IMG/VR virus record: IMGVR_UViG_3300009124_000004
Length of the DNA stretch: 64,000 nucleotides
Direction: 5' to 3' (one strand)
Source: a virus
Shown here: positions 1 to 64,000 of the stretch, one piece after another
How positions within the stretch are numbered: the first letter of the stretch is position 1
Layout: every line of letters begins with the position of its first letter
Position numbers and translations under genes: made by a program
The notes under the pieces: generated by a model
Seen by the model: the letters and a program-made list of their open reading frames with translations, nothing else
Databases searched by the model: none
What the model was told of the DNA's origin: nothing

Positions 1-3000
1 TTAATGCTATATGTCAAAGTAGTTGATCCAGTAACATCGGTAATCAAAATACTTACATTACCACCATCAAGATCTGCTTCTACATTACAAAGAACTACAT
101 CAGTATATATCTTATTACTTTCAGTGTATAAAATATCAGATCCATCTGATTTGACAAGATATGAAATTTCAGAATACTGTTTTCTTGGTGTTGTAGAATC
201 ATCTGTAATTTCTACCATAACTTTACCCGAATATGATTCGGTGTATGGGAATAATGATACAGTTGTAGAATTTCCATTAGAGGTATTCAGTGAAGTAACT
301 CCAGAACCTGTTCTAGTATCTCTAAGATCAAACTTGCGAAGATCCTTATCTAATACTTGAATATAATTTTGAGTTCCAAGATCATAATTAACATTTACTT
401 CTAATGTTCCAGTAGAACCAAATTTAATAAATTCAGTTTCTTGTGCGGTAAAATTGAGGATTAATCCATCGCTATTAGTACCAATTTTACCAAATGTTGA
501 TGATGTTCCACTAATTCTTACAGCATTATTATTTACAATTAAATTATCAAGTAAGAATGATACGTTAGAATCTGTATTATTAAATGTGAGTTCACCGTAG
601 GCAAAGCGAACCCAAAGTAAATCTACAGTACCATTAGTTACAGTTCCTGTTGTATGTGTTGGTGGAGTTGTTGCATCAAATGTTCCCGAAGAAGTTACAC
701 TATAAACATTGTACTCATAATATACAAATACTGGTGGATCATTAACTGGATCTGCTGGAGCAGTTGCCGCAGCGCCTGCCTCCCACTCAGTAATACCAGA
801 AACATTTGTAGTAATAATATCGGTAACACTTTGGAATGTCAATTTAGTTTGTTCAACCTGCATAGATTGAACACCATTATTAAAGAATCTTAAAGTATTA
901 TCATTATCACCAGGATTCAGTTCTGCACTAATATAAGTGTTTCCATCAACGTCTCTGACGCCACCAAGAGATACAAAATAAGAACCATTAAATCCTTCAA
1001 ATCTAGATTCTTCTGTATTGAATCTGATTGCACCAGCATCTCCAGATACTAGTGCTGGACGCTGGGAAGTATCTCCAGCAGGTACAATAAATGCGGAAGT
1101 TCCAGCAACTTCTACATAATCTGAAGCAGATAATATTAAATTACCATTAGTAGTTTTTTGAATAGTACTATTTGTAATATTCAATGAATTGTTAATATTA
1201 ATACCAGTATCAGTAGTAATATCAATTTCTTTAGCATCAATGCTACCTTCAGTTGGATCTAAAATAACTGTATTTTCTGAAGTAGCAGCACCAATCTCAT
1301 AATAATATTCTTGATCAATATAAGTAAATGTTACTTCCCCACTAACTACAGATCCAACGGTATGTACTGGTGGATTAGCAATATCACTGACTCCACCAAC
1401 ATCAACCTGATATAAATTATAATTGTTTGATACTAACTCTCCAACCACATAGGTAGCTTCTGCATTCCACTCAGCGACAGGAGAAGATCTAAATGAGGAT
1501 GGGAGAGTGATAACATCACCTTCTTCATATCCAGAACCTTGATCTGAAACTGAAGTTACTGATACTGCACCAATATCATCAATTCTATATACAAAATCTG
1601 TTGTTGGTTGTACAGAAGTAATTGTATTTCCTAATTCATCAATAGCAATAAGATCAGTATAATTAACAGTCAGTTGATCTAAAACACTATACCCAGATCC
1701 ACCATTAATAATAACAATATCTGTAACTATACCTGCCTGAGTAGTAATATTTGCACGTGCTCCAGTTCCTCCTGCAGATGCTCCAACTGTAGCAACATCA
1801 ACGGAGAATCCAGATCCAGTAACAAGTGTAGAAGGAGATATATTACATCCACTACCAATTGCTGTTTCTAATACTTCAATTACACCCTGACGATTACTAT
1901 CATTTGCGGAAATATAATAAAAAGTACCAGCGGTATTAGGAGTCCAAGTGATTGCTCCTGATGTAGCACCATTATTATTGACGCCTTGTACATTGAAAAT
2001 GGAGCTATATGAACCATTTTGTAAGTCACTTACAATATAAAATGCATTATCAGTAAGTCCACTTCCAGGAACATTGACATTAAAAGTTAAGTCATCACCT
2101 TTGTTAACTGTAATTGTTGGATCTCCACCAGTGGCATCTCCAGTAAATGTGTAATCCGTACTTGAAGATGCATCCTCAACTGCAAATGTAAATGATCCAT
2201 TACTATCAAAGGTGGTTACATCTGGAGTTAATTGATCAAGTAAAGTGTATCCCGATCCAGAATCTACAATAGTTACTGATGTAACTGCCCCACCGCTAAC
2301 AACAATGTCTGCGGTAGCACCTGTACCGCTTCCAGAAACATTTGCTAACGATGCTGACAAATAAGTTCCATCTCTATATCCAGAACCATTATTATTAAAA
2401 CTTACTGCAGTGACACCTGATCCTCCAAGATCAGTAGTTTCTGCACTAAGAGTGTCAGTTACTGTATATCCAGCACCACCAGTTACAATGGATACATTAG
2501 TTACTGCACCAGATGCGATTGTGATATCAGCAGTTGCAAAATTGCCAGTTCCCCCAGTCAAAGGTACGTTTGTATATGTACCATCAATATAATTAGATCC
2601 ACCAACTAAATTATTGACTGTTTGTACTGATCCCCCAGGAGCAACATAATATGACAGTGGAATATCAGGCCATTCATAATCACTATACCCAGCACCAGCA
2701 TCGGTTAATGTTCCATCAAAAGCAACAGTAAGATTTAAAAGTAATCCACTTCCACTACCACCAAGAACTTCAACATCTTGATAATCACCTAAAGTATATC
2801 CAGAACCTAATTGTATTGTTGGATCTGCAAATGTGAAATTTAAGAAATTAGCAGTTTTATAAAAATCAGTTCTATCTGCAGAATATCTTGCGATTCTCCC
2901 TTCATCACCAACTACATTAATTTTACCATGATTCTCAAGGTATTCTCCAAAGAAACCAGTTCTATTCCAAAGTGCATCTGAAATTGGATCAGAGTCAAAC

Positions 3001-6000
3001 TTAATAGAAGGTTGAGTTACAGATCCAAAAGATGCTACAATATTTCCAAGTGCTTTTACATCACCTTGGGTTCTAATATTACCATTGACTTCTAATTTTT
3101 CTGCATCATCTGGATCAACTGTAGCTTGAGATCCAAAGTTATGATCATTAGGGAATCCGACTGCAACAAAAGAATTTTCGGTTGTACTTGCTAACCAAGC
3201 ACTTCCTTGAGATTCTAAAGTTCCTTTCAGAAGAGTTGTATTTTCAGAGGCATCAATAAAAACATGAGTTTCAAATGCAGTAATTGTATATGATAATGGT
3301 TGAAAATATGGACCACCCCCTCCAATATCTCCATCACTAACACTAAGAATATCTCCAACTGTATATGCTACAGTTCCAAAATCAGTGACTGTTACTGATT
3401 CTACGGAAGCAGCTACTGAAGAAACTGTATATTCAACATTTGCAGAACCACCAAAGTCAAATTCAATTACATCGTTTACAGTATATCCAGTTCCTGGTGA
3501 AGTAATTGTAACGCTAGAAACATCTTGGTTTGTATTAACTTCAATTGTTGCTACTACTCCAGTTCCAGTACCTCCCGTTCCACTAATTCCAGGATTAGTG
3601 CTTGGAGATTGTCCACCAAGAGCAGCAAATGATCCACCAGAAACACCACCACCAGCAATTACAATATCAGCAATAGCACCTTGACCAGATCCACCAGTCA
3701 ATGCAATATCTGTATAAGTTCCAGCAGGATAATCTACAATACCAAAAGAAGATCCAATGAAATCCGTAGAATATGTTGTGAAATCTTTATAAACATTGGC
3801 ATTATCTAAAACATCTAAATTATCAATGTCAGCATTAGATGCTGTCAAATTAGTTACATTAGATGATGCAACTGTGATTGACTGATTAGTGACTAAATTG
3901 CCTTGTAATGTTGTAGTTCCAGTTACTACTAAATTGTCATCAACATAAGTGGTTCCATTATTAGAACTTAAGTATAAGTCACCAGTTGTAGTATCAATAA
4001 TGCTATTTCCAGTTACTCCAAACTGAAGATTTCCAATATTCAGTGGAGATGTTTGAAGTAATCCTGTAGATGAAATAATATCATTTTGAGATAATTCAAG
4101 ATTTCCTACAGTAATACTTGTAGGAAGAATCGTAGTTGTATTGCCAGTACCAGTAACAATTAACTGGTCGAAGGTTGTACCACCGCCAGAAGTACCTCCA
4201 ACAAATGATACGGTGCCGTTTTCTTGATCTACAAAGAATGCATTACCAACACGGAAGTCCCCATTTTGGTCCATGCTGGTAAAGAGTGCTCTACCACCAT
4301 TGGTCTCAACAATCTCATTTGCTTGATTGACATTGCTAATATCATTTGTAGCATCAGCACCAGTTCCAACATAACCAAAGTTGTGAAGAACACAACGCAA
4401 TCTTACGCCTTTACCATCTGCAGTAATACCACGCTCACCATATACGGATGCAGAACCAATAGAACGCAGTTCAGCACCAAAGTCAGTGTAATCTGCAAGA
4501 CCAATATATGCAGCAGTACCACCTGAAGATGAACGAATATCTTGAACAGAAACACTACCATCTAAAATATCGGTAGATCCGTCAAGACCATTAAAGTGCA
4601 GTAAGAGTTGTGTGTTAGTATCAACAATAAACTCAGAAGTTGGAACTGTAAATGGAGTTGAAGTATATCGAGCAAGTCCCTTACTTACTCTAAACTCATC
4701 AATATTGCCTGTAAATGCATTAGATCCCCCAAAGTTAGCACCAATATACAGTGCTCTTGATGATCCTAAATCATTAGAATCTGCTGCAGATCCTCTTTCA
4801 ACACCATCTACATAAATCTTAGTTGTTGATGAATTACGAACAACTGCAACATGGGTCCAAGTATTAATACTAACCGTAGTGCCACCAGAAGTTACAATGT
4901 CACTACCACCAACTGCATATCGTACTTGACCGTTATCGAGATACAAACGACCAGCACTATCTCCAGCAGAACTTCTGCTATCGTAAATATGTAAAGTTCC
5001 AGTTACTGTTGTTGGGCGAATCCATCCCTCTACAGTAAAATCACTAGTACCAAAACCGAAATCGGAAGATCCTGCTAATGAAAGGTAATCTCCAGAACCA
5101 TCAAGTAGTAAAGATGCTGTACCAAAGTATTTGATATCAGTATCTAACTGAGCATCACCAATTGCAGTAACTAATTTTCCAGTAGTATCTGCTTCTGCTT
5201 CAACAAATTGACCAGTACCTTGACCATCGATATAAACATAAGTCCCATCATTAGAATCAATTGTGCCACTCGCAAGCACAGTTGTTCCATCAGTATCATA
5301 ATATGTAATTGTATCGGAAGCATTGAATGTTCCAAGTACATTATTCAATTTTAATCTGGTTTTTCCTGCTCCTTTGAAACCAGATCCTCCAGGGTTTTCC
5401 CCTAAAATACTATCAGATGCAAAGTACGTGAATGAGTTTAACCACTCACTACGAGCACCATTTTTGAGATACAGACCTACTGAATTGGGTACAACAAATG
5501 TACACTCGTTAAACAGCAGTGCTGCTTCATCAGAAGATGCATTAACAACTGATCCGTCTACTAAGGCACCTCTACCAGCGTCTCCAGCAGCGTATCCACG
5601 AGGATCAGACCCCGAAGTAGCACTACCCTTAGTAATTACGCTACAACGCTGAATATAAGGTCTTCTACCGTCAGCAGAAACTGAATATGTTGATTTTAAT
5701 CTAAATGCATATCCAGTATCATTTGTAGAATTATAATAGAAATCATTTACACAGAGATCCTCAATATTACAATCACCTTCAATTAAAAATGCATCTTGAT
5801 CATTTGTAGGTACTGTAGGTTTAATAAATGTTGATTTTAACCCAGCACCTTTAATTGAAATTCCGACAGGAACTGTTAATGGAAAAATTTCGTCAAACGT
5901 TCCTGCTGAAACTAAAATCGTATCACCAGATTGAGCATAATTATCCAAACAATACTTTAAAGTTTGAAAAGCAGTGCTTGGAGTTTTACCCCAAGCATTT

Positions 6001-6296
6001 GCTCCTGTAGTTTCCCCATGTCTAGGATTTACAGAACCAAGTGTTGCCTTGTCTGTTCCATTTTTTGAAACATACCAGGTGTTTCCAACTCCATCTGTAA
6101 TGGAACTTGAAAACATGGAAGGAACGATTTTTTCATCGTTCGGATCCGCATTGGCAATCTCCTCGATAGTACCCGCATTGTTGACAAATAGGGTTCTATC
6201 GACAATATTAAGGGCGACTTCCTTATCTGTAAGATCAGAAGTCGTCGGAGCTGAGTTCGGAGTTAGGGATCTCTTTAACTTGATTCTGCTTGCCAT
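1..6296 (-). CDS. Giant modular tail fibre / virion structural protein, at least 2098 aa, C-terminus beyond the left edge
   Basis: Missing from the ORF track because it has no stop in the window. ATG at 6296 reads MASRIKLKRSLTPNSAPTTSDLTDKEVALN (Mtd_N-like fibre N-terminus). It continues with WYVSKNGTD...TAFQTLKYC...DTILVSAGTFDE (beta-helix start), a LamG-like domain (FGTASLLLDGSGDYL...DFTVEGWIRP...WTHVAVVR...FTGNIDEFRVSKG) and Gly/Thr-rich repeats. Confidence 0.9.
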   Translation of the reverse strand, partial: MASRIKLKRSLTPNSAPTTSDLTDKEVALNIVDRTLFVNNAGTIEEIANADPNDEKIVPSMFSSSITDGVGNTWYVSKNGTDKATLGSVNPRHGETTGANAWGKTPSTAFQTLKYCLDNYAQSGDTILVSAGTFDEIFPLTVPVGISIKGAGLKSTFIKPTVPTNDQDAFLIEGDCNIEDLCVNDFYYNSTNDTGYAFRLKSTYSVSADGRRPYIQRCSVITKGSATSGSDPRGYAAGDAGRGALVDGSVVNASSDEAALLFNECTFVVPNSVGLYLKNGARSEWLNSFTYFASDSILGENPGGSGFKGAGKTRLKLNNVLGTFNASDTITYYDTDGTTVLASGTIDSNDGTYVYIDGQGTGQFVEAEADTTGKLVTAIGDAQLDTDIKYFGTASLLLDGSGDYLSLAGSSDFGFGTSDFTVEGWIRPTTVTGTLHIYDSRSSAGDSAGRLYLDNGQVRYAVGGSDIVTSGGTTVSINTWTHVAVVRNSSTTKIYVDGVERGSAADSNDLGSSRALYIGANFGGSNAFTGNIDEFRVSKGLARYTSTPFTVPTSEFIVDTNTQLLLHFNGLDGSTDILDGSVSVQDIRSSSGGTAAYIGLADYTDFGAELRSIGSASVYGERGITADGKGVRLRCVLHNFGYVGTGADATNDISNVNQANEIVETNGGRALFTSMDQNGDFRVGNAFFVDQENGTVSFVGGTSGGGTTFDQLIVTGTGNTTTILPTSITVGNLELSQNDIISSTGLLQTSPLNIGNLQFGVTGNSIIDTTTGDLYLSSNNGTTYVDDNLVVTGTTTLQGNLVTNQSITVASSNVTNLTASNADIDNLDVLDNANVYKDFTTYSTDFIGSSFGIVDYPAGTYTDIALTGGSGQGAIADIVIAGGGVSGGSFAALGGQSPSTNPGISGTGGTGTGVVATIEVNTNQDVSSVTITSPGTGYTVNDVIEFDFGGSANVEYTVSSVAASVESVTVTDFGTVAYTVGDILSVSDGDIGGGGPYFQPLSYTITAFETHVFIDASENTTLLKGTLESQGSAWLASTTENSFVAVGFPNDHNFGSQATVDPDDAEKLEVNGNIRTQGDVKALGNIVASFGSVTQPSIKFDSDPISDALWNRTGFFGEYLENHGKINVVGDEGRIARYSADRTDFYKTANFLNFTFADPTIQLGSGYTLGDYQDVEVLGGSGSGLLLNLTVAFDGTLTDAGAGYSDYEWPDIPLSYYVAPGGSVQTVNNLVGGSNYIDGTYTNVPLTGGTGNFATADITIASGAVTNVSIVTGGAGYTVTDTLSAETTDLGGSGVTAVSFNNNGSGYRDGTYLSASLANVSGSGTGATADIVVSGGAVTSVTIVDSGSGYTLLDQLTPDVTTFDSNGSFTFAVEDASSSTDYTFTGDATGGDPTITVNKGDDLTFNVNVPGSGLTDNAFYIVSDLQNGSYSSIFNVQGVNNNGATSGAITWTPNTAGTFYYISANDSNRQGVIEVLETAIGSGCNISPSTLVTGSGFSVDVATVGASAGGTGARANITTQAGIVTDIVIINGGSGYSVLDQLTVNYTDLIAIDELGNTITSVQPTTDFVYRIDDIGAVSVTSVSDQGSGYEEGDVITLPSSFRSSPVAEWNAEATYVVGELVSNNYNLYQVDVGGVSDIANPPVHTVGSVVSGEVTFTYIDQEYYYEIGAATSENTVILDPTEGSIDAKEIDITTDTGININNSLNITNSTIQKTTNGNLILSASDYVEVAGTSAFIVPAGDTSQRPALVSGDAGAIRFNTEESRFEGFNGSYFVSLGGVRDVDGNTYISAELNPGDNDNTLRFFNNGVQSMQVEQTKLTFQSVTDIITTNVSGITEWEAGAAATAPADPVNDPPVFVYYEYNVYSVTSSGTFDATTPPTHTTGTVTNGTVDLLWVRFAYGELTFNNTDSNVSFLLDNLIVNNNAVRISGTSSTFGKIGTNSDGLILNFTAQETEFIKFGSTGTLEVNVNYDLGTQNYIQVLDKDLRKFDLRDTRTGSGVTSLNTSNGNSTTVSLFPYTESYSGKVMVEITDDSTTPRKQYSEISYLVKSDGSDILYTESNKIYTDVVLCNVEADLDGGNVSILITDVTGSTTLTYSI

Positions 6297-6444
6297 TTAT
6301 AGCATTCTCTGTTTCTATAATACTATTTAACCGATTTGATAAATCTTTATTTCTCGCCTCTAATACAATATTTGTAAGAGTCAAGTCAGTTACCTTTTTT
6401 TGTAAGGTAGCAATAAGGACATTTACATCTAATTCATTGTTCAT
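6235..6444 (-). CDS. Small coiled-coil protein (69 aa), possible fibre chaperone/assembly factor
   Basis: Heptad pattern (LIATLQKKVTDLTLTNIVLEARNKDL); sits between two fibre genes; overlaps the downstream ATG by 62 nt. Confidence 0.7.
   Translation of the reverse strand: MNNELDVNVLIATLQKKVTDLTLTNIVLEARNKDLSNRLNSIIETENAINGKQNQVKEIPNSELSSDDF
6324..6330 (-). promoter_or_regulatory. Possible T4-type late promoter variant (TTAAATA)
   Basis: TTAAATA on the minus strand about 28 nt upstream of the giant fibre ATG; not the full TATAAATA consensus. Confidence 0.3.
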
Positions 6445-6453
6445 TTTTTAACC

Positions 6454-8682
6454 TCAGGTGAATGTTCCCCCATCAACAGTATCAGTCCAGACGGGGACCC
6501 CAGCAGCAGTTACTGTCAGGATCTGGAATGATGTGGCAACGTCAGGACCAACGCCTGGATTTGCCATGTTTGCAGCAGCGGTTTCTAAAAGTTCACCAGT
6601 GCCGTTTCCGTAAAGGATACCTTTGCTGTTGAACTCAGATCTTCCAGTACCACCGTGCTTGACTGCAAGATCAACATCAAGTTCAAGATCGCCCAGTAAA
6701 ACTGTGCCTCTTGAAACTGTGATAGCAGTTACTCTTAACTGGAGATCATCAGCACCAGCAGAACCACCAATCTGGTTACCAGTGATGGTAAGTAAGTCAC
6801 CTTCTTGATAATATGATCCACCAGCAACAATAGTAACGGAACCACCAGAAATTGCACCAGAACCATCACGTACCACATTAAGGGTCAAACCAGTACCCTC
6901 TCCTCCAGTTGGAGTAAGGTTACTATAGGTCTGATTTGCTGCAGCAGGAAGAGTAGTAACAACTAACTGATCAAGATCATCTTGTTCAATCTTAAGTGAC
7001 TGAACAGCACCTTTAGTGTGAGTAAAGATGTTATTTGTATTAGTAGCATCCTCGATGAATGTGAATGCGCCAAGACCATCTTCACCAGCAGTTCTGTCAA
7101 AACCAAAGAAACCATGCTTAATTACAGAACCATTGTGGTATGAATATTGAATACCACGATCCATACCATCATTAGATCCCTGGGTAATGGTGACAAAATC
7201 ACCAACTGCAATTTCTGCAGAAATTGGAGCACTCAGAGAAAGCGTTGTGGTTTCAAATACAGTTTGATTGCTTGCATCTTTTACAAGACCAACTGTTTGT
7301 GGAGTTCCAGTATTTCCATCAGTTAAAGAATCACCTTCATAGAATGCACTCTCTCTTAGAGAGAGTGATGGAAGTAGTTGAATTCTAACTGTGCTAGAAG
7401 TTTGTGTCTGGAAAGTACCTAATTGTTGATATACACCATCCTTCAAATGATAGATTGCATCACCAATAGATGGTTGTGCAGAGAATCCTGCATCAGTGTG
7501 GAATACAACTACAATTCCACTAATTGTTCTTCCGCCAGTACCAACATTAGTACCAGTTACAAGACCACCAGTTGCGATACCCGATGGATTGTCAACATTA
7601 AGTGTTGACGTAGCAGCAGGTGCCAGTAAAGTAACTGCTTTCTCGGAAGTAGTATCACCGATGTTGAAGACAGGATCGTTGACTGTCATTTCAGTTGAAT
7701 TGACAGTCGTAGTTGTACCAGCAACCTGGAGATTACCACGAACAATCAGATCACCAGCAGCGTCTCCAGCAGTAGGATCAGGATCAAGAATGATCTGAGA
7801 ACCTGACGTTGTGGAGATAGTGTTACCATCAACTCTTAAGTTGTCAACGTTTAACTGACCAGTTAAACTTGTGGTGCCACTGTAAGTGTTATTACCATTA
7901 AAAGTAACATCAGCATTAAATGTCGTAGTTGACTCAACAGTAAGAACATCGCTAGATGCAGTACCAAGCGTTACATCGTTATCAACGACCATGTTGTCGA
8001 TCCAAGCAGTTTGTGCAACTGCAAGACCACCAGCAAGTTTTACAGAACCAGTTGTTGAGTTTGTAGCGTTTGTGGTGTCATTGAATTGAATGGCAACACC
8101 GTTATCAAATGTCCAATCAGCACCATCAACTCTGAGGGTATTAGTTTGATTCTCATCAAAACGCATACCACTGTCTTTGTCACTACCGAAGTAGATACGC
8201 ATATCATCTTGAATGCGTAAATCAGGAACAGTTGATCCAACTCTTCTAATGTCTAATGCTGCATCAGCATCAGTAAAGAGCAGTTCAACATCTCCAGTAG
8301 TACCAAATTCCAGTTCTTGTCCATCTTCAATGACAAGTTTTCCTGTACCGTTTGCTCTAAAAATAAGATCAGTATCAGTAGTATCTGTCTCAATGACATT
8401 AGAATCCAAATTAATGTCGTCTACTCTAAAACGATCAATTTTTGAATTGCTATCTACGATGATACTTGAATCTGCTGTCAGTGTACCATGTACATGATCC
8501 AGCATATCGGTGAAATACTTACCACCGATGATTTGGACTGTTGAATTATTGTCTCCGACGAAAACTCTGTCGCCACGATTGACCTGTGTACCAGCACCAA
8601 CCGTAAGGGCAAGTTCGCCAAATTCTAAGGAAGACGGTACTGTTGTACCCGTACTTCTTTTAATAAGGATGGTTGATGCCAT
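6454..8682 (-). CDS. Tail fibre-like structural protein (742 aa)
   Basis: Mtd_N-like start MASTILIKRSTGTTVPSSLEFGELA; T/G/D-rich shaft (NLRVDGNTISTT, GDLIVRGNLQVAGTTTTVNST); fibre-type C-terminus LAVKHGGTG...DGGTF. Confidence 0.8.
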   Translation of the reverse strand: MASTILIKRSTGTTVPSSLEFGELALTVGAGTQVNRGDRVFVGDNNSTVQIIGGKYFTDMLDHVHGTLTADSSIIVDSNSKIDRFRVDDINLDSNVIETDTTDTDLIFRANGTGKLVIEDGQELEFGTTGDVELLFTDADAALDIRRVGSTVPDLRIQDDMRIYFGSDKDSGMRFDENQTNTLRVDGADWTFDNGVAIQFNDTTNATNSTTGSVKLAGGLAVAQTAWIDNMVVDNDVTLGTASSDVLTVESTTTFNADVTFNGNNTYSGTTSLTGQLNVDNLRVDGNTISTTSGSQIILDPDPTAGDAAGDLIVRGNLQVAGTTTTVNSTEMTVNDPVFNIGDTTSEKAVTLLAPAATSTLNVDNPSGIATGGLVTGTNVGTGGRTISGIVVVFHTDAGFSAQPSIGDAIYHLKDGVYQQLGTFQTQTSSTVRIQLLPSLSLRESAFYEGDSLTDGNTGTPQTVGLVKDASNQTVFETTTLSLSAPISAEIAVGDFVTITQGSNDGMDRGIQYSYHNGSVIKHGFFGFDRTAGEDGLGAFTFIEDATNTNNIFTHTKGAVQSLKIEQDDLDQLVVTTLPAAANQTYSNLTPTGGEGTGLTLNVVRDGSGAISGGSVTIVAGGSYYQEGDLLTITGNQIGGSAGADDLQLRVTAITVSRGTVLLGDLELDVDLAVKHGGTGRSEFNSKGILYGNGTGELLETAAANMANPGVGPDVATSFQILTVTAAGVPVWTDTVDGGTFT

Positions 8683-8891
8683 CAGAATGATCCTCCGTTT
8701 ACCGTTACGTTATTTAAGACATTACCAGTTTCAAATCTTTTTGAAGTTGCATTATAAATCAGCAGATAACCATCTGCCAAACCATTAGTGTTTGTGTCAA
8801 CGTCACCCAAATTTTGAATTGTCGCAGCACCGCCAAGCGCCACACGCGACACTTGAGGTGAAATTTGATCTCCAAACCTAATTCTTGCCAT
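8682..8891 (-). CDS. Small fibre-associated protein (69 aa)
   Basis: LGDVDTNTNGLADGYLLIYNAT fibre-repeat motif; ends NGGSF; stop/start coupled to both neighbours. Confidence 0.7.
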   Translation of the reverse strand: MARIRFGDQISPQVSRVALGGAATIQNLGDVDTNTNGLADGYLLIYNATSKRFETGNVLNNVTVNGGSF

Positions 8892-9229
8892 TAGAGTGTT
8901 ACTCCTTCTACTACTGTTAAAATACCCTCCAATACTCTAGATTTGATCCCGAAGGAACTAGTCAAAACCACATCATAGACATATCTACCTGGGGTCATTG
9001 CAGCAGTAACAGAATTGGTTAATGTTAAAGTAACAGACCCTGAGTTCTCTGGAGGATTGATATTTACCTGCATTGCAGTCGAAGCACTACTACTATAGTG
9101 CTTCTTAATCTTTGACTCTCCAGTATAATCAGTCAAATCAAACTGCGCTCCATTGTCATCAGTCACAAAGAAGGTATTTTGGAAATCACTTCCCTGATAC
9201 ACAACTAGATTAGTTACCGCAGCTAACAT
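8891..9229 (-). CDS. Conserved Ig-like virion structural protein (BppU/LtfC-like, 112 aa)
   Basis: NLVVYQGSDF...FDLTDY...GSVTLTLT...T..MTPGRYVYDVVL...RVLEG.LTV pattern typical of this family. Confidence 0.7.
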   Translation of the reverse strand: MLAAVTNLVVYQGSDFQNTFFVTDDNGAQFDLTDYTGESKIKKHYSSSASTAMQVNINPPENSGSVTLTLTNSVTAAMTPGRYVYDVVLTSSFGIKSRVLEGILTVVEGVTL

Positions 9230-9247
9230 TAGTTATATCCTATATCA

Positions 9248-9487
9248 TCAAGTATTTATACCATCAACTAATTTAACTAATAACTGCTTTATCTCGGAAA
9301 TTTCCTCTTTTAGTGAGGCAACTTCCGCAGCAGTGTCTTCAATTTTTTGGTCAAAGTTTTTTCTTGCGGTAGATACCGCTTTGTATTTTTGAAAGTCAGA
9401 TTTGTTTGTGTTAATTACAGCGCCAGTGTTTGGGTCACGTGCTAAACCTTCGTGACCCTCAACTGGTATCAAGCCAGAGCGATGCAT
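9248..9487 (-). CDS. Conserved cyanophage hypothetical protein (79 aa, C-terminal coiled coil)
   Basis: IPVEGHEGLARDPNTGAVINTN motif followed by LKEEISEIKQLL; usual position after the DUF4815 gene. Confidence 0.75.
   Translation of the reverse strand: MHRSGLIPVEGHEGLARDPNTGAVINTNKSDFQKYKAVSTARKNFDQKIEDTAAEVASLKEEISEIKQLLVKLVDGINT
9253..9260 (-). promoter_or_regulatory. T4-type late promoter TATAAATA
   Basis: Exact TATAAATA on the minus strand, about 24 nt upstream of the 9229 start. Confidence 0.75.
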
Positions 9488-12400
9488 CTTAAATCCTTAA
9501 TAATTGGAACAACTGCTTGGTTTGTAGATCTCATACGGACCTTAACCTGGAACTGGGTGAAGGTAGCGTTTGGTTTTGTACCTCCAGCAGTAATATCATA
9601 TTCGTATTTGAAATCTCTAAAGAACTGTTCATCCTGAGTGGTTGCATAATTTGGATCAGACAATTCAATCCAATCAATTTCTTTAGGATCAGATTCTTCA
9701 CCAGTCAATGCTTTGACGTAAACATCAATATTACAAGAACTGCTTGGATTAAATGCAGCAAACTCTACTCTCAATCCAGTACAAGCATTCTCCATAGTTA
9801 CGAGTTTTGTCAAATAGTTTGCTGGGTTGAAATCTTCAACTGATTCAGAACCAATATCAGTATATGCTCCACTATCATTGAAGTAATATTCTTTCTCATA
9901 CGCACCATCAACATCTGCAACTCTATTTGCAGATGTGACCAAACTTACTCTCTGAGTGTCAATAATTGGACTCAGGTTTGACTTTGTGCTGCTGAGTTCA
10001 AGGTAAAGATTTGCAGAAGATGTTCCCTGCATCTGATTGGTTTCATTTGTAAGTGATGCCATCAATTTAGGAACATTAAATTCATTATTTTCATTTAAAA
10101 GAACAGTTCTGAATGCAGAATCCTTAACGTATGAAGGTTGTGTTGGTGAAGAAGAACTGGATGGATTTGAGAAAACAGAGTTCTCAAGCGAAGTTCCATT
10201 AGTTGCTCTATAAGTTGCAATTACTTCAGTTCCAGGCAATTCAATTGAATTAACAAGTGGAAGTACACTTGTATACATTACGTTCTTACTTGCATATACA
10301 TTTGTACCACCAAACGTGAAATTAATTGGACCTGTAGAAGTTCTAGTAACAGGAATTGCAATTTGATAAGAATCCATTGTAATCCACTTGAGATCACTAT
10401 GGGTCTTATTAATGTAAGTCAGAGGGACTCCATCTTTTACATAGTTTTCTGGAATCCATTTGTCTGCTGCCTTAAATCCAGTCGAAGGGATTGATCCTTC
10501 AACTCTACTAATTGTTGTGATCGAGTATACACCATTCGTTGCTGCACCAACTGTTGTTGGATCATAACTGTAAATAGCATCACCAATCTTAAAGTATCCT
10601 GGATTAGTTCCACTTGGTACAGCACCATTGATATTTGATGAATATGCAAAGAAATCGCGGTTACCTTTAAATGATACAGCACCACCTGGAGTTCCATTCC
10701 AATCTGCTGCTAATTCTGCATACTCTTCTGTACTTACACCTTTAATTTCAACAAAAGATGAAGGATCATGCATACCATGATTGTAATGATTGACCTTCAT
10801 GTAGTTTCCATTAACCGTCAATTCAATAGGATCATTTCTCAGTCGATCAAACTGATTTAGACCATCATTATTATGCTTGTACTTGATAACAGGTTTTTGT
10901 GAAATATCAAACTCTGCTCTGTAAAGAGTAAACTTCAAATCTTGCAGTTGATTTGCAGTCCATGTGGATGCGTTTTGTGACTTGAACAGAACGCCAGCAT
11001 AAGGTTGCTCAGAAATTCTGTTACCATTAATGTCATCTTGACCCATCTCTGACAACCAAACCTTATATTCTACAGATGAGGTAAGGATTGCAAAGCAATA
11101 TTCTCTTTGTTCTGCAAGGTATACAGGAGTATCAAATTCAAATGATGTTACTGCAGTAGCATCTTCTGAAAGGTTAACTTGAGATGGAGTTTTGTTCATG
11201 GTTGCAAGAACTGTTGGTCCTGGATAACCATTAACCATCTCTCTAATCTGCATCGTTACAGGAAGAGTTTTATCTTTTGTTCTAAAGTAAATATCAACTT
11301 TAGACACAAATGCACCACCTGCATCCTCTACTAAGAATGATTGTGCGAGAGGGTCATACCATCCACCAAAAGTGGTCGAACTGCTAGAAGAACTACTGGT
11401 AAGAACTCTGCTTTCAGATACATCATGATTAATAACTTCAGCATTTCTAACTAACAGAACATCCTGTTGCTTACTGAAGGTGGTTCCACTAGCACTATAT
11501 GTACCGTTTACAGAACTATCAACTTCACCTGGGATTAATGAGTTAGTTGCAGAGTCAGTCAATCTAAGTACAGATTCACCAACTTTCCATCTTGGATTGC
11601 CTTCTTCTGCTGGATCTGGAATGAACAAGGACATATGAAGTCCACCAGATTCATCAGCAATCATTTTCTTAGCACTAACTGTAGCAGTTGCACCACTAGT
11701 AGCACCAACTAAAGTATCTCCAACTAAAGCATGACCACCATACTCAGATGTGCCAAGTTCATTCATACTATCTAAATCTAAATTCAATACTGTAGTGTTT
11801 GCAGTATAGTTGGAAGGCATTGTACCTCCACTATATGGATCAACTAAAAGATCTCCATCATAATAATTTCTTGGAGAAACAACTTTTGCTCTAAATTTTC
11901 TATTAACATTACCACTCACAAAAACATCTTCACCGACAGTAAATGGAACTGTGCTAGTGACGTTTACTTGGATGACTTTTGGAGTTGAATATGCATTTAC
12001 ATCTCTTCCCTCTAAGAAAGAATAAACTTGAATATTTGGTTTTAATCTTTGAGCATTGATGTAAATGTTTCTAGATCTCTTCCAATGAGCATATTTAATA
12101 TCAACAACTCTATCACCAAGAACTTCTCTGTCAACTCTAGGAGTAACTTCAGGTCTAATTCCAGTTCTAGTTTGACCAGTTCTAGTAGTTGACCAAGAAT
12201 TAGACGTAGTAACCTGTCTAATGGGAGGACCACCACCACTATTTTCAGTTCTAGTACTAGAACTACTTCCACTACTGGTACTGGTCCATTGAGTTTCCCA
12301 TGCATTCCACTCAGTTGGAGCAAAACCAGTATTGGGATCTACCTCCATTGCAAATACTGTTGCCGCATAATCTCCTTCAACACTAGTAAGTGTTTCTGGT

Positions 12401-15400
12401 AAACGAACTTCATCAACCCAGTCATCAATTGCTGGGGTAATGACCATAAATCCAACCCAAGAGACGACTGCAAATGGGTTAACGTTTTCTACTCCAGAGG
12501 CAAAGGGTTGATCGACCATAACCTTATGAGTATAGTCGAGCATAATTGCATCGCCTTTAATGTAATTAGAAGGAACTTCTTCATACTTCAATGCAACATT
12601 AGTTGTAAAGTGTTGAGGTCTCAATTCTCCTAATGCCATGTCCATTGCACAGCGATAGTTCGGATGTGCAGAATCTCCAACGGCGTGGGAAGTAAAGTTA
12701 TCTACAAGGAAACCATTCTTTAATCTATTAAGACCAGAACCATCAGAAATAAACAAATTAGCAGTGTCACTTTCAAGCAAACTTAATTGAGTATAATATT
12801 CAACATTACTTAAACGTTGCTCAAGCCTACCAATATCCTTCATTGTATAACGCTTGTTAGGAAATCTAGTAATTAGAATATCATCTAAATTTCTGACATA
12901 AGGTGGCATAGAAATACTAGCCAGTTTCATAGCATTCTTGATACTATCACCTGGTTCCTTAGGATTTAATGAAGCAGTTCCTTGCTTAGTAACAAATTCA
13001 CCAGTTTTGTTGACATATAAGTGATCAATTCTTCCAAGATAATATTCTACTTCATTTGCCTCTACAAAACCTGCAGGAAGTTTTTCATCATTATAGATGT
13101 AATTAAAGTTACCATAATTAGAAAGTTTTGTATTTGCAAGAATCTGTGTTGCATCAATTTCATGAGGTGTGTTATACTCACCATTACCAGTCGAAAATAC
13201 ATCACTTTGATTAATTCTATAATCTACACAATCGTTTAAATAATATTTGTCTGGACCCCAATCAAAAGAAGGAATCTCTTCAATTTTTGCATCATAGTAA
13301 GAATTTGCAGTATAGAAAAGACCAGATGCGTTGTCATCTTCAAAATGATCAACAACTACCCAAAGAGAAGTTCCACTTGGAATAGCACTTCCTACATTAG
13401 ATTTTGTAATCGTAGAGAATTCAAAACTATGCGCTCTTTGACCATCATCAAGAAGGTATCTACTCTTAAGGTTTGGAAGACCGTTTGTATTTACAGTTAC
13501 AACACTCGCAGTTGATGCACTCTCATATCCATAAAGTTCTTCATTAGGAATAAAGTTTGAAGAGGTTTCATATACAAAGTATAATTTTGTTGTAGAAGAT
13601 TCTTGCTTAATAACTCTTCCTTTAGCACCACTAGATTTTCCTATAACAATTTCCCCTGCTTTAAATGCAGGAGTTCCAGAACCATAAGTTACATTAGGAT
13701 ATACTGTATCAAAATCATTTGCATTAGGATCGCTATAATTAAAGATAGCATGAATCTTTGATACTCTAGTAAGACCTAAACTTAAAGTAGTATCATTAAT
13801 ATCATATTTGGTTGCGATGTCCTTAAGTTTAATAACTCTCATCTTCTTAAGAGAAGAGAGTTTCAATACTGGATTAGAAATATTCTTTGGACCATACAAA
13901 ACGAAATTGTCGTTTGCAGTATTTGCATCAGTTGCAATAGTAAAACTAAAACTACCACCACTAAGGTTTGGTGTCGCTCCAGTTAATGGTCTTGCAGTTC
14001 CTACACCATCATTATCAATTCTTAATGTATAATCACCAACAGTTGACGATGCAAAAGGAACGTTTACTGATCCACCATTTCCAGAAGCATTAATAGTTCC
14101 AGTAGCAACAGTCAACAAATCAAATGCAGAAGCACCCTCAAGTGCCTTAATTACATTATTGTTGTATGCTTTAAATAGGTAAGGTTGTGTACCACCACCA
14201 GAACCATTAATTGTGAAGGTATGACCACCAGAAACTGTGTTGGTTTCAAAATTAATATTGCCGTTTATGACAATAGTATCAACATCAACTACAGTATTAG
14301 TTTTTGAAAGGAATTTGATAGCAGCAACTCTTACTACATCATAGGTAGATTCTGTTTCAAATCCAACAAATAAACCATAACCAATTACATTAGCGCCATC
14401 CTTTAATGCAGCAATTTGTTGAGATTGGTATGCTGGTTGAAGATTTTGATAAATGGGTTCATTGCTTTTAGCAGTTCTGAATTCAAATCCTCTAGCATCT
14501 GTGCTGATAAGTTTGTTAGTTTCTTTATCAGTAGTTCTTGGTTTTGCAATATCAACATAAGTTGTTGAAATATTTTCAATTTCGTATCCAAGGACATATG
14601 ATTTGCCTGGACTTACATTAACTTCAAAAAGATCGCTTGATGGAGTGTTGTCTTGATCGGTTTTTTCATTGATGGCAAAAATGCCATTGTTTACACCATT
14701 ATCAAGACATTCATCTTTAGTAAACTTATAAGGTCTTACCTCATAGTCACCAGATTCATCATAAGTTCTTCTTGCTAAAGTATCTTCTAATGTACGAGCA
14801 ATTTGTGCTCTAGAAGTTTGAACAATTTCTCTTAGTTGTCCTTCTTCTAATTTAAGAAGTTCAATAAAGTCAGTAACTGACTCATCACTTAAACTCTTCT
14901 TTACAAGTTTTGCTTCTAACTTTAATCTATGTGCTCCAGGTGCTGAATAGTTAGAATATCCCTGAGAAGGATCTGTAAGGGTCTCATCATCTTCAGGAGT
15001 TACAATAGTTTCTAATACTTGCAGACCAACCTTGTATGAAGGTGTTACTCCAAATTGATCAAGAATAATTTCTTGCTCAGCAACAGAAGTGAAGAATCCC
15101 TTAATAAAATAGATGCCAGGAGTAATCTTTGCAGCAGAACCAGTGTGTGTAGCATTTTCAGTTACACACTTTGCAAAGTCAGTATCTGCTTGAATTACAG
15201 TTTCTCCGATACTGAAGGAATCTTCTGCTAAAAGAATCTCGTCATCTTGAAATGTTCCAGAGGTATTTGAAGATCCAGCACTTGTATACTTAACATAAAG
15301 AGTCGTCTTGCCCTTTTCTGACTCTTCGGAAGAAATTGCATTAACAACCCTTGCTCTTATCCCAGAAGATTGTCCAACGATTGTTTGCCCAACAACATAC

Positions 15401-15678
15401 TGCCTGATGGTATCTGCAGAGATACCAAAATACTCATCTTCAATTAATACCGAGGTATAATACAGGTCGAAAGAGATCTGACCTGGGATAACCATAGCAC
15501 CATCTTTGTAGATGCTAGATCCAAATTTTTCGATCTGGTCCTGCAGTACAGATTGCAGAACTGTAAGTTCCCTCGCCTGCAGAGGGAACCCTGGTCGGAA
15601 CAGAACTTTGTGAAAGTTATCTGTTGCGTCAAAATCCTCAAAATATGGAGGAGTGTTCAGGTTAGTTGTCTGGGGCAT
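9469..15678 (-). CDS. DUF4815-family large virion structural protein (2069 aa)
   Basis: TNLNTPPYFEDFD...FHKVLFRPG.PLQARELT.LQS N-terminus; RLKNGFLVDNF; YDPLAQSF; GVLFKSQNASTW; PIIKDLRCIALA C-terminus. Confidence 0.9.
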   Translation of the reverse strand: MPQTTNLNTPPYFEDFDATDNFHKVLFRPGFPLQARELTVLQSVLQDQIEKFGSSIYKDGAMVIPGQISFDLYYTSVLIEDEYFGISADTIRQYVVGQTIVGQSSGIRARVVNAISSEESEKGKTTLYVKYTSAGSSNTSGTFQDDEILLAEDSFSIGETVIQADTDFAKCVTENATHTGSAAKITPGIYFIKGFFTSVAEQEIILDQFGVTPSYKVGLQVLETIVTPEDDETLTDPSQGYSNYSAPGAHRLKLEAKLVKKSLSDESVTDFIELLKLEEGQLREIVQTSRAQIARTLEDTLARRTYDESGDYEVRPYKFTKDECLDNGVNNGIFAINEKTDQDNTPSSDLFEVNVSPGKSYVLGYEIENISTTYVDIAKPRTTDKETNKLISTDARGFEFRTAKSNEPIYQNLQPAYQSQQIAALKDGANVIGYGLFVGFETESTYDVVRVAAIKFLSKTNTVVDVDTIVINGNINFETNTVSGGHTFTINGSGGGTQPYLFKAYNNNVIKALEGASAFDLLTVATGTINASGNGGSVNVPFASSTVGDYTLRIDNDGVGTARPLTGATPNLSGGSFSFTIATDANTANDNFVLYGPKNISNPVLKLSSLKKMRVIKLKDIATKYDINDTTLSLGLTRVSKIHAIFNYSDPNANDFDTVYPNVTYGSGTPAFKAGEIVIGKSSGAKGRVIKQESSTTKLYFVYETSSNFIPNEELYGYESASTASVVTVNTNGLPNLKSRYLLDDGQRAHSFEFSTITKSNVGSAIPSGTSLWVVVDHFEDDNASGLFYTANSYYDAKIEEIPSFDWGPDKYYLNDCVDYRINQSDVFSTGNGEYNTPHEIDATQILANTKLSNYGNFNYIYNDEKLPAGFVEANEVEYYLGRIDHLYVNKTGEFVTKQGTASLNPKEPGDSIKNAMKLASISMPPYVRNLDDILITRFPNKRYTMKDIGRLEQRLSNVEYYTQLSLLESDTANLFISDGSGLNRLKNGFLVDNFTSHAVGDSAHPNYRCAMDMALGELRPQHFTTNVALKYEEVPSNYIKGDAIMLDYTHKVMVDQPFASGVENVNPFAVVSWVGFMVITPAIDDWVDEVRLPETLTSVEGDYAATVFAMEVDPNTGFAPTEWNAWETQWTSTSSGSSSSTRTENSGGGPPIRQVTTSNSWSTTRTGQTRTGIRPEVTPRVDREVLGDRVVDIKYAHWKRSRNIYINAQRLKPNIQVYSFLEGRDVNAYSTPKVIQVNVTSTVPFTVGEDVFVSGNVNRKFRAKVVSPRNYYDGDLLVDPYSGGTMPSNYTANTTVLNLDLDSMNELGTSEYGGHALVGDTLVGATSGATATVSAKKMIADESGGLHMSLFIPDPAEEGNPRWKVGESVLRLTDSATNSLIPGEVDSSVNGTYSASGTTFSKQQDVLLVRNAEVINHDVSESRVLTSSSSSSSTTFGGWYDPLAQSFLVEDAGGAFVSKVDIYFRTKDKTLPVTMQIREMVNGYPGPTVLATMNKTPSQVNLSEDATAVTSFEFDTPVYLAEQREYCFAILTSSVEYKVWLSEMGQDDINGNRISEQPYAGVLFKSQNASTWTANQLQDLKFTLYRAEFDISQKPVIKYKHNNDGLNQFDRLRNDPIELTVNGNYMKVNHYNHGMHDPSSFVEIKGVSTEEYAELAADWNGTPGGAVSFKGNRDFFAYSSNINGAVPSGTNPGYFKIGDAIYSYDPTTVGAATNGVYSITTISRVEGSIPSTGFKAADKWIPENYVKDGVPLTYINKTHSDLKWITMDSYQIAIPVTRTSTGPINFTFGGTNVYASKNVMYTSVLPLVNSIELPGTEVIATYRATNGTSLENSVFSNPSSSSSPTQPSYVKDSAFRTVLLNENNEFNVPKLMASLTNETNQMQGTSSANLYLELSSTKSNLSPIIDTQRVSLVTSANRVADVDGAYEKEYYFNDSGAYTDIGSESVEDFNPANYLTKLVTMENACTGLRVEFAAFNPSSSCNIDVYVKALTGEESDPKEIDWIELSDPNYATTQDEQFFRDFKYEYDITAGGTKPNATFTQFQVKVRMRSTNQAVVPIIKDLRCIALA

Positions 15679-15681
15679 CTC

Positions 15682-17124
15682 TTAGAACTCTAAAATAATT
15701 TTGAAATCTTCCGTCTGGTCTTGTGCTCTGGAAATTGTATTCCTATTATCTATGTAGATGATTTCTCCAGACCCTCTTACGATGTCTGGTTCTGAGACAG
15801 TATTGATAGTAACGGTTTCTGAACCAATAATGATTGATTCTCCATCTACAAATGATGGTCTAGAACCATTGCTTTGCAATCCAGCACCAACAGTATTTTC
15901 CTGAGTAAAGTAAATTGTATAGATATCATTTACAGTATCTGGTTCATAATGAACAATTCTTCCAGTTGCACCACTACCAGCACCTGGAGTTGAAATCAAA
16001 AGATCATTATAATCTTCTTGTGCGTTTGCCAAGGGACTTACGCCAGAAGTAGAATAATCTAGAGTCATTTTTCTAGTACCAATCAACGTTTGCGAGGTAC
16101 TAGTCGTTACTGGGTTATAGATAATTCCAACAACACTAAAATCATTACCAAAGACAAAATCACTGTTTTCCAATTTACAATGAAGTGCTAATCTGTACGC
16201 ACCCAGTTCTAAAGTCATTCCAGTGGTTGCCAATCCCTCTTTAGGGGAAATAATTGGTTCTAAAACTGCATTAGAACCGCCTGTAGTGTTAATCTGAGCA
16301 AAAGTATACCCAGATCCAGGATTAAGGACCTTAATACCTGTAATAGCGCCTGCAGCGTCAGTTGAAGTAATTCTAACTCTACCGTTAGTACCATCACCAA
16401 TAATGTCAAATTCAGAGTTTGCAGTATAATTAGTACCTGCTGCTTTAATTACAACATTATAAATTGCTCCACCATAGTTTGATGCTGGGGCAATAGCGTT
16501 ATTAAGATCAATGCTAGAAGTTTCTGGAATTGGAACATATTCATCACTCTTAAATCTTTCAAAATCATTAGCATTTACGCTAAACAAATATTTCCAAACA
16601 TATCCATCAGACAATGTAAATGGAGCACTAGTTGTTGATGACGGTTCAACTGTAGATTGTCCATTATTGTTATTATTCAAACACTTATATACTTTGTATT
16701 CAGAAGTCACAACAAAGAAATTTGTCTCATACAGATGAGTTTCTGTATTAAGACCTTCAACATAATTTACTACATTGTTAGTAGCACTAACAACAGATCC
16801 GTAATTATGACGATAAATGTCATAGGTTGTTCCAGACGCCCATGTTTTGTTTGGAATAACAGATCTGATCTCTGAAGAAGGAATCTTCTTCAATCCAATC
16901 ATCTGATCATAGATGTTAAATGCTGCTTCTTGATTATCAACGGGGTTGATAGGTTGGTTATTAGTCCAACCATCAGATTTTGCAAAAAACAAATATAATC
17001 CAACTTCACTTACAGTTCTATTACCATTACCATCAACAAACTGTGGGTCTTCACCTAAAGCAACCCTCTGTCTGAAATTTTCAGCAAGAACTACCCTAAA
17101 TCTATCGGTTAAAATTGCCGCCAT
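15682..17124 (-). CDS. gp8: Baseplate wedge subunit gp8
   Basis: MAAILTDRFRV; W.SGTTYDIYRH; FFVVTSEYKVYKCL.N; DGYVWKYLF; SGEIIYIDNR...DQTEDFKIILEF. Confidence 0.92.
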   Translation of the reverse strand: MAAILTDRFRVVLAENFRQRVALGEDPQFVDGNGNRTVSEVGLYLFFAKSDGWTNNQPINPVDNQEAAFNIYDQMIGLKKIPSSEIRSVIPNKTWASGTTYDIYRHNYGSVVSATNNVVNYVEGLNTETHLYETNFFVVTSEYKVYKCLNNNNNGQSTVEPSSTTSAPFTLSDGYVWKYLFSVNANDFERFKSDEYVPIPETSSIDLNNAIAPASNYGGAIYNVVIKAAGTNYTANSEFDIIGDGTNGRVRITSTDAAGAITGIKVLNPGSGYTFAQINTTGGSNAVLEPIISPKEGLATTGMTLELGAYRLALHCKLENSDFVFGNDFSVVGIIYNPVTTSTSQTLIGTRKMTLDYSTSGVSPLANAQEDYNDLLISTPGAGSGATGRIVHYEPDTVNDIYTIYFTQENTVGAGLQSNGSRPSFVDGESIIIGSETVTINTVSEPDIVRGSGEIIYIDNRNTISRAQDQTEDFKIILEF

Positions 17125-17143
17125 CGTTAAACAGTTTTCTTTT

Positions 17144-17151
17144 TATTTATA
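17144..17151 (-). promoter_or_regulatory. T4-type late promoter TATAAATA
   Basis: Exact consensus in the 30-nt gp7-gp8 intergenic gap. Confidence 0.8.
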
Positions 17152-17154
17152 GGA

Positions 17155-20100
17155 CTAGAAGTTATAATAAAAGTCGTTACCAACCGTTAATGATTGGTAT
17201 TCTGCAATCAAATCATGATCAGTAACAGGACCAATAACATCAAGTGCTGTATTTTGGAGTTGAATGGTATCCGAAGCAGCAATTGAGTTTGCAGGAGTAT
17301 CTAATTTTACATAAAGAAGAAGATTTGTAACATCCCAATCAATGACAGTTGCATCATAAGCATATCCAGCACCAAATTTAATTCTGGATACCAATTCATT
17401 AATAATGCCGTTACCAGATCCTTGACTTGCTACAAAGAATGGGGCATTTGCGGCACTAGCGTCTAATTTTACAATTTGATCAAATGCTAAATCTGTACCA
17501 AGTGTAACACCTTGAATTTCATCAACATCACCAGGAACTGCTGGGTTCCTTGGTACAAACGTGGTAAATCTTGCATTAATTTGTCTAGCACCAAAGTTAG
17601 TGCTTGCAGGCAACGCAAATGTAATCAAATTAGTATCATCATCTGGATTAGTTGGAAGATCATCAGAAATATCATCTAATTCAATAGATGCAATAGAGGT
17701 AGTGTATAGTGTAGGTCCAGACAGTGGGAATATTCCTCCTGGCAATCCAGTAACTGTAGTAGTTAAGGTTCTTCTTGCTCTTAAGGACTCTCTAACCTTT
17801 GCCTCTCTTACTAAGTGAGTTAACCACCAACCATACTCTCCAATACTGCCTGGATTAATTCCAGATAAGGGGTTTGTGTTTCTTTGCCCATTTGAGTTGG
17901 TTGTTGCTAATCTAGTTGCACTCAGGACATTAATAATTCCTCTTGAAGAAACCTCATTCTGCTGAATAAGAGTATCTCCAGATTCAACGGTAGCATCAAC
18001 GTCAATGCTTTCATAATCATCTGCAGAACCAACAAAAATGTATCCTTCAAACGCAGAACCAAACTTTGGAGGTGATGAGAATTCAATCAAACTACCAAAC
18101 AGTTTAAAGGATGATAGGGACTCTGGATATGCCTCCTCTCTTCCAAACTCAGTAGTTGATGGGATTTGATATACACCATCAATAAAGAGAATTAAGTTAG
18201 CAGAAATATTTGCTTCTGCCCTTCCATTAGAAATCAAACTAAAAATCTCGCCATTAACATCACGAAGATCAAATGCAGTTTCAATACCATTAAATTGGTT
18301 TGAAATATCCCCAATTGAAATTTGCTCACCAACGTAGAAGCAATTAAATGGTGTTCCATCTGCAGGTGCTTCAGTAAACACTAACTTAGCATATTCATCA
18401 CCAGTTGAAGGGGTTGAATCTGGATCTACCTCAACTAAGTTGTAAGAAGTTCCTCTCTTTTGCAAAATACCATTAACAATAACAAAAATGTCCTTATCTG
18501 AGGTAATGAATACTGGATTTCCATTCTCTTTCAAAATAAACTCTGTTTTTTCACCGTCAAATCCTCTATTAAAACTTTGTACAGTTAAAGTGTAAGGTAC
18601 AATTTTTTGGATTGATACTCCATTACCATGGAACAGAGGAGCAGAAGTATTTAATTGTGATCTATCAACAGTTAATGTATTTGAAGAAATATTTGTAATT
18701 TTTACAATCTCGACATTATCAATTACAACATAATCATTTTGAGCAAAACCTGTTACACTAACTACATCAAACGAAGTATCTCCTTGAGAAACACCATATG
18801 TTTCATCGACAGAAGTAATAACATTGGTTTTTTGAGAACTTACAAAACCACTATTAATAGTTTGCCCATTAGTAAATGCATCGTCTCTATCAGTAATTGA
18901 TGCATCAACTACTAGATCTTCAATAGTCAATGTGTGATGTAAAAATCTAATAGCGGTGTCAATAGCAATAGTGATACTTAAAGAACTTGTACTAATGTTT
19001 GTAAGTGTAATAGTTCTTGTTTGAGAATTGATTGCAGAAATTTCAAGTTCATCACTATCAACACTAGTCATCCCGTAAGATGCCTTGAATAATACTCTAT
19101 CACCAACAAAAATATTAGTTAAATCATTAACAATGATATCAAATGTACCTGCTGCAGCAACTGAACCTGTATGACCCGTTTCAATAACAACTCTAGTGGT
19201 TGCAGTATTTTTATCTACAATTCTAGAGGTTACCAATTCGTTTGAATTGATAACAAAGTCACCAATAATAAAGTTATTAACTGGTTCTTTAGTATGAATA
19301 ATATTCTTACTAACATCATCAAATTGATAGTTTTGTGTTGTTCCCAAAGAACCGTCTGCGTCAGATCTTTGATAAAGTAAACCAATAAATTGTCTACCGA
19401 CAGTGCGATCTGGACCAACGTATCTTTGAGGAGGTTCAAAGAAATTAATTTTTCTAACACCACTGGTAACAGTATCATATACAATGTATGGCGTTTGGGT
19501 TACTCCAGCAATTTCAACAAAATAATCTTCAGGATTAATAGTAAATCCTGCAGGGATTGCAATTTGCCCATCATTGACCTTATACTCATATTTTGTACTT
19601 AATAGAACATGCTCTTCTTCTTCTAAAGAAACTCCAAGAGGATCAATAATAACAATTAATGTATCATATGTAAAGTCATAATCAAATACCAAATCATTAC
19701 TTGCATTGATTTCATAATCATCAGTTGTAATTGCAATACCGTCAACAAATACAAAGAAACTATCTTTGTTAGTAATACCACTAGGTTTATTTGTTAATAC
19801 AATAGGAGTATTTGCAGTAGCAGATCCAGAAGTAAATTCGTTCTTTAAGAAACCAGAAAGATATCTTACAGATAACTCAGAACCTACAGGTAAAGTTTCG
19901 CCAAATGTGATCGTTGGAGATCCACCACCAGCAGAAATGCTAAAGTTTGCATTTTCTTGCAATACACCATCAATAAAACACATGTAATTGTCTTCATCAA
20001 TAGAAGAGAAAATACCTGCAGGGAATACGCTAGTATCTTCTTGAACAAGATTAAATGTATCTGTGGCAGAAGTTGTTGTCTCGGTCATGATGTAGATAAT

Positions 20101-23100
20101 AGTATCATCATTAAACTGCCTATACCTCATAACTTCACTAGGTAAAAACTCACCAGAATCTCTACTTGAAGTAAATCTAATAGTTTTATCAGAATCAGTT
20201 ACAATCCAAGAAGTGCCATATGTTTGAATAATATTGTCAAGAAGTACAACCATTTGGTCTACATCATAATCTTCAATGTAATTCGTAACTGTATTTCCAT
20301 CTACATCCTCTATAGTAGGAGTAACAGGATCTACAACTTTTAATGGGAATGCTGTTTCGATTCCATCAAACTGGTCGGAAATATCTTCAAATGCTGCTAC
20401 AACAGAATCTTTAATGTTCTTAACGTCAGTCAGCAATCTATTTTTAACCTCAACTTCATCTAAACCATTATTCTTTGTTACAAGATAATTGTACTTAGTT
20501 TTAAACGATACGACTTCATTAACGTTGGTTGCAACATTTACAATGGAACTAACAGTGTTTTGTCTACCAATAGCATTATCAATGGAAGTTCTTGCAAAGA
20601 GATTATAACCAGTTGGGTGTGCTGCTTTTTGGTATCCCTCTTTCCACTGATTAAATGGAACCTCAGTTCCAATTTCATATGCAAATTTTTGATACCTATA
20701 ACTATCTTGCAATCTAAGTGCGCTAGAACCTAAGAATGATTTTGTGTCTAAGAACTTTTTAGGAGTTTGTACAATAGGTCCAACAGTAGTCAAGGCACTA
20801 ATACCAAAAGCACTTTCTACGATACCAAATGCACCAGAGTCGGATCCACTAATCTCATCATTTTCTGAAATTAGATAGTTGTAGTTTTCAATTCTAAGGA
20901 TAGAACTACCTTTTTGCCAACCCTTATTGGTTGTAACAAATCCAATCTTTTGTGGATCTCCGTTAATAGTTACTTTTTCCCCACTAATAAATTGAGATTT
21001 AGAAACAATAGCAGTAACTGATGCTTTTCTTGCTAAAGAAATAAGTTCATATCTAGTAGCAACTGCACCGCCAGGTAAGGTCACCTGTGTCATTGGATTA
21101 ACGTCTGGAGTATTATTTGCTACTGGTTCTTCTCTACAAGAAATAGTAGTGCTGTTAAGTTTAGCATAGAAGTTAATCGCACTATCTTCATAGTATTCAA
21201 CACCATTTATCTCATAATATGCTCTAAATTTAAAGATATCATTTTCAAGAATATACTGGTTAAATGCAAATTTAAAGGATAGTTCTCCAGTAGAAGTCAA
21301 TCCAGCATAGTAATACTTCTCAACATCAATTGTTGGAGCACTATTGTATCTGATACCAGGAGATACCAAATTAATATTAATAATACGACCATTAGTGACT
21401 TGTGCCTCAACGATTGCATGATTTGGACTATTGTCGGGCAATCCACCGCCACTTAATACAATTCTTGGTGCAAAGATATACTGCGAACCAGAATCATCAA
21501 TTCTTATAGAACTTACAACAAAGTTATTCTTAATTTTTGTAATTCTTGGGAAAATAACAGAGGGTTTTTGTGTTTTATCTGGACTATAACCATATCCAGA
21601 AGACACTGCCTTAATCTTGTTAATTTTACCAATACTATCAGAAATAGGTTCAAGAATAGCACCCTCTCCAGAAGTTGTCTTAACAGAAGAAATTACAGGA
21701 ATAGTAGTATAATTAAATCCACCAGAAGTTAATGTAGCAGTGTTAATTCCTCCAGATGCGGTAGTGGATCTTGTAATATATGAAATTGTGTTAGCATTAT
21801 ATACAAAAGTATTATCGGGAAGGGGATCTTCTTTAACATAAACTTCAAAATAAGTTGAACTGGAGTTCACAACATTGTATTCACCATTAATTGGTTCAGA
21901 TACTGTTTTGATTTTGTAATCTTTGTAGTCCGAACCACCAACGACGCTAACTCTCATGATATAATCTGTCAGGTCAGAATCATCTGGATAAATTACAAAT
22001 TCTGTAATGTTTCCATTAACAATTGTTTTTTTAATGTTTACATCAAAATACTTTCTACCAACAACTGTAGTTTGAGTTTCAGTATCATATGAAGGACCAA
22101 AGAATTCAACATTAATTGCCCCTAAAGAAATATTTGCTACCTCAAAAGTATAAGTAGATCCTTCATAAAATTCTAATGTAGAGATTGTATGATCAAATCC
22201 AGATCCAGTATCTACTTCAAATCGTGCAGGATTATTGACAGAATTGTACTGTATTCTATAGTCCTTGTTTAGTTTTAAAGCAGCAGTAACTCTTACAAAA
22301 TCGTTTTGAACTAAACTATTATTCGCAGAATTAATTTTTGCAAGGATTCTATCTTCCTCATACTTAGTCACAAGTCCATTAATAAACCTCAATCTATTAA
22401 CAGTAGTTCTTGGATAATGGAATTCTGCTGAAGATGAGAATGCTGCTCTTTCTAATGTTAATGTGTGCCTGTAAGTAGATGCTACAATATTAACATCTAA
22501 AAACGTTTGACTAGGAGCGTCATAAGTAGAATTTGTTCCAATTTGAACTATAGGATTTGATGTAATTCCTTGTTGTGGATCAAAAGTCAAATCTTCAACT
22601 TCACCACCAGAACCAAGTTGTACTACTTGGGATCCTTGACCACCAAGTGTTTGCAACACACCATTAAAGAAACAATAGAATGTACCTGTATTACCACTAC
22701 CTCCGTCAATAATTCTTGTAGCAACTACTTCATCATCCTTAGAAATATCAATATTTACAATTTTAAACTTTTCGCTATTGATTTGTACAATATCACCAAG
22801 TTGAAATACAGAACTGTCAAATACTTGAACTTGTGCAGTGCGAGTCAATACAGTGCCAGAACTATAAGATTCTTGTGTTGTTCCATTTACACCTCTACGA
22901 ACAAGAATTGCATTGTCTGATGCAAAAACTTGAATGATCTTACAATACTCATTATCAATCCTAACATACTGACCAACAGTAAAATCTGCTATACTACCAG
23001 CAAGGTTATAATTTTGTAATCTAATATATCCAGTAACACTATCCAAATCATTAACTAATTCTGCTGTGTATACTAAGTTTCCAAGAACAGTATTGGAGAG

Positions 23101-26100
23101 ATTAGGTCCTGATGTCTCAGTAGATACCCCAACATCAATTGTCAATGTCGTGTCAAAAATTTGAGTTCCTTCTGCTAATGGACCATTAGTAACAGAGGTG
23201 AGGTACATCCTCTTTAGTTTTTGGTCTACAGTATAAACACTTGCCTGGAAACCATCTACACTTTGAATAACAGAATTTGAAGAGAATGGGATGTTTTCTT
23301 CACCATATTCTAAGTAATCGTAAGTGTCTTTAGAAACACTACTTACAGTTTGACCTTTAATAGTACTAACAAACCCAGCAGCACCAAACCCACCTGTACC
23401 TTCATTATTAAAAACAAGAACATCACTAACTTTATAACCAGCACCACCTGCAAGAACATCAATACTGTCTACTTTAGCTTCAGTAGATGATGGAATAGAT
23501 TCTACAACAAAGTTTCCAGTGTCTGTTGGTTTATGATAAGCGTTTCCTTCTGGAGTCAGATATCTTCTAAGACCAGCAACATTTTCAATATTAGATGCTT
23601 CTAAAATATTAAAATCACTAAATGTTTTTCCTTTAAATTTAGGTCCAATAAAGAATGGAAATCCTTGCTTTCTGTCTCCATTATCAACAGTCATAAAGTA
23701 AGCATATACACCCTCTGGATATTCAGGGGTAACACAGAATCTGCCATTTTCAGAATCTAATCCTTGAACAATTTCTGTGAATACATAATCTTCTTCAAAA
23801 GATCCCATTGGATAATTTGCAAGAAGACCTGGAGAACTACTGCGTCTTCTAATTGAATTTGCAGGTAGAGAATTTGCTTGCAATCTAACATATCCAGATG
23901 CTAGATTGACAATGCTAGAAGATGCATCATTTGCAACAGAATATCCGTATGGACCATAAATTGGTGCTCCATCTAACGCCCATCCAATAATAGGTGAGTG
24001 TTGTTGATTTGCACTTGCATTTGCAGAAAGATTTGGAGTTACACCATTGATTTGTAGTTTTTTAGGAGATCCTAAAATGGTAAATCTTTGTTCTGTCTTT
24101 CCATCAACAACACCACCATCTAATAAAAGAGAACCATCTGCTGGATTGTAATTTGAAATATTATTAGAATCCCAATTATTAAGCAAATTCCAACGCTGAA
24201 CATTTACCTCAAGAATTTCATTAGATCCTTCTTCTGTAATTACAAGTGAAGTATTAAATTCATTATAGTTTAGACCAGAGTTAGTTACAGTAAATCCAGT
24301 AACTACTCCTTGTGCTGCATCAAATGTTGCAACAACTTCTGCACCAACTCCACCACCAGTAGAATCAACAACAGTGACTTTTGGGGCAGATTTATAACCT
24401 TGACCACCATTAACCAAATCTACAGCGGTAATTTTACCATTGTCAAAAGTAAGAAGACCAGCAGCACCATCTCCTTTTAAAATTCTATATTCTGGGTCTT
24501 GAGTATAAAGAGTACCAGGATTATCAATATTAACTTTATAAATTGAACCTGTTACAACTACATCAATACTTGCAGAAATTGTTGGTGTTGTTTCTGAAAC
24601 AATAGTAACTGTGGGTTGTTCTGTATATCCTGTTCCTGGATCAACAACTCTAATTTTAGAAATCTTACCATCAACAATCAATGGTGCAAGTACAGCATCT
24701 CTAAATGATATGTTAGGATCATTAGTGGGAGATTTTTCTACAACAATTACAGTATCTGGACTATATCCTGCCCCCTTATTCTTAATATACACATTTCGTA
24801 CTGAACCATTGATACCCAACGATACTTCTGCAGTTACACCTGTAGCATCTCCTGAATTCAATTTAGTAGGTCCATCTAATTGAATCGCAGGTGGGTTGTG
24901 AACATTAAAATCCCTACCACCATCAATAATAGTTACACTTTCAACTTCACCTCTAATCAAAGTAGTTGGACTCTTCCAACTTAAAATTGGGGTTCCATCT
25001 CTAAGAATACCAACAGCAGTATTTACTGGAATATCTTCTTTTTCTTCCTCATTACTCTGATCAAATACTTTAGGAAGTTGTACGAAGATATCTTGTTCTT
25101 TAATAATAGAAGTTGCTGAGTTGTAAGAAATATCATAGTAAGGAACCGTAGAATACGGCATGTAAACAGAATTGCTATTTGAATATACTTTAGTCACACC
25201 TGCAACCAAAGATTCATTCAAATCCAATGGAAGGGTATCATTAAACTCCCAACCACTTACAATTAAGTTATCCTCGACAATAACATTGCTTACAAATCCT
25301 AAATCGCCCTCTTGATAACCAATGCTGTTATTTTCAATAGTAACATCAGAAATACCAACATAAACTACAAATGAAGATCCAGCATCATCACTAGCAGTTG
25401 CTAATGTAGAATTATCATATACAATATCACCTAAAAGCAACTCAATATTTCCAGTTGACTGAAAATTCTGTACAACAAAATCTAAATCATCGGTACACTC
25501 AAAATAATTAGATCTCTTACCAGTATAAGATACCAGTGCCTGACCAATTCTTAAAGCACCAATTTCTGGGAATCCAAAAGTAGAATCTACATATAAACGC
25601 CTTTCTTCACCAACAGTTTCTGGAATTGCAGTAATTACAGTAAATTCTGTAGGTAGAATCTGATCTCCATTTGAAATTTCAAATTCATAAACTTGACTTG
25701 CAAATGAGAATACATTTTCTGCGGTTTGGACTGGGAAAGTCAAACCTTTTTGAATAATACTATTTCCAACTAAACTAGGAACATCATAAGAATCTAAACC
25801 CTCTAATCTTACAATATTCTTATTTTGATACGTTGCCTCTGATGGTGCATAGAGGTTTTCTTTGTAATTACGAAGTTCTGGTTTCTTTTGGAACAAGAAC
25901 TTAAAATAAAACTCAATTCCGCTAGGTGTACCTTTAGAAAGATAGAAATCTTTTGCTTTCTTTAAAATTTGGTCAATATTGATACTGCCCAGATTATCAT
26001 TTAAGATATTTGCTGGAAAGTCAACCAAATAATTTGCTCTCAACTCCTCAAGGAAGTATAAGATGTAAGAATATGACTGATTGTATACTAAAGTTCCTTC

Positions 26101-26550
26101 TTCATGAGAAGCAGGATCAGTTTCTTTGTTTGCAGTAAATCCAGATTCATATGAAAGATCATTATAAGTAAATCCTCTAGTACATCCTTCAAATGTAGTA
26201 ATCTTACTACCATCAATAGCAGTACCATAAGATCTCTTGTTATAAATGATGACTTCATCATCAATTTTCAATAAACCTTGAGATCTGGGAAACTCTACAT
26301 GTCCAGCAACGACAATTTCTGTCTCATTGCCAGATACAGAGTATTTTAACGTTGAAGAAGCATCAATTCCCGTATATGTGTCAATATCGATTAACTCTTG
26401 AACTCCATTAAGAAGATCAAGAGGATTTCCATTAGTTTCTAGAAATCTATAGTAATCTTTTACAAAATTGACAAAGTTAGGATACTCCGAAGGCAAGTAC
26501 GAGGGGACTTGCCCAATGATAGAACTTGATACTTTTAAATCGTTAAACAT
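17155..26550 (-). CDS. gp7: Baseplate wedge initiator gp7-like giant protein (3131 aa)
   Basis: FVNFVKDYYRFLE; IKIDDEVI.Y; KAKDFYLSKGT; LQDSYRYQKFAYEI...QKAAHPTGYNLF; located between gp6 and gp8. Confidence 0.85.
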   Translation of the reverse strand: MFNDLKVSSSIIGQVPSYLPSEYPNFVNFVKDYYRFLETNGNPLDLLNGVQELIDIDTYTGIDASSTLKYSVSGNETEIVVAGHVEFPRSQGLLKIDDEVIIYNKRSYGTAIDGSKITTFEGCTRGFTYNDLSYESGFTANKETDPASHEEGTLVYNQSYSYILYFLEELRANYLVDFPANILNDNLGSINIDQILKKAKDFYLSKGTPSGIEFYFKFLFQKKPELRNYKENLYAPSEATYQNKNIVRLEGLDSYDVPSLVGNSIIQKGLTFPVQTAENVFSFASQVYEFEISNGDQILPTEFTVITAIPETVGEERRLYVDSTFGFPEIGALRIGQALVSYTGKRSNYFECTDDLDFVVQNFQSTGNIELLLGDIVYDNSTLATASDDAGSSFVVYVGISDVTIENNSIGYQEGDLGFVSNVIVEDNLIVSGWEFNDTLPLDLNESLVAGVTKVYSNSNSVYMPYSTVPYYDISYNSATSIIKEQDIFVQLPKVFDQSNEEEKEDIPVNTAVGILRDGTPILSWKSPTTLIRGEVESVTIIDGGRDFNVHNPPAIQLDGPTKLNSGDATGVTAEVSLGINGSVRNVYIKNKGAGYSPDTVIVVEKSPTNDPNISFRDAVLAPLIVDGKISKIRVVDPGTGYTEQPTVTIVSETTPTISASIDVVVTGSIYKVNIDNPGTLYTQDPEYRILKGDGAAGLLTFDNGKITAVDLVNGGQGYKSAPKVTVVDSTGGGVGAEVVATFDAAQGVVTGFTVTNSGLNYNEFNTSLVITEEGSNEILEVNVQRWNLLNNWDSNNISNYNPADGSLLLDGGVVDGKTEQRFTILGSPKKLQINGVTPNLSANASANQQHSPIIGWALDGAPIYGPYGYSVANDASSSIVNLASGYVRLQANSLPANSIRRRSSSPGLLANYPMGSFEEDYVFTEIVQGLDSENGRFCVTPEYPEGVYAYFMTVDNGDRKQGFPFFIGPKFKGKTFSDFNILEASNIENVAGLRRYLTPEGNAYHKPTDTGNFVVESIPSSTEAKVDSIDVLAGGAGYKVSDVLVFNNEGTGGFGAAGFVSTIKGQTVSSVSKDTYDYLEYGEENIPFSSNSVIQSVDGFQASVYTVDQKLKRMYLTSVTNGPLAEGTQIFDTTLTIDVGVSTETSGPNLSNTVLGNLVYTAELVNDLDSVTGYIRLQNYNLAGSIADFTVGQYVRIDNEYCKIIQVFASDNAILVRRGVNGTTQESYSSGTVLTRTAQVQVFDSSVFQLGDIVQINSEKFKIVNIDISKDDEVVATRIIDGGSGNTGTFYCFFNGVLQTLGGQGSQVVQLGSGGEVEDLTFDPQQGITSNPIVQIGTNSTYDAPSQTFLDVNIVASTYRHTLTLERAAFSSSAEFHYPRTTVNRLRFINGLVTKYEEDRILAKINSANNSLVQNDFVRVTAALKLNKDYRIQYNSVNNPARFEVDTGSGFDHTISTLEFYEGSTYTFEVANISLGAINVEFFGPSYDTETQTTVVGRKYFDVNIKKTIVNGNITEFVIYPDDSDLTDYIMRVSVVGGSDYKDYKIKTVSEPINGEYNVVNSSSTYFEVYVKEDPLPDNTFVYNANTISYITRSTTASGGINTATLTSGGFNYTTIPVISSVKTTSGEGAILEPISDSIGKINKIKAVSSGYGYSPDKTQKPSVIFPRITKIKNNFVVSSIRIDDSGSQYIFAPRIVLSGGGLPDNSPNHAIVEAQVTNGRIININLVSPGIRYNSAPTIDVEKYYYAGLTSTGELSFKFAFNQYILENDIFKFRAYYEINGVEYYEDSAINFYAKLNSTTISCREEPVANNTPDVNPMTQVTLPGGAVATRYELISLARKASVTAIVSKSQFISGEKVTINGDPQKIGFVTTNKGWQKGSSILRIENYNYLISENDEISGSDSGAFGIVESAFGISALTTVGPIVQTPKKFLDTKSFLGSSALRLQDSYRYQKFAYEIGTEVPFNQWKEGYQKAAHPTGYNLFARTSIDNAIGRQNTVSSIVNVATNVNEVVSFKTKYNYLVTKNNGLDEVEVKNRLLTDVKNIKDSVVAAFEDISDQFDGIETAFPLKVVDPVTPTIEDVDGNTVTNYIEDYDVDQMVVLLDNIIQTYGTSWIVTDSDKTIRFTSSRDSGEFLPSEVMRYRQFNDDTIIYIMTETTTSATDTFNLVQEDTSVFPAGIFSSIDEDNYMCFIDGVLQENANFSISAGGGSPTITFGETLPVGSELSVRYLSGFLKNEFTSGSATANTPIVLTNKPSGITNKDSFFVFVDGIAITTDDYEINASNDLVFDYDFTYDTLIVIIDPLGVSLEEEEHVLLSTKYEYKVNDGQIAIPAGFTINPEDYFVEIAGVTQTPYIVYDTVTSGVRKINFFEPPQRYVGPDRTVGRQFIGLLYQRSDADGSLGTTQNYQFDDVSKNIIHTKEPVNNFIIGDFVINSNELVTSRIVDKNTATTRVVIETGHTGSVAAAGTFDIIVNDLTNIFVGDRVLFKASYGMTSVDSDELEISAINSQTRTITLTNISTSSLSITIAIDTAIRFLHHTLTIEDLVVDASITDRDDAFTNGQTINSGFVSSQKTNVITSVDETYGVSQGDTSFDVVSVTGFAQNDYVVIDNVEIVKITNISSNTLTVDRSQLNTSAPLFHGNGVSIQKIVPYTLTVQSFNRGFDGEKTEFILKENGNPVFITSDKDIFVIVNGILQKRGTSYNLVEVDPDSTPSTGDEYAKLVFTEAPADGTPFNCFYVGEQISIGDISNQFNGIETAFDLRDVNGEIFSLISNGRAEANISANLILFIDGVYQIPSTTEFGREEAYPESLSSFKLFGSLIEFSSPPKFGSAFEGYIFVGSADDYESIDVDATVESGDTLIQQNEVSSRGIINVLSATRLATTNSNGQRNTNPLSGINPGSIGEYGWWLTHLVREAKVRESLRARRTLTTTVTGLPGGIFPLSGPTLYTTSIASIELDDISDDLPTNPDDDTNLITFALPASTNFGARQINARFTTFVPRNPAVPGDVDEIQGVTLGTDLAFDQIVKLDASAANAPFFVASQGSGNGIINELVSRIKFGAGYAYDATVIDWDVTNLLLYVKLDTPANSIAASDTIQLQNTALDVIGPVTDHDLIAEYQSLTVGNDFYYNF

Positions 26551-26552
26551 GT

Positions 26553-28400
26553 TTAACTAGATACTGGAATTTGACCGACACCTGATGTTCTAGATGATGA
26601 TGTTAATGCATCTAGGATTACGCTAACGTTAACTCCTGCAGGATCAATAGAAAGATACAAATCTCTCAATGCCATGATATCATTTGACTTAGGAATTACC
26701 GAAACTGTAATATACCCCGTATCACCGATAGCAGAATTAATATTGATAGCATTAATATTTATTTCGCCTTTTTCATAGTTAATAGAACCAACATTCTTGC
26801 TATAATATCTCTTTGCACTTCCATCATAACGGAAAATGGCAATCGTGTTACTGTTTTCTATTTTTTCTAGATAAAAAACATAATTTGAATCTTGCCCTGT
26901 AATTTTGAACCCAGTTGAGATGATATCTGTGTTCTCAGAGATTCTATTACCATAACATACCTCATAAGAAGCAAATACATTAGGAATTACTTGGAAATTC
27001 TTCCTCATACGAATCCTAGTGATATTTGATGTAATACCTTTATCGGCATCATCAATAGTACCAATTAATTTACTATATTTGAACTTACCATTGAATCGGT
27101 TAAGGTCTTTTGTTGCTCCAAATCCAACGATTGTGTTCTTTACAGCGTTTTCAATTTCTTGAGCATTCTTTCTTGACTTATTGTTGTCATAATAAACGAA
27201 TGAGTCAATATCAAGATAGAGATATGAAGGATCAATAACCTCAGGAATAACTGTAAGGATAGAATACTCCTTAATGTCTTTTTTAAGATTTTGCTTAGCA
27301 GTTGTGGTAAGAGTTTCTGCTCCAAATGGTTTTGCAACGATGAATACCTTACCATATTGTGGGGGATCTGCTTCCTCTCCACCAAATACAGATAACGACT
27401 CAAGGTTTGGAGAAATTTCTCTAATTAAGGTCTCATAATCCCTTACAGTTACTGCTCTCTTCTGTGCAGAGTAGTAACGTGGAGCAAGATACTTGATTGA
27501 AGTGATATTTTCAGGGTCTCCACCTCCAGTGGACTCACTAACCAACGTAATAGTTGGATTTGACTGTGAGTATGTTTGTCCAGCATACTCTAGTTGACCT
27601 GTAAAGGTAAAATCAGTACATTGATTACCTGCAGTTTTATTTGTTACAAGATATTCAATCGTAATCGTGTCTAAGTTCTTTAATTTTCTTCCAAATACAC
27701 CGTCACCAAAAATTAACTCAAATTGTTCGTTCTTATTCTCTTGAATAAAGTAAACTCTGTCAGTAGAGTTGAGTTCTGTGATATTTTTTACGCTAGTGTA
27801 TCTTTGTGGAATTGCAAAGTCAACCTCATTAACAGTTACATTCAACAAATCAACATCAGCATCTGCACTTGGGACAATAAACTTTTGTCTCGTTGATGTA
27901 TCGACAGTATATTGTAAATTTAAAAATGATCCTTGATAGATATCAAGATTATTAAAGGTAATTCTACGAACGCCATTAGCATCCATATATGCTTCTCTTG
28001 TAACGTCGTTCAAGACGCTAAAAACAAAAGATCCGTCACCATTACTACCAATGAAGGAATTACCCTTCTTCAAGGTCAATGCAGCGGTCTGTGGATTGAC
28101 GATAATATCCAGGTTGATAGTTGCTACAGGCGCTTTTGCGGACCTTGGAGTGTATCCAACCAGTTTTGCAAGAGAAACTACATTCTCTCTAATAGAAGCA
28201 CTATCAAAGAATACCTCATTAGCAACCAAATTGGCATTCAATCCAGAGTAATAGGTATTATATGCTAAAAGATCGATCAGTTGAGAAAGAACTGACCCCT
28301 CAAAGTTATAATCAGTAAAAGTTTCAGAAGAACGAAGGAATTCCCTCAAACTTTTTTTGACATCTTCAAAATCTAAATTGGTAACTTGATTGAATGCCAT
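26553..28400 (-). CDS. gp6: Baseplate wedge subunit gp6
   Basis: LDFEDVKKSL.EFL...FTDYNFEGS.LS.LIDLLAYNTYY; SIKYLAPRYYSAQKRAVT..DYE; PPQYGKVFI. Confidence 0.95.
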   Translation of the reverse strand: MAFNQVTNLDFEDVKKSLREFLRSSETFTDYNFEGSVLSQLIDLLAYNTYYSGLNANLVANEVFFDSASIRENVVSLAKLVGYTPRSAKAPVATINLDIIVNPQTAALTLKKGNSFIGSNGDGSFVFSVLNDVTREAYMDANGVRRITFNNLDIYQGSFLNLQYTVDTSTRQKFIVPSADADVDLLNVTVNEVDFAIPQRYTSVKNITELNSTDRVYFIQENKNEQFELIFGDGVFGRKLKNLDTITIEYLVTNKTAGNQCTDFTFTGQLEYAGQTYSQSNPTITLVSESTGGGDPENITSIKYLAPRYYSAQKRAVTVRDYETLIREISPNLESLSVFGGEEADPPQYGKVFIVAKPFGAETLTTTAKQNLKKDIKEYSILTVIPEVIDPSYLYLDIDSFVYYDNNKSRKNAQEIENAVKNTIVGFGATKDLNRFNGKFKYSKLIGTIDDADKGITSNITRIRMRKNFQVIPNVFASYEVCYGNRISENTDIISTGFKITGQDSNYVFYLEKIENSNTIAIFRYDGSAKRYYSKNVGSINYEKGEININAININSAIGDTGYITVSVIPKSNDIMALRDLYLSIDPAGVNVSVILDALTSSSRTSGVGQIPVSS

Positions 28401-28792
28401 TATACTCTTTCTAGTACGAGGTTAAGTGATTGTTGGTCTAAAGGAATTCCGACGATTTTGTAGTTTACAGTAACTTCCAGAGCATTAGTATCAATATTAT
28501 CTAAAACTTCAACTTCAGTTACTTCAACCCTTGGTTCATGTGCAGTAAGCGCATCTTCAATACTCAATGCAATGTCGTCAATAAGAACAGGGTCAAAGTT
28601 TTCAAATAATGCTGAATTGATAGATGCGCCAAAAAATGGGCGAAATGGTTTCTCACCCCTGATAGTCAACACAATATTCTTGACTGCTTGTTTGATGGCA
28701 TCTTCATTCTTAATTGTTGGCAAGTCGCCAGTAATCGGATGCCTATCAAATTTAGGGTTTAGATCAACAAATTTTTTGGATATTGTTGCCAT
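28400..28792 (-). CDS. gp25: Baseplate wedge subunit gp25 (GPW/gp25 family)
   Basis: NEDAIKQAVKNIVLT.RGEKPF.P.FG...LFE...HEPRV. Confidence 0.93.
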   Translation of the reverse strand: MATISKKFVDLNPKFDRHPITGDLPTIKNEDAIKQAVKNIVLTIRGEKPFRPFFGASINSALFENFDPVLIDDIALSIEDALTAHEPRVEVTEVEVLDNIDTNALEVTVNYKIVGIPLDQQSLNLVLERV

Positions 28793-28817
28793 TTGAGCAC
28801 CTAGTATACTTTATATA

Positions 28818-29009
28818 TCAGGTCAACCACTCGGCATAGTCGTCAAATCCACCTTTACCACCACAGGGGCGACTTAAACGGTCCTTGGGTGGGTCATTAG
28901 CAGGTTTCTGTGCCAGTTTTAAGTAGTAATCAGATCTAGGATCGGTAATTAATACCATTCCTGATTTAATAAATTCCTGACTTTGATCGGGAATAGGATG
29001 ATTTGCCAT
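28818..29009 (-). CDS. Conserved cyanophage hypothetical protein (63 aa)
   Basis: Start moved to MANHPIPDQS because GGAGG lies 5-6 nt upstream; SGMVLITDP motif. Confidence 0.65.
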   Translation of the reverse strand: MANHPIPDQSQEFIKSGMVLITDPRSDYYLKLAQKPANDPPKDRLSRPCGGKGGFDDYAEWLT

Positions 29010-29069
29010 TTTTTCCTCCAAAAATCTGTTACCAGAACTTTTTGGGAGGTTTCTATCTCCAAATTATAT

Positions 29070-29723
29070 TTATTGCTCTTTCTCTTCGGGTGTTTTCCAG
29101 AAATAATCGTCTGTATCACCCAATCTACCCCATCTAACACCGCTCTCAACCTGATAATATTTGGTAGAGACCTTAAAATCTGGGATTTTGGGTTCTTGGG
29201 GTGTAATTGACAAGTCAAAAATCCTGATTCTATTGTTTGGATACAGGGCAAACTGCCCATTTTCTAATTCAATGCAGTTATGGGACTTATGTTCTTCTGG
29301 AATTTCACTAACATTGCAATTTGTAGTGTCAATATCTGGGTGAAAATTGTCCAATGTGAACAAATACTCACCAGATAGTGCTCCATAGTTCCTGGTATGG
29401 CACACAAAGTCCATAGAACCGATGAATTGCTTCTCAATACAACGGACTCCATAATCCATGCAATTCCAGAATTGCAGGTTGGGTAGGTCTAGGTCTACCT
29501 GAGGGGTCTCGGGGCGACTTAGAAAGGCACTGATGGGCAGCTTATCGAACATTGCGGCATACTCTGGTAAGTACGTCTCAAAATAAAAAGCACGCCCAGG
29601 TATCGATTTTGCCGATACCCAGACGCCCTCTACAAATTCGCCATGTCCGTCAACGTGATCCCTAAGGTATTCCTTACGAACCCATACTTTTTGTGGTGGT
29701 AAGTTGACGACTAATTGACTCAT
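29070..29723 (-). CDS. Conserved hypothetical protein of marine T4-like phages (217 aa)
   Basis: NLPP.KVWVRKEYL.D...GHGEF; DKLPISAF; LQFWNCMDY; EHKSHN.I.L.NGQFALYPNNR. Confidence 0.8.
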   Translation of the reverse strand: MSQLVVNLPPQKVWVRKEYLRDHVDGHGEFVEGVWVSAKSIPGRAFYFETYLPEYAAMFDKLPISAFLSRPETPQVDLDLPNLQFWNCMDYGVRCIEKQFIGSMDFVCHTRNYGALSGEYLFTLDNFHPDIDTTNCNVSEIPEEHKSHNCIELENGQFALYPNNRIRIFDLSITPQEPKIPDFKVSTKYYQVESGVRWGRLGDTDDYFWKTPEEKEQ

Positions 29724-29875
29724 TCTTCTCTATACGTTGGTGGATGGAACGCACAATACTCATTGAACGTGATTTTCATCTCTTTATTAGTGAGATTGCA
29801 GTGTTCTGCCGCTTTTGGAAGGTTCCATTTTGCAGAAAACAGCATTTCCATGGATTTTCTGGTCTCGGGTCTCAC
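29720..29875 (-). CDS. Small hypothetical protein (51 aa, GTG start), possible helix-turn-helix
   Basis: Not in the ORF track. Reads MRPETRKSMEMLFSAKWNLPKAAEHCNLTNKEMKITFNEYCAFHPPTYREE; GTGA and ATGA overlaps couple it to both neighbours. Confidence 0.7.
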   Translation of the reverse strand: MRPETRKSMEMLFSAKWNLPKAAEHCNLTNKEMKITFNEYCAFHPPTYREE

Positions 29876-30021
29876 TTACCCTGCCCCCGATAACGCTTTT
29901 TGCGCCCATTACGAGCAGTTGCAGACAGTTTTGTGTTTTTAGAGCGCCCTTGGCGGGTCAGTTTGGGTTTGCCAGGTTCAAATTGAACACCAGAAAGTCC
30001 GATTTTTGAACGAGCTGCCAT
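29872..30021 (-). CDS. Small highly basic protein (49 aa)
   Basis: Not in the ORF track. Reads MAARSKIGLSGVQFEPGKPKLTRQGRSKNTKLSATARNGRKKRYRGQGK; first gene after a consensus sigma70 promoter. Confidence 0.75.
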   Translation of the reverse strand: MAARSKIGLSGVQFEPGKPKLTRQGRSKNTKLSATARNGRKKRYRGQGK

Positions 30022-30050
30022 AATTTTGAAATTTTTGCGTGAACTACAGT

Positions 30051-30079
30051 ATTATAAACGGGATTTTGCGCCTTGTCAA
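30051..30079 (-). promoter_or_regulatory. Perfect sigma70-type promoter TTGACA-N17-TATAAT
   Basis: TTGACA at 30079-30074, 17-nt spacer, TATAAT at 30056-30051. Confidence 0.85.
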
Positions 30080-30080
30080 G

Positions 30081-30386
30081 TCAGAAAGTGCCTGCAAAGA
30101 CATTAAATGACCCTTGAGCGATGGTATCTCCGCAACCAATGAAATCTCCAATGCGTCCAGGAGGACGGAAATTGAAGTAAACGTTAACTGGACCCTGTGA
30201 AATGGGTCGAATTGCGTGTGGAGGAGGGCAATTTGCACAAGGACACGCATGAGGAGCGAATAAATCGCCCACACGCCCTGCCAAAATGAAATTTACACGC
30301 ACATTGGGGGATCCCTGCGTAAGAGCAGTTGGTGGATAGCAGATGTGCCCTGTAGACAGGGAACCAACATAGGTACAACCTTTCAT
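30081..30386 (-). CDS. PAAR-domain spike tip protein (T4 gp5.4-like)
   Basis: GH.CYPP...GSPNVRVN...GRVGD.F.PH; PPGRIGD.IGCGD.I.QGS.NVF.G. Confidence 0.9.
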   Translation of the reverse strand: MKGCTYVGSLSTGHICYPPTALTQGSPNVRVNFILAGRVGDLFAPHACPCANCPPPHAIRPISQGPVNVYFNFRPPGRIGDFIGCGDTIAQGSFNVFAGTF

Positions 30387-31132
30387 ATTGATAATTTGGG
30401 AAATAGTGGATTACGTCCTGTCTGACTATTTACCGCTTCTACAAACCTTGCAGATGCAATATCCTTGTCATCATAGACGATTTGCTTAATCGGGAATGTG
30501 CCAGCACCAATACCACAACTACTTGTGATGACTACTGTATACTCTACAATAATCATAAAATTAGGATCTGGGAAATAATGCTGCATATGATCAGACGTTC
30601 CAATCTCCTCAATCATTCCAGTGGCAGGAGTACCTGCGATAGGAAGACCTCCAATAGGGTTCAAGAACGTCCCTCTAGTAAGGGCAGAACCCTGATTAAG
30701 TGTACCATACTGTGCAATGTACCCAGAAGGTGATGTGATGGGTGTAGGGAGGTGTGTAGGGGCAAGTACGTCCCTTCTATACTTGTACTCCTTATTGGGG
30801 AACAGATAGTCCGTATAGGTCCCTGTAACAGTCATTGTGATGGTTCCAGGGAACGTACAGGTTGCTGTTGCAACGCCAGTGCCTCCTGGTCCTGCAACCC
30901 CGCTAGTACCATTTGTACTAGTCAATGTAACTGTTAACCCAGGATCTCCAAAGTATGCTGCAGGTGCAACCACTGGTGTGAAGTTAGTTACAGTGACTGT
31001 AAAAACTTCTGGAATGATTGGAGGTCCAGGACTACAAATAACCGCTGTCCAGACATTAGGTGTCCAGACAATGGGTTTCATTACAATACTAGGTACTGGT
31101 TGAATCGGTGTATAAACTGTTGGAATAGGCAT
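30383..31132 (-). CDS. Pro/Thr-rich virion protein adjacent to PAAR (249 aa; possibly gp5.1-like)
   Basis: Coupled to the PAAR gene; shares LFP and C-terminal ARF motifs with the upstream 473-aa protein. Confidence 0.6.
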   Translation of the reverse strand: MPIPTVYTPIQPVPSIVMKPIVWTPNVWTAVICSPGPPIIPEVFTVTVTNFTPVVAPAAYFGDPGLTVTLTSTNGTSGVAGPGGTGVATATCTFPGTITMTVTGTYTDYLFPNKEYKYRRDVLAPTHLPTPITSPSGYIAQYGTLNQGSALTRGTFLNPIGGLPIAGTPATGMIEEIGTSDHMQHYFPDPNFMIIVEYTVVITSSCGIGAGTFPIKQIVYDDKDIASARFVEAVNSQTGRNPLFPKLSI

Positions 31133-32553
31133 TACTCTTTAACTCTCCTTGCCTCTGCTTCATTTAATAATTCAGTAAAACGTGCCGCACCAATCCTATA
31201 ATCATTCATTACATATAGCGTAGTGCTCCATGTACCAGCACCAGCAGTAGTAACAAGTCCCTCTGGTGGAATATAACGATAACGCATACCACTCTCATCA
31301 ATAAAGAATCCAGTGCCACTAGGTCCAGTGTCTGCAGGAGTACCACTCGTAGGAGGCACAGGAGGGACTGCCAAAGGGTCTCCAGGATCACCAGGAGTAC
31401 CAGCACTTGGTGTACCTCCTAATTCCACATAATACGTAGATCCACCATTAGTACAATAAGACCCTGTAGGAATAGACGTACCAATCGCCCAGTCAATTGT
31501 TGTCAATTCAGGAATACTACTCGTTACTGTAAATTCAAATATCACATCACGATGTCCTGCACGACTCGTACTACCTTCAATAGGATTCGTACCCGCAGAA
31601 CGTTCTGTAAGATCACTCTGGAATCCTAATAAAGAAACTCCACTAGGAACCTCTTGACTAAGATCATTCAACGATCCACTATTATTGTCCTTATCAATAC
31701 GATACGGTTCAATAAATTCATTAGGATCTGATCCCCTCTCAGGAATAGGAATCTCAAAGTTTAAATGGTCAGGGTTTGCCGTATATTCGGAATTTTTTTC
31801 ATAATAATACTCCCAGGTCTCATCAGGAAAGAGTTTTTTCCCAAATTCTCCACCAATCTTTATCGTAATTGTCTGTGGTGCAGTGGCACTCAAAGATACG
31901 GTCCCACTACTCGACGTGGCAACCACAGTAGTCCCATCGCTTCGCTCTAATGTAACTGTGACATCATCGTCCAAATATGGAGCACTCCCAGCAATATTTG
32001 GAGTCATACTATCAAATGTTACTGTAAAGGTCTCACTACGAACGATAGATGCCATACTAATACTGGTACAACCATTCTTATAGTCCATACCAGATGCTGT
32101 GCTCACCTTACCATACGTATCAAATTGAATACCCTCTAACGTAATGTCAGTAACACGCTGCTGGTTTAATGATGGTTCATCTACTTGATTGCCATTCTCA
32201 TCAAAACAACACCCTGTATACTCCCCCTGTAAACTCTCTGTAAGATCCTCTGCCAAATATACAATCCTATCCGTGGGATCAGAATACCCCGAAACATACC
32301 AAGTTTGCCCCGATGAATCACATGGATCCACCGTGACACCATCAGGCACCTTCCAGACCTGTCTATATGTCCCCCCAGGTAACAAATAATATTTTTCTGT
32401 GGTCGCAGTTCCTACATTGGTATACGTCTCAGTATTCGTATCATACGTTCCCACAGGATAGCTGAGAGATACCGCAGTCCCTACCTCATACTCGACATCG
32501 ATGTTGGAAGGTCCTGCGCCAATACTCTCAACTACTGGTCTATAATTAGGCAT
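31132..32553 (-). CDS. Acidic virion protein, paralog of 30383-31132 (473 aa)
   Basis: GKKLFPDETWEYYY vs TDYLFPNKEYKYR; C-terminal YVMNDYRIGAARFTELL vs IVYDDKDIASARFVEAV. Confidence 0.6.
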   Translation of the reverse strand: MPNYRPVVESIGAGPSNIDVEYEVGTAVSLSYPVGTYDTNTETYTNVGTATTEKYYLLPGGTYRQVWKVPDGVTVDPCDSSGQTWYVSGYSDPTDRIVYLAEDLTESLQGEYTGCCFDENGNQVDEPSLNQQRVTDITLEGIQFDTYGKVSTASGMDYKNGCTSISMASIVRSETFTVTFDSMTPNIAGSAPYLDDDVTVTLERSDGTTVVATSSSGTVSLSATAPQTITIKIGGEFGKKLFPDETWEYYYEKNSEYTANPDHLNFEIPIPERGSDPNEFIEPYRIDKDNNSGSLNDLSQEVPSGVSLLGFQSDLTERSAGTNPIEGSTSRAGHRDVIFEFTVTSSIPELTTIDWAIGTSIPTGSYCTNGGSTYYVELGGTPSAGTPGDPGDPLAVPPVPPTSGTPADTGPSGTGFFIDESGMRYRYIPPEGLVTTAGAGTWSTTLYVMNDYRIGAARFTELLNEAEARRVKE

Positions 32554-32797
32554 CTAAATTCACATCTTCCTTGAAGTTTAACATCCAAAAGTCCTCGGCA
32601 CCCTCATAGTCCCTAAAATAAAATCGCTCCCCATCGGGCGATTCTAATACAAACCTATCAATCTTACTCTCGTAAGCAATTGTTGGTTTCTCCATGTGAA
32701 TCTCCTCATTGTAAATAAATTGCAAATAATCCTCATAGTCCAGATCACTCCCGTAATCCGTCGCTTCACTGAAATTATTTGGATAGTCGGCACTCAT
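32546..32797 (-). CDS. Hypothetical acidic protein (83 aa)
   Basis: ORF track; first gene after the 32.8-33.1 kb non-coding region; overlaps the next start. Confidence 0.6.
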   Translation of the reverse strand: MSADYPNNFSEATDYGSDLDYEDYLQFIYNEEIHMEKPTIAYESKIDRFVLESPDGERFYFRDYEGAEDFWMLNFKEDVNLDA

Positions 32798-33016
32798 AGT
32801 CCTTTAGCAACCTTTTTATATATCGCTTCGCTCCGCCTTTTTAGGCATCGACCCTATGGCGAATTTTTTACCCCGAAAAATTTTTTGATTTAGCGAAATA
32901 ACGAGGTCGCTGGGGGACCTTTGTAGGTTAGGAGGGACCCATGCATTTTAACCGTAGCGGCCGCTTATATTTAAGGGCGCTAATCGCGCCGACTGCTTTA
33001 TACTAACTCTCCGAGA

Positions 33017-33105
33017 GTTTGTGTTACTTAGTGGCGCATAGTTAGTGATACTTAGTGGGGCACAGTTTGTTATACTTAGTGCCCCACAGTTTGTGTTACT
33101 TAGTG
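33017..33105. repeat. Four tandem imperfect 24-bp repeats with invariant core TACTTAGTG
   Basis: Core starts at 33025, 33049, 33073 and 33097 (exact 24-nt period); internal inverted repeat GTGGGGCAC (33055-33063) / GTGCCCCAC (33079-33087). Confidence 0.9.
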
Positions 33106-33330
33106 GGTCAACAGGTAAGTGTTAGCGAAGCGTCCCAAACTTACCATGGGGAGTGATGCTAACAGCATGTGGCGTTTCTTACACTCATGCTGCGATTCAC
33201 TGCCTGATTTCCAATCACAATAGGCGGTGCCAGTTAGTGGATAGAACTCAATGCCGAGTAAGGCACTGCTAGGGCGTGAAACGTAGAATCTCACATTGCC
33301 CGTGATCTTTTCCAGGAGTTGAGTGAACAT
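33100..33330 (-). CDS. Early small protein, KTSC-like (76 aa)
   Basis: SSALLGIEFYP..G.AYCDWKSG...SLGRFAN resembles the KTSC pattern; has its own promoter cassette. Confidence 0.55.
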   Translation of the reverse strand: MFTQLLEKITGNVRFYVSRPSSALLGIEFYPLTGTAYCDWKSGSESQHECKKRHMLLASLPMVSLGRFANTYLLTH

Positions 33331-33359
33331 TGTGTTCGTGTGTTGTGTGAACTGAAACC

Positions 33360-33418
33360 AGTATAGAGACAGGGGGGGTCAGCAGCGAGGGGGGAGGGAC
33401 ACTCCCCCGACTGTCCTC
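33360..33418 (-). promoter_or_regulatory. Early promoter cassette 1 (-10 TATACT + 24-bp palindrome)
   Basis: -10 at 33360-33365; AGGGACACT-cccccg-ACTGTCCTC at 33395-33418; leader GGTTTCAGTTCA. Confidence 0.8.
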
Positions 33419-33608
33419 AGATGGCGCTAGCGCCGACGCTTGCCCAGAAGGCGAGGCGGAGGGTGCTCGCCTTGCTCACCTGCTCAGCGGTCCGACCCAT
33501 GGCACGGGCACCCGCCTTGAGGTCGTTGCGGGTCACGTCTGCCAGGGAGGTGGCACGCTTGCCCGTGATCACGTTGCGTGCTGCCTGGAGGGTCTGTTGC
33601 TTGGTCAT
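33417..33608 (-). CDS. Early hypothetical basic protein (63 aa)
   Basis: Start moved to MTKQQTL, which follows cassette 2 and an A/C-rich leader. Confidence 0.65.
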   Translation of the reverse strand: MTKQQTLQAARNVITGKRATSLADVTRNDLKAGARAMGRTAEQVSKASTLRLAFWASVGASAI

Positions 33609-33630
33609 GGTGTTTGTTTGAACTGAAGTC

Positions 33631-33690
33631 ATTATAGGCATGGGGTGCCCCCCATTCAGGGGGGCGGTGGACAGTGCCCCGATTGTCACT
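33631..33690 (-). promoter_or_regulatory. Early promoter cassette 2 (-10 TATAAT + palindrome)
   Basis: -10 at 33631-33636; GTGGACAGT-gccccg-ATTGTCACT at 33667-33690; leader GACTTCAGTTCA. Confidence 0.82.
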
Positions 33691-33847
33691 CCTCGGGTCC
33701 GAAGGCACACTCTAGAGAGAATGCCTCTAGCATGGCGTCCTCATCCTCGAAGATCATCAGGTCCTCATCCTCGGGAATGTAGGAATCGATCTCATACATC
33801 AGGTCCTCAATCTGGAGGTCCATCAGGTAGGCGTCAGAGACAGGCAT
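33686..33847 (-). CDS. Early extremely acidic protein (53 aa)
   Basis: Start moved to MPVSDAYL; 18 D/E and no K/R. Confidence 0.65.
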   Translation of the reverse strand: MPVSDAYLMDLQIEDLMYEIDSYIPEDEDLMIFEDEDAMLEAFSLECAFGPEE

Positions 33848-33875
33848 GGTTGCTTGTGGTTTGGTTGACTTGCTT

Positions 33876-33934
33876 ACAATAGGCGGTCGGTGTCTATCCG
33901 ACAATGCCTAGGGGTCAGTTAGCGGAGCGGCACA
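33876..33934 (-). promoter_or_regulatory. Early promoter cassette 3 (TTGTCG-N17-TATTGT + palindrome)
   Basis: -10 at 33876-33881; -35 at 33899-33904; GGGGTCAGT-tagcgg-AGCGGCACA at 33911-33934. Confidence 0.72.
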
Positions 33935-34040
33935 CCTCAGCGGTTGCCAGGGATGCCCCTGCCTTCACGCCTTCGATCAGGTAGTCACCGATCAGGAAGG
34001 TAGCAGCGACAGCGACGGCGATGGAGAGAAAGCGTTGCAT
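33915..34040 (-). CDS. Early small hydrophobic peptide (41 aa)
   Basis: Not in the ORF track. Reads MQRFLSIAVAVAATFLIGDYLIEGVKAGASLATAEVCRSAN; directly follows cassette 4. Confidence 0.6.
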   Translation of the reverse strand: MQRFLSIAVAVAATFLIGDYLIEGVKAGASLATAEVCRSAN

Positions 34041-34070
34041 GATGTGGTTGTGGTTGTGTGAACTGAAGTC

Positions 34071-34129
34071 AGTATAGGATCAGGCGATCATCTCGCCTGC
34101 CACGGTCGCCCACTTGATAGGGTGTCCAC
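34071..34129 (-). promoter_or_regulatory. Early promoter cassette 4 (-10 TATACT + palindrome)
   Basis: -10 at 34071-34076; TCGCCCACT-tgatag-GGTGTCCAC at 34106-34129; leader GACTTCAGTTCA. Confidence 0.78.
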
Positions 34130-34283
34130 TGTGGGGGCAGCGCCAGATCACTTGATCCTCGCCCTCTTGAGCGAACACGCGACCTACCCTGTAGGCGTGG
34201 TTGATGTCGGTTGCCCAGAAGCACCCGTGAGGATCGAACGATCCGAAGGAGGCAGGTTGAACAGCGAAGTTAGCGGTTTGCAT
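34080..34283 (-). CDS. Early hypothetical protein (67 aa)
   Basis: Start moved to MQTANFAVQP, downstream of cassette 5. Confidence 0.65.
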   Translation of the reverse strand: MQTANFAVQPASFGSFDPHGCFWATDINHAYRVGRVFAQEGEDQVIWRCPHSGHPIKWATVAGEMIA

Positions 34284-34305
34284 TGGGTTGGTTGCTGATG
34301 TCCTT

Positions 34306-34365
34306 AGTATAGAGGCAGAGGCGATCAGTCGCGGTCGCTGATGTTCCACCTTGCCCACTGTCCCA
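34306..34365 (-). promoter_or_regulatory. Early promoter cassette 5 (-10 TATACT + palindrome)
   Basis: -10 at 34306-34311; TGTTCCACC-ttgccc-ACTGTCCCA at 34342-34365; leader AAGGACAT. Confidence 0.72.
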
Positions 34366-34519
34366 TGGAAGCACCCCAGGAGGGGAAGTCGCTCTCAGGG
34401 GTCAGGATCTCGGTGCTGCCTGCCACGTCTGCCTTAGCAGCGGCAGAGCGTGCCATCATTGCATTGTGCTGGCGGGTGTAATCTGCCATGATCTGCTTGA
34501 GGTCGGGTTGTTTGTTCAT
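34325..34519 (-). CDS. Early hypothetical protein (64 aa)
   Basis: ORF track; ATG immediately after cassette 6. Confidence 0.6.
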   Translation of the reverse strand: MNKQPDLKQIMADYTRQHNAMMARSAAAKADVAGSTEILTPESDFPSWGASMGQWARWNISDRD

Positions 34520-34525
34520 GCTCTT

Positions 34526-34584
34526 AGTATTGCAGGGATCGGAGGGAAAGTCAATAGGGGAGGGACAGTCCCTCAGGTGGCATA
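34526..34584 (-). promoter_or_regulatory. Early promoter cassette 6 (TTGACT-N17-AATACT + palindrome)
   Basis: -10 at 34526-34531; -35 at 34549-34554; AGGGACAGT-ccctca-GGTGGCATA at 34561-34584. Confidence 0.78.
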
Positions 34585-34746
34585 ACGGGTTGCCATGCCC
34601 AGCAGGTCCTTCTCCTGAATGATGGTATCAGCGAAGCGGTGCCAGATGATGCCCATCTCTTGAGGGGTCAGGTAGTCAGGGACGCAGGTCCCACGGTAGG
34701 CACCGAAGGCAGTGCTGAGAGTTTCGATCGCTTGTGCTTTGTTCAT
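34573..34746 (-). CDS. Early hypothetical protein (57 aa)
   Basis: Start moved to MNKAQAIE, because the track's ATG lies upstream of the -10 box. Confidence 0.6.
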   Translation of the reverse strand: MNKAQAIETLSTAFGAYRGTCVPDYLTPQEMGIIWHRFADTIIQEKDLLGMATRYAT

Positions 34747-34752
34747 GTCCTT

Positions 34753-34811
34753 AGTATAGGGCACCAGGGGGGCAGTGGAAGGGGGTGTGTGCCACTATGT
34801 AGACCGTCACA
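34753..34811 (-). promoter_or_regulatory. Early promoter cassette 7 (-10 TATACT + palindrome)
   Basis: -10 at 34753-34758; TGTGCCACT-atgtag-ACCGTCACA at 34788-34811; leader AAGGACATG. Confidence 0.8.
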
Positions 34812-34904
34812 CAATTCTTGATACAAACCAAACGATCAGTTTGTATAACAATTCATACCCTCCTAAGATGATTAGGAGGGCAAGGATTAGCGTCAGCATT
34901 GAGA

Positions 34905-35516
34905 TCACTTAACGACACCATTGATGCGACGGTGAGTAACCCAAGTGATCGCTTGGATCTGGGCAGCACTATACTTAGTGCCTTCCAGGTTGTTGATAGT
35001 AACTGCTGCCTCACGGTAAGCATCACTAACCTGCTTGTAGAGTTTATCACTAATGGCAGGAACTTCGTTGAGTGAAGTATACATGCCCCTCCAGATATTG
35101 AAGGCGTGACCGTCTACAGTAATCTCATCACATTCGCCGTTGGTATAGATGCCACGGAAGAATGCAATCGTTTTGTTACCCTTAAGGATGGCACAAATGT
35201 TGGCGCTAGAGTCAATCTCACACTCTAGAATTGTGATCGCTTTGTCTTTGTTACCAGTGAAAGTGCAGACCTTAGGGTAATCGTATCCCATGCAATATGC
35301 CTTGATCATCTGCTCAGCGTCAAGGATATTGCGATCCCATTTGTTATTCGGAGACAGTGCAGATACAACCCCCACAACTGTAGCGAGAGGCAGGTTGTAT
35401 TTGTCACTCAAACCCTGACAAATAGTGTGGGCATTGTTGTACCAAACCGTACCCTCTTGAGTATCAACAGGCGTTGCCTGCATGTACATAGCGAGGATGT
35501 TGCGAATGTCGGTCAT
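34905..35516 (-). CDS. Conserved phage early protein (203 aa; DUF7178-like, possible HhH-glycosylase-like fold)
   Basis: Start moved to MTDIRNIL; motifs G..WY..AH, VVSALSPNNKWDRN, K.IAF, ITVDGHA, AAQIQAITWV..R. Confidence 0.7.
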   Translation of the reverse strand: MTDIRNILAMYMQATPVDTQEGTVWYNNAHTICQGLSDKYNLPLATVVGVVSALSPNNKWDRNILDAEQMIKAYCMGYDYPKVCTFTGNKDKAITILECEIDSSANICAILKGNKTIAFFRGIYTNGECDEITVDGHAFNIWRGMYTSLNEVPAISDKLYKQVSDAYREAAVTINNLEGTKYSAAQIQAITWVTHRRINGVVK

Positions 35517-35541
35517 GGTGTGGTGTGTGTCCGATGTGCTT

Positions 35542-35599
35542 ACTATAGGGCATCGGCAGCGGTTGTGGGCACTATGCGACCAGTTCAGAAAGTGGCACA
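35542..35599 (-). promoter_or_regulatory. Early promoter cassette 8 (-10 TATAGT + palindrome, apparently shared with a divergent promoter)
   Basis: -10 at 35542-35547; GCGACCAGT-tcagaa-AGTGGCACA at 35576-35599. Confidence 0.72.
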
Positions 35600-35606
35600 A
35601 CCCCTA

Positions 35607-35636
35607 TTGCATTTGGGGGCAGGTTGCCCCTATGCT
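35607..35636 (+). promoter_or_regulatory. Putative rightward sigma70-like promoter TTGCAT-N18-TATGCT
   Basis: -35 at 35607-35612, -10 at 35631-35636; mirror-image position relative to the palindrome at 35576-35599. Confidence 0.5.
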
Positions 35637-35648
35637 AGAGGGAGGCAA

Positions 35649-35851
35649 GAGGGCGGGATCCCCCCTGCTCTCATTGTTTATTCTTTATACTAACTCAGTT
35701 AGAGTTAGTAATACACAGTGAGTTAGAGTTAATAATACTAACTCACTGTGTTATTCTTTATAGACAACGCTGTTGTATTCTAATTACACAGCACTGTGTA
35801 TAAAGAATACACTAAGAGTTAGGTATTCTTTATACTAACTCTTAGTGTATT
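35649..35851 (+). ncRNA. Hairpin array: candidate structured ncRNA or cruciform/origin element
   Basis: Consecutive stems: 35649-57/35664-72 (two G-U pairs only on the + strand), 35688-96/35702-10, 35713-26/35738-51 (14 bp), 35785-91/35794-800 and 35806-22/35835-51 (17 bp perfect); no credible ORF. Confidence 0.45.
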
Positions 35852-35855
35852 ATAA

Positions 35856-36041
35856 TTACTCTTCAAGTAATTCTGGATTGTATTCTTCTACTTCAGTAAT
35901 CAGTTCTTCATCACTATAACTATTAAGATTATCTGTCAGACAATCAATAACAAAACATTCCATAGTTTTCATATCCATGCCTTCCATAATTTGGTAAGCA
36001 TACTTTTCAATAAGTTCTTCACGATTGAAAACTTTTGTCAT
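35856..36041 (-). CDS. Early acidic hypothetical protein (61 aa)
   Basis: Start moved to MTKVFNREELIE; YA..IMEGMDMKT...Y...LITEV.EY.PELLE pattern. Confidence 0.7.
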   Translation of the reverse strand: MTKVFNREELIEKYAYQIMEGMDMKTMECFVIDCLTDNLNSYSDEELITEVEEYNPELLEE

Positions 36042-36092
36042 GTTTGAAGAAAAGTGTTGGTTTTGGTGGGTTTCCCTCCCCGCCACCCCTTT

Positions 36093-36151
36093 AGGATAAT
36101 CGGTAGAGGGAGGGAATGGGGGCATCGGTGGACACCCCCTGTAGTGTCACA
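36093..36151 (-). promoter_or_regulatory. Early promoter cassette 9 (-10 TATCCT + palindrome)
   Basis: -10 at 36093-36098; GTGGACACC-ccctgt-AGTGTCACA at 36128-36151. Confidence 0.75.
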
Positions 36152-36337
36152 TCAGAACAGCATGTCTGCGATCTGCTCCATGATGCTGCCATAGTCGGCA
36201 ATGTGGACCCCGTTGTGACGGATCTCAGCATACCCATGCTCCTGTGCCAGATCGTAGCAGAGGTCGTGGGCACGGTCCAGGTCCAGGACGGACTCGGACT
36301 CGTACATTGCAGAGGGAACCAGGACTTCGTAACGCAT
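36152..36337 (-). CDS. Early hypothetical protein (61 aa)
   Basis: ORF track; follows cassette 10 and an A/C-rich leader. Confidence 0.7.
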   Translation of the reverse strand: MRYEVLVPSAMYESESVLDLDRAHDLCYDLAQEHGYAEIRHNGVHIADYGSIMEQIADMLF

Positions 36338-36361
36338 GTGTGGTTTGTGTGAACTGAAGTA

Positions 36362-36420
36362 ATTATGGCACCCCCCAGGTGGTTCTGGGGGGATTGGTGG
36401 ACACTGGTCAGACCGTCACA
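36362..36420 (-). promoter_or_regulatory. Early promoter cassette 10 (-10 CATAAT + palindrome)
   Basis: -10 at 36362-36367; GTGGACACT-ggtcag-ACCGTCACA at 36397-36420; leader TACTTCAGTTCA; CCCCCAG/CTGGGGG stem in the spacer. Confidence 0.82.
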
Positions 36421-36941
36421 ATACGACGGAGGTCAGCAGTTAGTGGTGCTTCAGTAACGAAATCATACTCGGCAGTGTTAGTATCACCCCAACCAAGTTT
36501 CCATGCTTGCCAACCACTACCAGGAGTGAAGAGATAACACCACTCCTCTCCATTGTTACCACTGAGGAAGTCATCGAAGTCACCCATCTTAGGAGGGGCA
36601 TCTTCACCACGCTCACTGTAATACAGGGGAGCAGGTGACTCTTTCACTGGAGAATAGACCCACTGATTCTTATCGTCGGTCATATACTTGACCTCACGAT
36701 ACTCTTTGCCATCATCATCTTTCTTCATGATGACTTGCTTCAGTGGTGCAGATTCCCACATGTGAGTGGTATACAACGACGACATATCGCCACCGTTGAT
36801 GAGATCTTCAACCAATTCTTTGGTGTTGAAGTGCTCTACCAACTCACGACCATTGCCCTGAATATAACCATCATAGTGGCAGTAAACAGAAACAATCTGA
36901 TCAGGACCGAGAGCGAGACCGATGCGAGAGCGAGTACCCAT
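36408..36941 (-). CDS. Widespread conserved phage early protein with YCHxDGY motif (177 aa)
   Basis: MGTRSRIG...SVYCHYDGY...G.EL...LI.GGD.S.L...EEWCYLF. Confidence 0.8.
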   Translation of the reverse strand: MGTRSRIGLALGPDQIVSVYCHYDGYIQGNGRELVEHFNTKELVEDLINGGDMSSLYTTHMWESAPLKQVIMKKDDDGKEYREVKYMTDDKNQWVYSPVKESPAPLYYSERGEDAPPKMGDFDDFLSGNNGEEWCYLFTPGSGWQAWKLGWGDTNTAEYDFVTEAPLTADLRRIVTV

Positions 36942-36965
36942 GGGGTGTTTGATTGAACTGAAGTT

Positions 36966-37024
36966 ACTATAGGGGGTGGGGTCACCCTTGGCAACCCCTA
37001 GTGGACAGTTCAGGCAGTGACCAC
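36966..37024 (-). promoter_or_regulatory. Early promoter cassette 11 (TTGCCA-N17-TATAGT + palindrome)
   Basis: -10 at 36966-36971; GTGGACAGT-tcaggc-AGTGACCAC at 37001-37024; leader AACTTCAGTTCA. Confidence 0.82.
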
Positions 37025-37237
37025 TTCAGACAGACGACGGTCGGCACGTGCTGCCAGAATGAACTTACCAACGCTCTGCTCATTGGTGATAACTTCCTGC
37101 AGATCTTGCACGAAGGTTTCATTCATTGCGTAGGTGTAATCCTTACCATTGTTATAGGTGAGGGTTGCAGTTTGTGCCTCAGCATCAACCACGATGGGCG
37201 ATTGCAGCATAGACGAGTTGGTGAATTCGATGTTCAT
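37010..37237 (-). CDS. Early small protein, KTSC-like (75 aa)
   Basis: Start moved to MNIEFTNSSM; SS.l...vvD....TATLTYNNGKDYTY...SVGKF resembles the KTSC pattern. Confidence 0.6.
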   Translation of the reverse strand: MNIEFTNSSMLQSPIVVDAEAQTATLTYNNGKDYTYAMNETFVQDLQEVITNEQSVGKFILAARADRRLSEVVTA

Positions 37238-37265
37238 GAGATAGTTGAATGTCAACGACTCATGT

Positions 37266-37324
37266 AATATACAACGGATTCTCCACCCTGTCAACCCCTG
37301 TGGGACACCTTACAAACCGTCCAC
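37266..37324 (-). promoter_or_regulatory. Early promoter cassette 12 (TTGACA-N17-TATATT + palindrome)
   Basis: -10 at 37266-37271; -35 at 37289-37294; TGGGACACC-ttacaa-ACCGTCCAC at 37301-37324. Confidence 0.85.
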
Positions 37325-37702
37325 AGTTCCCACATTTTTGATGTCCAGGTTGTAGTATTTCTTCCTATACTTCATCCATCCTACTGTACCTACATTAGTG
37401 TGCCCTCTATCATTATAGTTGGCACCTCTAATCTCTCCTTTATTGTTATAATTGGCTCCTCTGATAACATTGTAGTTATCTGGACGTTTCTGCCAATTAT
37501 TGCACTTTTCTTTCAATTTCTCAAGATCCTCAGAATTTACAATTGCTATGTAATTCTGATTATATCTCTGAGAAATTCTCTTATACACTCTTTCTGCCAA
37601 TTCTAATGAATAGTAAGGCATTACTACTTCCCTGTAGAATCCTTGCTTCTTTGGCACCCATACCATAATATCATTGTGTTGTAACTTTACGATATAATAC
37701 AC
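37310..37702 (-). CDS. Hypothetical basic protein (130 aa) with an internal duplication IRGANYN
   Basis: ORF track; AT-rich; preceded by the sigma70 promoter at 37750-37778. Confidence 0.55.
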   Translation of the reverse strand: MYYIVKLQHNDIMVWVPKKQGFYREVVMPYYSLELAERVYKRISQRYNQNYIAIVNSEDLEKLKEKCNNWQKRPDNYNVIRGANYNNKGEIRGANYNDRGHTNVGTVGWMKYRKKYYNLDIKNVGTVDGL

Positions 37703-37749
37703 TAGTGTCTTTAAGCTACTTATAGTATATCTATTTACCTGACACAGTT

Positions 37750-37778
37750 ATTCTAGCAGAAATGGGAGGTTTTGTCAA
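37750..37778 (-). promoter_or_regulatory. sigma70-type promoter TTGACA-N17-TAGAAT
   Basis: -35 at 37773-37778, -10 at 37750-37755; lacks a good copy of the 24-bp palindrome. Confidence 0.7.
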
Positions 37779-37815
37779 GTCCTGCAGGTTCTGTCAGGAT
37801 TCTCACAATTCTACA

Positions 37816-38040
37816 GTTTTCCACAGTTTTCTCAGTTTCTGTGGAAAACTCCCAGTTCTATCAGAAATGCTGATATATGCCAGTTCTTGCAGTGTCTGTG
37901 GAAACTTGACAGACGTGTGCAGACGTGCTAAGACCACAAGAACTCAGCACATTTCCACAACTTTTCCACACCCTTGTGGAAAACTAAAGTATATTTATTT
38001 TGATATTAAAACAATTCTCAGTTTCATCAAAATAATTAGT
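37816..38040. promoter_or_regulatory. Cluster of DnaA-box-like 9-mers plus AT-rich tract (oriC-like architecture)
   Basis: TTTTCCACA at 37817 (+), 37840 (-), 37962 (+), 37975 (-); one-mismatch copies at 37897 (-) and 37951 (+); followed by 57 nt (37984-38040) with only 10 G/C. Confidence 0.65.
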
Positions 38041-38220
38041 TCACTGTTTAACTTCTACCCAACATTTAGCAGGACCATCTACTTTATTGTTCCTTTCATA
38101 CAACCAATCAAACATATCTTGTAATTGCTCACACCTTCTCTCCGCATCATGTTGAGTATCAAACCATTCATCCATGTTTGCTACTCGTCCTGGTCTTTGG
38201 AATAGTACCACATACTTCAT
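38041..38220 (-). CDS. Hypothetical protein (59 aa)
   Basis: Below the track cutoff. Reads MKYVVLFQRPGRVANMDEWFDTQHDAERRCEQLQDMF...VKQ; ATGA-coupled to the HNH gene. Confidence 0.6.
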   Translation of the reverse strand: MKYVVLFQRPGRVANMDEWFDTQHDAERRCEQLQDMFDWLYERNNKVDGPAKCWVEVKQ

Positions 38221-38594
38221 TTGTACATACCTCTTTTATATTCTCTGAGAATTCTTTGAACCATTGATCTAGTCATTCCCAATGATTTTGCAATTGTTCC
38301 CATTCCACTCCCATCAATATGTTTACTTACAACTTCATCTGCTTGAGATGAAGTGTAAGATCTCTTCCTTCCAAACTTTACTCCAGATTCTTGTGCTTTA
38401 CGTCTTCCTTCTTTTGCTAATCTCCTCATTTCATTCCAGTATCCTGGTTTTATCTGATGAATCATAGAGTGGTGTTCAGTACACAATGTAAGGAAGTTAT
38501 GTTGATGATCAGTTCCACCCATAACAATAGGTTTGATATGATGATGCTCTAAATTCTTATTAGTGCCACATACCACACAAAATCTCAACTTCAT
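38217..38594 (-). CDS. HNH endonuclease domain fused to a resolvase/invertase-type arm and helix-turn-helix (125 aa)
   Basis: CVVCG...LEHHHIKP...GG...N..TLC..HH..IH, then AKEGRRKAQESGVKFGRKR...GTIAKSLGMTRSMVQRIL. Confidence 0.8.
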   Translation of the reverse strand: MKLRFCVVCGTNKNLEHHHIKPIVMGGTDHQHNFLTLCTEHHSMIHQIKPGYWNEMRRLAKEGRRKAQESGVKFGRKRSYTSSQADEVVSKHIDGSGMGTIAKSLGMTRSMVQRILREYKRGMYK

Positions 38595-38598
38595 AAAT

Positions 38599-38820
38599 TC
38601 ATCTCCAAAAGGTTTTCTTTAATACTGCATAGTTGTTTGCTATTTGGTAAATGTAAGTAATACCTTTAGTAGATGTTGCTACTATCTGATCACCTTGTAC
38701 AATTGCAGTTGCAATATTATTACCAAATGTTTGTATTACACCAGATCTTTGGGATGATCTTAATTGAATGAATCCATTGGATACTGTGGTGTAATATGCT
38801 GGTGGAACTTTGTTAGTCAT
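38599..38820 (-). CDS. Hypothetical protein (73 aa)
   Basis: Start MTNKVPP is ATGA-coupled to the upstream ORF. Confidence 0.6.
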   Translation of the reverse strand: MTNKVPPAYYTTVSNGFIQLRSSQRSGVIQTFGNNIATAIVQGDQIVATSTKGITYIYQIANNYAVLKKTFWR

Positions 38821-39113
38821 GGTAGGGGGACTTCGTAACACATACCTTCTAATACAAAGTATTTACACTCAGAGTGTAATTGGTATCTGTCTTGTAGATC
38901 AAAATCAATAACAGTTTGAATGAAATCTATTTGTTCTTTAACAGATAGATTACCTGATAGAAATTGTGGTAGGTAATCATCTAGTTCATCAAGATAAGAA
39001 TTGGACACGGTTGAGGAATTCTGGGAAAACAAGGACGCCATATTGCATATCTTTTGGCGTAACGACCACATAGAGTTGATTAGTAAAAGTGACTTTAGCA
39101 AGTTGTCCTTCAT
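38817..39113 (-). CDS. Hypothetical protein; true start uncertain (probably downstream, at MASLF or GTG VSNSY)
   Basis: C-terminal part YLDELDDYL...IDFIQ.VIDF.L...C.YFV.EGMCY looks coding; overlaps an alternative frame. Confidence 0.5.
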   Translation of the reverse strand: MKDNLLKSLLLINSMWSLRQKICNMASLFSQNSSTVSNSYLDELDDYLPQFLSGNLSVKEQIDFIQTVIDFDLQDRYQLHSECKYFVLEGMCYEVPLP

Positions 39114-39124
39114 GTAATACTACA

Positions 39125-39322
39125 TCACCCGTTTTCAGTTCCTGTAAACTCTTCGGGGTGTTCCATACGGGCAATCGCTTCGGTAATGGTCTTGAAGTAC
39201 ACTGCGTCTGTGCCTTTGTAGTCACAGTATTCGTATTGGAGTCGCTCATTGTGTAATAGATTACGAATGATCGTGGCGTGTTCGTTATTCAGTGAATACA
39301 TCGTTTCCTTCTGTGGGGTCAT
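39125..39322 (-). CDS. Hypothetical protein (58-65 aa)
   Basis: ORF track; plausible helical protein; start may be MYSLNN at 39301. Confidence 0.5.
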   Translation of the reverse strand: MTPQKETMYSLNNEHATIIRNLLHNERLQYEYCDYKGTDAVYFKTITEAIARMEHPEEFTGTENG

Positions 39323-39455
39323 CGTACTCGTATGAAGAAGTTGTATTTAGTTCTTCTTTGGGCAAGTAATCATCATAGTCGTCCCAGGGTACTTGAATAC
39401 TTTCCCAGAACTCTCCATCTGCTTCAAATGATTCGTTAGTGAGGTCTTCGTACAT
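39285..39455 (-). CDS. Extremely acidic small protein (56 aa)
   Basis: Not in the track. Reads MYEDLTNESFEADGEFWESIQVPWDDYDDYLPKEELNTTSSYEYDDPTEGNDVFTE; 19 D/E and 1 K. Confidence 0.55.
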   Translation of the reverse strand: MYEDLTNESFEADGEFWESIQVPWDDYDDYLPKEELNTTSSYEYDDPTEGNDVFTE

Positions 39456-39463
39456 AATCAGGG

Positions 39464-39616
39464 TTAGAGGGTGGTTGTAGGGTCTTCTGGAGGGGTCTGA
39501 GCGTTGATCTTGCGATAGTCATCATGTAGACGTTGAATCGCTTTTAAGGTATCAGGAGTTTCATCCCATTCCCATGTGTTTCCGTTCTTGTCAATGAATT
39601 GTCTTTTGGTAGTCAT
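39464..39616 (-). CDS. Conserved cyanophage small protein (50 aa)
   Basis: Not in the track. Reads MTTKRQFIDKNGNTWEWDETPDTLKAIQRLH...; overlaps the upstream stop. Confidence 0.65.
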   Translation of the reverse strand: MTTKRQFIDKNGNTWEWDETPDTLKAIQRLHDDYRKINAQTPPEDPTTTL

Positions 39617-39855
39617 AGTTTTCCTCCTACGGTGGCATCACCGACGATTCGTGAATTTTCTTCTAATGACCCATCTTGTTCACATTTAAGATACCAACGG
39701 GTCATGTGTACAATACTCTCTTCAGTTAATCCTGTCAAGAGTTCTCGTCCTTCCTTTGTCACACTAGAATACAATCCACTGCGACGCTTGTAGACACGAA
39801 ATGTATCATCATACCAATGACACTCTGCAATCTCAGGATGCTCTGCCAAATCCAT
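39613..39855 (-). CDS. Conserved cyanophage hypothetical protein (80 aa)
   Basis: Start moved to MDLAEHPEI; WYDDTFRV...GLYSS..KEG..L.T.LT...V..TRWYLK. Confidence 0.65.
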   Translation of the reverse strand: MDLAEHPEIAECHWYDDTFRVYKRRSGLYSSVTKEGRELLTGLTEESIVHMTRWYLKCEQDGSLEENSRIVGDATVGGKL

Positions 39856-40057
39856 TACCTCGCTTGAGTTGTTTGTTGACAATGTACATATCACGCAAGC
39901 GTGACTTGAGATGTCTCAGTTCATCATCATTATACAGATGATCTTTCTTCAATGCTGCTTTGATAGCATTGATCTCTGTTCGTGGAGACCAAATATTAGT
40001 TCCTGGTTGCATACCTGGTACTACTTCTCCATTTTCATCAACTTTCATGCTAATCAT
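39833..40057 (-). CDS. Conserved cyanophage hypothetical protein (74 aa)
   Basis: KAALKKDHLY.DDEL...K..LR...GNGFG. Confidence 0.65.
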   Translation of the reverse strand: MISMKVDENGEVVPGMQPGTNIWSPRTEINAIKAALKKDHLYNDDELRHLKSRLRDMYIVNKQLKRGNGFGRAS

Positions 40058-40293
40058 ACCTTGGTAATACTAAACATCTTGGTCGGACGGTTCTTTGATT
40101 CATGAATGCTGCGTCCAACATTCAATGCATGTTTCTTAGTAGAAGCAAAGCGAATCAGTTTCGTACCGTCTTGCTTATGAAGCACCAGTTTCCACTTGTG
40201 CTTACTATCGGGTTGTGAACGCAGTGTAGGTGCTGCTGGTTGCTTCATAGGAAGTGGAGCAAACACCATGTCTTGATCAAATGTCGTGTTCAT
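40054..40293 (-). CDS. Hypothetical basic protein (79 aa)
   Basis: Start moved to MNTTFDQD to remove the long overlap with the upstream ORF. Confidence 0.5.
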   Translation of the reverse strand: MNTTFDQDMVFAPLPMKQPAAPTLRSQPDSKHKWKLVLHKQDGTKLIRFASTKKHALNVGRSIHESKNRPTKMFSITKV

Positions 40294-40462
40294 AATGCCG
40301 TTGAATGCGGAGCAGATACTCATGACGAGTATGTAATTTATTATAGAGGCGAGAGACCGCAGTGGGTGGTCCTGTTTGTGCCTCTTCACGTCCTGTCATG
40401 TACTGCATTGACGAAATGAGTATGGACAGTTCTTGTGGTGTCAGTTCAAACGTAGAATTCAT
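40277..40462 (-). CDS. Hypothetical protein (61 aa)
   Basis: Start MNSTFELTPQEL; short overlap coupling. Confidence 0.55.
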   Translation of the reverse strand: MNSTFELTPQELSILISSMQYMTGREEAQTGPPTAVSRLYNKLHTRHEYLLRIQRHYEHDI

Positions 40463-40598
40463 CGATGTCAAACTCCTCAATAAAATAGTCCACAGTCACT
40501 TCTAGTTCAGCAGCACGTTTTTCTAGTTCTATTGCACACTTATGTGCTTCCTCTGCTGCTTTCTCGTCAAACAAATCATAAGTTGAATCAAAAAACAC
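40446..40598 (-). CDS. Hypothetical acidic protein (50 aa, GTG start)
   Basis: VFFDSTYDLF...IELEKRAAELEVTVDYFIEEF; the track's longer N-terminus is occupied by another ORF. Confidence 0.55.
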   Translation of the reverse strand: MFFDSTYDLFDEKAAEEAHKCAIELEKRAAELEVTVDYFIEEFDIDEFYV

Positions 40599-40764
40599 AG
40601 GATGCTTCCTCCTTTGAATGATATGGTCCGTACACATCATACCCACCATCGCTGAAAGATAGTTCAACATACCATCCTTCTTCATTGTGATCACACTCAA
40701 ATGTGGTCTTATAACCAAAATCATCAACGTAGTAGACGCTTCGATCGATTACTCGTGTGTACAT
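40588..40764 (-). CDS. Hypothetical protein (58 aa)
   Basis: Not in the track. Reads MYTRVIDRSVYYVDDFGYKTTFECDHNEEGWYVELSFSDGGYDVYGPYHSKEEASCVF; contains a GWY...GPY.S.EEA motif. Confidence 0.6.
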   Translation of the reverse strand: MYTRVIDRSVYYVDDFGYKTTFECDHNEEGWYVELSFSDGGYDVYGPYHSKEEASCVF

Positions 40765-40795
40765 GGTGGAAACTCCGTGAACGTGGTTGAACAGT

Positions 40796-40996
40796 TTAAA
40801 TCTTAGGTCTTTTTTGCTGGATTGTCAAGCGCACGTCAGATCCCCAATCGTTCATTTTGGTGATACCACCGAATGATAATTCAAGATCTGCATCCTGCCA
40901 CTTCAACTCTTTCACAAATTCATGGTGAATAGTGAACGTTAGGTTGTTACTACCGTCGTAACGGTAAGAGAAATACTCTTGAATATTTGGTTTCAT
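40796..40996 (-). CDS. Hypothetical protein (66 aa)
   Basis: ORF track; beta-rich AbrB-like look (LTFTIHHEFVKELKWQD.DLELSF). Confidence 0.55.
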   Translation of the reverse strand: MKPNIQEYFSYRYDGSNNLTFTIHHEFVKELKWQDADLELSFGGITKMNDWGSDVRLTIQQKRPKI

Positions 40997-41008
40997 AATA
41001 GTATGTAT

Positions 41009-41533
41009 TCAGTTTCCGCGTTTTAAATACTCTTTATTGACCTTTGACGCAATTTTGTTGCGTCCACCATTCCATACAGTATAGAATTCTAGGTCATCCT
41101 GCTTGGCAAGGTATTGGACAGCACGGAGTAATGACTCAAGATCATCACCCAGTGCTCCCATACCCGTGTTGCACTTCTTGCACAACCATCCCCTGAACTC
41201 TCCAGTGTCATGGTCATGGTCACATTGCCATCCCCATGTGCCATCTACACCATCAGGTACAGATGCTTTGTTCTTATACACTGGTTTATCACATATGGCA
41301 CAGTTATCTCCATATGCAGGGCGTGGATGCTGTTTCAGGATCGTCTTTTTAACATTAGCGAGTTCCTTGCTAATACGAGTGCTGCAAGTATCACAATATG
41401 TGTTAACACGTAGACGATAACCATCTTTTGTAAATCGATTGGCATACCAAGAAAATTCTACGTTGTCTTTACGAGTGTTACAGGCAGAGCATACACATGT
41501 GCCCTGTGGGATGTTGTCAAGATTCTTTGCCAT
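41009..41533 (-). CDS. Endonuclease VII-family (beta-beta-alpha-Me) nuclease, homing-endonuclease-like (174 aa)
   Basis: N-terminal CSAC...C..C zinc finger; CAIC...DHDHDTGEFRGWLCKKCNTGMGALGDD...L.RAVQYL. Confidence 0.88.
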   Translation of the reverse strand: MAKNLDNIPQGTCVCSACNTRKDNVEFSWYANRFTKDGYRLRVNTYCDTCSTRISKELANVKKTILKQHPRPAYGDNCAICDKPVYKNKASVPDGVDGTWGWQCDHDHDTGEFRGWLCKKCNTGMGALGDDLESLLRAVQYLAKQDDLEFYTVWNGGRNKIASKVNKEYLKRGN

Positions 41534-41904
41534 TAGTCGTCAGCAAGGTGGTCTGCACATGCAATTGTATCACATGGAGGGCACTCCTTCTGAGCATTCA
41601 GTGCCTCTTTGAGTGCATCTGTAACATTCTCTTTGAAAGAGCGATAGGGAATGAAGATGTCATCATCATCAGTTTTGTAGTCCTGGTGTGTCTCTTTGAA
41701 CTGACGATCTACATCATACAGCATGGATTGTACCATGTCATTGATCACTTCCAAGGTTTTTGGTGTAAGTGTGTGCCACTCATATCCAGGGAACATATCA
41801 TCCTTGACACGATTGAGCAGTGCTCTTCTACAATGCCATTGATTATCAAAGATTTGGGTAAATGCTTCCCAATCATGACCAGATTTAAAATGTGGGATAC
41901 TCAT
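41533..41904 (-). CDS. Conserved cyanophage hypothetical protein (123 aa)
   Basis: Start MSIPHFKS is ATGA-coupled; DWEAFTQIFD..WHC...FKETH.DYK. Confidence 0.7.
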   Translation of the reverse strand: MSIPHFKSGHDWEAFTQIFDNQWHCRRALLNRVKDDMFPGYEWHTLTPKTLEVINDMVQSMLYDVDRQFKETHQDYKTDDDDIFIPYRSFKENVTDALKEALNAQKECPPCDTIACADHLADD

Positions 41905-42131
41905 TTGTTCTTCTCGCAATAAAGGAAATACTTGTACTCTGCAACTTGGTGTGGTGCGTATCTTACTACATCACACTCTTTGTATTTGTCAACCACCTCA
42001 AAAGATGATTCATCGATTGGTTTATCGTTCATTGCTAGTCCAGCAATGATTAACATGCCAAAACCAACAATACCAAGAGTAACTGCTACACCATTACGAA
42101 ACTCTTTAAATCCTATTTCATGTTCAGTCAT
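41901..42131 (-). CDS. Small membrane-anchored protein (76 aa)
   Basis: Start MTEHEIGF; hydrophobic GVAVTLGIVGFGMLIIAGLAM; FEVVDKYKECDVVRY...YFL.C. Confidence 0.7.
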   Translation of the reverse strand: MTEHEIGFKEFRNGVAVTLGIVGFGMLIIAGLAMNDKPIDESSFEVVDKYKECDVVRYAPHQVAEYKYFLYCEKNK

Positions 42132-42276
42132 TGAAACTCTCCTGAAATACTTTCCATCCTTCATCAAGATGTTTTTCTGCCCATCCCCATTGTCCGTGCT
42201 CAAATCCATCAATCTGGGCACGTTCAATCTCATCTTGGATGAGACAACGGAGCATTTTAATTTGTTCGTCAGTCAT
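42124..42276 (-). CDS. Hypothetical protein (50 aa)
   Basis: Start MTDEQIKML...LIQDEI, with short overlaps at both ends. Confidence 0.55.
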   Translation of the reverse strand: MTDEQIKMLRCLIQDEIERAQIDGFEHGQWGWAEKHLDEGWKVFQESFND

Positions 42277-42514
42277 AAGTCGTAAAGAGAAATACTTTGA
42301 TTGTTTGTCCATCATCCTGAAGTGATACTTGAACATTAGAGCATTCGTATCTTACAAACTCTCTTCCTTCACTAGTAATCACTTCAACACGGGTGACATC
42401 AGGATAGTTCTTTAGGAAATCTCCATTTGGTTGTTGGATGTCTTCAGTCATAAGAAGTTCCTCTTCTGGTAGCATATCAAATGCATCAGAAATGTGTCCG
42501 TACTCTTCAGTCAT
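42269..42514 (-). CDS. Conserved hypothetical protein (81 aa)
   Basis: VTRVEVI...GREFVRY...VQVSLQDDGQTIKVF. Confidence 0.65.
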   Translation of the reverse strand: MTEEYGHISDAFDMLPEEELLMTEDIQQPNGDFLKNYPDVTRVEVITSEGREFVRYECSNVQVSLQDDGQTIKVFLFTTYD

Positions 42515-42734
42515 CTTTCACTACCTCATCCCATGCTTTCTTGAAGTTTCGATCCCAGTTGTCAGTATATACTGGCATGAAAGCATTCAGTGCATGTGCA
42601 ATATCATGGGCAGCATCCATACGATTATTATCCATTGCTTCAGTCAGTTCTTCTAACATAAAACTGATTGTGGTAATGTTGGAGAATGACTCTTCCAACT
42701 TATTCATTACATCCCAGTTCTTACTAATCATCAT
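42507..42734 (-). CDS. Conserved cyanophage helical protein (75 aa)
   Basis: WDVMNKLEESFS...AL..F..VY..NWD..F.KAW.EVV. Confidence 0.7.
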   Translation of the reverse strand: MMISKNWDVMNKLEESFSNITTISFMLEELTEAMDNNRMDAAHDIAHALNAFMPVYTDNWDRNFKKAWDEVVKDD

Positions 42735-43213
42735 GCTACTCCGTTTGCGCTATCAGCAAGTGCTTCCATGTCAGAATGTCCCCATGGTGGCATATGATCA
42801 CCTTTGATCTTTGGTTCACTACCAAAGTTCTTCTCATAATGAGCATTCATCTTAGCCCATTGAGCATCACGCTCTTTGAAATCCTGGTATTTCTTCTCCA
42901 GGTCTTCATCCATGGTCAGTTCATACTCTTTACAGACCTTACGCTGCTCTTCCTCAGTAACATAATCGTTGAAGACCAACGACATAGCACCTGATCTGAT
43001 AGATGAGGGGCACATGCCTACACATAGCATGAACTTCTCAAATAACTTGAAATACTGTTTGCAGTTGAGATCTGCTGCTGGTGCAGTGATCAGGAAATGC
43101 TCTTCAGGGAGGAAGTCATCATCACCAATGGTAGAACCAAACCCACCACTATAGGAGTGCGTGTAGGTAGCGTCAAACTTAAATTGTACTTCTGCTTCGT
43201 AAGTCATAACCAT
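42731..43213 (-). CDS. Conserved cyanophage hypothetical protein (160 aa)
   Basis: MTYEA.VQFKFDAT...LPEEH.LITAPA.DL...QYFKLFEKF.L.VGM. Confidence 0.7.
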   Translation of the reverse strand: MVMTYEAEVQFKFDATYTHSYSGGFGSTIGDDDFLPEEHFLITAPAADLNCKQYFKLFEKFMLCVGMCPSSIRSGAMSLVFNDYVTEEEQRKVCKEYELTMDEDLEKKYQDFKERDAQWAKMNAHYEKNFGSEPKIKGDHMPPWGHSDMEALADSANGVA

Positions 43214-43407
43214 GTCTCCATGAATTGTTGGATTGTGAAATGCTCATCTACTGAGGTCTCATTGATGAGATCCTCATCACTATAACACTCTAGCTTGAGT
43301 CGATACTCTTCTGGGGACAGATCTTGATCTGGATCGAAGTCATCATGGCATAGATGAGCATACTCTGCACACAATGCATCAATCAGTTGTTCTCTGGTGT
43401 AGGTCAT
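43204..43407 (-). CDS. Acidic hypothetical protein (67 aa)
   Basis: YTREQLIDAL..EY..LCHDDFDP...LI.ET..DE.F. Confidence 0.7.
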   Translation of the reverse strand: MTYTREQLIDALCAEYAHLCHDDFDPDQDLSPEEYRLKLECYSDEDLINETSVDEHFTIQQFMETWL

Positions 43408-43415
43408 AATTAACC

Positions 43416-43826
43416 TCAGCGAGCGTAGAGATAACCACCTGCCCAGTCAGCAGTGGCGTAGAGTTCCTCACGATTCTCATCGTTCAGGATATTGTAGCGA
43501 ATGCCCTTGGCAGGTGCCTTGACACTGGCGGGTTTGTACACATCACCAGTATTACGATCAACAAAAGCATGGATGCTGATGCTGCCACCACTGTCCTTCA
43601 TCATCACCTTGAGATACTTACGACCCGTGCGAATGAAGAACTCGATAGGAGCACCGTGGTTGGCGATCTCATCGATCTTGGACTGGTGGTAGTCCATGTT
43701 GATCTCATTGGCAATAGAACGCTTGTGAGCAGCGATCTGGGCGTCCTTGAAGTTCATGTACAGTGCATCGCACAGCATGACGGTGTAGTCAGCGACCTTC
43801 TCAGCAGTCAGGGTGGTGTTGGTCAT
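43416..43826 (-). CDS. Conserved phage early protein (136 aa; DUF7717-like)
   Basis: Start moved to MTNTTLTAE (after cassette 13); GRKYLKV...SIHAFVDRNTGDVYKPAS.KAPAKG.RYN...ADWAGGYLY. Confidence 0.8.
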   Translation of the reverse strand: MTNTTLTAEKVADYTVMLCDALYMNFKDAQIAAHKRSIANEINMDYHQSKIDEIANHGAPIEFFIRTGRKYLKVMMKDSGGSISIHAFVDRNTGDVYKPASVKAPAKGIRYNILNDENREELYATADWAGGYLYAR

Positions 43827-43852
43827 GGTGGTGTTCCCTTGATTACCTTCAT

Positions 43853-43911
43853 ATTGTAGGGCACACCTGGTCCTTGGCGAGCTGCTGTGTGGCGGTTTGT
43901 ACACTGTCACA
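43853..43911 (-). promoter_or_regulatory. Early promoter cassette 13 (-10 TACAAT + palindrome), head of the long early operon
   Basis: -10 at 43853-43858; TGTGGCGGT-ttgtac-ACTGTCACA at 43888-43911. Confidence 0.8.
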
Positions 43912-44155
43912 GAGTGTCCATGTCGCTACCATGACGTGCCATCTGCTCGACCTCCTGACGGATCTCCTGTTGCAGTTGCAGTGGTGGTGGTGCCGATTCG
44001 GCATCGGTCTTGATTTGGTTGACTACCTCCAGTCCCCCTTTGATACGAGCACGAAAATCCTTGAGTTTCTCCATTTCCTCCTCTTTCTCAACGATGTCAG
44101 CATTGACTGCTTTGAGTTGGTTGTGAAGGTTGTCGATGTACTTTTGAAAGTCCAT
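43907..44155 (-). CDS. Coiled-coil hypothetical protein (82 aa)
   Basis: YIDNLHNQLKAV...LKDFRARIKGGLEVV heptads. Confidence 0.7.
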   Translation of the reverse strand: MDFQKYIDNLHNQLKAVNADIVEKEEEMEKLKDFRARIKGGLEVVNQIKTDAESAPPPLQLQQEIRQEVEQMARHGSDMDTL

Positions 44156-44193
44156 ATAAATACGAGATTGACTTAGGCACTATACCATAAATA
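44155..44193 (+). promoter_or_regulatory. Two tandem T4-type late promoters (TATAAATA 44155-44162; CATAAATA 44186-44193)
   Basis: Both face the 44219 ATG. Confidence 0.72.
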
Positions 44194-44218
44194 AAAAGAA
44201 AAGGCAACCCCGTTACTC

Positions 44219-47200
44219 ATGGCTCAGAAGCAGTTTAATAGATTCGGATTGAGAAGGGACTTGAATCTGTCTGATTTGCCCTCAGCAACAGCAGCATTAA
44301 ATAATATTCTGGCAAATCCAACGATGCTTGGTAGTGAGGCATCGTTTACTACAGAAGATCTGGAACCTATTCAAGGAATCTATATTACAAATATTACTGC
44401 ATCCACATTTAATAGTTTGGATGGTGTTACTGTAGCATTTACTATTATTGAAAATGGTATTGTAGACAACAGTTCAAACCCCAAAGTATACAGACCTCTG
44501 ATCAAGATCAAGAATAGATTAGATGCTGCATACTTTTCCACAGGTGAACCATTCTTCTTCGGTGGTGATGGTCCTAATGCTACTTATTATGATGATGCCA
44601 ACATCGTAAGAGATGCTCCTGCTTACAGTAGTGCTACAGATACAGCAGGTGATTATAAAGTTGGTGACATCGTATCATATTCTTCATCACTTTGGCGTAG
44701 AGTCCAAGTAACACAAACTAGTATTCCAAGTAATACTAGTGAAGAATGGTTCTATGTTGCTCCATATACTGATCTATTCTTTGATGATGAGATTGACTCT
44801 GATGGTAATGTGACAACATTGACTGATAACTTCTGGGAAAGAGGTCAATTTGTATACAGTGACAAGTTACAGTCATCATTCCTCTCACTCTTTGGTGGTA
44901 CTAATTGGCAGGGATTCTATAAACCAACAGTATCAGGTACAACAACATTCCTGGTGAATACTACAGGTAGCACTATCTTTAAATTTCAGGAACCTGCATC
45001 TCAGTCATTCCAGGCAGTAAGATATGGTGCTCCATCATCTACAGTGTTCAATTATTTTAATACTGCTACACCCATCAATGAGGGGTCAACAAACTATAAA
45101 CAAAGTCAAGTTACTGAATTACTCACCATTTACAATGATCCTACCAGACAATTGGTTGAGGTAGAACTTGAAGATGCTATGAATATTAAGCATGGTGATT
45201 TGGTCTATCTTGACGTAGAAGAAGGTCAAGTTCCTGCACAGAGATATAGAGTTCTTACATTCTTTGATTATGATGATGTGCAAGAGATTCCAACATTTTA
45301 TATTGAGGTTACTGAAGAATTTAATAAATTAAACCTCGACTCATCAACATTGCCCGATGCAATTGGTGGATATTCTCTATCATTGAGTGATGGTTTATTT
45401 AGTCAAAATTCCAATCTTACTGTTCAAGGACTGAAAGCAGTAGTAAGATATACTCCATATGATAGAAAGAATCTCAAGACATATCTTAATTCATATAGAC
45501 ACAGAACTGACATTGATTTGAGTGCAGGTAATGCTATCACTAGTGCTACTACATTTACAGTTTCTGATAGTGTATACCAAAACATCATGATCAATGATTT
45601 CATCTATGATTACAGAATTGCAGATGATGATGTTGATCCTGCTAATACAACTGATGAAGAGTTTGAAGATGAACAAGGTGTAAGAAGATATATTGTTACT
45701 GCTTGCTCATCTTCTGGTGGTGTTAATACTATCACTGTAGAAATTGACGATAGTTACACAGAGTTTGATGATGCGTATAATAATGATCAACAATATTATT
45801 TCAGATACGATAACACTACTTCAGAGTATAGTATTCAGGCACAAAATGAATTAGATAATATTAAAATTGAAAATACGTATACCACTGGTAGTTTAAATCA
45901 TACTTTGTATAGTGGTAATACATTCAATAAACTCCTTCATGTAGCACGCATGGGTGAACTGACTACTAGACAGAGATATATTACTATCGAACAATATCTC
46001 GATCGTTACGTAGATTATATCTTTGACTGGACATTCTTCATGAAAGATGAAGATGTAGATCCAAACAGCACAAATAAAGCATGGATTCTAAGACAAAGAA
46101 CAGAAACCTCTGGTGGTTATGGTCTGGTATCATACAAATATTTGTATGAAAAGAACTATGAGTTTTATCAAATTGGTGATTTCAAAACATTCTTAGATAA
46201 CTCAGTTCTTTCTGGTGGTACAAGTAGAGAGGATGGTGTAGATCAAAGAGCATTTGGTAAGAAGCAATTAATTACTGCTGGCGACCAATACAATACATTA
46301 TACTCACTGCTTCCTATTAAATCCATTTATACACCACAAGAAAATTGGAATAGTGTGGCATTGTCAAGAACAGGAAGTATTTCTAGCGATTCTAGATTAC
46401 TTTCTCTCAACAATGCTACAGATGTTCAAGTTGGCAATTATGTTGTTAGAGACACTTCTAATGGATTCTTAAGTGGTGAGGGAATAGATTATGGTACAAG
46501 AATTATTGATGTTCTTCCCGAAAGTAATTCAGTTGTATTGAATAAAGAGGCGATTACTCCGTTTAGTAATCAAAACCTTTGGATTCTTAATCATAGAGGA
46601 TTTGTTGCCACTGGTACTTTGACCTGGGATGGTACTCGTCATTATCTACAAATGGATTCAAGAAGAGTTGGTGATATTAAATCTGGACAAATTCTTGTCT
46701 TTAAAGATTCACCATCAACTCAAACATATGTAAGAATCACAAGAGTAGATCTTGAACCTAATGATGATACTATAGTTTATGTTAATATTGACAGTCAAAA
46801 TCCATACCCAACATCAAATGGTGGGTCAGTAGCAGTATATAATGATAAAGGTATTGATATTACTAAACCATTGCAGACATTCTGTGTTGGTACTGCATGT
46901 GCTCAAAATAATTATCAGGGTGATGGAATCAATAAGACAAAATATATTGCATTTAGGATCTTTAATGGGGATGCAATCTCTGGTATTGACATTAGATGGA
47001 CAGAGAGTTCATTAACATCTGGTTATGGAAATGCTACAGTAACTCCTGGGACCAATTCCAACCCAAGTCGTGCAGTATTTACCCCAACAGGAAATACTAT
47101 CAACAGTTCATTTAGTAATTGGGGAACTGGTCCATCTGTAGCATGGTGGACAGATGCAGATACAGGATTTAGTTATCCAAACCAAGCAACAAGAGTTGGC

Positions 47201-48475
47201 AGTGTATCTAATCCATCAGGAAGAAAACGTTATGGTGGTGCTCAAATTTATGCTAATATTTCTGGTAGTAATTTAGAAGCAGCAATTAACGAGAAGTTAG
47301 GTCCAGGTAATACTTTCCCATATAATAGTTTAATACCTCTTGGTATTTTTGAAGGTATTATTAGAGTAGATGGTGATATTTGGAGTAACACTGCAATTTC
47401 AGGATCTGAGAGATATTATGGAATTTTACGTTTGACTACCGATTTATCATCTGTACCTCAACCAGATAATGGGTACAATCCATTATGGCAGGATGGAACT
47501 CTATCAAGTGATGGACAAACTCAACTTCCAATTAAAATTGATTTTAGTGAATTTCCATCGAGTGCGTTTAATATCACTAAATGGGCGATTCCACCAGCAC
47601 AGGACAATATGCTCCCATATGGCGGAACAGTTTCTTCTGCAAGTAATATTCAAAATGTATATACAAACTATAATAATAGTATTATTGCAAATTCAGATAG
47701 ACAATGGAGAGCAACCACTGATATTACGTTGACACAATCTCAAGCACAAACTTGGTTCTTTAATTCAACCTCGTTGGCACAAGATGATGGAAATGGTAAC
47801 ATTACTTATGTAATGAAGGCAGATACATGGTTTAAAACTTATAGCACTACTGGAAAACTTCTATACTTTGATACATTTGAATCAGTAATTGATACTGAAA
47901 CATTCTTTACATATAGACCATCCTCTTTGACTATTAATGATTCCACTTTTAATGATGATCCAGAATTGATTAACTTGTTTAATAATGATGGTCCGACTAA
48001 AATTACATCAAATACTTATAATGATCAATTCCAGTTTATGCATTATAGGAATAAAATCTATCAAATTATTCCCACATCAACAGATGTTGAAAAGTTGTTC
48101 CCTGGAATTAGAATGATTGATCCTAATCCACAAACAACTGGAGTATTAAACCATCTGGAAAATACTACCAATGCATTATCGGTATATACATTTGCAAACA
48201 CAACAGAGAATAAAGAACTCTGTTGCCCACCACTTGACACATCACCACCATTTGATAGTTCTGAAATTGGTTTATCCACAACCATTTTAAATCCTGATTT
48301 CCACGTTGATGGATTAGTCAATGTCAGAAGTTTGTCTGCAAATCACCCTGAAGACAAAATTCATGCAATTCCTTCTAACATTAACAATACACAATTGCCT
48401 GTTAATGAGAAGTTAGAAATTGTATTTGGTGGTGTTAAGTATGATATGCTAATCGGTAACAGTAAACCTTTCTAA
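44219..48475 (+). CDS. Large virion/fibre-associated structural protein (1418 aa)
   Basis: N-terminal FGLRRDLNLSDL...ALNNIL; FFFGGDGP; CBM-like YKVGDIVSYSSSLWR; possible split PA14-like segment; C-terminal ELCCPPLDT and KLEI..GG.KY module. Confidence 0.85.
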   Translation: MAQKQFNRFGLRRDLNLSDLPSATAALNNILANPTMLGSEASFTTEDLEPIQGIYITNITASTFNSLDGVTVAFTIIENGIVDNSSNPKVYRPLIKIKNRLDAAYFSTGEPFFFGGDGPNATYYDDANIVRDAPAYSSATDTAGDYKVGDIVSYSSSLWRRVQVTQTSIPSNTSEEWFYVAPYTDLFFDDEIDSDGNVTTLTDNFWERGQFVYSDKLQSSFLSLFGGTNWQGFYKPTVSGTTTFLVNTTGSTIFKFQEPASQSFQAVRYGAPSSTVFNYFNTATPINEGSTNYKQSQVTELLTIYNDPTRQLVEVELEDAMNIKHGDLVYLDVEEGQVPAQRYRVLTFFDYDDVQEIPTFYIEVTEEFNKLNLDSSTLPDAIGGYSLSLSDGLFSQNSNLTVQGLKAVVRYTPYDRKNLKTYLNSYRHRTDIDLSAGNAITSATTFTVSDSVYQNIMINDFIYDYRIADDDVDPANTTDEEFEDEQGVRRYIVTACSSSGGVNTITVEIDDSYTEFDDAYNNDQQYYFRYDNTTSEYSIQAQNELDNIKIENTYTTGSLNHTLYSGNTFNKLLHVARMGELTTRQRYITIEQYLDRYVDYIFDWTFFMKDEDVDPNSTNKAWILRQRTETSGGYGLVSYKYLYEKNYEFYQIGDFKTFLDNSVLSGGTSREDGVDQRAFGKKQLITAGDQYNTLYSLLPIKSIYTPQENWNSVALSRTGSISSDSRLLSLNNATDVQVGNYVVRDTSNGFLSGEGIDYGTRIIDVLPESNSVVLNKEAITPFSNQNLWILNHRGFVATGTLTWDGTRHYLQMDSRRVGDIKSGQILVFKDSPSTQTYVRITRVDLEPNDDTIVYVNIDSQNPYPTSNGGSVAVYNDKGIDITKPLQTFCVGTACAQNNYQGDGINKTKYIAFRIFNGDAISGIDIRWTESSLTSGYGNATVTPGTNSNPSRAVFTPTGNTINSSFSNWGTGPSVAWWTDADTGFSYPNQATRVGSVSNPSGRKRYGGAQIYANISGSNLEAAINEKLGPGNTFPYNSLIPLGIFEGIIRVDGDIWSNTAISGSERYYGILRLTTDLSSVPQPDNGYNPLWQDGTLSSDGQTQLPIKIDFSEFPSSAFNITKWAIPPAQDNMLPYGGTVSSASNIQNVYTNYNNSIIANSDRQWRATTDITLTQSQAQTWFFNSTSLAQDDGNGNITYVMKADTWFKTYSTTGKLLYFDTFESVIDTETFFTYRPSSLTINDSTFNDDPELINLFNNDGPTKITSNTYNDQFQFMHYRNKIYQIIPTSTDVEKLFPGIRMIDPNPQTTGVLNHLENTTNALSVYTFANTTENKELCCPPLDTSPPFDSSEIGLSTTILNPDFHVDGLVNVRSLSANHPEDKIHAIPSNINNTQLPVNEKLEIVFGGVKYDMLIGNSKPF

Positions 48476-50859
48476 GATTTACGCATAATAATAAAGTATT
48501 CTTCTCCATTGATTAACATCTTGAGTTTGAATGACTGACTATTTGAAACTGTAGTAGTATTAAAGTTATCATCCAGAGTTTCAGATAGTCCACTGTGTGC
48601 AAGATATGTACCAACATCTAATTTAATCTCTGATGTCCATACCAAATCATTAATGTTTACTGCTAATGATGTGGTGGATAATGCATTTGCTACTGCATTA
48701 TCTTTCCATGGGTTGTAATCACTAGAGAATGATCTTGTTTTATTAGCAAAGTCAGATGCTAATGGATTAGTAATTTGTGATGCAGAAGATGAAATATAGA
48801 TGCCTGGTGAGATATCATCCGTCAAAACTGTAGCACTAAGGTTATATCCGTCAGGGTCAAATGATGACATGAACCCATTAACAACAATTTCCTTCAAATA
48901 ATACAAATTTCTATCAATTCTATACTTGGTAGATCTCAGATAGATCGATTCGTCTACATTGTTGATAACATTCTCTAACTCTTCAGAGTAACCATCAATA
49001 TTATATGAGAATGATCCTTCTGTACCAACAAAATCATTTTGACCATCATCAACAATAACAGGTGACTCTAAGTTCTCAATATTTTCAGTTGTTAAAGAGT
49101 CATCTCTTTGTAAAATAATATCTGGTATTAATGTTGTTACATCAACATTTTGTCCATTATACGTAGAGTTGGAATCAGATATTTGATATAATTCAGAAAA
49201 CGTAACAATATTTTTCGCAGTTTCACTAACACTTCTTGGATTAGTTCTTAAAAAGAAGTTATTAGATGAGTTTGAATCATATACACCATATTCACTTGCT
49301 GAGTTAAATACTGGAGCAGCATTGATTGGTGTGAGTGCTGGAGCACTGCCAAATGACACTCCCACAGTTCTTCCACTACCAGGAGTAACAATAGTAACAT
49401 AGTATATGATATTTTGATTTGTATCAGTGACACTAAACTTGTCAACAATTCTATAATTATATGTTGAGTTAAAAGCACCTACCTGTACATTATTAATCCA
49501 ATCAGATTGTGAAGTAGTACATGTCTGCTGAGATCCATACTCAATAAAATTATCAAATGCATTTACCTTGCTATTGCTATCAAGATAATGTAATGAGAAA
49601 TATGGTCTTTCATACTCTTCAACTAAACCTGCAGGTACAGTATACTGTGGATCTCTTTCTGCTAAGAAATCAATGGCAATGGCATGTTTTGTAGTTGATG
49701 TTGTTGCGGTTGGTGTCTGTGATACTAAAATAGACGCATTAGGAAATGTGTAATTTCCACCAGAGACATAAGATGAGAAGTAACCAGTGATTCGATTTAA
49801 TATCCCTAAACTGGTGTTTGTATATACATTAAATCCAGTTCCATCTACATCCCACAATGATGGATCTAATCCTTCAAGATAAGTAAAAATTCTTGTTGTA
49901 TTATTTCTAATCGCACCTGAAGGTAATGTATTACTGTTCAACCAAGTATTAATTGCAGATTCACCACTATCACCAGCAATTTTTGCACTTGACCATACCC
50001 CAAACAATTCCACATCAGTGCTTGTGAATGTACCATCACCATCAATATCATACAACTCTAAATTGTTAGCAATCTTAGTATCAGCATAGATCTTTCTATT
50101 AATGTCATATGCTGGACTACTACTATTATTTGGGAGATGCCATGCATTAACACCAGTGTCTGGAATTCTAATATTATAATCACCATCCAATGATGCACTA
50201 GTATTAACGATTTTAACAGATAGTTGCTTATTGCTAAGATTGGAGATATCCCATGCGAAATTGCCAACAATAGTGACTTTCCAAGGATTGGCAATAATTC
50301 TAACGTTAAATCCTACACCATTACCTGGAATAGCTGCAGCAAATGTATCACCTAGAGCGTATCCACTGCCACTGTTCGTAATCTCAACAGATGATACAGA
50401 ACCATTTTGATCTACAATAATCTCTGCTGTCGCATTCTGACCTGTGCCACCTTGTAAGTTTAAATTATATGTTCCTGGAGTATATCCCTCTCCCCTATCA
50501 TATGCAATGTAATTACCTGATAAATTATTAACTAAGGCACCATCACCATCAAATCCAATAAATGATGCTGCAATATCTTTAATGAGATTAATAGGTGTTA
50601 CTGATACTGTATCCTCATCAGTATATGTGTAGTCAGTTTGCCATTGAAACTGAGTTGCTTGGGTAAGTGTTGACGGTGACTTCTCAACAGATACCGTATT
50701 GTAAAATCTATCCCAAAACAGTTGAGATCTCTTGGATGATAATCCAGCAAACAATCTCATGTCAGCATCAACTGTACCTCCAGCAAGGTTCTGAATAAGT
50801 TCAGCACCGTCTGGTACTTCAAGTAAGTTTTGTGCTTGTACAAATCCTTGATTAGCCAT
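48472..50859 (-). CDS. Virion/fibre-associated structural protein (795 aa)
   Basis: GFV.AQNLLE N-terminus; GEGYTPGTY..L.GGTG.NATA.I.V repeat; EF-hand-like DIDGDGTFTSTD; C-terminal KLKMLINGEEYFI. Confidence 0.8.
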   Translation of the reverse strand: MANQGFVQAQNLLEVPDGAELIQNLAGGTVDADMRLFAGLSSKRSQLFWDRFYNTVSVEKSPSTLTQATQFQWQTDYTYTDEDTVSVTPINLIKDIAASFIGFDGDGALVNNLSGNYIAYDRGEGYTPGTYNLNLQGGTGQNATAEIIVDQNGSVSSVEITNSGSGYALGDTFAAAIPGNGVGFNVRIIANPWKVTIVGNFAWDISNLSNKQLSVKIVNTSASLDGDYNIRIPDTGVNAWHLPNNSSSPAYDINRKIYADTKIANNLELYDIDGDGTFTSTDVELFGVWSSAKIAGDSGESAINTWLNSNTLPSGAIRNNTTRIFTYLEGLDPSLWDVDGTGFNVYTNTSLGILNRITGYFSSYVSGGNYTFPNASILVSQTPTATTSTTKHAIAIDFLAERDPQYTVPAGLVEEYERPYFSLHYLDSNSKVNAFDNFIEYGSQQTCTTSQSDWINNVQVGAFNSTYNYRIVDKFSVTDTNQNIIYYVTIVTPGSGRTVGVSFGSAPALTPINAAPVFNSASEYGVYDSNSSNNFFLRTNPRSVSETAKNIVTFSELYQISDSNSTYNGQNVDVTTLIPDIILQRDDSLTTENIENLESPVIVDDGQNDFVGTEGSFSYNIDGYSEELENVINNVDESIYLRSTKYRIDRNLYYLKEIVVNGFMSSFDPDGYNLSATVLTDDISPGIYISSSASQITNPLASDFANKTRSFSSDYNPWKDNAVANALSTTSLAVNINDLVWTSEIKLDVGTYLAHSGLSETLDDNFNTTTVSNSQSFKLKMLINGEEYFIIMRKS

Positions 50860-53800
50860 TTATGCGGTCCTTACAATCCAACCTAAGTTTCTTAATTGTT
50901 GAGCAGTTACGACACCACCTTCAATTGATGTCTCAAATCCTTTTTCAACTGTGGTTACAGTAATTTCAATCGTTGCCCCATCGGGAGGGAAACTTGCTCC
51001 CGTATATGAGAATGAATCATTAGCATAATCAATATTCAATAAACTAGTTATATCAACTCCGTCTTGCTTAATTGCAGTGCTATAAGAGAAATTAGCATTA
51101 CCAGGATCTTGACCATCTTTAATATCAATAGTAAAATCTTGTGGATTGAAGAAAGTTTGCTGTGGATTTAGTGGATCAGTTTGTGATACCGCAAAAGATT
51201 CAATTTGAGTCGTTGTGGTGGTTGTCGGAGTACTGATTGTTACACTAGATGGAGCAGAATTGCCTTGCAAATTAACTACAACTCCAGTTCTTGGTGCATT
51301 ATTGTAATTATCAACCATTTCAAGAAGAATATCATCAACGGTTGACTGATTTAAACCATTATTTGATAAATCAAGAGATCTTAATCTAGTACATTGAGCA
51401 AACAATCCTGGAGTAAATGGTGCAGAAGGTGATGGACTTCCGTAGAGGTTATTAGCAAATGAAATGTATTGGATATTTGGAGCAACAACACTAAAATTGG
51501 GGAATTGCCCCGTCATTTGATTGTTTGATACAATGAAATATTGAAGAGCACCTAGTCCTGAGAAGTTATTAAGATCAATACCTTGAATAATATTACTATT
51601 GACGTAGAATCTTTGTAGTTTTGATGTTCCACTCAAAACAATATTTCCACTAAAATTATTACCACTTAGATTAACTTCAATTAAATTTGGATTACTACCA
51701 AATGAAGGAATGGGAGCACCGCCAGCAATATCAAGACCCCAACCACTAGATGGAGAATACAAGTATTTTAAATTAGGTGCTCCACCAGTATTAAAGAATG
51801 TACCTCTCAGTAACTTGTTAGTGCTAACAATTTCAATTGTTTCTAGCAATGGGAGATTAAATGTTGCCCCCTGGAATCCTGCTTCTGTATATGCCTGAGT
51901 AGAAGGATTGTAGATACCAATGTTTCTACCCAATTCACCACTTCTGATTCTAATCGCCCTAAGTGACTGTGCATCTTCAAAGGTATCGTCCCACATTACA
52001 TATCTTCTACCAGAAAGAGAAGAACTAGCATCTTTTGGTCTTCCTCCCTCAATGCTAGTGTATCTAAAATCAATACTGGTTAAAGATGAGTTACCAATAA
52101 ACTTAGGAATCATTCCATCTAATCTAGATGCATAAAATGATAATGAAGACAGATTAGAACATCCTGATAATGCATATTCAGATTCTTGTGTTGGCCATTT
52201 ATTGTTAAATAAATGATTTGTTCTTCCACTTGGATTGCCGTCACCATTTGCATTTACATAACCACCACTTGGATGGGAAATACTATATGCCGTTGGATTT
52301 GATGTACTTCTACCTGGAAATCTAGTGTAACTACAAGTCAGAGATCTTAACGATGAGTTGCCAGCAAGATTAGATGGAATCGGTAAAGCAGTATCAACAA
52401 TATTGATACTGTTAATTTGAGTCATTTTACCAAAATCAACACTATCTGCTGATTCACTTAACCCTTCGTTATCACCTACAGTAAATGATGTTAGTGTGCT
52501 AGAACCATTAATATATGTTGAAGGATTTACAAAGATATCAGATAACTTAGTATAGTTATTATCATAAATGTCATATGTTCTAATTGTCTCCAAATCAACT
52601 GTTGGTGAATATTCTTGAGATGTCTGATAAGAGACATTTGCTAAAGTTCCACTTGGAACTGGACCTCTAGTATTCGTATTTTTATAAATTCTTCTACCAG
52701 CAGAATTCCTCATGTAGAGTGTTTGAAGATTGGGGCATCTAGTTGCCAGATTTAGTGGGAGGAAATAATTTTTATACAAAACAAAAGAACTCTGCACCAA
52801 TTGCTGCCAATCTGCTTCACTTGAAACCTCACTACTTAACCAACTAGAATTATCAGTCAATTTTGGTTCCTTAATGTATACCATGTATGCACCCGTAATG
52901 GGGTGAACCTGCTTGTCCCAATAATATCCTTCAATGTTGGTTGTAACAGTAGAACCACCGCTTGTTAGTACTTGAGAGAAGTCATAATCTTGCTTAGTTG
53001 TTGGATCAACGGCAATCGAAAGATATTCCTGTTGATGAGTTATCAATACACATGACTCATTCAAAGTTTTAAATGTTGTGTGTGCATTGTATGTACCAGA
53101 TGCATAAAACTCAGTAAGTTTTCTAGGTAATCTTTCTACAACATTAGTTCCAAACTGCTGCAGTTCTTCTTCATCAGTTTGATTTAGAGGATTATTTTGT
53201 ATGTTGATAATAGTTAAATTGGTCTCTGGAGCATTTGTTGGTGTAGTCCTATCGTATGCATAAGTAATCTCTCTCCAATCGGGCATCTCACCAATAAGAT
53301 TGTTTGTGATAGTAATATCTTGCAATTCAAAAAACTTAACTGCTGGTAGGTTACGAATGTTTAATGAATTTGCAGTAATGCCTACAATATTATTAGGTGG
53401 ATAGTATACTTTTACATATCTCTCTTTGTATGATGGTCCGTTATATCTTAATCTTGACGTTCCACCCGATACTGGTGGTGTGGATTGGATTTCAGATTCA
53501 GATCCATCAGTTGCTTGCAATGTGTAGATGGGATTACCACTAGGAATTGTGGTAAATCTGAAATCCATAGCAATGTTCTTAAATGCTGTGGTAAAGATAA
53601 TGGGAATACCACGCATAGCATAGATATATCTGGTATTACCATTCAATTCAATCTCCAGCACATCTGTAGCAACTTCAGTTGCAAATCGAATTGGTTCTGG
53701 AGTATCCAATACATTAATAACTGCTTCAGTGGGACCAGGACCACTCCAAGATCCTCTTTGTCCCACTTTAACAGTGCCTTTTACTTGAACAGATGCACCA

Positions 53801-54255
53801 TAAGAAATTGCTTGATCTGTATCAGTTTCATCAGAGGATGATCCACTCCAAGAACTAACCCTAGACGTAGAAATATCACCATACTTTAGATCTGCTTTTG
53901 TGAGTCCAGTGCCCTTATCATTGGGGATGTATTGATACCTCACAGCGCCCCCTGAGAGGGGTCCAAATGCCTCCAAATTACCCTGTAGGGTATACTGATA
54001 CCCCCCAAGTTCATTTACAATTCCAGAGTATAATCCAGTGTCACTTTTAAGTCGATCTAAGTACCTGGTTAGATTAACATCCAGTCCAGAAACATTCTGT
54101 AAATCGAGTTTATCAACACTCTCATTAATGCCACGAATTACATCTAAATCTCTGATGTCTAACCCCAAATTAGTTAAACATTGAAGTTTAGATTGAGCAT
54201 CAGAGAAGTTAAATGCAACCTTTAATCCAAAAAGGACTGGATTTCTAATCGACAT
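50860..54255 (-). CDS. Leucine-rich-repeat virion/fibre protein (1131 aa)
   Basis: Repeats LSSLSFYASRLDGMIPKF, LIEVNLSGNNFSGNI, LQYFIVSNNQMTGQFPNF, LRSLDLSNNGLN; fibre-type N-terminus FGL....NFSD...CL.NLG. Confidence 0.88.
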   Translation of the reverse strand: MSIRNPVLFGLKVAFNFSDAQSKLQCLTNLGLDIRDLDVIRGINESVDKLDLQNVSGLDVNLTRYLDRLKSDTGLYSGIVNELGGYQYTLQGNLEAFGPLSGGAVRYQYIPNDKGTGLTKADLKYGDISTSRVSSWSGSSSDETDTDQAISYGASVQVKGTVKVGQRGSWSGPGPTEAVINVLDTPEPIRFATEVATDVLEIELNGNTRYIYAMRGIPIIFTTAFKNIAMDFRFTTIPSGNPIYTLQATDGSESEIQSTPPVSGGTSRLRYNGPSYKERYVKVYYPPNNIVGITANSLNIRNLPAVKFFELQDITITNNLIGEMPDWREITYAYDRTTPTNAPETNLTIINIQNNPLNQTDEEELQQFGTNVVERLPRKLTEFYASGTYNAHTTFKTLNESCVLITHQQEYLSIAVDPTTKQDYDFSQVLTSGGSTVTTNIEGYYWDKQVHPITGAYMVYIKEPKLTDNSSWLSSEVSSEADWQQLVQSSFVLYKNYFLPLNLATRCPNLQTLYMRNSAGRRIYKNTNTRGPVPSGTLANVSYQTSQEYSPTVDLETIRTYDIYDNNYTKLSDIFVNPSTYINGSSTLTSFTVGDNEGLSESADSVDFGKMTQINSINIVDTALPIPSNLAGNSSLRSLTCSYTRFPGRSTSNPTAYSISHPSGGYVNANGDGNPSGRTNHLFNNKWPTQESEYALSGCSNLSSLSFYASRLDGMIPKFIGNSSLTSIDFRYTSIEGGRPKDASSSLSGRRYVMWDDTFEDAQSLRAIRIRSGELGRNIGIYNPSTQAYTEAGFQGATFNLPLLETIEIVSTNKLLRGTFFNTGGAPNLKYLYSPSSGWGLDIAGGAPIPSFGSNPNLIEVNLSGNNFSGNIVLSGTSKLQRFYVNSNIIQGIDLNNFSGLGALQYFIVSNNQMTGQFPNFSVVAPNIQYISFANNLYGSPSPSAPFTPGLFAQCTRLRSLDLSNNGLNQSTVDDILLEMVDNYNNAPRTGVVVNLQGNSAPSSVTISTPTTTTTTQIESFAVSQTDPLNPQQTFFNPQDFTIDIKDGQDPGNANFSYSTAIKQDGVDITSLLNIDYANDSFSYTGASFPPDGATIEITVTTVEKGFETSIEGGVVTAQQLRNLGWIVRTA

Positions 54256-54258
54256 ATC

Positions 54259-57200
54259 TTATAGTTGTTCTACGTAAGTTAAGTTAACTTGAATATCAAC
54301 AGGTTGATTCGCAAGAGATCTTCCTACAAAAAATACTGCCTCAGTATTTACGATATCTGGAGTGATAACCTTTCTATCAAATCCAAAAACATCAGTCAAA
54401 TCAAAGGTTCTAGTTTCATTATTAATATATAGGGTCGTTAGGTTATCCCCTGGTCTAAGTAATGACTCACCTTGCTTATCAATTTGAGATGATGACAATC
54501 TGCTGACCTGAGTAAATGCCGTTGGAACAAGATCATCAATACCATTAGGTGTTTGAGTGATGCTACCTACTCCATCAGCGTTAATTTGTCCTGTCTGCAC
54601 ATTGGTTCCAGCATTGTATGTTACCATGGCATTACCATCGTCAAATGTATATTTCCACTCTGGGTTATAGGTACTAATATTACCCAACAAGTCAGTATTA
54701 TGAACCTCAAGAGATCTAATTTGAGTTGCATCTCTTAAGATTGCAAATGGATATAAGGGGAATGCAGAAAATTCAAAAATACCGTCACTCTTTGGACCAG
54801 TAGAATATGAGTTGGGAGAGTCATATTGATCACCACCAGTAAACCATGCTCTCAATGTAACCTTATTATATGCAATTAAGAATTCAGATCCATTAGTTAC
54901 AATTGGCGTTGTGCCATCAGATTGGAATGATCCGTAAATACTCAGGTTAATTGGGACAATATAGTTTGTAACTGTATTTTGTTGAGCGTCTGTAGTTTGA
55001 TATGTAATTTGAACATCTTCAAACCTACAATCTTGAGCGATAGGACCTGGAGCAGCAGTATAAAAATTAGTATCAAATACATTATTTTTATTGATTGCCA
55101 ACTGTCCACCTTTTGGACTACGAGATCCACCAATAATTGGAGTGGTTGCTGTTAAGAAATAGGAATATGATCCAAGATATGAATCAATTTCTTCTTCAGT
55201 AGTAAATCCACTCCAGTTTTGAAGAGGAATGCCATTAGGTTGGGTAGGAGATAATGCCTGCAATGTTGCTGCTGGAACTTCAGTAACTGATACTGAGATT
55301 GGATCTTCTTTATTCAATCTCATCTCAGAGCATCTGCCAGTATTTGATCCAGGTGGATTAGAAATTCTAAAATCTGTAGTGAATGGACGAATCGTACCTG
55401 CCCAATTTTCTCCACCTTCAAATCCTAAACTACTTAATGAAGTTTGATATGCATGATAATCCAATGATACATATTCAGATTCAGGAAGAATAGTTACATT
55501 AGTTTGCGTACCATTCCTATCTTCAGTAAGTATTGCACCATTTGCTCCTGGTTTTTGCCAACCAGTAAGTTCTCCATTAATATCATAAATTGGTTTATTG
55601 GGAGTGAATCCCATTCTCCAATCTGCAACATGAGATCCATCGTATGGGTCTGGATTCAACCATTTCAGTGCAGCAATTGGACCAGTAACGGGATTTGGTG
55701 ATGCAATTACTGTTTTTCTCTGTGATAATCTTACATCAAATGTGTCTGTACCATAATTACCGAAGAAATCCGCAGGTGTAAAGTTGACCGTATCAACAAC
55801 AATTTTAGCGGGATCTAAAACTCTTTCAGTAATCAACTCATGCTTGTTGCTAAAGATGTATTGAAGTAAATTTACTGTTTGATTTTGTGCCCCAGATCTA
55901 ATGTTACCAATATAGGTATTGTAAAGATTTGAGTAAATAATTTTTGCTCCAAAATCACTGTAATCCAATCCATATTGTGCTCTCTCAGAATCTGTAGTGA
56001 TAAATGTTGGTTGGAATACCAGTGTTACTCCAGAAGTAAATGTTTGAGTAGTTTCTTCTGTAGGTTGTCCCAGGTTTTTTATAGTAATTGTATAAGTTCC
56101 ACTGGATTCGGTAATGTTTGTAATTCTACCAGCTTGAACCCCAGATATTAGAGCACCAGAAATATCAGTATCTAAAAGATGATCACCTAAACGTAAATAT
56201 TGTACATCACTATTAGTAGTTTCAATTGTTGTTGCATTGCCACCCGCTGCACTAGTAACAATTTCAATAGGTGCAAGAGTTAAATCAGTACTCTGTCCAT
56301 TAATGTTTGCTTTGTATAATTTACGTGTGTCGCCAAATGTTCCTGCAGTTACATTGGGCAGATAAAGGAAATTGCTTCCAACACACCCACGACATTTAAA
56401 TACACTAACTTCAGCAAATCCATCAGCAGTGATTGACATTTGCTTTGGAATAATAATCTTTTTGTTTGGAATTAAATCTCCACCACCACTAACAATATCA
56501 CTCTTTGGATATACACCAAAGATTGATGTATATTCACCAGATGATGGCAGTAGTTTAAGATCAGAAGTTTCAGTAAATACACTTACGGTTCCTTCATCAC
56601 CACCATCAATATACATTGATGTACCATACTTATAAAGAACTTGTGGTTCAGTAATATCAGCAGCCTGACCAGATCCAATTCTTACTTCATACTTAAACTT
56701 AAAGAATGGATCTCCCATCGATGGGACATTTAATTTGTTCTCGATAACAAATGTATGAACAACAATCCAACGTGCCTCGCCATTGTCTACTGGTACGTAT
56801 GCATATAATCTAAGTCCAATAGCACCATACCAACCAAATTCAATTTTATACATGGTAATTTCATCTGTGGTTAGCAGATATCCACTAGGTCCATTACCAT
56901 TCAAACTATCACCATTAAACTTCTCTCTACCAAGTTTAACTTCCTGCATATTGTATGTCTTACCACTAATTACTTTAGTGTAATTAGTGACAACTTCTGG
57001 ATCTTCATTACCTAGTTCATCAACTGCACCAAGTTCTTGTAAGAATGATGCTGGATATGCAATGTTTGACCTTCTAACAATATAGAAATTAGCACCCTCT
57101 CTTCTGAATACATATTCATCAAAGTCATTAAAGATACCCCATTCTGCATAGTTATCACCCTGGTTCTTTTCTAATGTTGCTCTTGTACCAAAGGTATAAC

Positions 57201-58713
57201 CACTAATACGACCAGGTTGATATCTAAATGCTTGTCTTGATTGAAGTAATGCAAAGTGTCCACCAGTAGGACCATATCCTGGTTGAAAATCTACCAGGTC
57301 AGGTTCACCACCAGAAACAGAACTATCTGCCCATGGAGTATTAATCCACGTTTCTTCAAATGGGTTCTCAATAATATTAGGAGGTAGTGGATTTGCTTCA
57401 ACACTACCATGACCTAGTACAGTTGAAGTGCCCGTACCTCGCAACTGAAGTGCAATTGTATCTAAAAAGATAAAATTGATTGGTTGACCAGATACTGGAT
57501 CATCAAGTTGCGATTTAACAATTAAATGCCAAGTATCAGTCCAAACAGAAATCTGAAAATAGTATGCAGATGTATTTCCACCATAGTTTGCACTATTATA
57601 ATGTGTATCATCATCCCAAATATTAATTGCGGGAAGGAATCTTGTACGCAATGTATCATATTTTACATAGTTTGAATTTGGATCAGATGATACTACTTGC
57701 TGATCTCTTCTAGAAGTGTAATACTCATATAATGTTTTACCAAGTTTACACCAGTTCTGCCACTTTGCCCATTCAGTAGCGTTGTAAAGACCAGCAACGT
57801 CTACGTTATTAACAATATTTTGAGATAATGGAGGATATGGGAAGTTGTATGGTACGGGAAACGATCCAATTCTCAATGCACCTTCATTCTTTACCTCTTC
57901 AATTTGTGCTGGATAATGATTCTCTCCAGATCCACTCTGCCTGTTTACCCATTCACTAGGACCATTAGGAGGATTATCTGTATAGAATACAAACTCATCT
58001 GTATTGAATCCATATGTTGATACATTAGAGAAAAGTCCCAACTGTGTCTCAGCACGATCAATGCCAAGCAAACTAGAACTCACCTCAGATGTAGCAGCAA
58101 ACTGTTCTGCAATTGGAAGGACACCAGTTCTTTCTTTAGTGACCAATCTCCTGATATATGTGATTGCTTGTCTTCCAGGAGTATTGTCATCATTGGTTGG
58201 ATCTTGTTCCAACTCAAATCTAACAACAAATGCTCCATTTGCTCCTACATTTCCCTCTTCAACAACGTTTTTAATAATAAATGTCTCAAATGCATTACCC
58301 TTTAGGGTAGTGCCATCTTCTTCATAAAGAGGGTCTCCAGTTGCAGCTTCAACTTTAAAACCTCTTTGGATAAACTTCCAAGTGGGTTCTGGATTTGTAA
58401 TTCTAATAAAAGCATCTGTAGTGATGTTTCCATTAGTATCAACAACTCGTTTTACTGTTTCAAATTCTTCACCAAAAAGAAAAGAGAAGAATTGGTTAAC
58501 TACTCTTTTCTCAGTTGGCAATCCTACAGATAATGCTTTTTCTGATGTTAATTCAGAAACAACAAATCCTTCTACCTCAGTAATGAGGTCTGCCCCAGTT
58601 TCATCTGTAAGTTGTACACCTTCAATATCTTGAAGAACTGTTTGTAGATCTCTGGTGGCAGCAGCTCGTTTATTATAACCAATCTTTACGTCAAAATCGT
58701 TTCCTCCAGCCAT
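54259..58713 (-). CDS. Large cyanophage virion structural protein (1484 aa), paralog of 58717-63105
   Basis: SLLGI.RAE.QLGLF.NV.TY; S...FRYQPGR.SG.TFG; MYKIEFGWYGAIG; YIDGGD.GT. Confidence 0.85.
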   Translation of the reverse strand: MAGGNDFDVKIGYNKRAAATRDLQTVLQDIEGVQLTDETGADLITEVEGFVVSELTSEKALSVGLPTEKRVVNQFFSFLFGEEFETVKRVVDTNGNITTDAFIRITNPEPTWKFIQRGFKVEAATGDPLYEEDGTTLKGNAFETFIIKNVVEEGNVGANGAFVVRFELEQDPTNDDNTPGRQAITYIRRLVTKERTGVLPIAEQFAATSEVSSSLLGIDRAETQLGLFSNVSTYGFNTDEFVFYTDNPPNGPSEWVNRQSGSGENHYPAQIEEVKNEGALRIGSFPVPYNFPYPPLSQNIVNNVDVAGLYNATEWAKWQNWCKLGKTLYEYYTSRRDQQVVSSDPNSNYVKYDTLRTRFLPAINIWDDDTHYNSANYGGNTSAYYFQISVWTDTWHLIVKSQLDDPVSGQPINFIFLDTIALQLRGTGTSTVLGHGSVEANPLPPNIIENPFEETWINTPWADSSVSGGEPDLVDFQPGYGPTGGHFALLQSRQAFRYQPGRISGYTFGTRATLEKNQGDNYAEWGIFNDFDEYVFRREGANFYIVRRSNIAYPASFLQELGAVDELGNEDPEVVTNYTKVISGKTYNMQEVKLGREKFNGDSLNGNGPSGYLLTTDEITMYKIEFGWYGAIGLRLYAYVPVDNGEARWIVVHTFVIENKLNVPSMGDPFFKFKYEVRIGSGQAADITEPQVLYKYGTSMYIDGGDEGTVSVFTETSDLKLLPSSGEYTSIFGVYPKSDIVSGGGDLIPNKKIIIPKQMSITADGFAEVSVFKCRGCVGSNFLYLPNVTAGTFGDTRKLYKANINGQSTDLTLAPIEIVTSAAGGNATTIETTNSDVQYLRLGDHLLDTDISGALISGVQAGRITNITESSGTYTITIKNLGQPTEETTQTFTSGVTLVFQPTFITTDSERAQYGLDYSDFGAKIIYSNLYNTYIGNIRSGAQNQTVNLLQYIFSNKHELITERVLDPAKIVVDTVNFTPADFFGNYGTDTFDVRLSQRKTVIASPNPVTGPIAALKWLNPDPYDGSHVADWRMGFTPNKPIYDINGELTGWQKPGANGAILTEDRNGTQTNVTILPESEYVSLDYHAYQTSLSSLGFEGGENWAGTIRPFTTDFRISNPPGSNTGRCSEMRLNKEDPISVSVTEVPAATLQALSPTQPNGIPLQNWSGFTTEEEIDSYLGSYSYFLTATTPIIGGSRSPKGGQLAINKNNVFDTNFYTAAPGPIAQDCRFEDVQITYQTTDAQQNTVTNYIVPINLSIYGSFQSDGTTPIVTNGSEFLIAYNKVTLRAWFTGGDQYDSPNSYSTGPKSDGIFEFSAFPLYPFAILRDATQIRSLEVHNTDLLGNISTYNPEWKYTFDDGNAMVTYNAGTNVQTGQINADGVGSITQTPNGIDDLVPTAFTQVSRLSSSQIDKQGESLLRPGDNLTTLYINNETRTFDLTDVFGFDRKVITPDIVNTEAVFFVGRSLANQPVDIQVNLTYVEQL

Positions 58714-58716
58714 TTA

Positions 58717-61700
58717 CTATTGTTCCTCCCAGGTAACAGCGGCAGTGATTGTAGTTGCAGCAGTAGTGTTATTATATGTATTACTCTCGGAACCGAGTAC
58801 AAATAAGGTCTCAATTTCATCCGTTAATGGGAATGAGAGGTAGTCCTTATTGTAATCAAAGAACTGTTGCAATTCAAACTGTTCGCCACTATTAGCAGGA
58901 GTATACAGCGTTGTAATCTGTTGACCTGTGCCAGGAATTGGTGTCCTCTGCTCAGTGCTAATAGAAATAGCAGAGAGTGCTGCAAGAGGAGTATCAGTTG
59001 GAGCGTAAGTTGCTGGAATGCTGAGTGATGTTGGGTTTGGTTCATAGAACTCACCCGCTCTTAAGAAGTCACCAAAGATAAGAAGATTGATGTTGGTCTT
59101 TTCATATGCACTGAAAAGATATACTCCACTAGCATCTCTCTGCAGAGTACCAAAGATGGTAATTTCATTACCACTGTCACCATCGTAGAATCCTCTGAAG
59201 TATCCAAACGTGCTTCCAAGTTCATCTAAGTAACTTTGGTTACCAACCAATGTACTGTCAAGTGCTACTGGTTTACCAATAGATCCAATATTCAATGCAG
59301 TTCCCTTGTCATATGTTGTTGTAAAGTTTCCACTTACAGCATCTTCTGTTTGGAATACAGGACTCTTAACAAGTTTAATGGTAGCAAAGTTACCAGAGTT
59401 ACCAATAGATAATCTAGTAGGATATACCTGGATACGGTTTCTTACACTATTAACCTCTTCTCTACACTTAAGACCAATGAGAACTTTTGGTCTATCTAAG
59501 ATCAAATGATATGTTCCACCATCAGCAGTTGATAAGGATCTATTAAGATATACTTTTTCAGCAGCAGTGTCTACCCATACAACTTTAACACCAGGATCTC
59601 TGTTAGGTGTTACAACTGTTGCACCCATAAAGAAGGTGTAATCAGTTACAGACAGAGCATTAGTTCCTCCAACTGTTGCACCAGTAAGGTCCAGGTAAGG
59701 AACATTTGCTAAGCTTCCACCACCTGAATCAGAACCATCAGAGTAATCATTGCCTGCAGTGATACCAAATGTCAACTTAGATCCATAAACTTCTTCAGTT
59801 GTTGGTGTGGCGTAATTAAACAGACGAACTGTGCCACGGTCACCACCATCGATGTAGTATGAAGCACCATACTTAACCAGGAATTCAGAGCGAGAATTTG
59901 ATCCAGCAATATAGTTTTCTTGCTTGGTGTTATTGATGTAACCGTAAGATCTCTCTGTACCACCACCATATACCATGTAGGTGATAGGAAGTGTTGGGTT
60001 ACCCAGTGAGGATACCTTCAACTGGTTAGATGCTCTGAGGTGGTGTACACGTACCCAACGTGCTTCACCAGAGTCCAGAGGAACGTATGCAAGGAAGAGA
60101 GCACCAACAGCACCGTACCATGAGAATTCAATCTTATACATGGTAACGTTCTCGGGATTAAGATTCCAATTGGAAGATCTTGTTAATCCAGAACCAGTTG
60201 CAACGTCAGTAACACCTTCACCAGGGAATTTCTGAGATCCTTGTGAGTAAACTACGTCAGAATACAGAACGTCTTGATCCGTTTGACCATCAATCTTCTC
60301 ACCAGAGAATCTAGAGCGTGGAACTCTGTATTCATATACTGGCCAATATTGTGGTTTGACGTGGTTATAAATCCAATCTTTCAGAAGATTATTGTTAACG
60401 TAATTCAAGTCACTTCTAATTGATGCAGCGCCAGAAGAAGTTGTAGCAGCAACATCAGTCCCAACATAACCAATAGTAGTATTACCATACGTATACTTGT
60501 ATGGGAATGCTCCAAATACATTCAGTGTCCAATCTTCTACTTTATCTGGTTCAGCACTATTGTAAGTACCACTGTACTGACCATCAGTTGTATCGGGGAG
60601 AGTAAATGGTGCAGGAGTAACCAGATATGGTCTTACTTTCTCTACAGTAATACTATTAGTAGAACCATAGACAAAAGTATGAGTGCTGGTGTCGGAAGAA
60701 GGAACTGTTGCCAGAACTTGAACTGTAAATACTGTAGTATTGACAACAGTTACAGAAACAAACTTACCTTGAATTGGATCAAGAGGACCATAACCATTTG
60801 CTGGAGAAGAGTTAGAAGGTCTTGGATAGTATTTAACAGACGCATTACTATCAAGATCACAAGTAAATCCTAACGAGAAATCATCAAATCTAACTTTATC
60901 ACCAGTTGATAATCCATGAGCAGCACTTGTCGTGATCGACATAATACCAGTTGTTGGATTATAAGATGTCCCAGTAGTTGGAGTTAACTTATAGTTATCA
61001 GCACTAGTATTAGTATTAAACTCAACAGGTACTAATTTGTTAGCAGCAAATACAGAGGTATCATCTCCATTTGTTGGAACTAAAGTAAGTTTTGCCTTTG
61101 GTCCAACAATATCATGGACAAAGTAGATACCACCATCAACACCCTCAGTGTTCTGACCATTCTTATAGTAATAAACTGAAGAACCTTTTCTCAGACCCAA
61201 GTTAGTTACTCTACCACCACCTCTATAAGTATGGACAATGGTTGATTGGAACAGTTCAAATGTGAAACTATTACTAGTTACATTGCTGATTGGGAAAGTA
61301 TCTTCATCATCCTTTGCAGGATAAACCTTAACAGGATTTGCAAGTGTATGAGAACCACTTCCCAGTGCTTTATTATAACTACATACAGTTTCAATTCCTG
61401 CAAGACGGATAGTTTCATCAATGGTGTAACCAAGACCAGCAGCGTCAGTACCAAAGTTGATGGTCATCTTACCTGTAGAAGGTACATAACTTACGGTAGA
61501 AATATCATCTGCATCATCATAAACTCTATTGGTAATTCTTGCTACTGAAGCACTAGTGACGTTATCATAAGTAGCAGCATCAGGAAGACCAGAGAATGAT
61601 GCATCACCTGCAAGAATTACCAGTTGTCTGCTGTTAATGACTCTTCTGACTTGGAAAACATGCTGGTGTTCAGTATCTGTAGCATCTGGCCATACTAAAG

Positions 61701-63105
61701 GAGTTCCACCATTATCCCAACCAATATCATTAACACGAATATAATCACCCTCTAAAAGATTATGATCAGCAGTAAAGAAGAGTTGAAGTTGTACAACCTG
61801 AGATGCACCGCCAGTTGTTACGACTTTCTCTACTTTGTCGATGGAAAGAGCAGTTTCAGTAATCGTTACTTGCTCTACAGTTCCCCCAGAGAATGATACT
61901 GAATTGAACTGACTTCCATCATAGTTAGAGACACCAACATGAACAACAATTTCATTATTGGATACACTTTCTACCTTAAAATGCTTTCTTGCATACTTGT
62001 TAGGATACAGTTTCTGACCTGTGTCACATGAAAGCATGATGTCTTTCAGAGTAACACTATCACCATCTTTGAATCCATGGTCACCAACAGTTGTAACAGT
62101 TGCTCTACCAGTTACATTGTTATATGAGAAGTTAGAAATATCATACTCAACTGTATCGAGAACAATCTCTCCACCACTTGTATTACCATTGATTTGTGCA
62201 ATATCAATCTCTCTCTTTTCTTTGAGTAGAGAAGGATCAAACAAACCAGCATGGATATTAACTAATCCATCACGGAGGATCACAGAATCTCCATGATACT
62301 TATAGTAGAGACCTGGTAATTCAAAATTACCATAGTCATCATACTGTGCAGTTCCATACTGCTTAGGATTATTAGCGTTAGAAGGATCGTAGAAGAAATA
62401 TTGTGACTTCTGCTGAATCAGGGACTGAGTTCTTCTTACACAACAGAAGTTATCACCACGACTTTCGTTAATACTCTCATAGTAGTAACCATCAAAGTTA
62501 TCAAATACACCATACTTCTTAATTGATGGGTGACGTACCTGCTTGTTCAACTCAGAAAGCATGTAATCTTCCTGGTTGGTTCCACTTGGGTAATCACCAG
62601 ATGAAGTAATCGAAGTGATTGGAGCACGACCAAACTTAACACCAAACGTACCAGCAGATACACGACCTGGTTGGTATCTAAAGAATCTCTTTGAGGTAAG
62701 AACTGAGTATTCGGTGGAAGGTGCTTCAATAAGTGCTCCTGCTTCTGCAGGAACGTGACTTAATCCCCAATCCTGCTGACCAAGGAATCCAGTGAAATCT
62801 GCACGCTCATTTGCTAAAACAGTTTTTAACTGTACTGGTGTCGCTGACCACTCCGATGGATTAACGTCATAAGTGTTAACGTCAGCAAAGATACCCAGAG
62901 CAACTTCAGATCTAGGAATACCGAGCAGTGAAAGTGCAACTTCTGATTGTTGTTTATTCTGTTCCTCAACAGGAATCGCTTCCTGGTCAGATGCAACGAC
63001 GACAGGAATAGATTTCGCTGCCGACTGCTGACCAGTAGGTACTGGAGCTGTTCTGCCGACAACAACAACGGCAGAGTTATTGTTTACATTAGTGTTTGAT
63101 GGCAT
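58717..63105 (-). CDS. Large cyanophage virion structural protein (1462 aa)
   Basis: LLGIPRSEVALGIFADVNTYD; SKRFFRYQPGRVSAGTFG; MYKIEFSWYGAVG; internal tandem YNNVTG..TVTT...HG...GD.V.L repeats. Confidence 0.85.
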   Translation of the reverse strand: MPSNTNVNNNSAVVVVGRTAPVPTGQQSAAKSIPVVVASDQEAIPVEEQNKQQSEVALSLLGIPRSEVALGIFADVNTYDVNPSEWSATPVQLKTVLANERADFTGFLGQQDWGLSHVPAEAGALIEAPSTEYSVLTSKRFFRYQPGRVSAGTFGVKFGRAPITSITSSGDYPSGTNQEDYMLSELNKQVRHPSIKKYGVFDNFDGYYYESINESRGDNFCCVRRTQSLIQQKSQYFFYDPSNANNPKQYGTAQYDDYGNFELPGLYYKYHGDSVILRDGLVNIHAGLFDPSLLKEKREIDIAQINGNTSGGEIVLDTVEYDISNFSYNNVTGRATVTTVGDHGFKDGDSVTLKDIMLSCDTGQKLYPNKYARKHFKVESVSNNEIVVHVGVSNYDGSQFNSVSFSGGTVEQVTITETALSIDKVEKVVTTGGASQVVQLQLFFTADHNLLEGDYIRVNDIGWDNGGTPLVWPDATDTEHQHVFQVRRVINSRQLVILAGDASFSGLPDAATYDNVTSASVARITNRVYDDADDISTVSYVPSTGKMTINFGTDAAGLGYTIDETIRLAGIETVCSYNKALGSGSHTLANPVKVYPAKDDEDTFPISNVTSNSFTFELFQSTIVHTYRGGGRVTNLGLRKGSSVYYYKNGQNTEGVDGGIYFVHDIVGPKAKLTLVPTNGDDTSVFAANKLVPVEFNTNTSADNYKLTPTTGTSYNPTTGIMSITTSAAHGLSTGDKVRFDDFSLGFTCDLDSNASVKYYPRPSNSSPANGYGPLDPIQGKFVSVTVVNTTVFTVQVLATVPSSDTSTHTFVYGSTNSITVEKVRPYLVTPAPFTLPDTTDGQYSGTYNSAEPDKVEDWTLNVFGAFPYKYTYGNTTIGYVGTDVAATTSSGAASIRSDLNYVNNNLLKDWIYNHVKPQYWPVYEYRVPRSRFSGEKIDGQTDQDVLYSDVVYSQGSQKFPGEGVTDVATGSGLTRSSNWNLNPENVTMYKIEFSWYGAVGALFLAYVPLDSGEARWVRVHHLRASNQLKVSSLGNPTLPITYMVYGGGTERSYGYINNTKQENYIAGSNSRSEFLVKYGASYYIDGGDRGTVRLFNYATPTTEEVYGSKLTFGITAGNDYSDGSDSGGGSLANVPYLDLTGATVGGTNALSVTDYTFFMGATVVTPNRDPGVKVVWVDTAAEKVYLNRSLSTADGGTYHLILDRPKVLIGLKCREEVNSVRNRIQVYPTRLSIGNSGNFATIKLVKSPVFQTEDAVSGNFTTTYDKGTALNIGSIGKPVALDSTLVGNQSYLDELGSTFGYFRGFYDGDSGNEITIFGTLQRDASGVYLFSAYEKTNINLLIFGDFLRAGEFYEPNPTSLSIPATYAPTDTPLAALSAISISTEQRTPIPGTGQQITTLYTPANSGEQFELQQFFDYNKDYLSFPLTDEIETLFVLGSESNTYNNTTAATTITAAVTWEEQ

Positions 63106-63108
63106 GGA

Positions 63109-64000
63109 TTAAACGACTCCGATGATACCTTTTGCGATTGTGAATGATCTTTTCTTTTCTATATATCCTCTGGCGTTAGCGTCAATTGCCAGAGTTTGTG
63201 ATCCACTATTCCACCCATTAGAGGTGTTTGTCTGATCATGATAACTGTTAAATCCACCAGTATAAGAGAGTATCAAGGTGAATGACTGTTGAGCAAACCC
63301 AAAGTCAGCAACAGTCATGTTTGCTGGTAATGAATATGCCGTGTTGTGTTCTCTAAGAGTAACAAGATCCCCAATATTAAAGTCAGAAACGTTATCAGCA
63401 TCAATCTTAATTTCATATCGTTCAGTGGTTGAATTGTATCCAATTACACCGTCAATCATATATTCATCAGCAGAACCAACTGCCAGGGACTCTTGACCAA
63501 CAACAGTATATGCAAGATAGTTATAGTTGGTAGAAATACTACCACCACTTAATGTTGTTCTGTATGGAACAGAATGAACTGCTTGCGTATTTGTTGCTGG
63601 GAAGATTTCATAATTACCTTGTGCGTCAATTCCAGATACAATCTGAATTTGAATTCCACCATTATCTGCATCATAAACATTTGCTGCAAGCACAGAAATC
63701 TCTGGATTGTTTGAAAGACCGTCCTGTCTGTACTTAACTTCACCAGCAATAGTTTCATTGCCAAGATTGTCAACAACAATTTTATAAACCTTTGCAGACA
63801 CTGTAGTGTTTGTCAAGTCCTTAGCAAGGTTATCCTCGACAAAGGTAAATCTAATGTTTCCTCCAGTTCCTGTACCACTTGTCTTATCACATGTAATATT
63901 TACAGAGTTGTAATCACTATCGTAAATATCTTCAGTTGGAATCCACTCATCATCTGGACCAAGAATCAAATTATTCTCAGTATTTGCACTTCTAGAACCA
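63109..64000 (-). CDS. C-terminal part of a large virion structural protein (start beyond the right edge)
   Basis: The frame stays open upstream of the track's TTG (GSRSANTENNLILGPDDEWIP); ILGP.DEWIP..DIYDSDYNSVN and YI.KKRSFTIAKG..GV C-terminus. Confidence 0.8.
   Translation of the reverse strand, partial: GSRSANTENNLILGPDDEWIPTEDIYDSDYNSVNITCDKTSGTGTGGNIRFTFVEDNLAKDLTNTTVSAKVYKIVVDNLGNETIAGEVKYRQDGLSNNPEISVLAANVYDADNGGIQIQIVSGIDAQGNYEIFPATNTQAVHSVPYRTTLSGGSISTNYNYLAYTVVGQESLAVGSADEYMIDGVIGYNSTTERYEIKIDADNVSDFNIGDLVTLREHNTAYSLPANMTVADFGFAQQSFTLILSYTGGFNSYHDQTNTSNGWNSGSQTLAIDANARGYIEKKRSFTIAKGIIGVV

Follow-up and report, generated by a model that had tools for sequence, protein, structure and literature searches.

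A probable rightward promoter between two leftward genes

The window (here, the whole 64,000-nucleotide stretch of DNA analysed, IMG/VR record IMGVR_UViG_3300009124_000004) belongs to a T4-like Synechococcus myovirus, for which no close cultured relative was found. Its backbone has a GC content of approximately 33-40%, with a GC-rich block of small leftward genes at 33-37 kb. Gene orientation was inspected across 29-44 kb, and the stretch described here lies between two leftward genes of Pfam/PHROG families, termed A and B (Table 1). In the usual early cassettes of the window, the stop of one gene directly abuts the next palindrome; an extra ~255 nt is present only at the gene B/gene A junction, where a rightward promoter (P1), a G-rich leader and five hairpins (H1-H5) are located. 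A tRNA search at this setting found none. An Rfam search of the whole window gave 0 matches at gathering score, the best local match reaching 23 bits against a threshold of 60.

Table 1 Features of the gene A/gene B junction. Positions are those of the window; the strand is left empty for features without one.
Feature	Position	Strand	Remarks
Gene A, 203 aa, DUF7178 / phrog_3842	34905-35516	−	Divergent from P1
Gene A early promoter, −10 hexamer TATAGT	35542-35547	−
Palindromic upstream element common to the gene A promoter (leftward) and P1 (rightward)	35576-35599		Based on distances to the −10 hexamers
P1 −35 hexamer TTGCAT	35607-35612	+	TTG invariant in relatives
P1 spacer, G-run/C-run inverted repeat GGGGCA ggt TGCCCC	35613-35630	+
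P1 −10 hexamer TATGCT	35631-35636	+	TAnnCT invariant in alignment A1
G-rich leader AGAGGGAGGCAAGAGGGCGGGATCCCCCC	35637-35667	+	Conserved core; aligns with gene B 5'UTR
H1, 9-bp core (35649-35672) with two G-U pairs	35643-35679	+	−19.9 kcal/mol
H1 with T-tract ATTGTTTATTCTTTAT, predicted intrinsic terminator	35643-35690	+	Consensus terminator scan
H2, 9-bp hairpin	35688-35710		Folded alone; in L141, L146; absent from L144, L001
H3, 14-bp hairpin (35713-35751), then plus-strand T-tract TATTCTTTATA	35713-35762
H4, long imperfect hairpin	35752-35809		Folded alone
H5, 17-bp perfect hairpin (35806-35851), with minus-strand T-tract CTTTATAC	35796-35851	−	Predicted gene B terminator
Gene B, 61 aa, DUF7326 / phrog_1352	35856-36041	−	Convergent with P1
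Gene B promoter −10 TATCCT (36093-36098) and G-rich leader	36063-36098	−	Homologous to P1 −10 and leader

The window contains 13 leftward promoters of one early class, in which a 24-bp palindrome is combined with a G/C-run spacer and a CTATAnT −10 element; in 11 of these, the far palindrome end and the −10 are 58-60 nt apart. An earlier note on this DNA had proposed a rightward promoter in a mirror-symmetric position beyond the palindrome at 35576-35599. Both hexamers are indeed present, separated by an 18-nt spacer, and the mirrored placement was borne out, with the leftward −10 at 58 nt and the P1 −10 at 61 nt. A rightward TAnnnT at a similar distance occurs at one of the 12 other palindromes, which we ascribe to chance. 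The layout of P1, cccta-TTGCAT-ttGGGGGCAggtTGCCCC, is comparable to that of the promoters at 34561, 37001 and 37301. About half of the early-class members have TTGnnn at −35, P1 also has a class-type flank, and the G-run/C-run spacer is common to P1 and the leftward early promoters. The window has 3 copies of a −10 region motif, TANNCTRRAGGG, where 0.34 would be expected. P1 therefore shares the palindrome distance, the TTGnnn −35 and the G/C-run spacer with the class, but not the feature of driving a downstream ORF: as the note had stated, no credible plus-strand ORF follows P1, and this applies to the window and to every relative.

Two features count against P1. The −10 hexamers found at P1 and in its relatives (TATGCT, TACGCT and TAACCT) match TATAAT weakly, and CTAnnnTAG reads as TAnnnT on the opposite strand too. 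Because CTAnnnTAG is nearly symmetric, a leftward promoter (TAGCAT, minus strand) was also considered for the module. This is less likely, since the minus strand has neither a −35 nor a palindrome at class distance, whereas the plus strand has both, together with leader homology. Judged on sequence features, namely the class geometry, the shared palindrome, the retention in many relatives and the homology to a working promoter and leader, P1 is very likely to be a genuine rightward promoter, as originally proposed.

The P1 module and its leader are conserved

Relatives were collected by pattern scans of IMG/VR and JGI metagenomes, a looser pattern adding two more subtypes. In total, the P1 module was found as three subtypes in ~25 distinct uncultured cyanophage contigs. 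A 24-nt leader core, GAGGGAGGCAAGAGGG-N-GGGATCC, is identical in ~16 distinct contigs from both sources, and TAnnCT-(A/G)GAGGG plus several later G positions are invariant across all subtypes (alignment A1). All 16 type I loci listed keep the −35 TTG. The 11 loci counted for spacer length have 18 nt, and L101 and L109 have 17 nt; the spacer sequence varies, with the G-run/C-run retained. The type II module reads TTGACT-N17-TACGCT-AGAGGGCGGGAGGGG(T/A)GGGAAGCA and is located at a fixed 136-139 nt from the DUF7178 start. In every relative the module is ORF-free and directed at the 3' end of a leftward gene. A small ORF within the leader was rejected, as its length and frame vary and a start-site context is absent.

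The cultured phage collection contained no copy of the P1 module, matches to Enterococcus phages being dismissed as chance AT-rich similarity. A host origin was likewise rejected, because neither the type I nor the type II leader had a match in 185,579 prokaryote genomes.

The P1 −10 and leader align with the gene B promoter and 5'UTR, both in the window and in the L009 homologue. Only these two among the early leaders of the window are G-rich: the P1 leader has 13 G per 30 nt, compared with 2-7 in other early leaders. As the gene B promoter and 5'UTR constitute a real mRNA leader that is homologous and G-rich, the G-rich strand of the module should be the transcribed strand. The predicted P1 RNA is strictly conserved, which points to a function, and its resemblance to the gene B leader suggests a common partner. 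P1 probably makes a short G-rich non-coding RNA, which might titrate a factor with affinity for the similar gene B leader as well. A regulatory role may reside either in this RNA or in the act of divergent transcription. A stronger version makes the phage-only early G-rich RNA, or its R-loop/G4 on the C-rich template, the functional product itself, either priming replication beside a palindrome tract that melts easily or serving as decoy for a factor that binds the near-identical gene B leader; we give this a slim chance.

The surroundings of the module vary between contigs. Directly after the −10, the type II leader GGGCGGGAGGGGTGGG (e.g. L126:1994-2020) has the four tracts and 1-nt loops of a canonical G-quadruplex motif, and no strict motif of this kind was found in the window, its own P1 leader included. 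Most relatives have two CATCAG-N5-CT(G/T)ATG palindromes just upstream of the backward promoter (L009:12260-12345; left flanks of L140, L141 and L126, the latter at 1900-1960), which are candidate operators; this position is occupied in the window by the early-class palindrome. In L001 (8219-8330), the module is flanked by an 18-nt direct repeat, TACAGATTGTTTCAATGT, which hints at insertion or duplication. In the type III relative L113, the G-rich leader is followed by GTATAAAGAATAAAGAATCAATCAGAATTGCAAA-like units in a long tandem array (3400-3700), a repeat expansion of the same motif.

The order of promoter, G-rich non-template strand and DNA of 28-30% GC is also that expected of a replication origin, in which the G-rich P1 transcript, held as an R-loop on the C-rich template, would prime synthesis where the AT-rich hairpins melt easily, in the manner of T4 oriF/oriG or the T7 primary origin. 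The type II G-quadruplex motif and the upstream CATCAG-N5-CTGATG palindromes, as candidate protein sites, would fit such a role, and T4 oriF (uvsY) and oriG (gene 34) similarly consist of a promoter followed by AT-rich DNA in a T4-like genome. However, the T4 origins use MotA-dependent middle promoters, and cyanomyoviruses are without motA (PMC2984593). The AT-rich tract is present in the window but not shared by the whole module family; compact forms (type II, L101, L109) lack it and have a GC hairpin within ~40 nt, which weakens the origin idea. In addition, the leader of the window is without a strict G4 motif, and H1, directly after the promoter, looks like a terminator. We thus consider an origin very unlikely.

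The hairpins are plastic and strand-symmetric

Five consecutive hairpins are present between genes A and B (35643-35851), as first described, each of which was folded on its own for energies and extents. The 221-nt region folds at −94 kcal/mol, compared with −45.9 ± 4.1 for shuffled sequences (z −11.7). The minus strand folds as well as the plus strand (−93.4 kcal/mol, z −12.4), and the single hairpins have near-equal energies on both strands. This extends to H1, which had been thought to form only on the plus strand; the minus strand forms it in a shifted register, at −18.3 kcal/mol. The proposed reuse of a CTAACTC/GAGTTAG core in three stems was found to be correct (H2, H3 and H5). As to composition, the claimed AT-richness applies in comparison with the GC-rich neighbours; at 28-30% GC, the stretch lies only slightly under the 33-40% usual for the phage.

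TACTAACTC occurs 6 times in the window against 0.5 expected, and TATTCTTTATAC (at most one mismatch) 5 times against 0.9, with four of the five copies within the array. The hairpin motif is limited to 35.68-35.85 kb and one related locus at 33.0 kb. A genome-wide repeat, either REP-like or of the dense PeSL type (see below), was rejected on account of this restriction to one or two loci per genome. Cyanomyovirus late promoters have the form NATAAATA (PMC2984593), and TATAAAGAATA was considered as a canonical late promoter; that motif is confined to the array, where a role as hairpin arm or T-tract explains it better.

The related locus (32925-33110) is a second, similar non-coding module. It consists of TAGGTT, AGGAGGGACCC, a GC hairpin, the 14-mer CTTTATACTAACTC in common with the array, a short GAGAGTT hairpin and four 24-nt TACTTAGTG repeats. 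It adjoins the stop of a leftward gene (33100-33330) and, together with the hairpin array, brackets the GC-rich gene block.

Short motifs occurring in both orientations far above chance could represent an iteron-like array bound by a DNA-binding protein of phage or host. We regard this as extremely unlikely, because the number, order and orientation of the motifs vary among close relatives, and hairpin arms and T-tracts explain their positions.

A comparison of the array in the window, L141, L146, L144 and L001 (alignment A3), together with further near relatives, reveals extensive plasticity. The number of hairpins ranges from one or two up to ~8: in L009, L145 and L152 the array is one long hairpin region that can fold in two alternative ways, L137 has two hairpins, and L141, L149 and L154 have ~8. 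The gene B of L152 is almost identical to that of the window, yet L152 has the short hairpin form. The array is also not tied to gene B in general, as ~80 loci of DUF7326 homologues, many of them 66-76% identical, are without it. H2 and H3 are missing from L144 and L001; H5 is kept in all four relatives of the alignment. A 75-nt piece present in these four and missing from the window holds an extra hairpin and the sequence TGCTAyAAT, and the 75-nt and 73-nt indels have their ends in a repeated CAGTGTT/TATTCTTTATA motif. Loops are inverted as well: the H3 loop is reverse-complemented between the window and L141/L146, the H5 loop in L146, and the inner part of H4 in L001, the inner H4 stem being one-sidedly variable among relatives.

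Despite these changes the arms remain paired. The H3-type hairpin exists in three fully compensated versions, ACACAGTGAGTTAG, ACTCAGAGAGTTAG and ACAAACTGAGTTTG, and the 3' arm matches in every one. Symmetric arm changes are, however, also the expected product of template switching at DNA palindromes, and compensated stems could equally act as RNA or as DNA cruciforms. For an RNA, G-U pairs would be expected to favour one strand, but across the relatives the plus strand has 37 among 755 pairs and the minus strand 37 among 739, and the energy differences are mixed. Compensatory changes, which the earlier note had linked to an RNA, are thus present in the arms, but without strand bias and alongside inverting loops and a varying hairpin number.

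These observations bear on whether P1, with a second rightward promoter in relatives, produces a multi-hairpin plus-strand RNA acting as a gene B antisense, a dsRNA-like decoy or a small-RNA precursor. Eight relatives have an extended −10-like TGCTAyAAT directed into the array (L141:483-491, L144:1144-1152 and six further loci), and the arms stay paired through two to three double changes. The H1 T-tract is missing in most type I relatives, so that the P1 RNA would run into the hairpins there. Moreover, the gene B promoter converges on P1 and has the same type of leader. On the other hand, TGCTAyAAT, which overlaps a hairpin arm, is perhaps no promoter at all, and it belongs to the 75-nt piece missing from the window. 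Loop sequence cannot matter, since loops occur inverted in different relatives; in addition, the hairpin number varies from one or two to ~8, G-U pairs are equal on the two strands and no Rfam family matches. We therefore consider a multi-hairpin RNA unlikely. A single structured RNA of ~210 nt with five hairpins, as had been suggested, is at odds with the varying hairpin number, the inverted loops, the G-U symmetry and the terminator-like H1, and the comparison does not support the array as a conserved RNA.

Alternatively, the hairpins might matter as DNA only, as recombination leftovers or hot spots at gene-end motifs that bound a shuffled cassette of gene B, array and P1, with P1 an inverted relic of a gene-B-type promoter. 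Consistent with this, the leaders of P1 and gene B are alike but lie in opposite orientation, indels end in repeats and hairpins flip, the module at 32925-33110 has the same 14-mer, and the neighbour gene of the module in L001 and L009 differs from that in the window. In addition, the 18-mer GAGTTAGTATAAAGAATA encodes the last codons E-L-V-stop in three unrelated gene families. However, each genome has the motif at only one or two loci, in contrast to dense PeSLs, the leader core is identical in contigs with differing flanks, and the type II module keeps a fixed distance from DUF7178. The latter two features indicate selection on P1 as opposed to decay, and we judge a pure relic decidedly unlikely.

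The 18-mer GAGTTAGTATAAAGAATA was located at L016:10043-10060 and also in L002, L006, L014 and L017, and it directly adjoins the 5' end of a tRNA-Asn gene in eight contigs. In L016, a complete 180-kb cyanophage genome, a gene of ~117 aa (MNINDMVGKVF..., 9683-10054) lies inside a cluster of 15 tRNA genes.

A putative two-way terminator stack

The consensus scan calls H1 as a plus-strand terminator in the window. H3 (plus strand) and H5 (minus strand) also have T-tracts, but their AT-rich stems do not reach the G-C rule of the scan; H2 and H4 have a T-tract on neither strand. The T-tract TATTCTTTAT is found on the plus strand after H1 of the window, after the TGCTAyAAT (P2-type) hairpin and after every H3-type hairpin. 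H5 bears a tract of the same type on the minus strand of the window, directly after the gene B stop. Such placement indicates that the recurrent 12-mer is mostly terminator tail or hairpin arm. Type II terminator variants (CCCCGCC/GGCGGGG and CCACGCC/GGCGTGG) differ by one compensated pair. Counting against termination, several type II loci have a good terminator T-tract on the minus strand only, and four or five hairpins exceed the needs of termination. The stems can largely be explained as bidirectional terminators, an outcome that the earlier note had named as counting against its own reading.

The hairpins are most likely a fast-changing two-way terminator stack, as opposed to one long structured RNA or a replication origin. 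In the proposed mechanism, P1 would be a working early-class promoter that fires rightward, counter to the surrounding genes, and would use one palindromic upstream element jointly with the divergent gene A promoter. We infer both the firing of P1 and the position of the RNA end. As the 75-nt deletion fused H1 to a T-tract, most P1 transcripts in the window phage are predicted to end at H1, after ~40-50 nt, with H3 and its T-tract providing a second plus-strand stop. H5 and its T-tract would end gene B transcripts arriving from the opposite side. With stops in both directions, the five hairpins would form a terminator/insulator stack between convergent units, in which H2 and H4 may be spare hairpins left by recombination. 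The stack appears to be made of a few short repeats, among which recombination would cause growth, shrinkage and flips, as in PeSL cassettes. The full account, in which P1 makes a short G-rich early RNA and the hairpins, born of repeat-mediated recombination, insulate it from the convergent gene B, has to our mind about an even chance of being correct on the comparative evidence.

The nearest described kind is the promoter-early stem-loop (PeSL) element, a composite terminator/promoter cassette of T4-like phages (PMC2839356, PMC4122927). Both occur among small ORFs of a hyperplastic region, each with a sigma70-like early promoter, and in both stem-loops lie between a gene stop and the next promoter (here the gene B stop, the hairpins and the gene A promoter). 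Close relatives likewise differ at these sites by indels and by degraded or multiplied stem-loops, represented here by the 75-nt and 73-nt indels and the L152 short form. In contrast to PeSLs, the present locus has an extra backward promoter without a gene, AT-rich hairpins of up to 17-22 bp stacked up to ~8 deep, and loops that invert between relatives. The hairpin motif also occurs at one or two loci per genome, not many; we counted two in the window and one cluster in a related 186-kb genome.

In the REP/BIME elements of enterobacteria, extragenic palindromes form mosaics of alternating orientation at gene 3' ends, where they serve as terminators or mRNA stabilisers, with hundreds of copies per genome. 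The array resembles these as a mosaic palindrome cluster at a gene 3' end, but is found at one or two loci and is tied to a specific promoter module. A further parallel is CfrI of cyanophage S-PM2, an antisense RNA of ~225 nt that overlaps psbA and a homing endonuclease gene (cited in PMC2984593). Both would be non-coding transcripts running counter to neighbouring genes in a T4-like cyanophage, the one described here being predicted; CfrI overlaps coding genes, whereas P1 points into non-coding DNA. No sequence relation between CfrI and the module was found, and the module is without a match in the cultured phage collection.

The locus cautions that striking hairpin arrays need not be structured RNAs. 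To our knowledge, little is known of early-gene timing in T4-like cyanophages, because the T4 MotA/AsiA system is missing. Here, a conserved, gene-less backward promoter appears wired to the upstream element of a normal early gene, which offers defined targets for the mapping of 5' and 3' ends in estuarine cyanophage systems. The P1 leader is a candidate small-RNA family that is absent from Rfam and from cultured phages, and the relatives provide a natural series of palindromic terminator stacks that grow, shrink and flip.

Follow-up and report, generated by a model that had tools for sequence, protein, structure and literature searches.

Clustered cyanobacterial-type DnaA boxes, a divergent promoter pair and an AT-rich block form a putative cis-acting module in T4-like phages of Synechococcus

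Does a virulent phage that has a full replisome nevertheless borrow the initiator of its host, and do phages manipulate host DnaA? T4-like phages come with a helicase, loader and primase of their own, and T4 needs no DnaA. DnaA boxes are well known in the replicons of temperate phages and plasmids; we found no description in the literature of DnaA boxes in cyanophages or T4-like phages, and the T4-like cyanophage module presented here appears to be undescribed. The questions are raised by a 64-kb stretch of viral DNA (hereafter the window), in which a first-pass annotation made from the letters alone had pointed out an "oriC mimic". The baseplate genes and giant fibre ORFs in the window identify the source phage as a divergent Synechococcus T4-like myovirus (Kyanoviridae); DNA-level matches of the window were to Synechococcus phages only, and the phage was found in public runs from estuary, salt-marsh and freshwater metagenomes. 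T4-like cyanophages are among the most abundant marine viruses.

The box cluster is within a 338-bp spacer (37703-38040) flanked by two leftward small genes, orf130 and orf59 (Table 1), in a hyperplastic early region made of promoter cassettes. Perfect copies of TTTTCCACA occur five times in the window, where 1.38 are expected from shuffles, close to the single chance copy estimated previously. Four of the five are packed into 167 bp, and a Poisson estimate puts the chance of at least four perfect boxes falling in some 167-bp stretch of the window at ~1e-9; the fifth, an isolated copy that had also been reported before, is at 44534 (+) inside a 1418-aa ORF. The two inverted pairs of perfect boxes described by the first-pass annotation (37817+/37840- and 37962+/37975-) hold in all their coordinates and its two one-mismatch boxes (37897- and 37951+) are present, giving four perfect boxes and two of 8/9 within 167 bp, the density of a DnaA-box cluster. 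Taken as a class, 9-mers with one mismatch show no enrichment across the window (16 found, 29.7 expected), thus the cluster is a local and not a compositional effect. The arms of the first pair form a perfect palindrome, AGTTTTCCACAG / CTGTGGAAAACT.

Table 1. Coordinates of the boxes, promoters, AT-rich block and flanking genes in the window
Feature	Position	Strand	Description
orf130	37310-37702	-	Function unassigned, no PHROG; downstream of P_L
P_L, leftward sigma-70 promoter	37750-37778	-	TTGACA 37778-37773, 17 nt, TAGAAT 37755-37750, TG extension
Box pair 1	37815-37850		TTTTCCACA 37817-37825 (+), 14-nt spacer, TGTGGAAAA 37840-37848 (box on -)
Third box, 8/9	37897-37905	-	GTTTCCACA on -, TGTGGAAAC on +; abuts the -35 of P_R
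P_R, rightward promoter-like element	37906-37943	+	TTGACA 37906-37911, 17-nt spacer, TG 37926-37927, TAAGAC 37929-37934
Conserved word of P_R	37928-37943		CTAAGACCACAAGAAC
Box triplet downstream of P_R	37951-37983		ATTTCCACA 37951-37959 (+, 8/9), 2 nt, TTTTCCACA, 4 nt, TGTGGAAAA
Perfect boxes of the triplet	37962-37970; 37975-37983		TTTTCCACA 37962-37970 (+); TGTGGAAAA 37975-37983 (box on -)
AT-rich block, candidate unwinding element	37984-38040	.	57 nt, 82.5% AT, directly after the last box
Conserved 27-mer of the AT-rich block	37987-38013		AAGTATATTTATTTTGATATTAAAACA
orf59	38041-38220	-	Function unassigned; 3' end meets the AT-rich block; P_R would run antisense to orf59

A coding explanation for the 9-mers is ruled out. 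A frame of 120 codons on the + strand (37762-38124) crosses the spacer and is open in the window's phage only, three orthologous regions have longest open frames of 25-87 codons, and the indels among the orthologues are not multiples of three. The unshared frame and the non-triplet indels imply that codons do not account for the 9-mers, and the view that the region is not a translated gene, on which the first-pass annotation hinged, held up. An Rfam scan of 36000-40000 found no relevant family, and no tRNA was found within the 64-kb window.

Orthologous loci were fetched via the neighbour gene 36408-36941, therefore they were not ascertained through the boxes; with orf130 as bait no loci were recovered. 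Homologues of orf130 and orf59 flank the same spacer in the lineages L259/L260, L274 and L265, which were aligned with the window (four-way alignment); in other genera the homologues of orf130 are not beside the module. Both arms of the first pair are invariant in L260, L274 and L265, with only 2 of the 14 spacer columns invariant. The 21-mer AGTGTCTGTGGAAACTTGACA, reaching from the third box to the -35 of P_R, is invariant in the four-way alignment, and the TGCTAAG core of the promoter word, the last inverted box and the 27-mer of the AT-rich block are invariant or nearly so. The box positions are fixed relative to the divergent promoter pair, and the adjoining coding end varies more than the conserved non-coding blocks of the spacer. 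The fact that the arms are letter-perfect while their spacers diverge suggests that selection acts on the boxes themselves. Among further lineages fetched via the same neighbour gene, L262-264 have a variant with two direct boxes, and L266-270 and L272 are without any perfect box. An HNH-HTH gene two genes away (38217-38594) was considered as a partner of the module and rejected: it has no homologue in the orthologous or in the module-bearing loci, and its absence from every orthologous locus marks it as a lineage-specific insertion.

Host DnaA is likely the protein that binds these boxes. TTTTCCACA is documented as the cyanobacterial DnaA box and is bound in vitro by DnaA domain IV (PMC4674748), in agreement with its original designation in the window. 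Of 54 one-mismatch variants near the clusters, 40 differ at positions 1-3 (among them T3A, the change that yields the E. coli box) and 1 differs at position 4, 8 or 9, whereas background 9-mers are changed mostly at positions 6 and 8 (Fisher p = 5e-13). Tolerance at positions 1-3 together with fixed positions 4, 8 and 9 is the degeneracy of TT(A/T)TNCACA, as DnaA specificity predicts. The boxes are helically phased and come in direct, convergent and divergent arrangements, which suits an oligomerising monomer and not a dimer of fixed spacing. No phage gene is consistently linked to the module and its flanking genes differ between genera. As the first-pass annotation had assumed, these phages do not bring their own DnaA: the Bac_DnaA_C domain (DnaA domain IV) was found in none of five phage genomes, two of them complete relatives, and DnaA is encoded in 13 of 13 host-family genomes sampled.

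The term "oriC mimic" stands in part. Like a bacterial oriC, the locus has boxes and an adjoining AT-rich region; with cyanobacterial oriC it shares the same 9-mer, tandem boxes with gaps of 2-3 nt and direct boxes one or two helical turns apart, and the oriC-like cluster of the Cyanaurora locus L190 (direct boxes with gaps 2 and 12) contains the gap-4 convergent pair, with an ACCC loop, that is also in the window. The likeness to the host family's own oriC is loose, however. Host-family origins are located between thrC and dnaN, and their spacers contain 0-1 perfect boxes among many degenerate ones in 8 genomes, which implies that the phage array surpasses the host origin in strength and is no copy of it. 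Unlike a bacterial oriC, moreover, the phage locus is between small phage genes and not by dnaA/dnaN, it has an embedded promoter and no evident DnaA-trio array, and the phage is lytic.

An IMG/VR scan for TTTTCCACA-N(1-30)-TGTGGAAAA returned at least 120 loci, mostly on low-GC contigs. The gaps of convergent pairs among the loci listed, which are partly interrelated so that the counts are not independent, were most commonly 14 nt (37 of 145 pairs), followed by 4 nt (21), 25-26 nt (17) and 15 nt (16). Gaps of 4, 14-15 and 25-26 nt are steps of one helical turn, which argues for protein sites on duplex DNA and not for RNA stems. The two pairs of the window use gap 4 and gap 14, the first two of the commonly phased geometries, and box pairs in bacterial genomes have a like preference (3-5 and 13-15 nt).

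A common grammar could be recognized in these loci: TTGACA, 16-17 nt, (TG)CTAAGAC.ACAAGAAC, then two to three boxes 17-110 nt further on, with an AT-rich stretch before or after them. A DNA comparison of 37300-38600 of the window with cultured phages gave no match, but a short permissive query did recover the module, which is present in the same antisense orientation in S-PM2, S-RIM32, S-RIM2, Sf-CH11, Syn9 and many uncultured contigs, in DNA that is unannotated or dubiously annotated. The P_R-type word was found in 25 modules among the fetched loci, and the arrangement TTGACA-17-TGnTAAGAC is kept in at least five genera; the promoter of the module always points towards converging early genes and does not run into an ORF. 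The direct-direct-inverted layout of the window's triplet recurs in S-PM2 with gaps 3 and 4, and S-PM2 also has 17-bp iteron-like arrays beside the module; in S-RIM32 the gaps of this layout are 3 and 5. A further box pair of the gap-3/4 kind, found in S-RIM32 and L008/L011, occupies the end of a gene and immediately precedes the next early promoter. In a second architecture (L012, L020, L057, L086, L103, L022) a canonical TTGACA-17-TATAAT is five bases upstream of the same word, and 6-8 perfect boxes occur in ~330 bp; L012 and L086 carry T4-type baseplate genes and cyanophage early genes.

Two checks named with the original observation, a genome-wide count of TTTTCCACA and a search for clustering in related Kyanoviridae, both came out in its favour. 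In G014, a 99%-complete relative on which the genome-wide count was made, one locus holds most of the copies (5 of 7). The main locus likewise holds 4 of the 6 perfect boxes in G016, 5 of 5 in S-RIM32 (as two clusters 1 kb apart), 3 of 8 in S-PM2, 3 of 5 in S-RIM2, and 2 of 4 plus one 8/9 box in Syn9. Clustering thus recurs in S-PM2, S-RIM32, S-RIM2, Sf-CH11 and Syn9, but about half of the 16 Kyanoviridae genomes checked are without the module: there is no cluster in S-CAM4, S-H9-2, S-RSM4, P-SSM2, P-SSM4, P-HM2 and S-SSM7, and those of them that were searched for the module word are without it as well. Matches to GCTAAGAYNACAA in P-SSM2, P-HM2 and S-SSM7 are inside genes and were dismissed as chance. 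S-SM1 has boxes while the exact module word is missing. As judged from these sequences, the module is widespread but accessory, and its occurrence in the cultured set is confined to Synechococcus phages. Its absence from about half of the genomes checked means that it cannot be the essential origin of the Kyanoviridae.

P_L and P_R form a divergent pair, of which only one half had been noticed previously. The promoter proposed at 37750 is real by consensus, P_L scoring 11 of 12 matches plus the TG in a promoter scan, but its rightward counterpart had been missed. P_L is kept in the orthologues and would drive the ORF 37702-37310 and the downstream early genes. With a perfect -35 and no palindrome it is of a different class from the 13 other early promoters of the window, which have a palindrome of the TGTGACA..N..TGTCCAC type and are without a -35. 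Metatranscriptome contigs span 36400-37725 and end just short of P_L, which fits, though it does not prove, a start near 37743. P_R escaped the promoter scan because its -10 is without the final T, a position that is nearly invariant. It points against all neighbouring genes, the box triplet is at about +10 to +43, and from its conserved elements we infer that it is active as a promoter. RNA-library contigs over 37730-38140 are essentially missing, with a single 80-nt contig (depth 4); the genes left of P_L are well covered. These contigs come from related strains and short or rare RNAs are invisible in contigs, so the thin cover of the spacer is weak as evidence. The predicted P_R transcript is A/C-rich, unlike the G-rich type that favours R-loops.

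The AT-rich tract of 57 nt (~82% AT) that was seen after the boxes in the first reading is confirmed, together with its leftward late-promoter-like 8-mer: TATTTATT at 37992-37999 is AATAAATA on the minus strand. The richest 50-mer of the block is 84% AT, which places it in the top 0.03% of the window. The block begins ~43 nt past the inferred start of P_R, well inside the distance of at most ~100 bp downstream that is typical of T4-type origins. By-eye inspection of 37984-38015 for a DnaA-trio array found six consecutive NAN triplets on the minus strand, two of which fit the trio consensus; two fits are the number that chance gives in an AT-rich tract, so no such array is evident.

The first-pass annotation had put forward three functions: an origin, a DnaA sink, and control of the adjacent promoter. 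We tentatively favour the reading that the spacer is a conserved cis-acting module functioning as a T4-style origin, composed of a promoter and an unwinding element, that is assisted or gated by DnaA. The virus would thereby probably recruit the host initiator and use it to set off its own replication or to fix the timing. We propose that P_R is fired by the host RNA polymerase against the flow of the early genes and that its transcript crosses three DnaA boxes and enters the AT-rich block, where a persistent RNA-DNA hybrid or a bubble opened by DnaA would lead to the assembly of the phage replisome, with replication presumably starting at the module. DnaA on the six phased boxes, of which P_R has three on either side, may help to melt the AT-rich block or may gate P_R, tying the first round of phage replication to a replication-competent state of the host.

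The minimal origins of T4 are ~100 bp long and consist of a promoter and a downstream A+T-rich unwinding element that can be swapped for heterologous ones, and T4 oriE has a factor-independent early promoter and iteron-like repeats (PMC3016281). The module resembles oriF, oriG and oriE in that a promoter, in the module a candidate early one, is followed within ~100 bp by an AT-rich element, the transcript would be functionally non-coding and the phage is a T4-like myovirus; arrays comparable to the oriE iterons flank the module in S-PM2. It is this shared grammar, P_R with the AT-rich block from ~+43, and the iteron-like arrays of S-PM2 that make a transcription-activated origin the favoured reading. 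The T4 origins differ from the module in that they have no DnaA boxes, are independent of DnaA and share no common sequence motif, whereas the module is a conserved family of sequences.

Several observations count against the module as an origin: its patchy distribution, the imperfect -10 of P_R, the thin RNA cover of the spacer, the A/C-rich predicted transcript, the want of an evident DnaA-trio array and the lack of a skew signal in Syn9, as well as the replisome of T4-like phages, which has no need of a host initiator. For Syn9 a single theta origin was predicted, and cyanomyoviruses have T4 replisome and recombination genes (PMC2984593); the published prediction appears to rest on the extreme of the GC skew. 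GC skew had been suggested as a check of the locus, and in Syn9 it gives no signal there: the cumulative curve is monotonic, has its extreme at 0-5 kb and does not inflect at the module (52.5 kb).

DnaA-using replicons such as P1 oriR, the iteron origins of pSC101, F and R6K, ori-lambda, whose pR-dependent activation is stimulated by DnaA, and R-loop plasmids that load the primosome at a DnaA-box hairpin (the "A site") also offer precedents. The module is similar to them in having a few consensus boxes beside an AT-rich region, iterons or an activating promoter, and, as at the "A site", a convergent pair on a displaced strand would fold into a stem with a duplex DnaA box. Those replicons, unlike the module, are temperate or plasmid-borne and use the host helicase; the phages with the module are virulent and T4-like, with their own replisome and no linked initiator of the Rep type.

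Extended to its full scope, the origin reading would have the first replication round begin, in a large group of marine and estuarine T4-like phages of Synechococcus, at one hybrid locus and conditional on the host initiator, a generalization that we consider doubtful. The hybrid locus would join a T4-type promoter/unwinding-element origin to an array of DnaA boxes stronger than the host oriC. If this were true, the start of phage replication would be tied to the light-, energy- and cell-cycle-dependent replication licence of the host, and a coupling of phage replication to the replication competence of the host would be relevant to pseudolysogeny and to the way infection depends on light. In the cultured phages S-PM2, S-RIM2, Syn9 and S-RIM32 the module provides a concrete, mutable locus for questions on the start of replication; it is found at ~19.2 kb in S-PM2, ~48.1 kb in S-RIM2 and ~52.6 kb in Syn9.

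Next after the origin we rank a DnaA-dependent transcription switch or insulator at the divergent P_L/P_R pair, which is possible, if on the whole unlikely. DnaA would repress or block P_R, which has one box beside its -35 and others from +10 to +43, and may modulate P_L, the first pair being ~40-70 nt upstream of the -35 of P_L. A protein roadblock could also stop read-through between early cassettes. The DnaA status of the host would then determine the expression of early genes or the antisense control of orf59. Complexes of DnaA with its boxes are known to repress promoters (autoregulation of dnaA) and to block elongating RNA polymerase (the E. coli asnC terminator), and such repression and roadblocks would serve as precedent. 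The boxes of the four-way alignment bracket the divergent promoters in a fixed register, the second pair of S-RIM32 and L008/L011 is placed where T4-type phages carry stem-loop terminators, and the sporadic distribution suits a regulatory accessory more than an origin. Such a switch leaves the conserved AT-richest block after the boxes unexplained, although the leftward late promoter AATAAATA could explain part of it, and the box numbers of the L012, L086 and L020 types (7-8 perfect boxes in ~330 bp) are far beyond the needs of a repressor site.

That the match to DnaA is coincidental, and that the repeats are hairpins or sites of another DNA-binding protein, is improbable. The hairpins would be terminators of a mobile promoter cassette of the PeSL type, in which stem-loops situated between the small early genes of T4-type hyperplastic regions precede a strong sigma-70 promoter. 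The module has just such a promoter with preceding stem-loops amid small early genes, in a hyperplastic region of promoter cassettes, and in single-stranded form its two inverted pairs give good folds (-11.0 and -7.6 kcal/mol, z = -6.0 and -3.6). The different palindrome of the other early promoters, moreover, has a partly similar half-site (TGTGACA / GTGGACA). The stems of the module are, however, the boxes themselves, with no terminator-like site called in the scan and no U-tract after either stem. The arms never covary, being always the same 9-mer, and a decayed box in L265 is left without a compensating change in its partner. Some modules consist of direct repeats only and are unable to pair (the three boxes of Sf-CH11, L263, and the four to five of the L012 type). 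The helical phasing of the gaps is a property of duplex DNA. Unlike the PeSL terminators, which are found at many boundaries, the box pairs are at one locus per genome, with two in S-RIM32 and L008, and not at every cassette. The variant pattern that fits DnaA specificity argues against another binding protein, for which there is also no consistently linked phage gene.

Least likely of all, and very improbable, is a datA-like sink with no function in cis, which would soak up host DnaA as the phage genomes multiply and so stop re-initiation of the host: the locus has 4 perfect and 2 near-perfect boxes (4-8 perfect across loci) against 0-1 in host oriC spacers, and since a 1.9-Mb genome of one marine Synechococcus has 24 perfect boxes in total, the host sites would be outnumbered by about a hundred phage copies. 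Yet at the moment when a block of host initiation would count, a single infecting genome brings no more than six sites. About half of the relatives, moreover, are without the module, and a sink needs neither the fixed promoter register nor the antisense promoter nor the AT-rich block, all of which are conserved. E. coli datA and the box clusters of Bacillus are comparable as dense boxes of the high-affinity type away from the chromosomal origin; they differ in being chromosomal, in having no promoter/unwinding grammar and in their dependence on IHF or YabA.

The module is also of practical use in cleaning up annotations. The tRNA-Asn and tRNA-Leu that RefSeq places over the S-PM2 copy were rejected, since ARAGORN finds no tRNA there; these features and the small ORFs gp86/gp87 of Syn9, which are likewise annotated over the module, are probably spurious.

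The conserved non-coding module, which comprises the DnaA-box cluster, the antisense promoter P_R and an AT-rich block, is adjoined in S-PM2, S-RIM32, Sf-CH11 and several contigs by GAGATTTT / AAATCTCA-type repeat arrays. These arrays are iteron-like or else strongly phased A-tracts, the S-PM2 array having a period of 17 bp and three perfect copies. The window carries mere traces of such repeats, namely TTCTCAGTTTC at 37829 and 38015 together with a TTCTCA/TGAGA word that the loop of its first inverted box pair (37817-37848) shares with all orthologues.

Features in and around the module in the window phage and in related loci
Feature	Genome or locus	Coordinates	Strand	Remark
HNH endonuclease fused to resolvase-type HTH	window	38217-38594	-	PHROG HNH and DNA-invertase matches
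Early promoters other than P_L	window	33395-37324 and 43888		13 sites, palindrome class
Repeat array	S-PM2, L121	5984-6138
Repeat array	S-RIM32, L126	about 2480-2630
Repeat array	Sf-CH11, L258	about 960-1070
Repeat array	L008	about 8230-8400
Repeat array	L015	about 840-900
RefSeq tRNA-Leu/Asn/Met/Ala/Thr features over the module	S-PM2 (NC_006820), L121	6264-7091
RefSeq ORFs gp86 and gp87	Syn9, L306	1978-2298		about 53 aa each

The RefSeq features lying on the module in S-PM2 and Syn9 look spurious. None of the S-PM2 tRNA features was recovered by ARAGORN, and the box cluster and antisense promoter of Syn9 are overlapped by gp86 and gp87. The HNH-HTH gene near the cluster is missing from each orthologous locus (L259/L260, L265 and L274) and is probably a recent, homing-type insertion.

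The 13 early promoters of the window phage other than P_L, the leftward sigma-70 promoter, are without a -35 element, in place of which stands a palindrome (TGTGACAnT-N6-AnTGTCCAC type, 24 bp) whose end lies 29 nt upstream of the -10; a C-run/G-run stem frequently occupies the interval. The same promoter type immediately follows the second DnaA-box pair of S-RIM32 (L126, about 3385-3440). The palindrome promoters look like an activator-dependent class, separate from P_L.

The three genes that lie downstream of P_L (36400-37725) are represented, at a word depth reaching about 290x, in metatranscriptome contigs that are 90-99% alike and derive from aquatic, salt-marsh and estuary samples, hence related phages' versions of these early genes are abundant in field RNA libraries; 37730-39100 has hardly any such cover.

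In marine picocyanobacteria, the host family, the thrC-dnaN origin spacers (L247-L256) hold 0-1 perfect TTTTCCACA and numerous degenerate forms, e.g. TTTTCCCCA and TTTCCACA, and a conserved 'CCTACTAC' block closes every spacer ahead of dnaN. Five to eight perfect boxes within <150 bp occur in L079 (GC 0.60), L107 and L190, a set made up of high-GC 'viral' contigs and one contig of Cyanaurora; these clusters appear to be bacterial origins or loci under DnaA control, not phage modules.

Elsewhere in the window, small groups of one-mismatch box-like 9-mers (48085-48280 and 53548-53595), among them two copies of TTTACCACA 39 nt apart, lie within giant fibre ORFs and are most likely coding repeats with no relation to the DnaA-box cluster.
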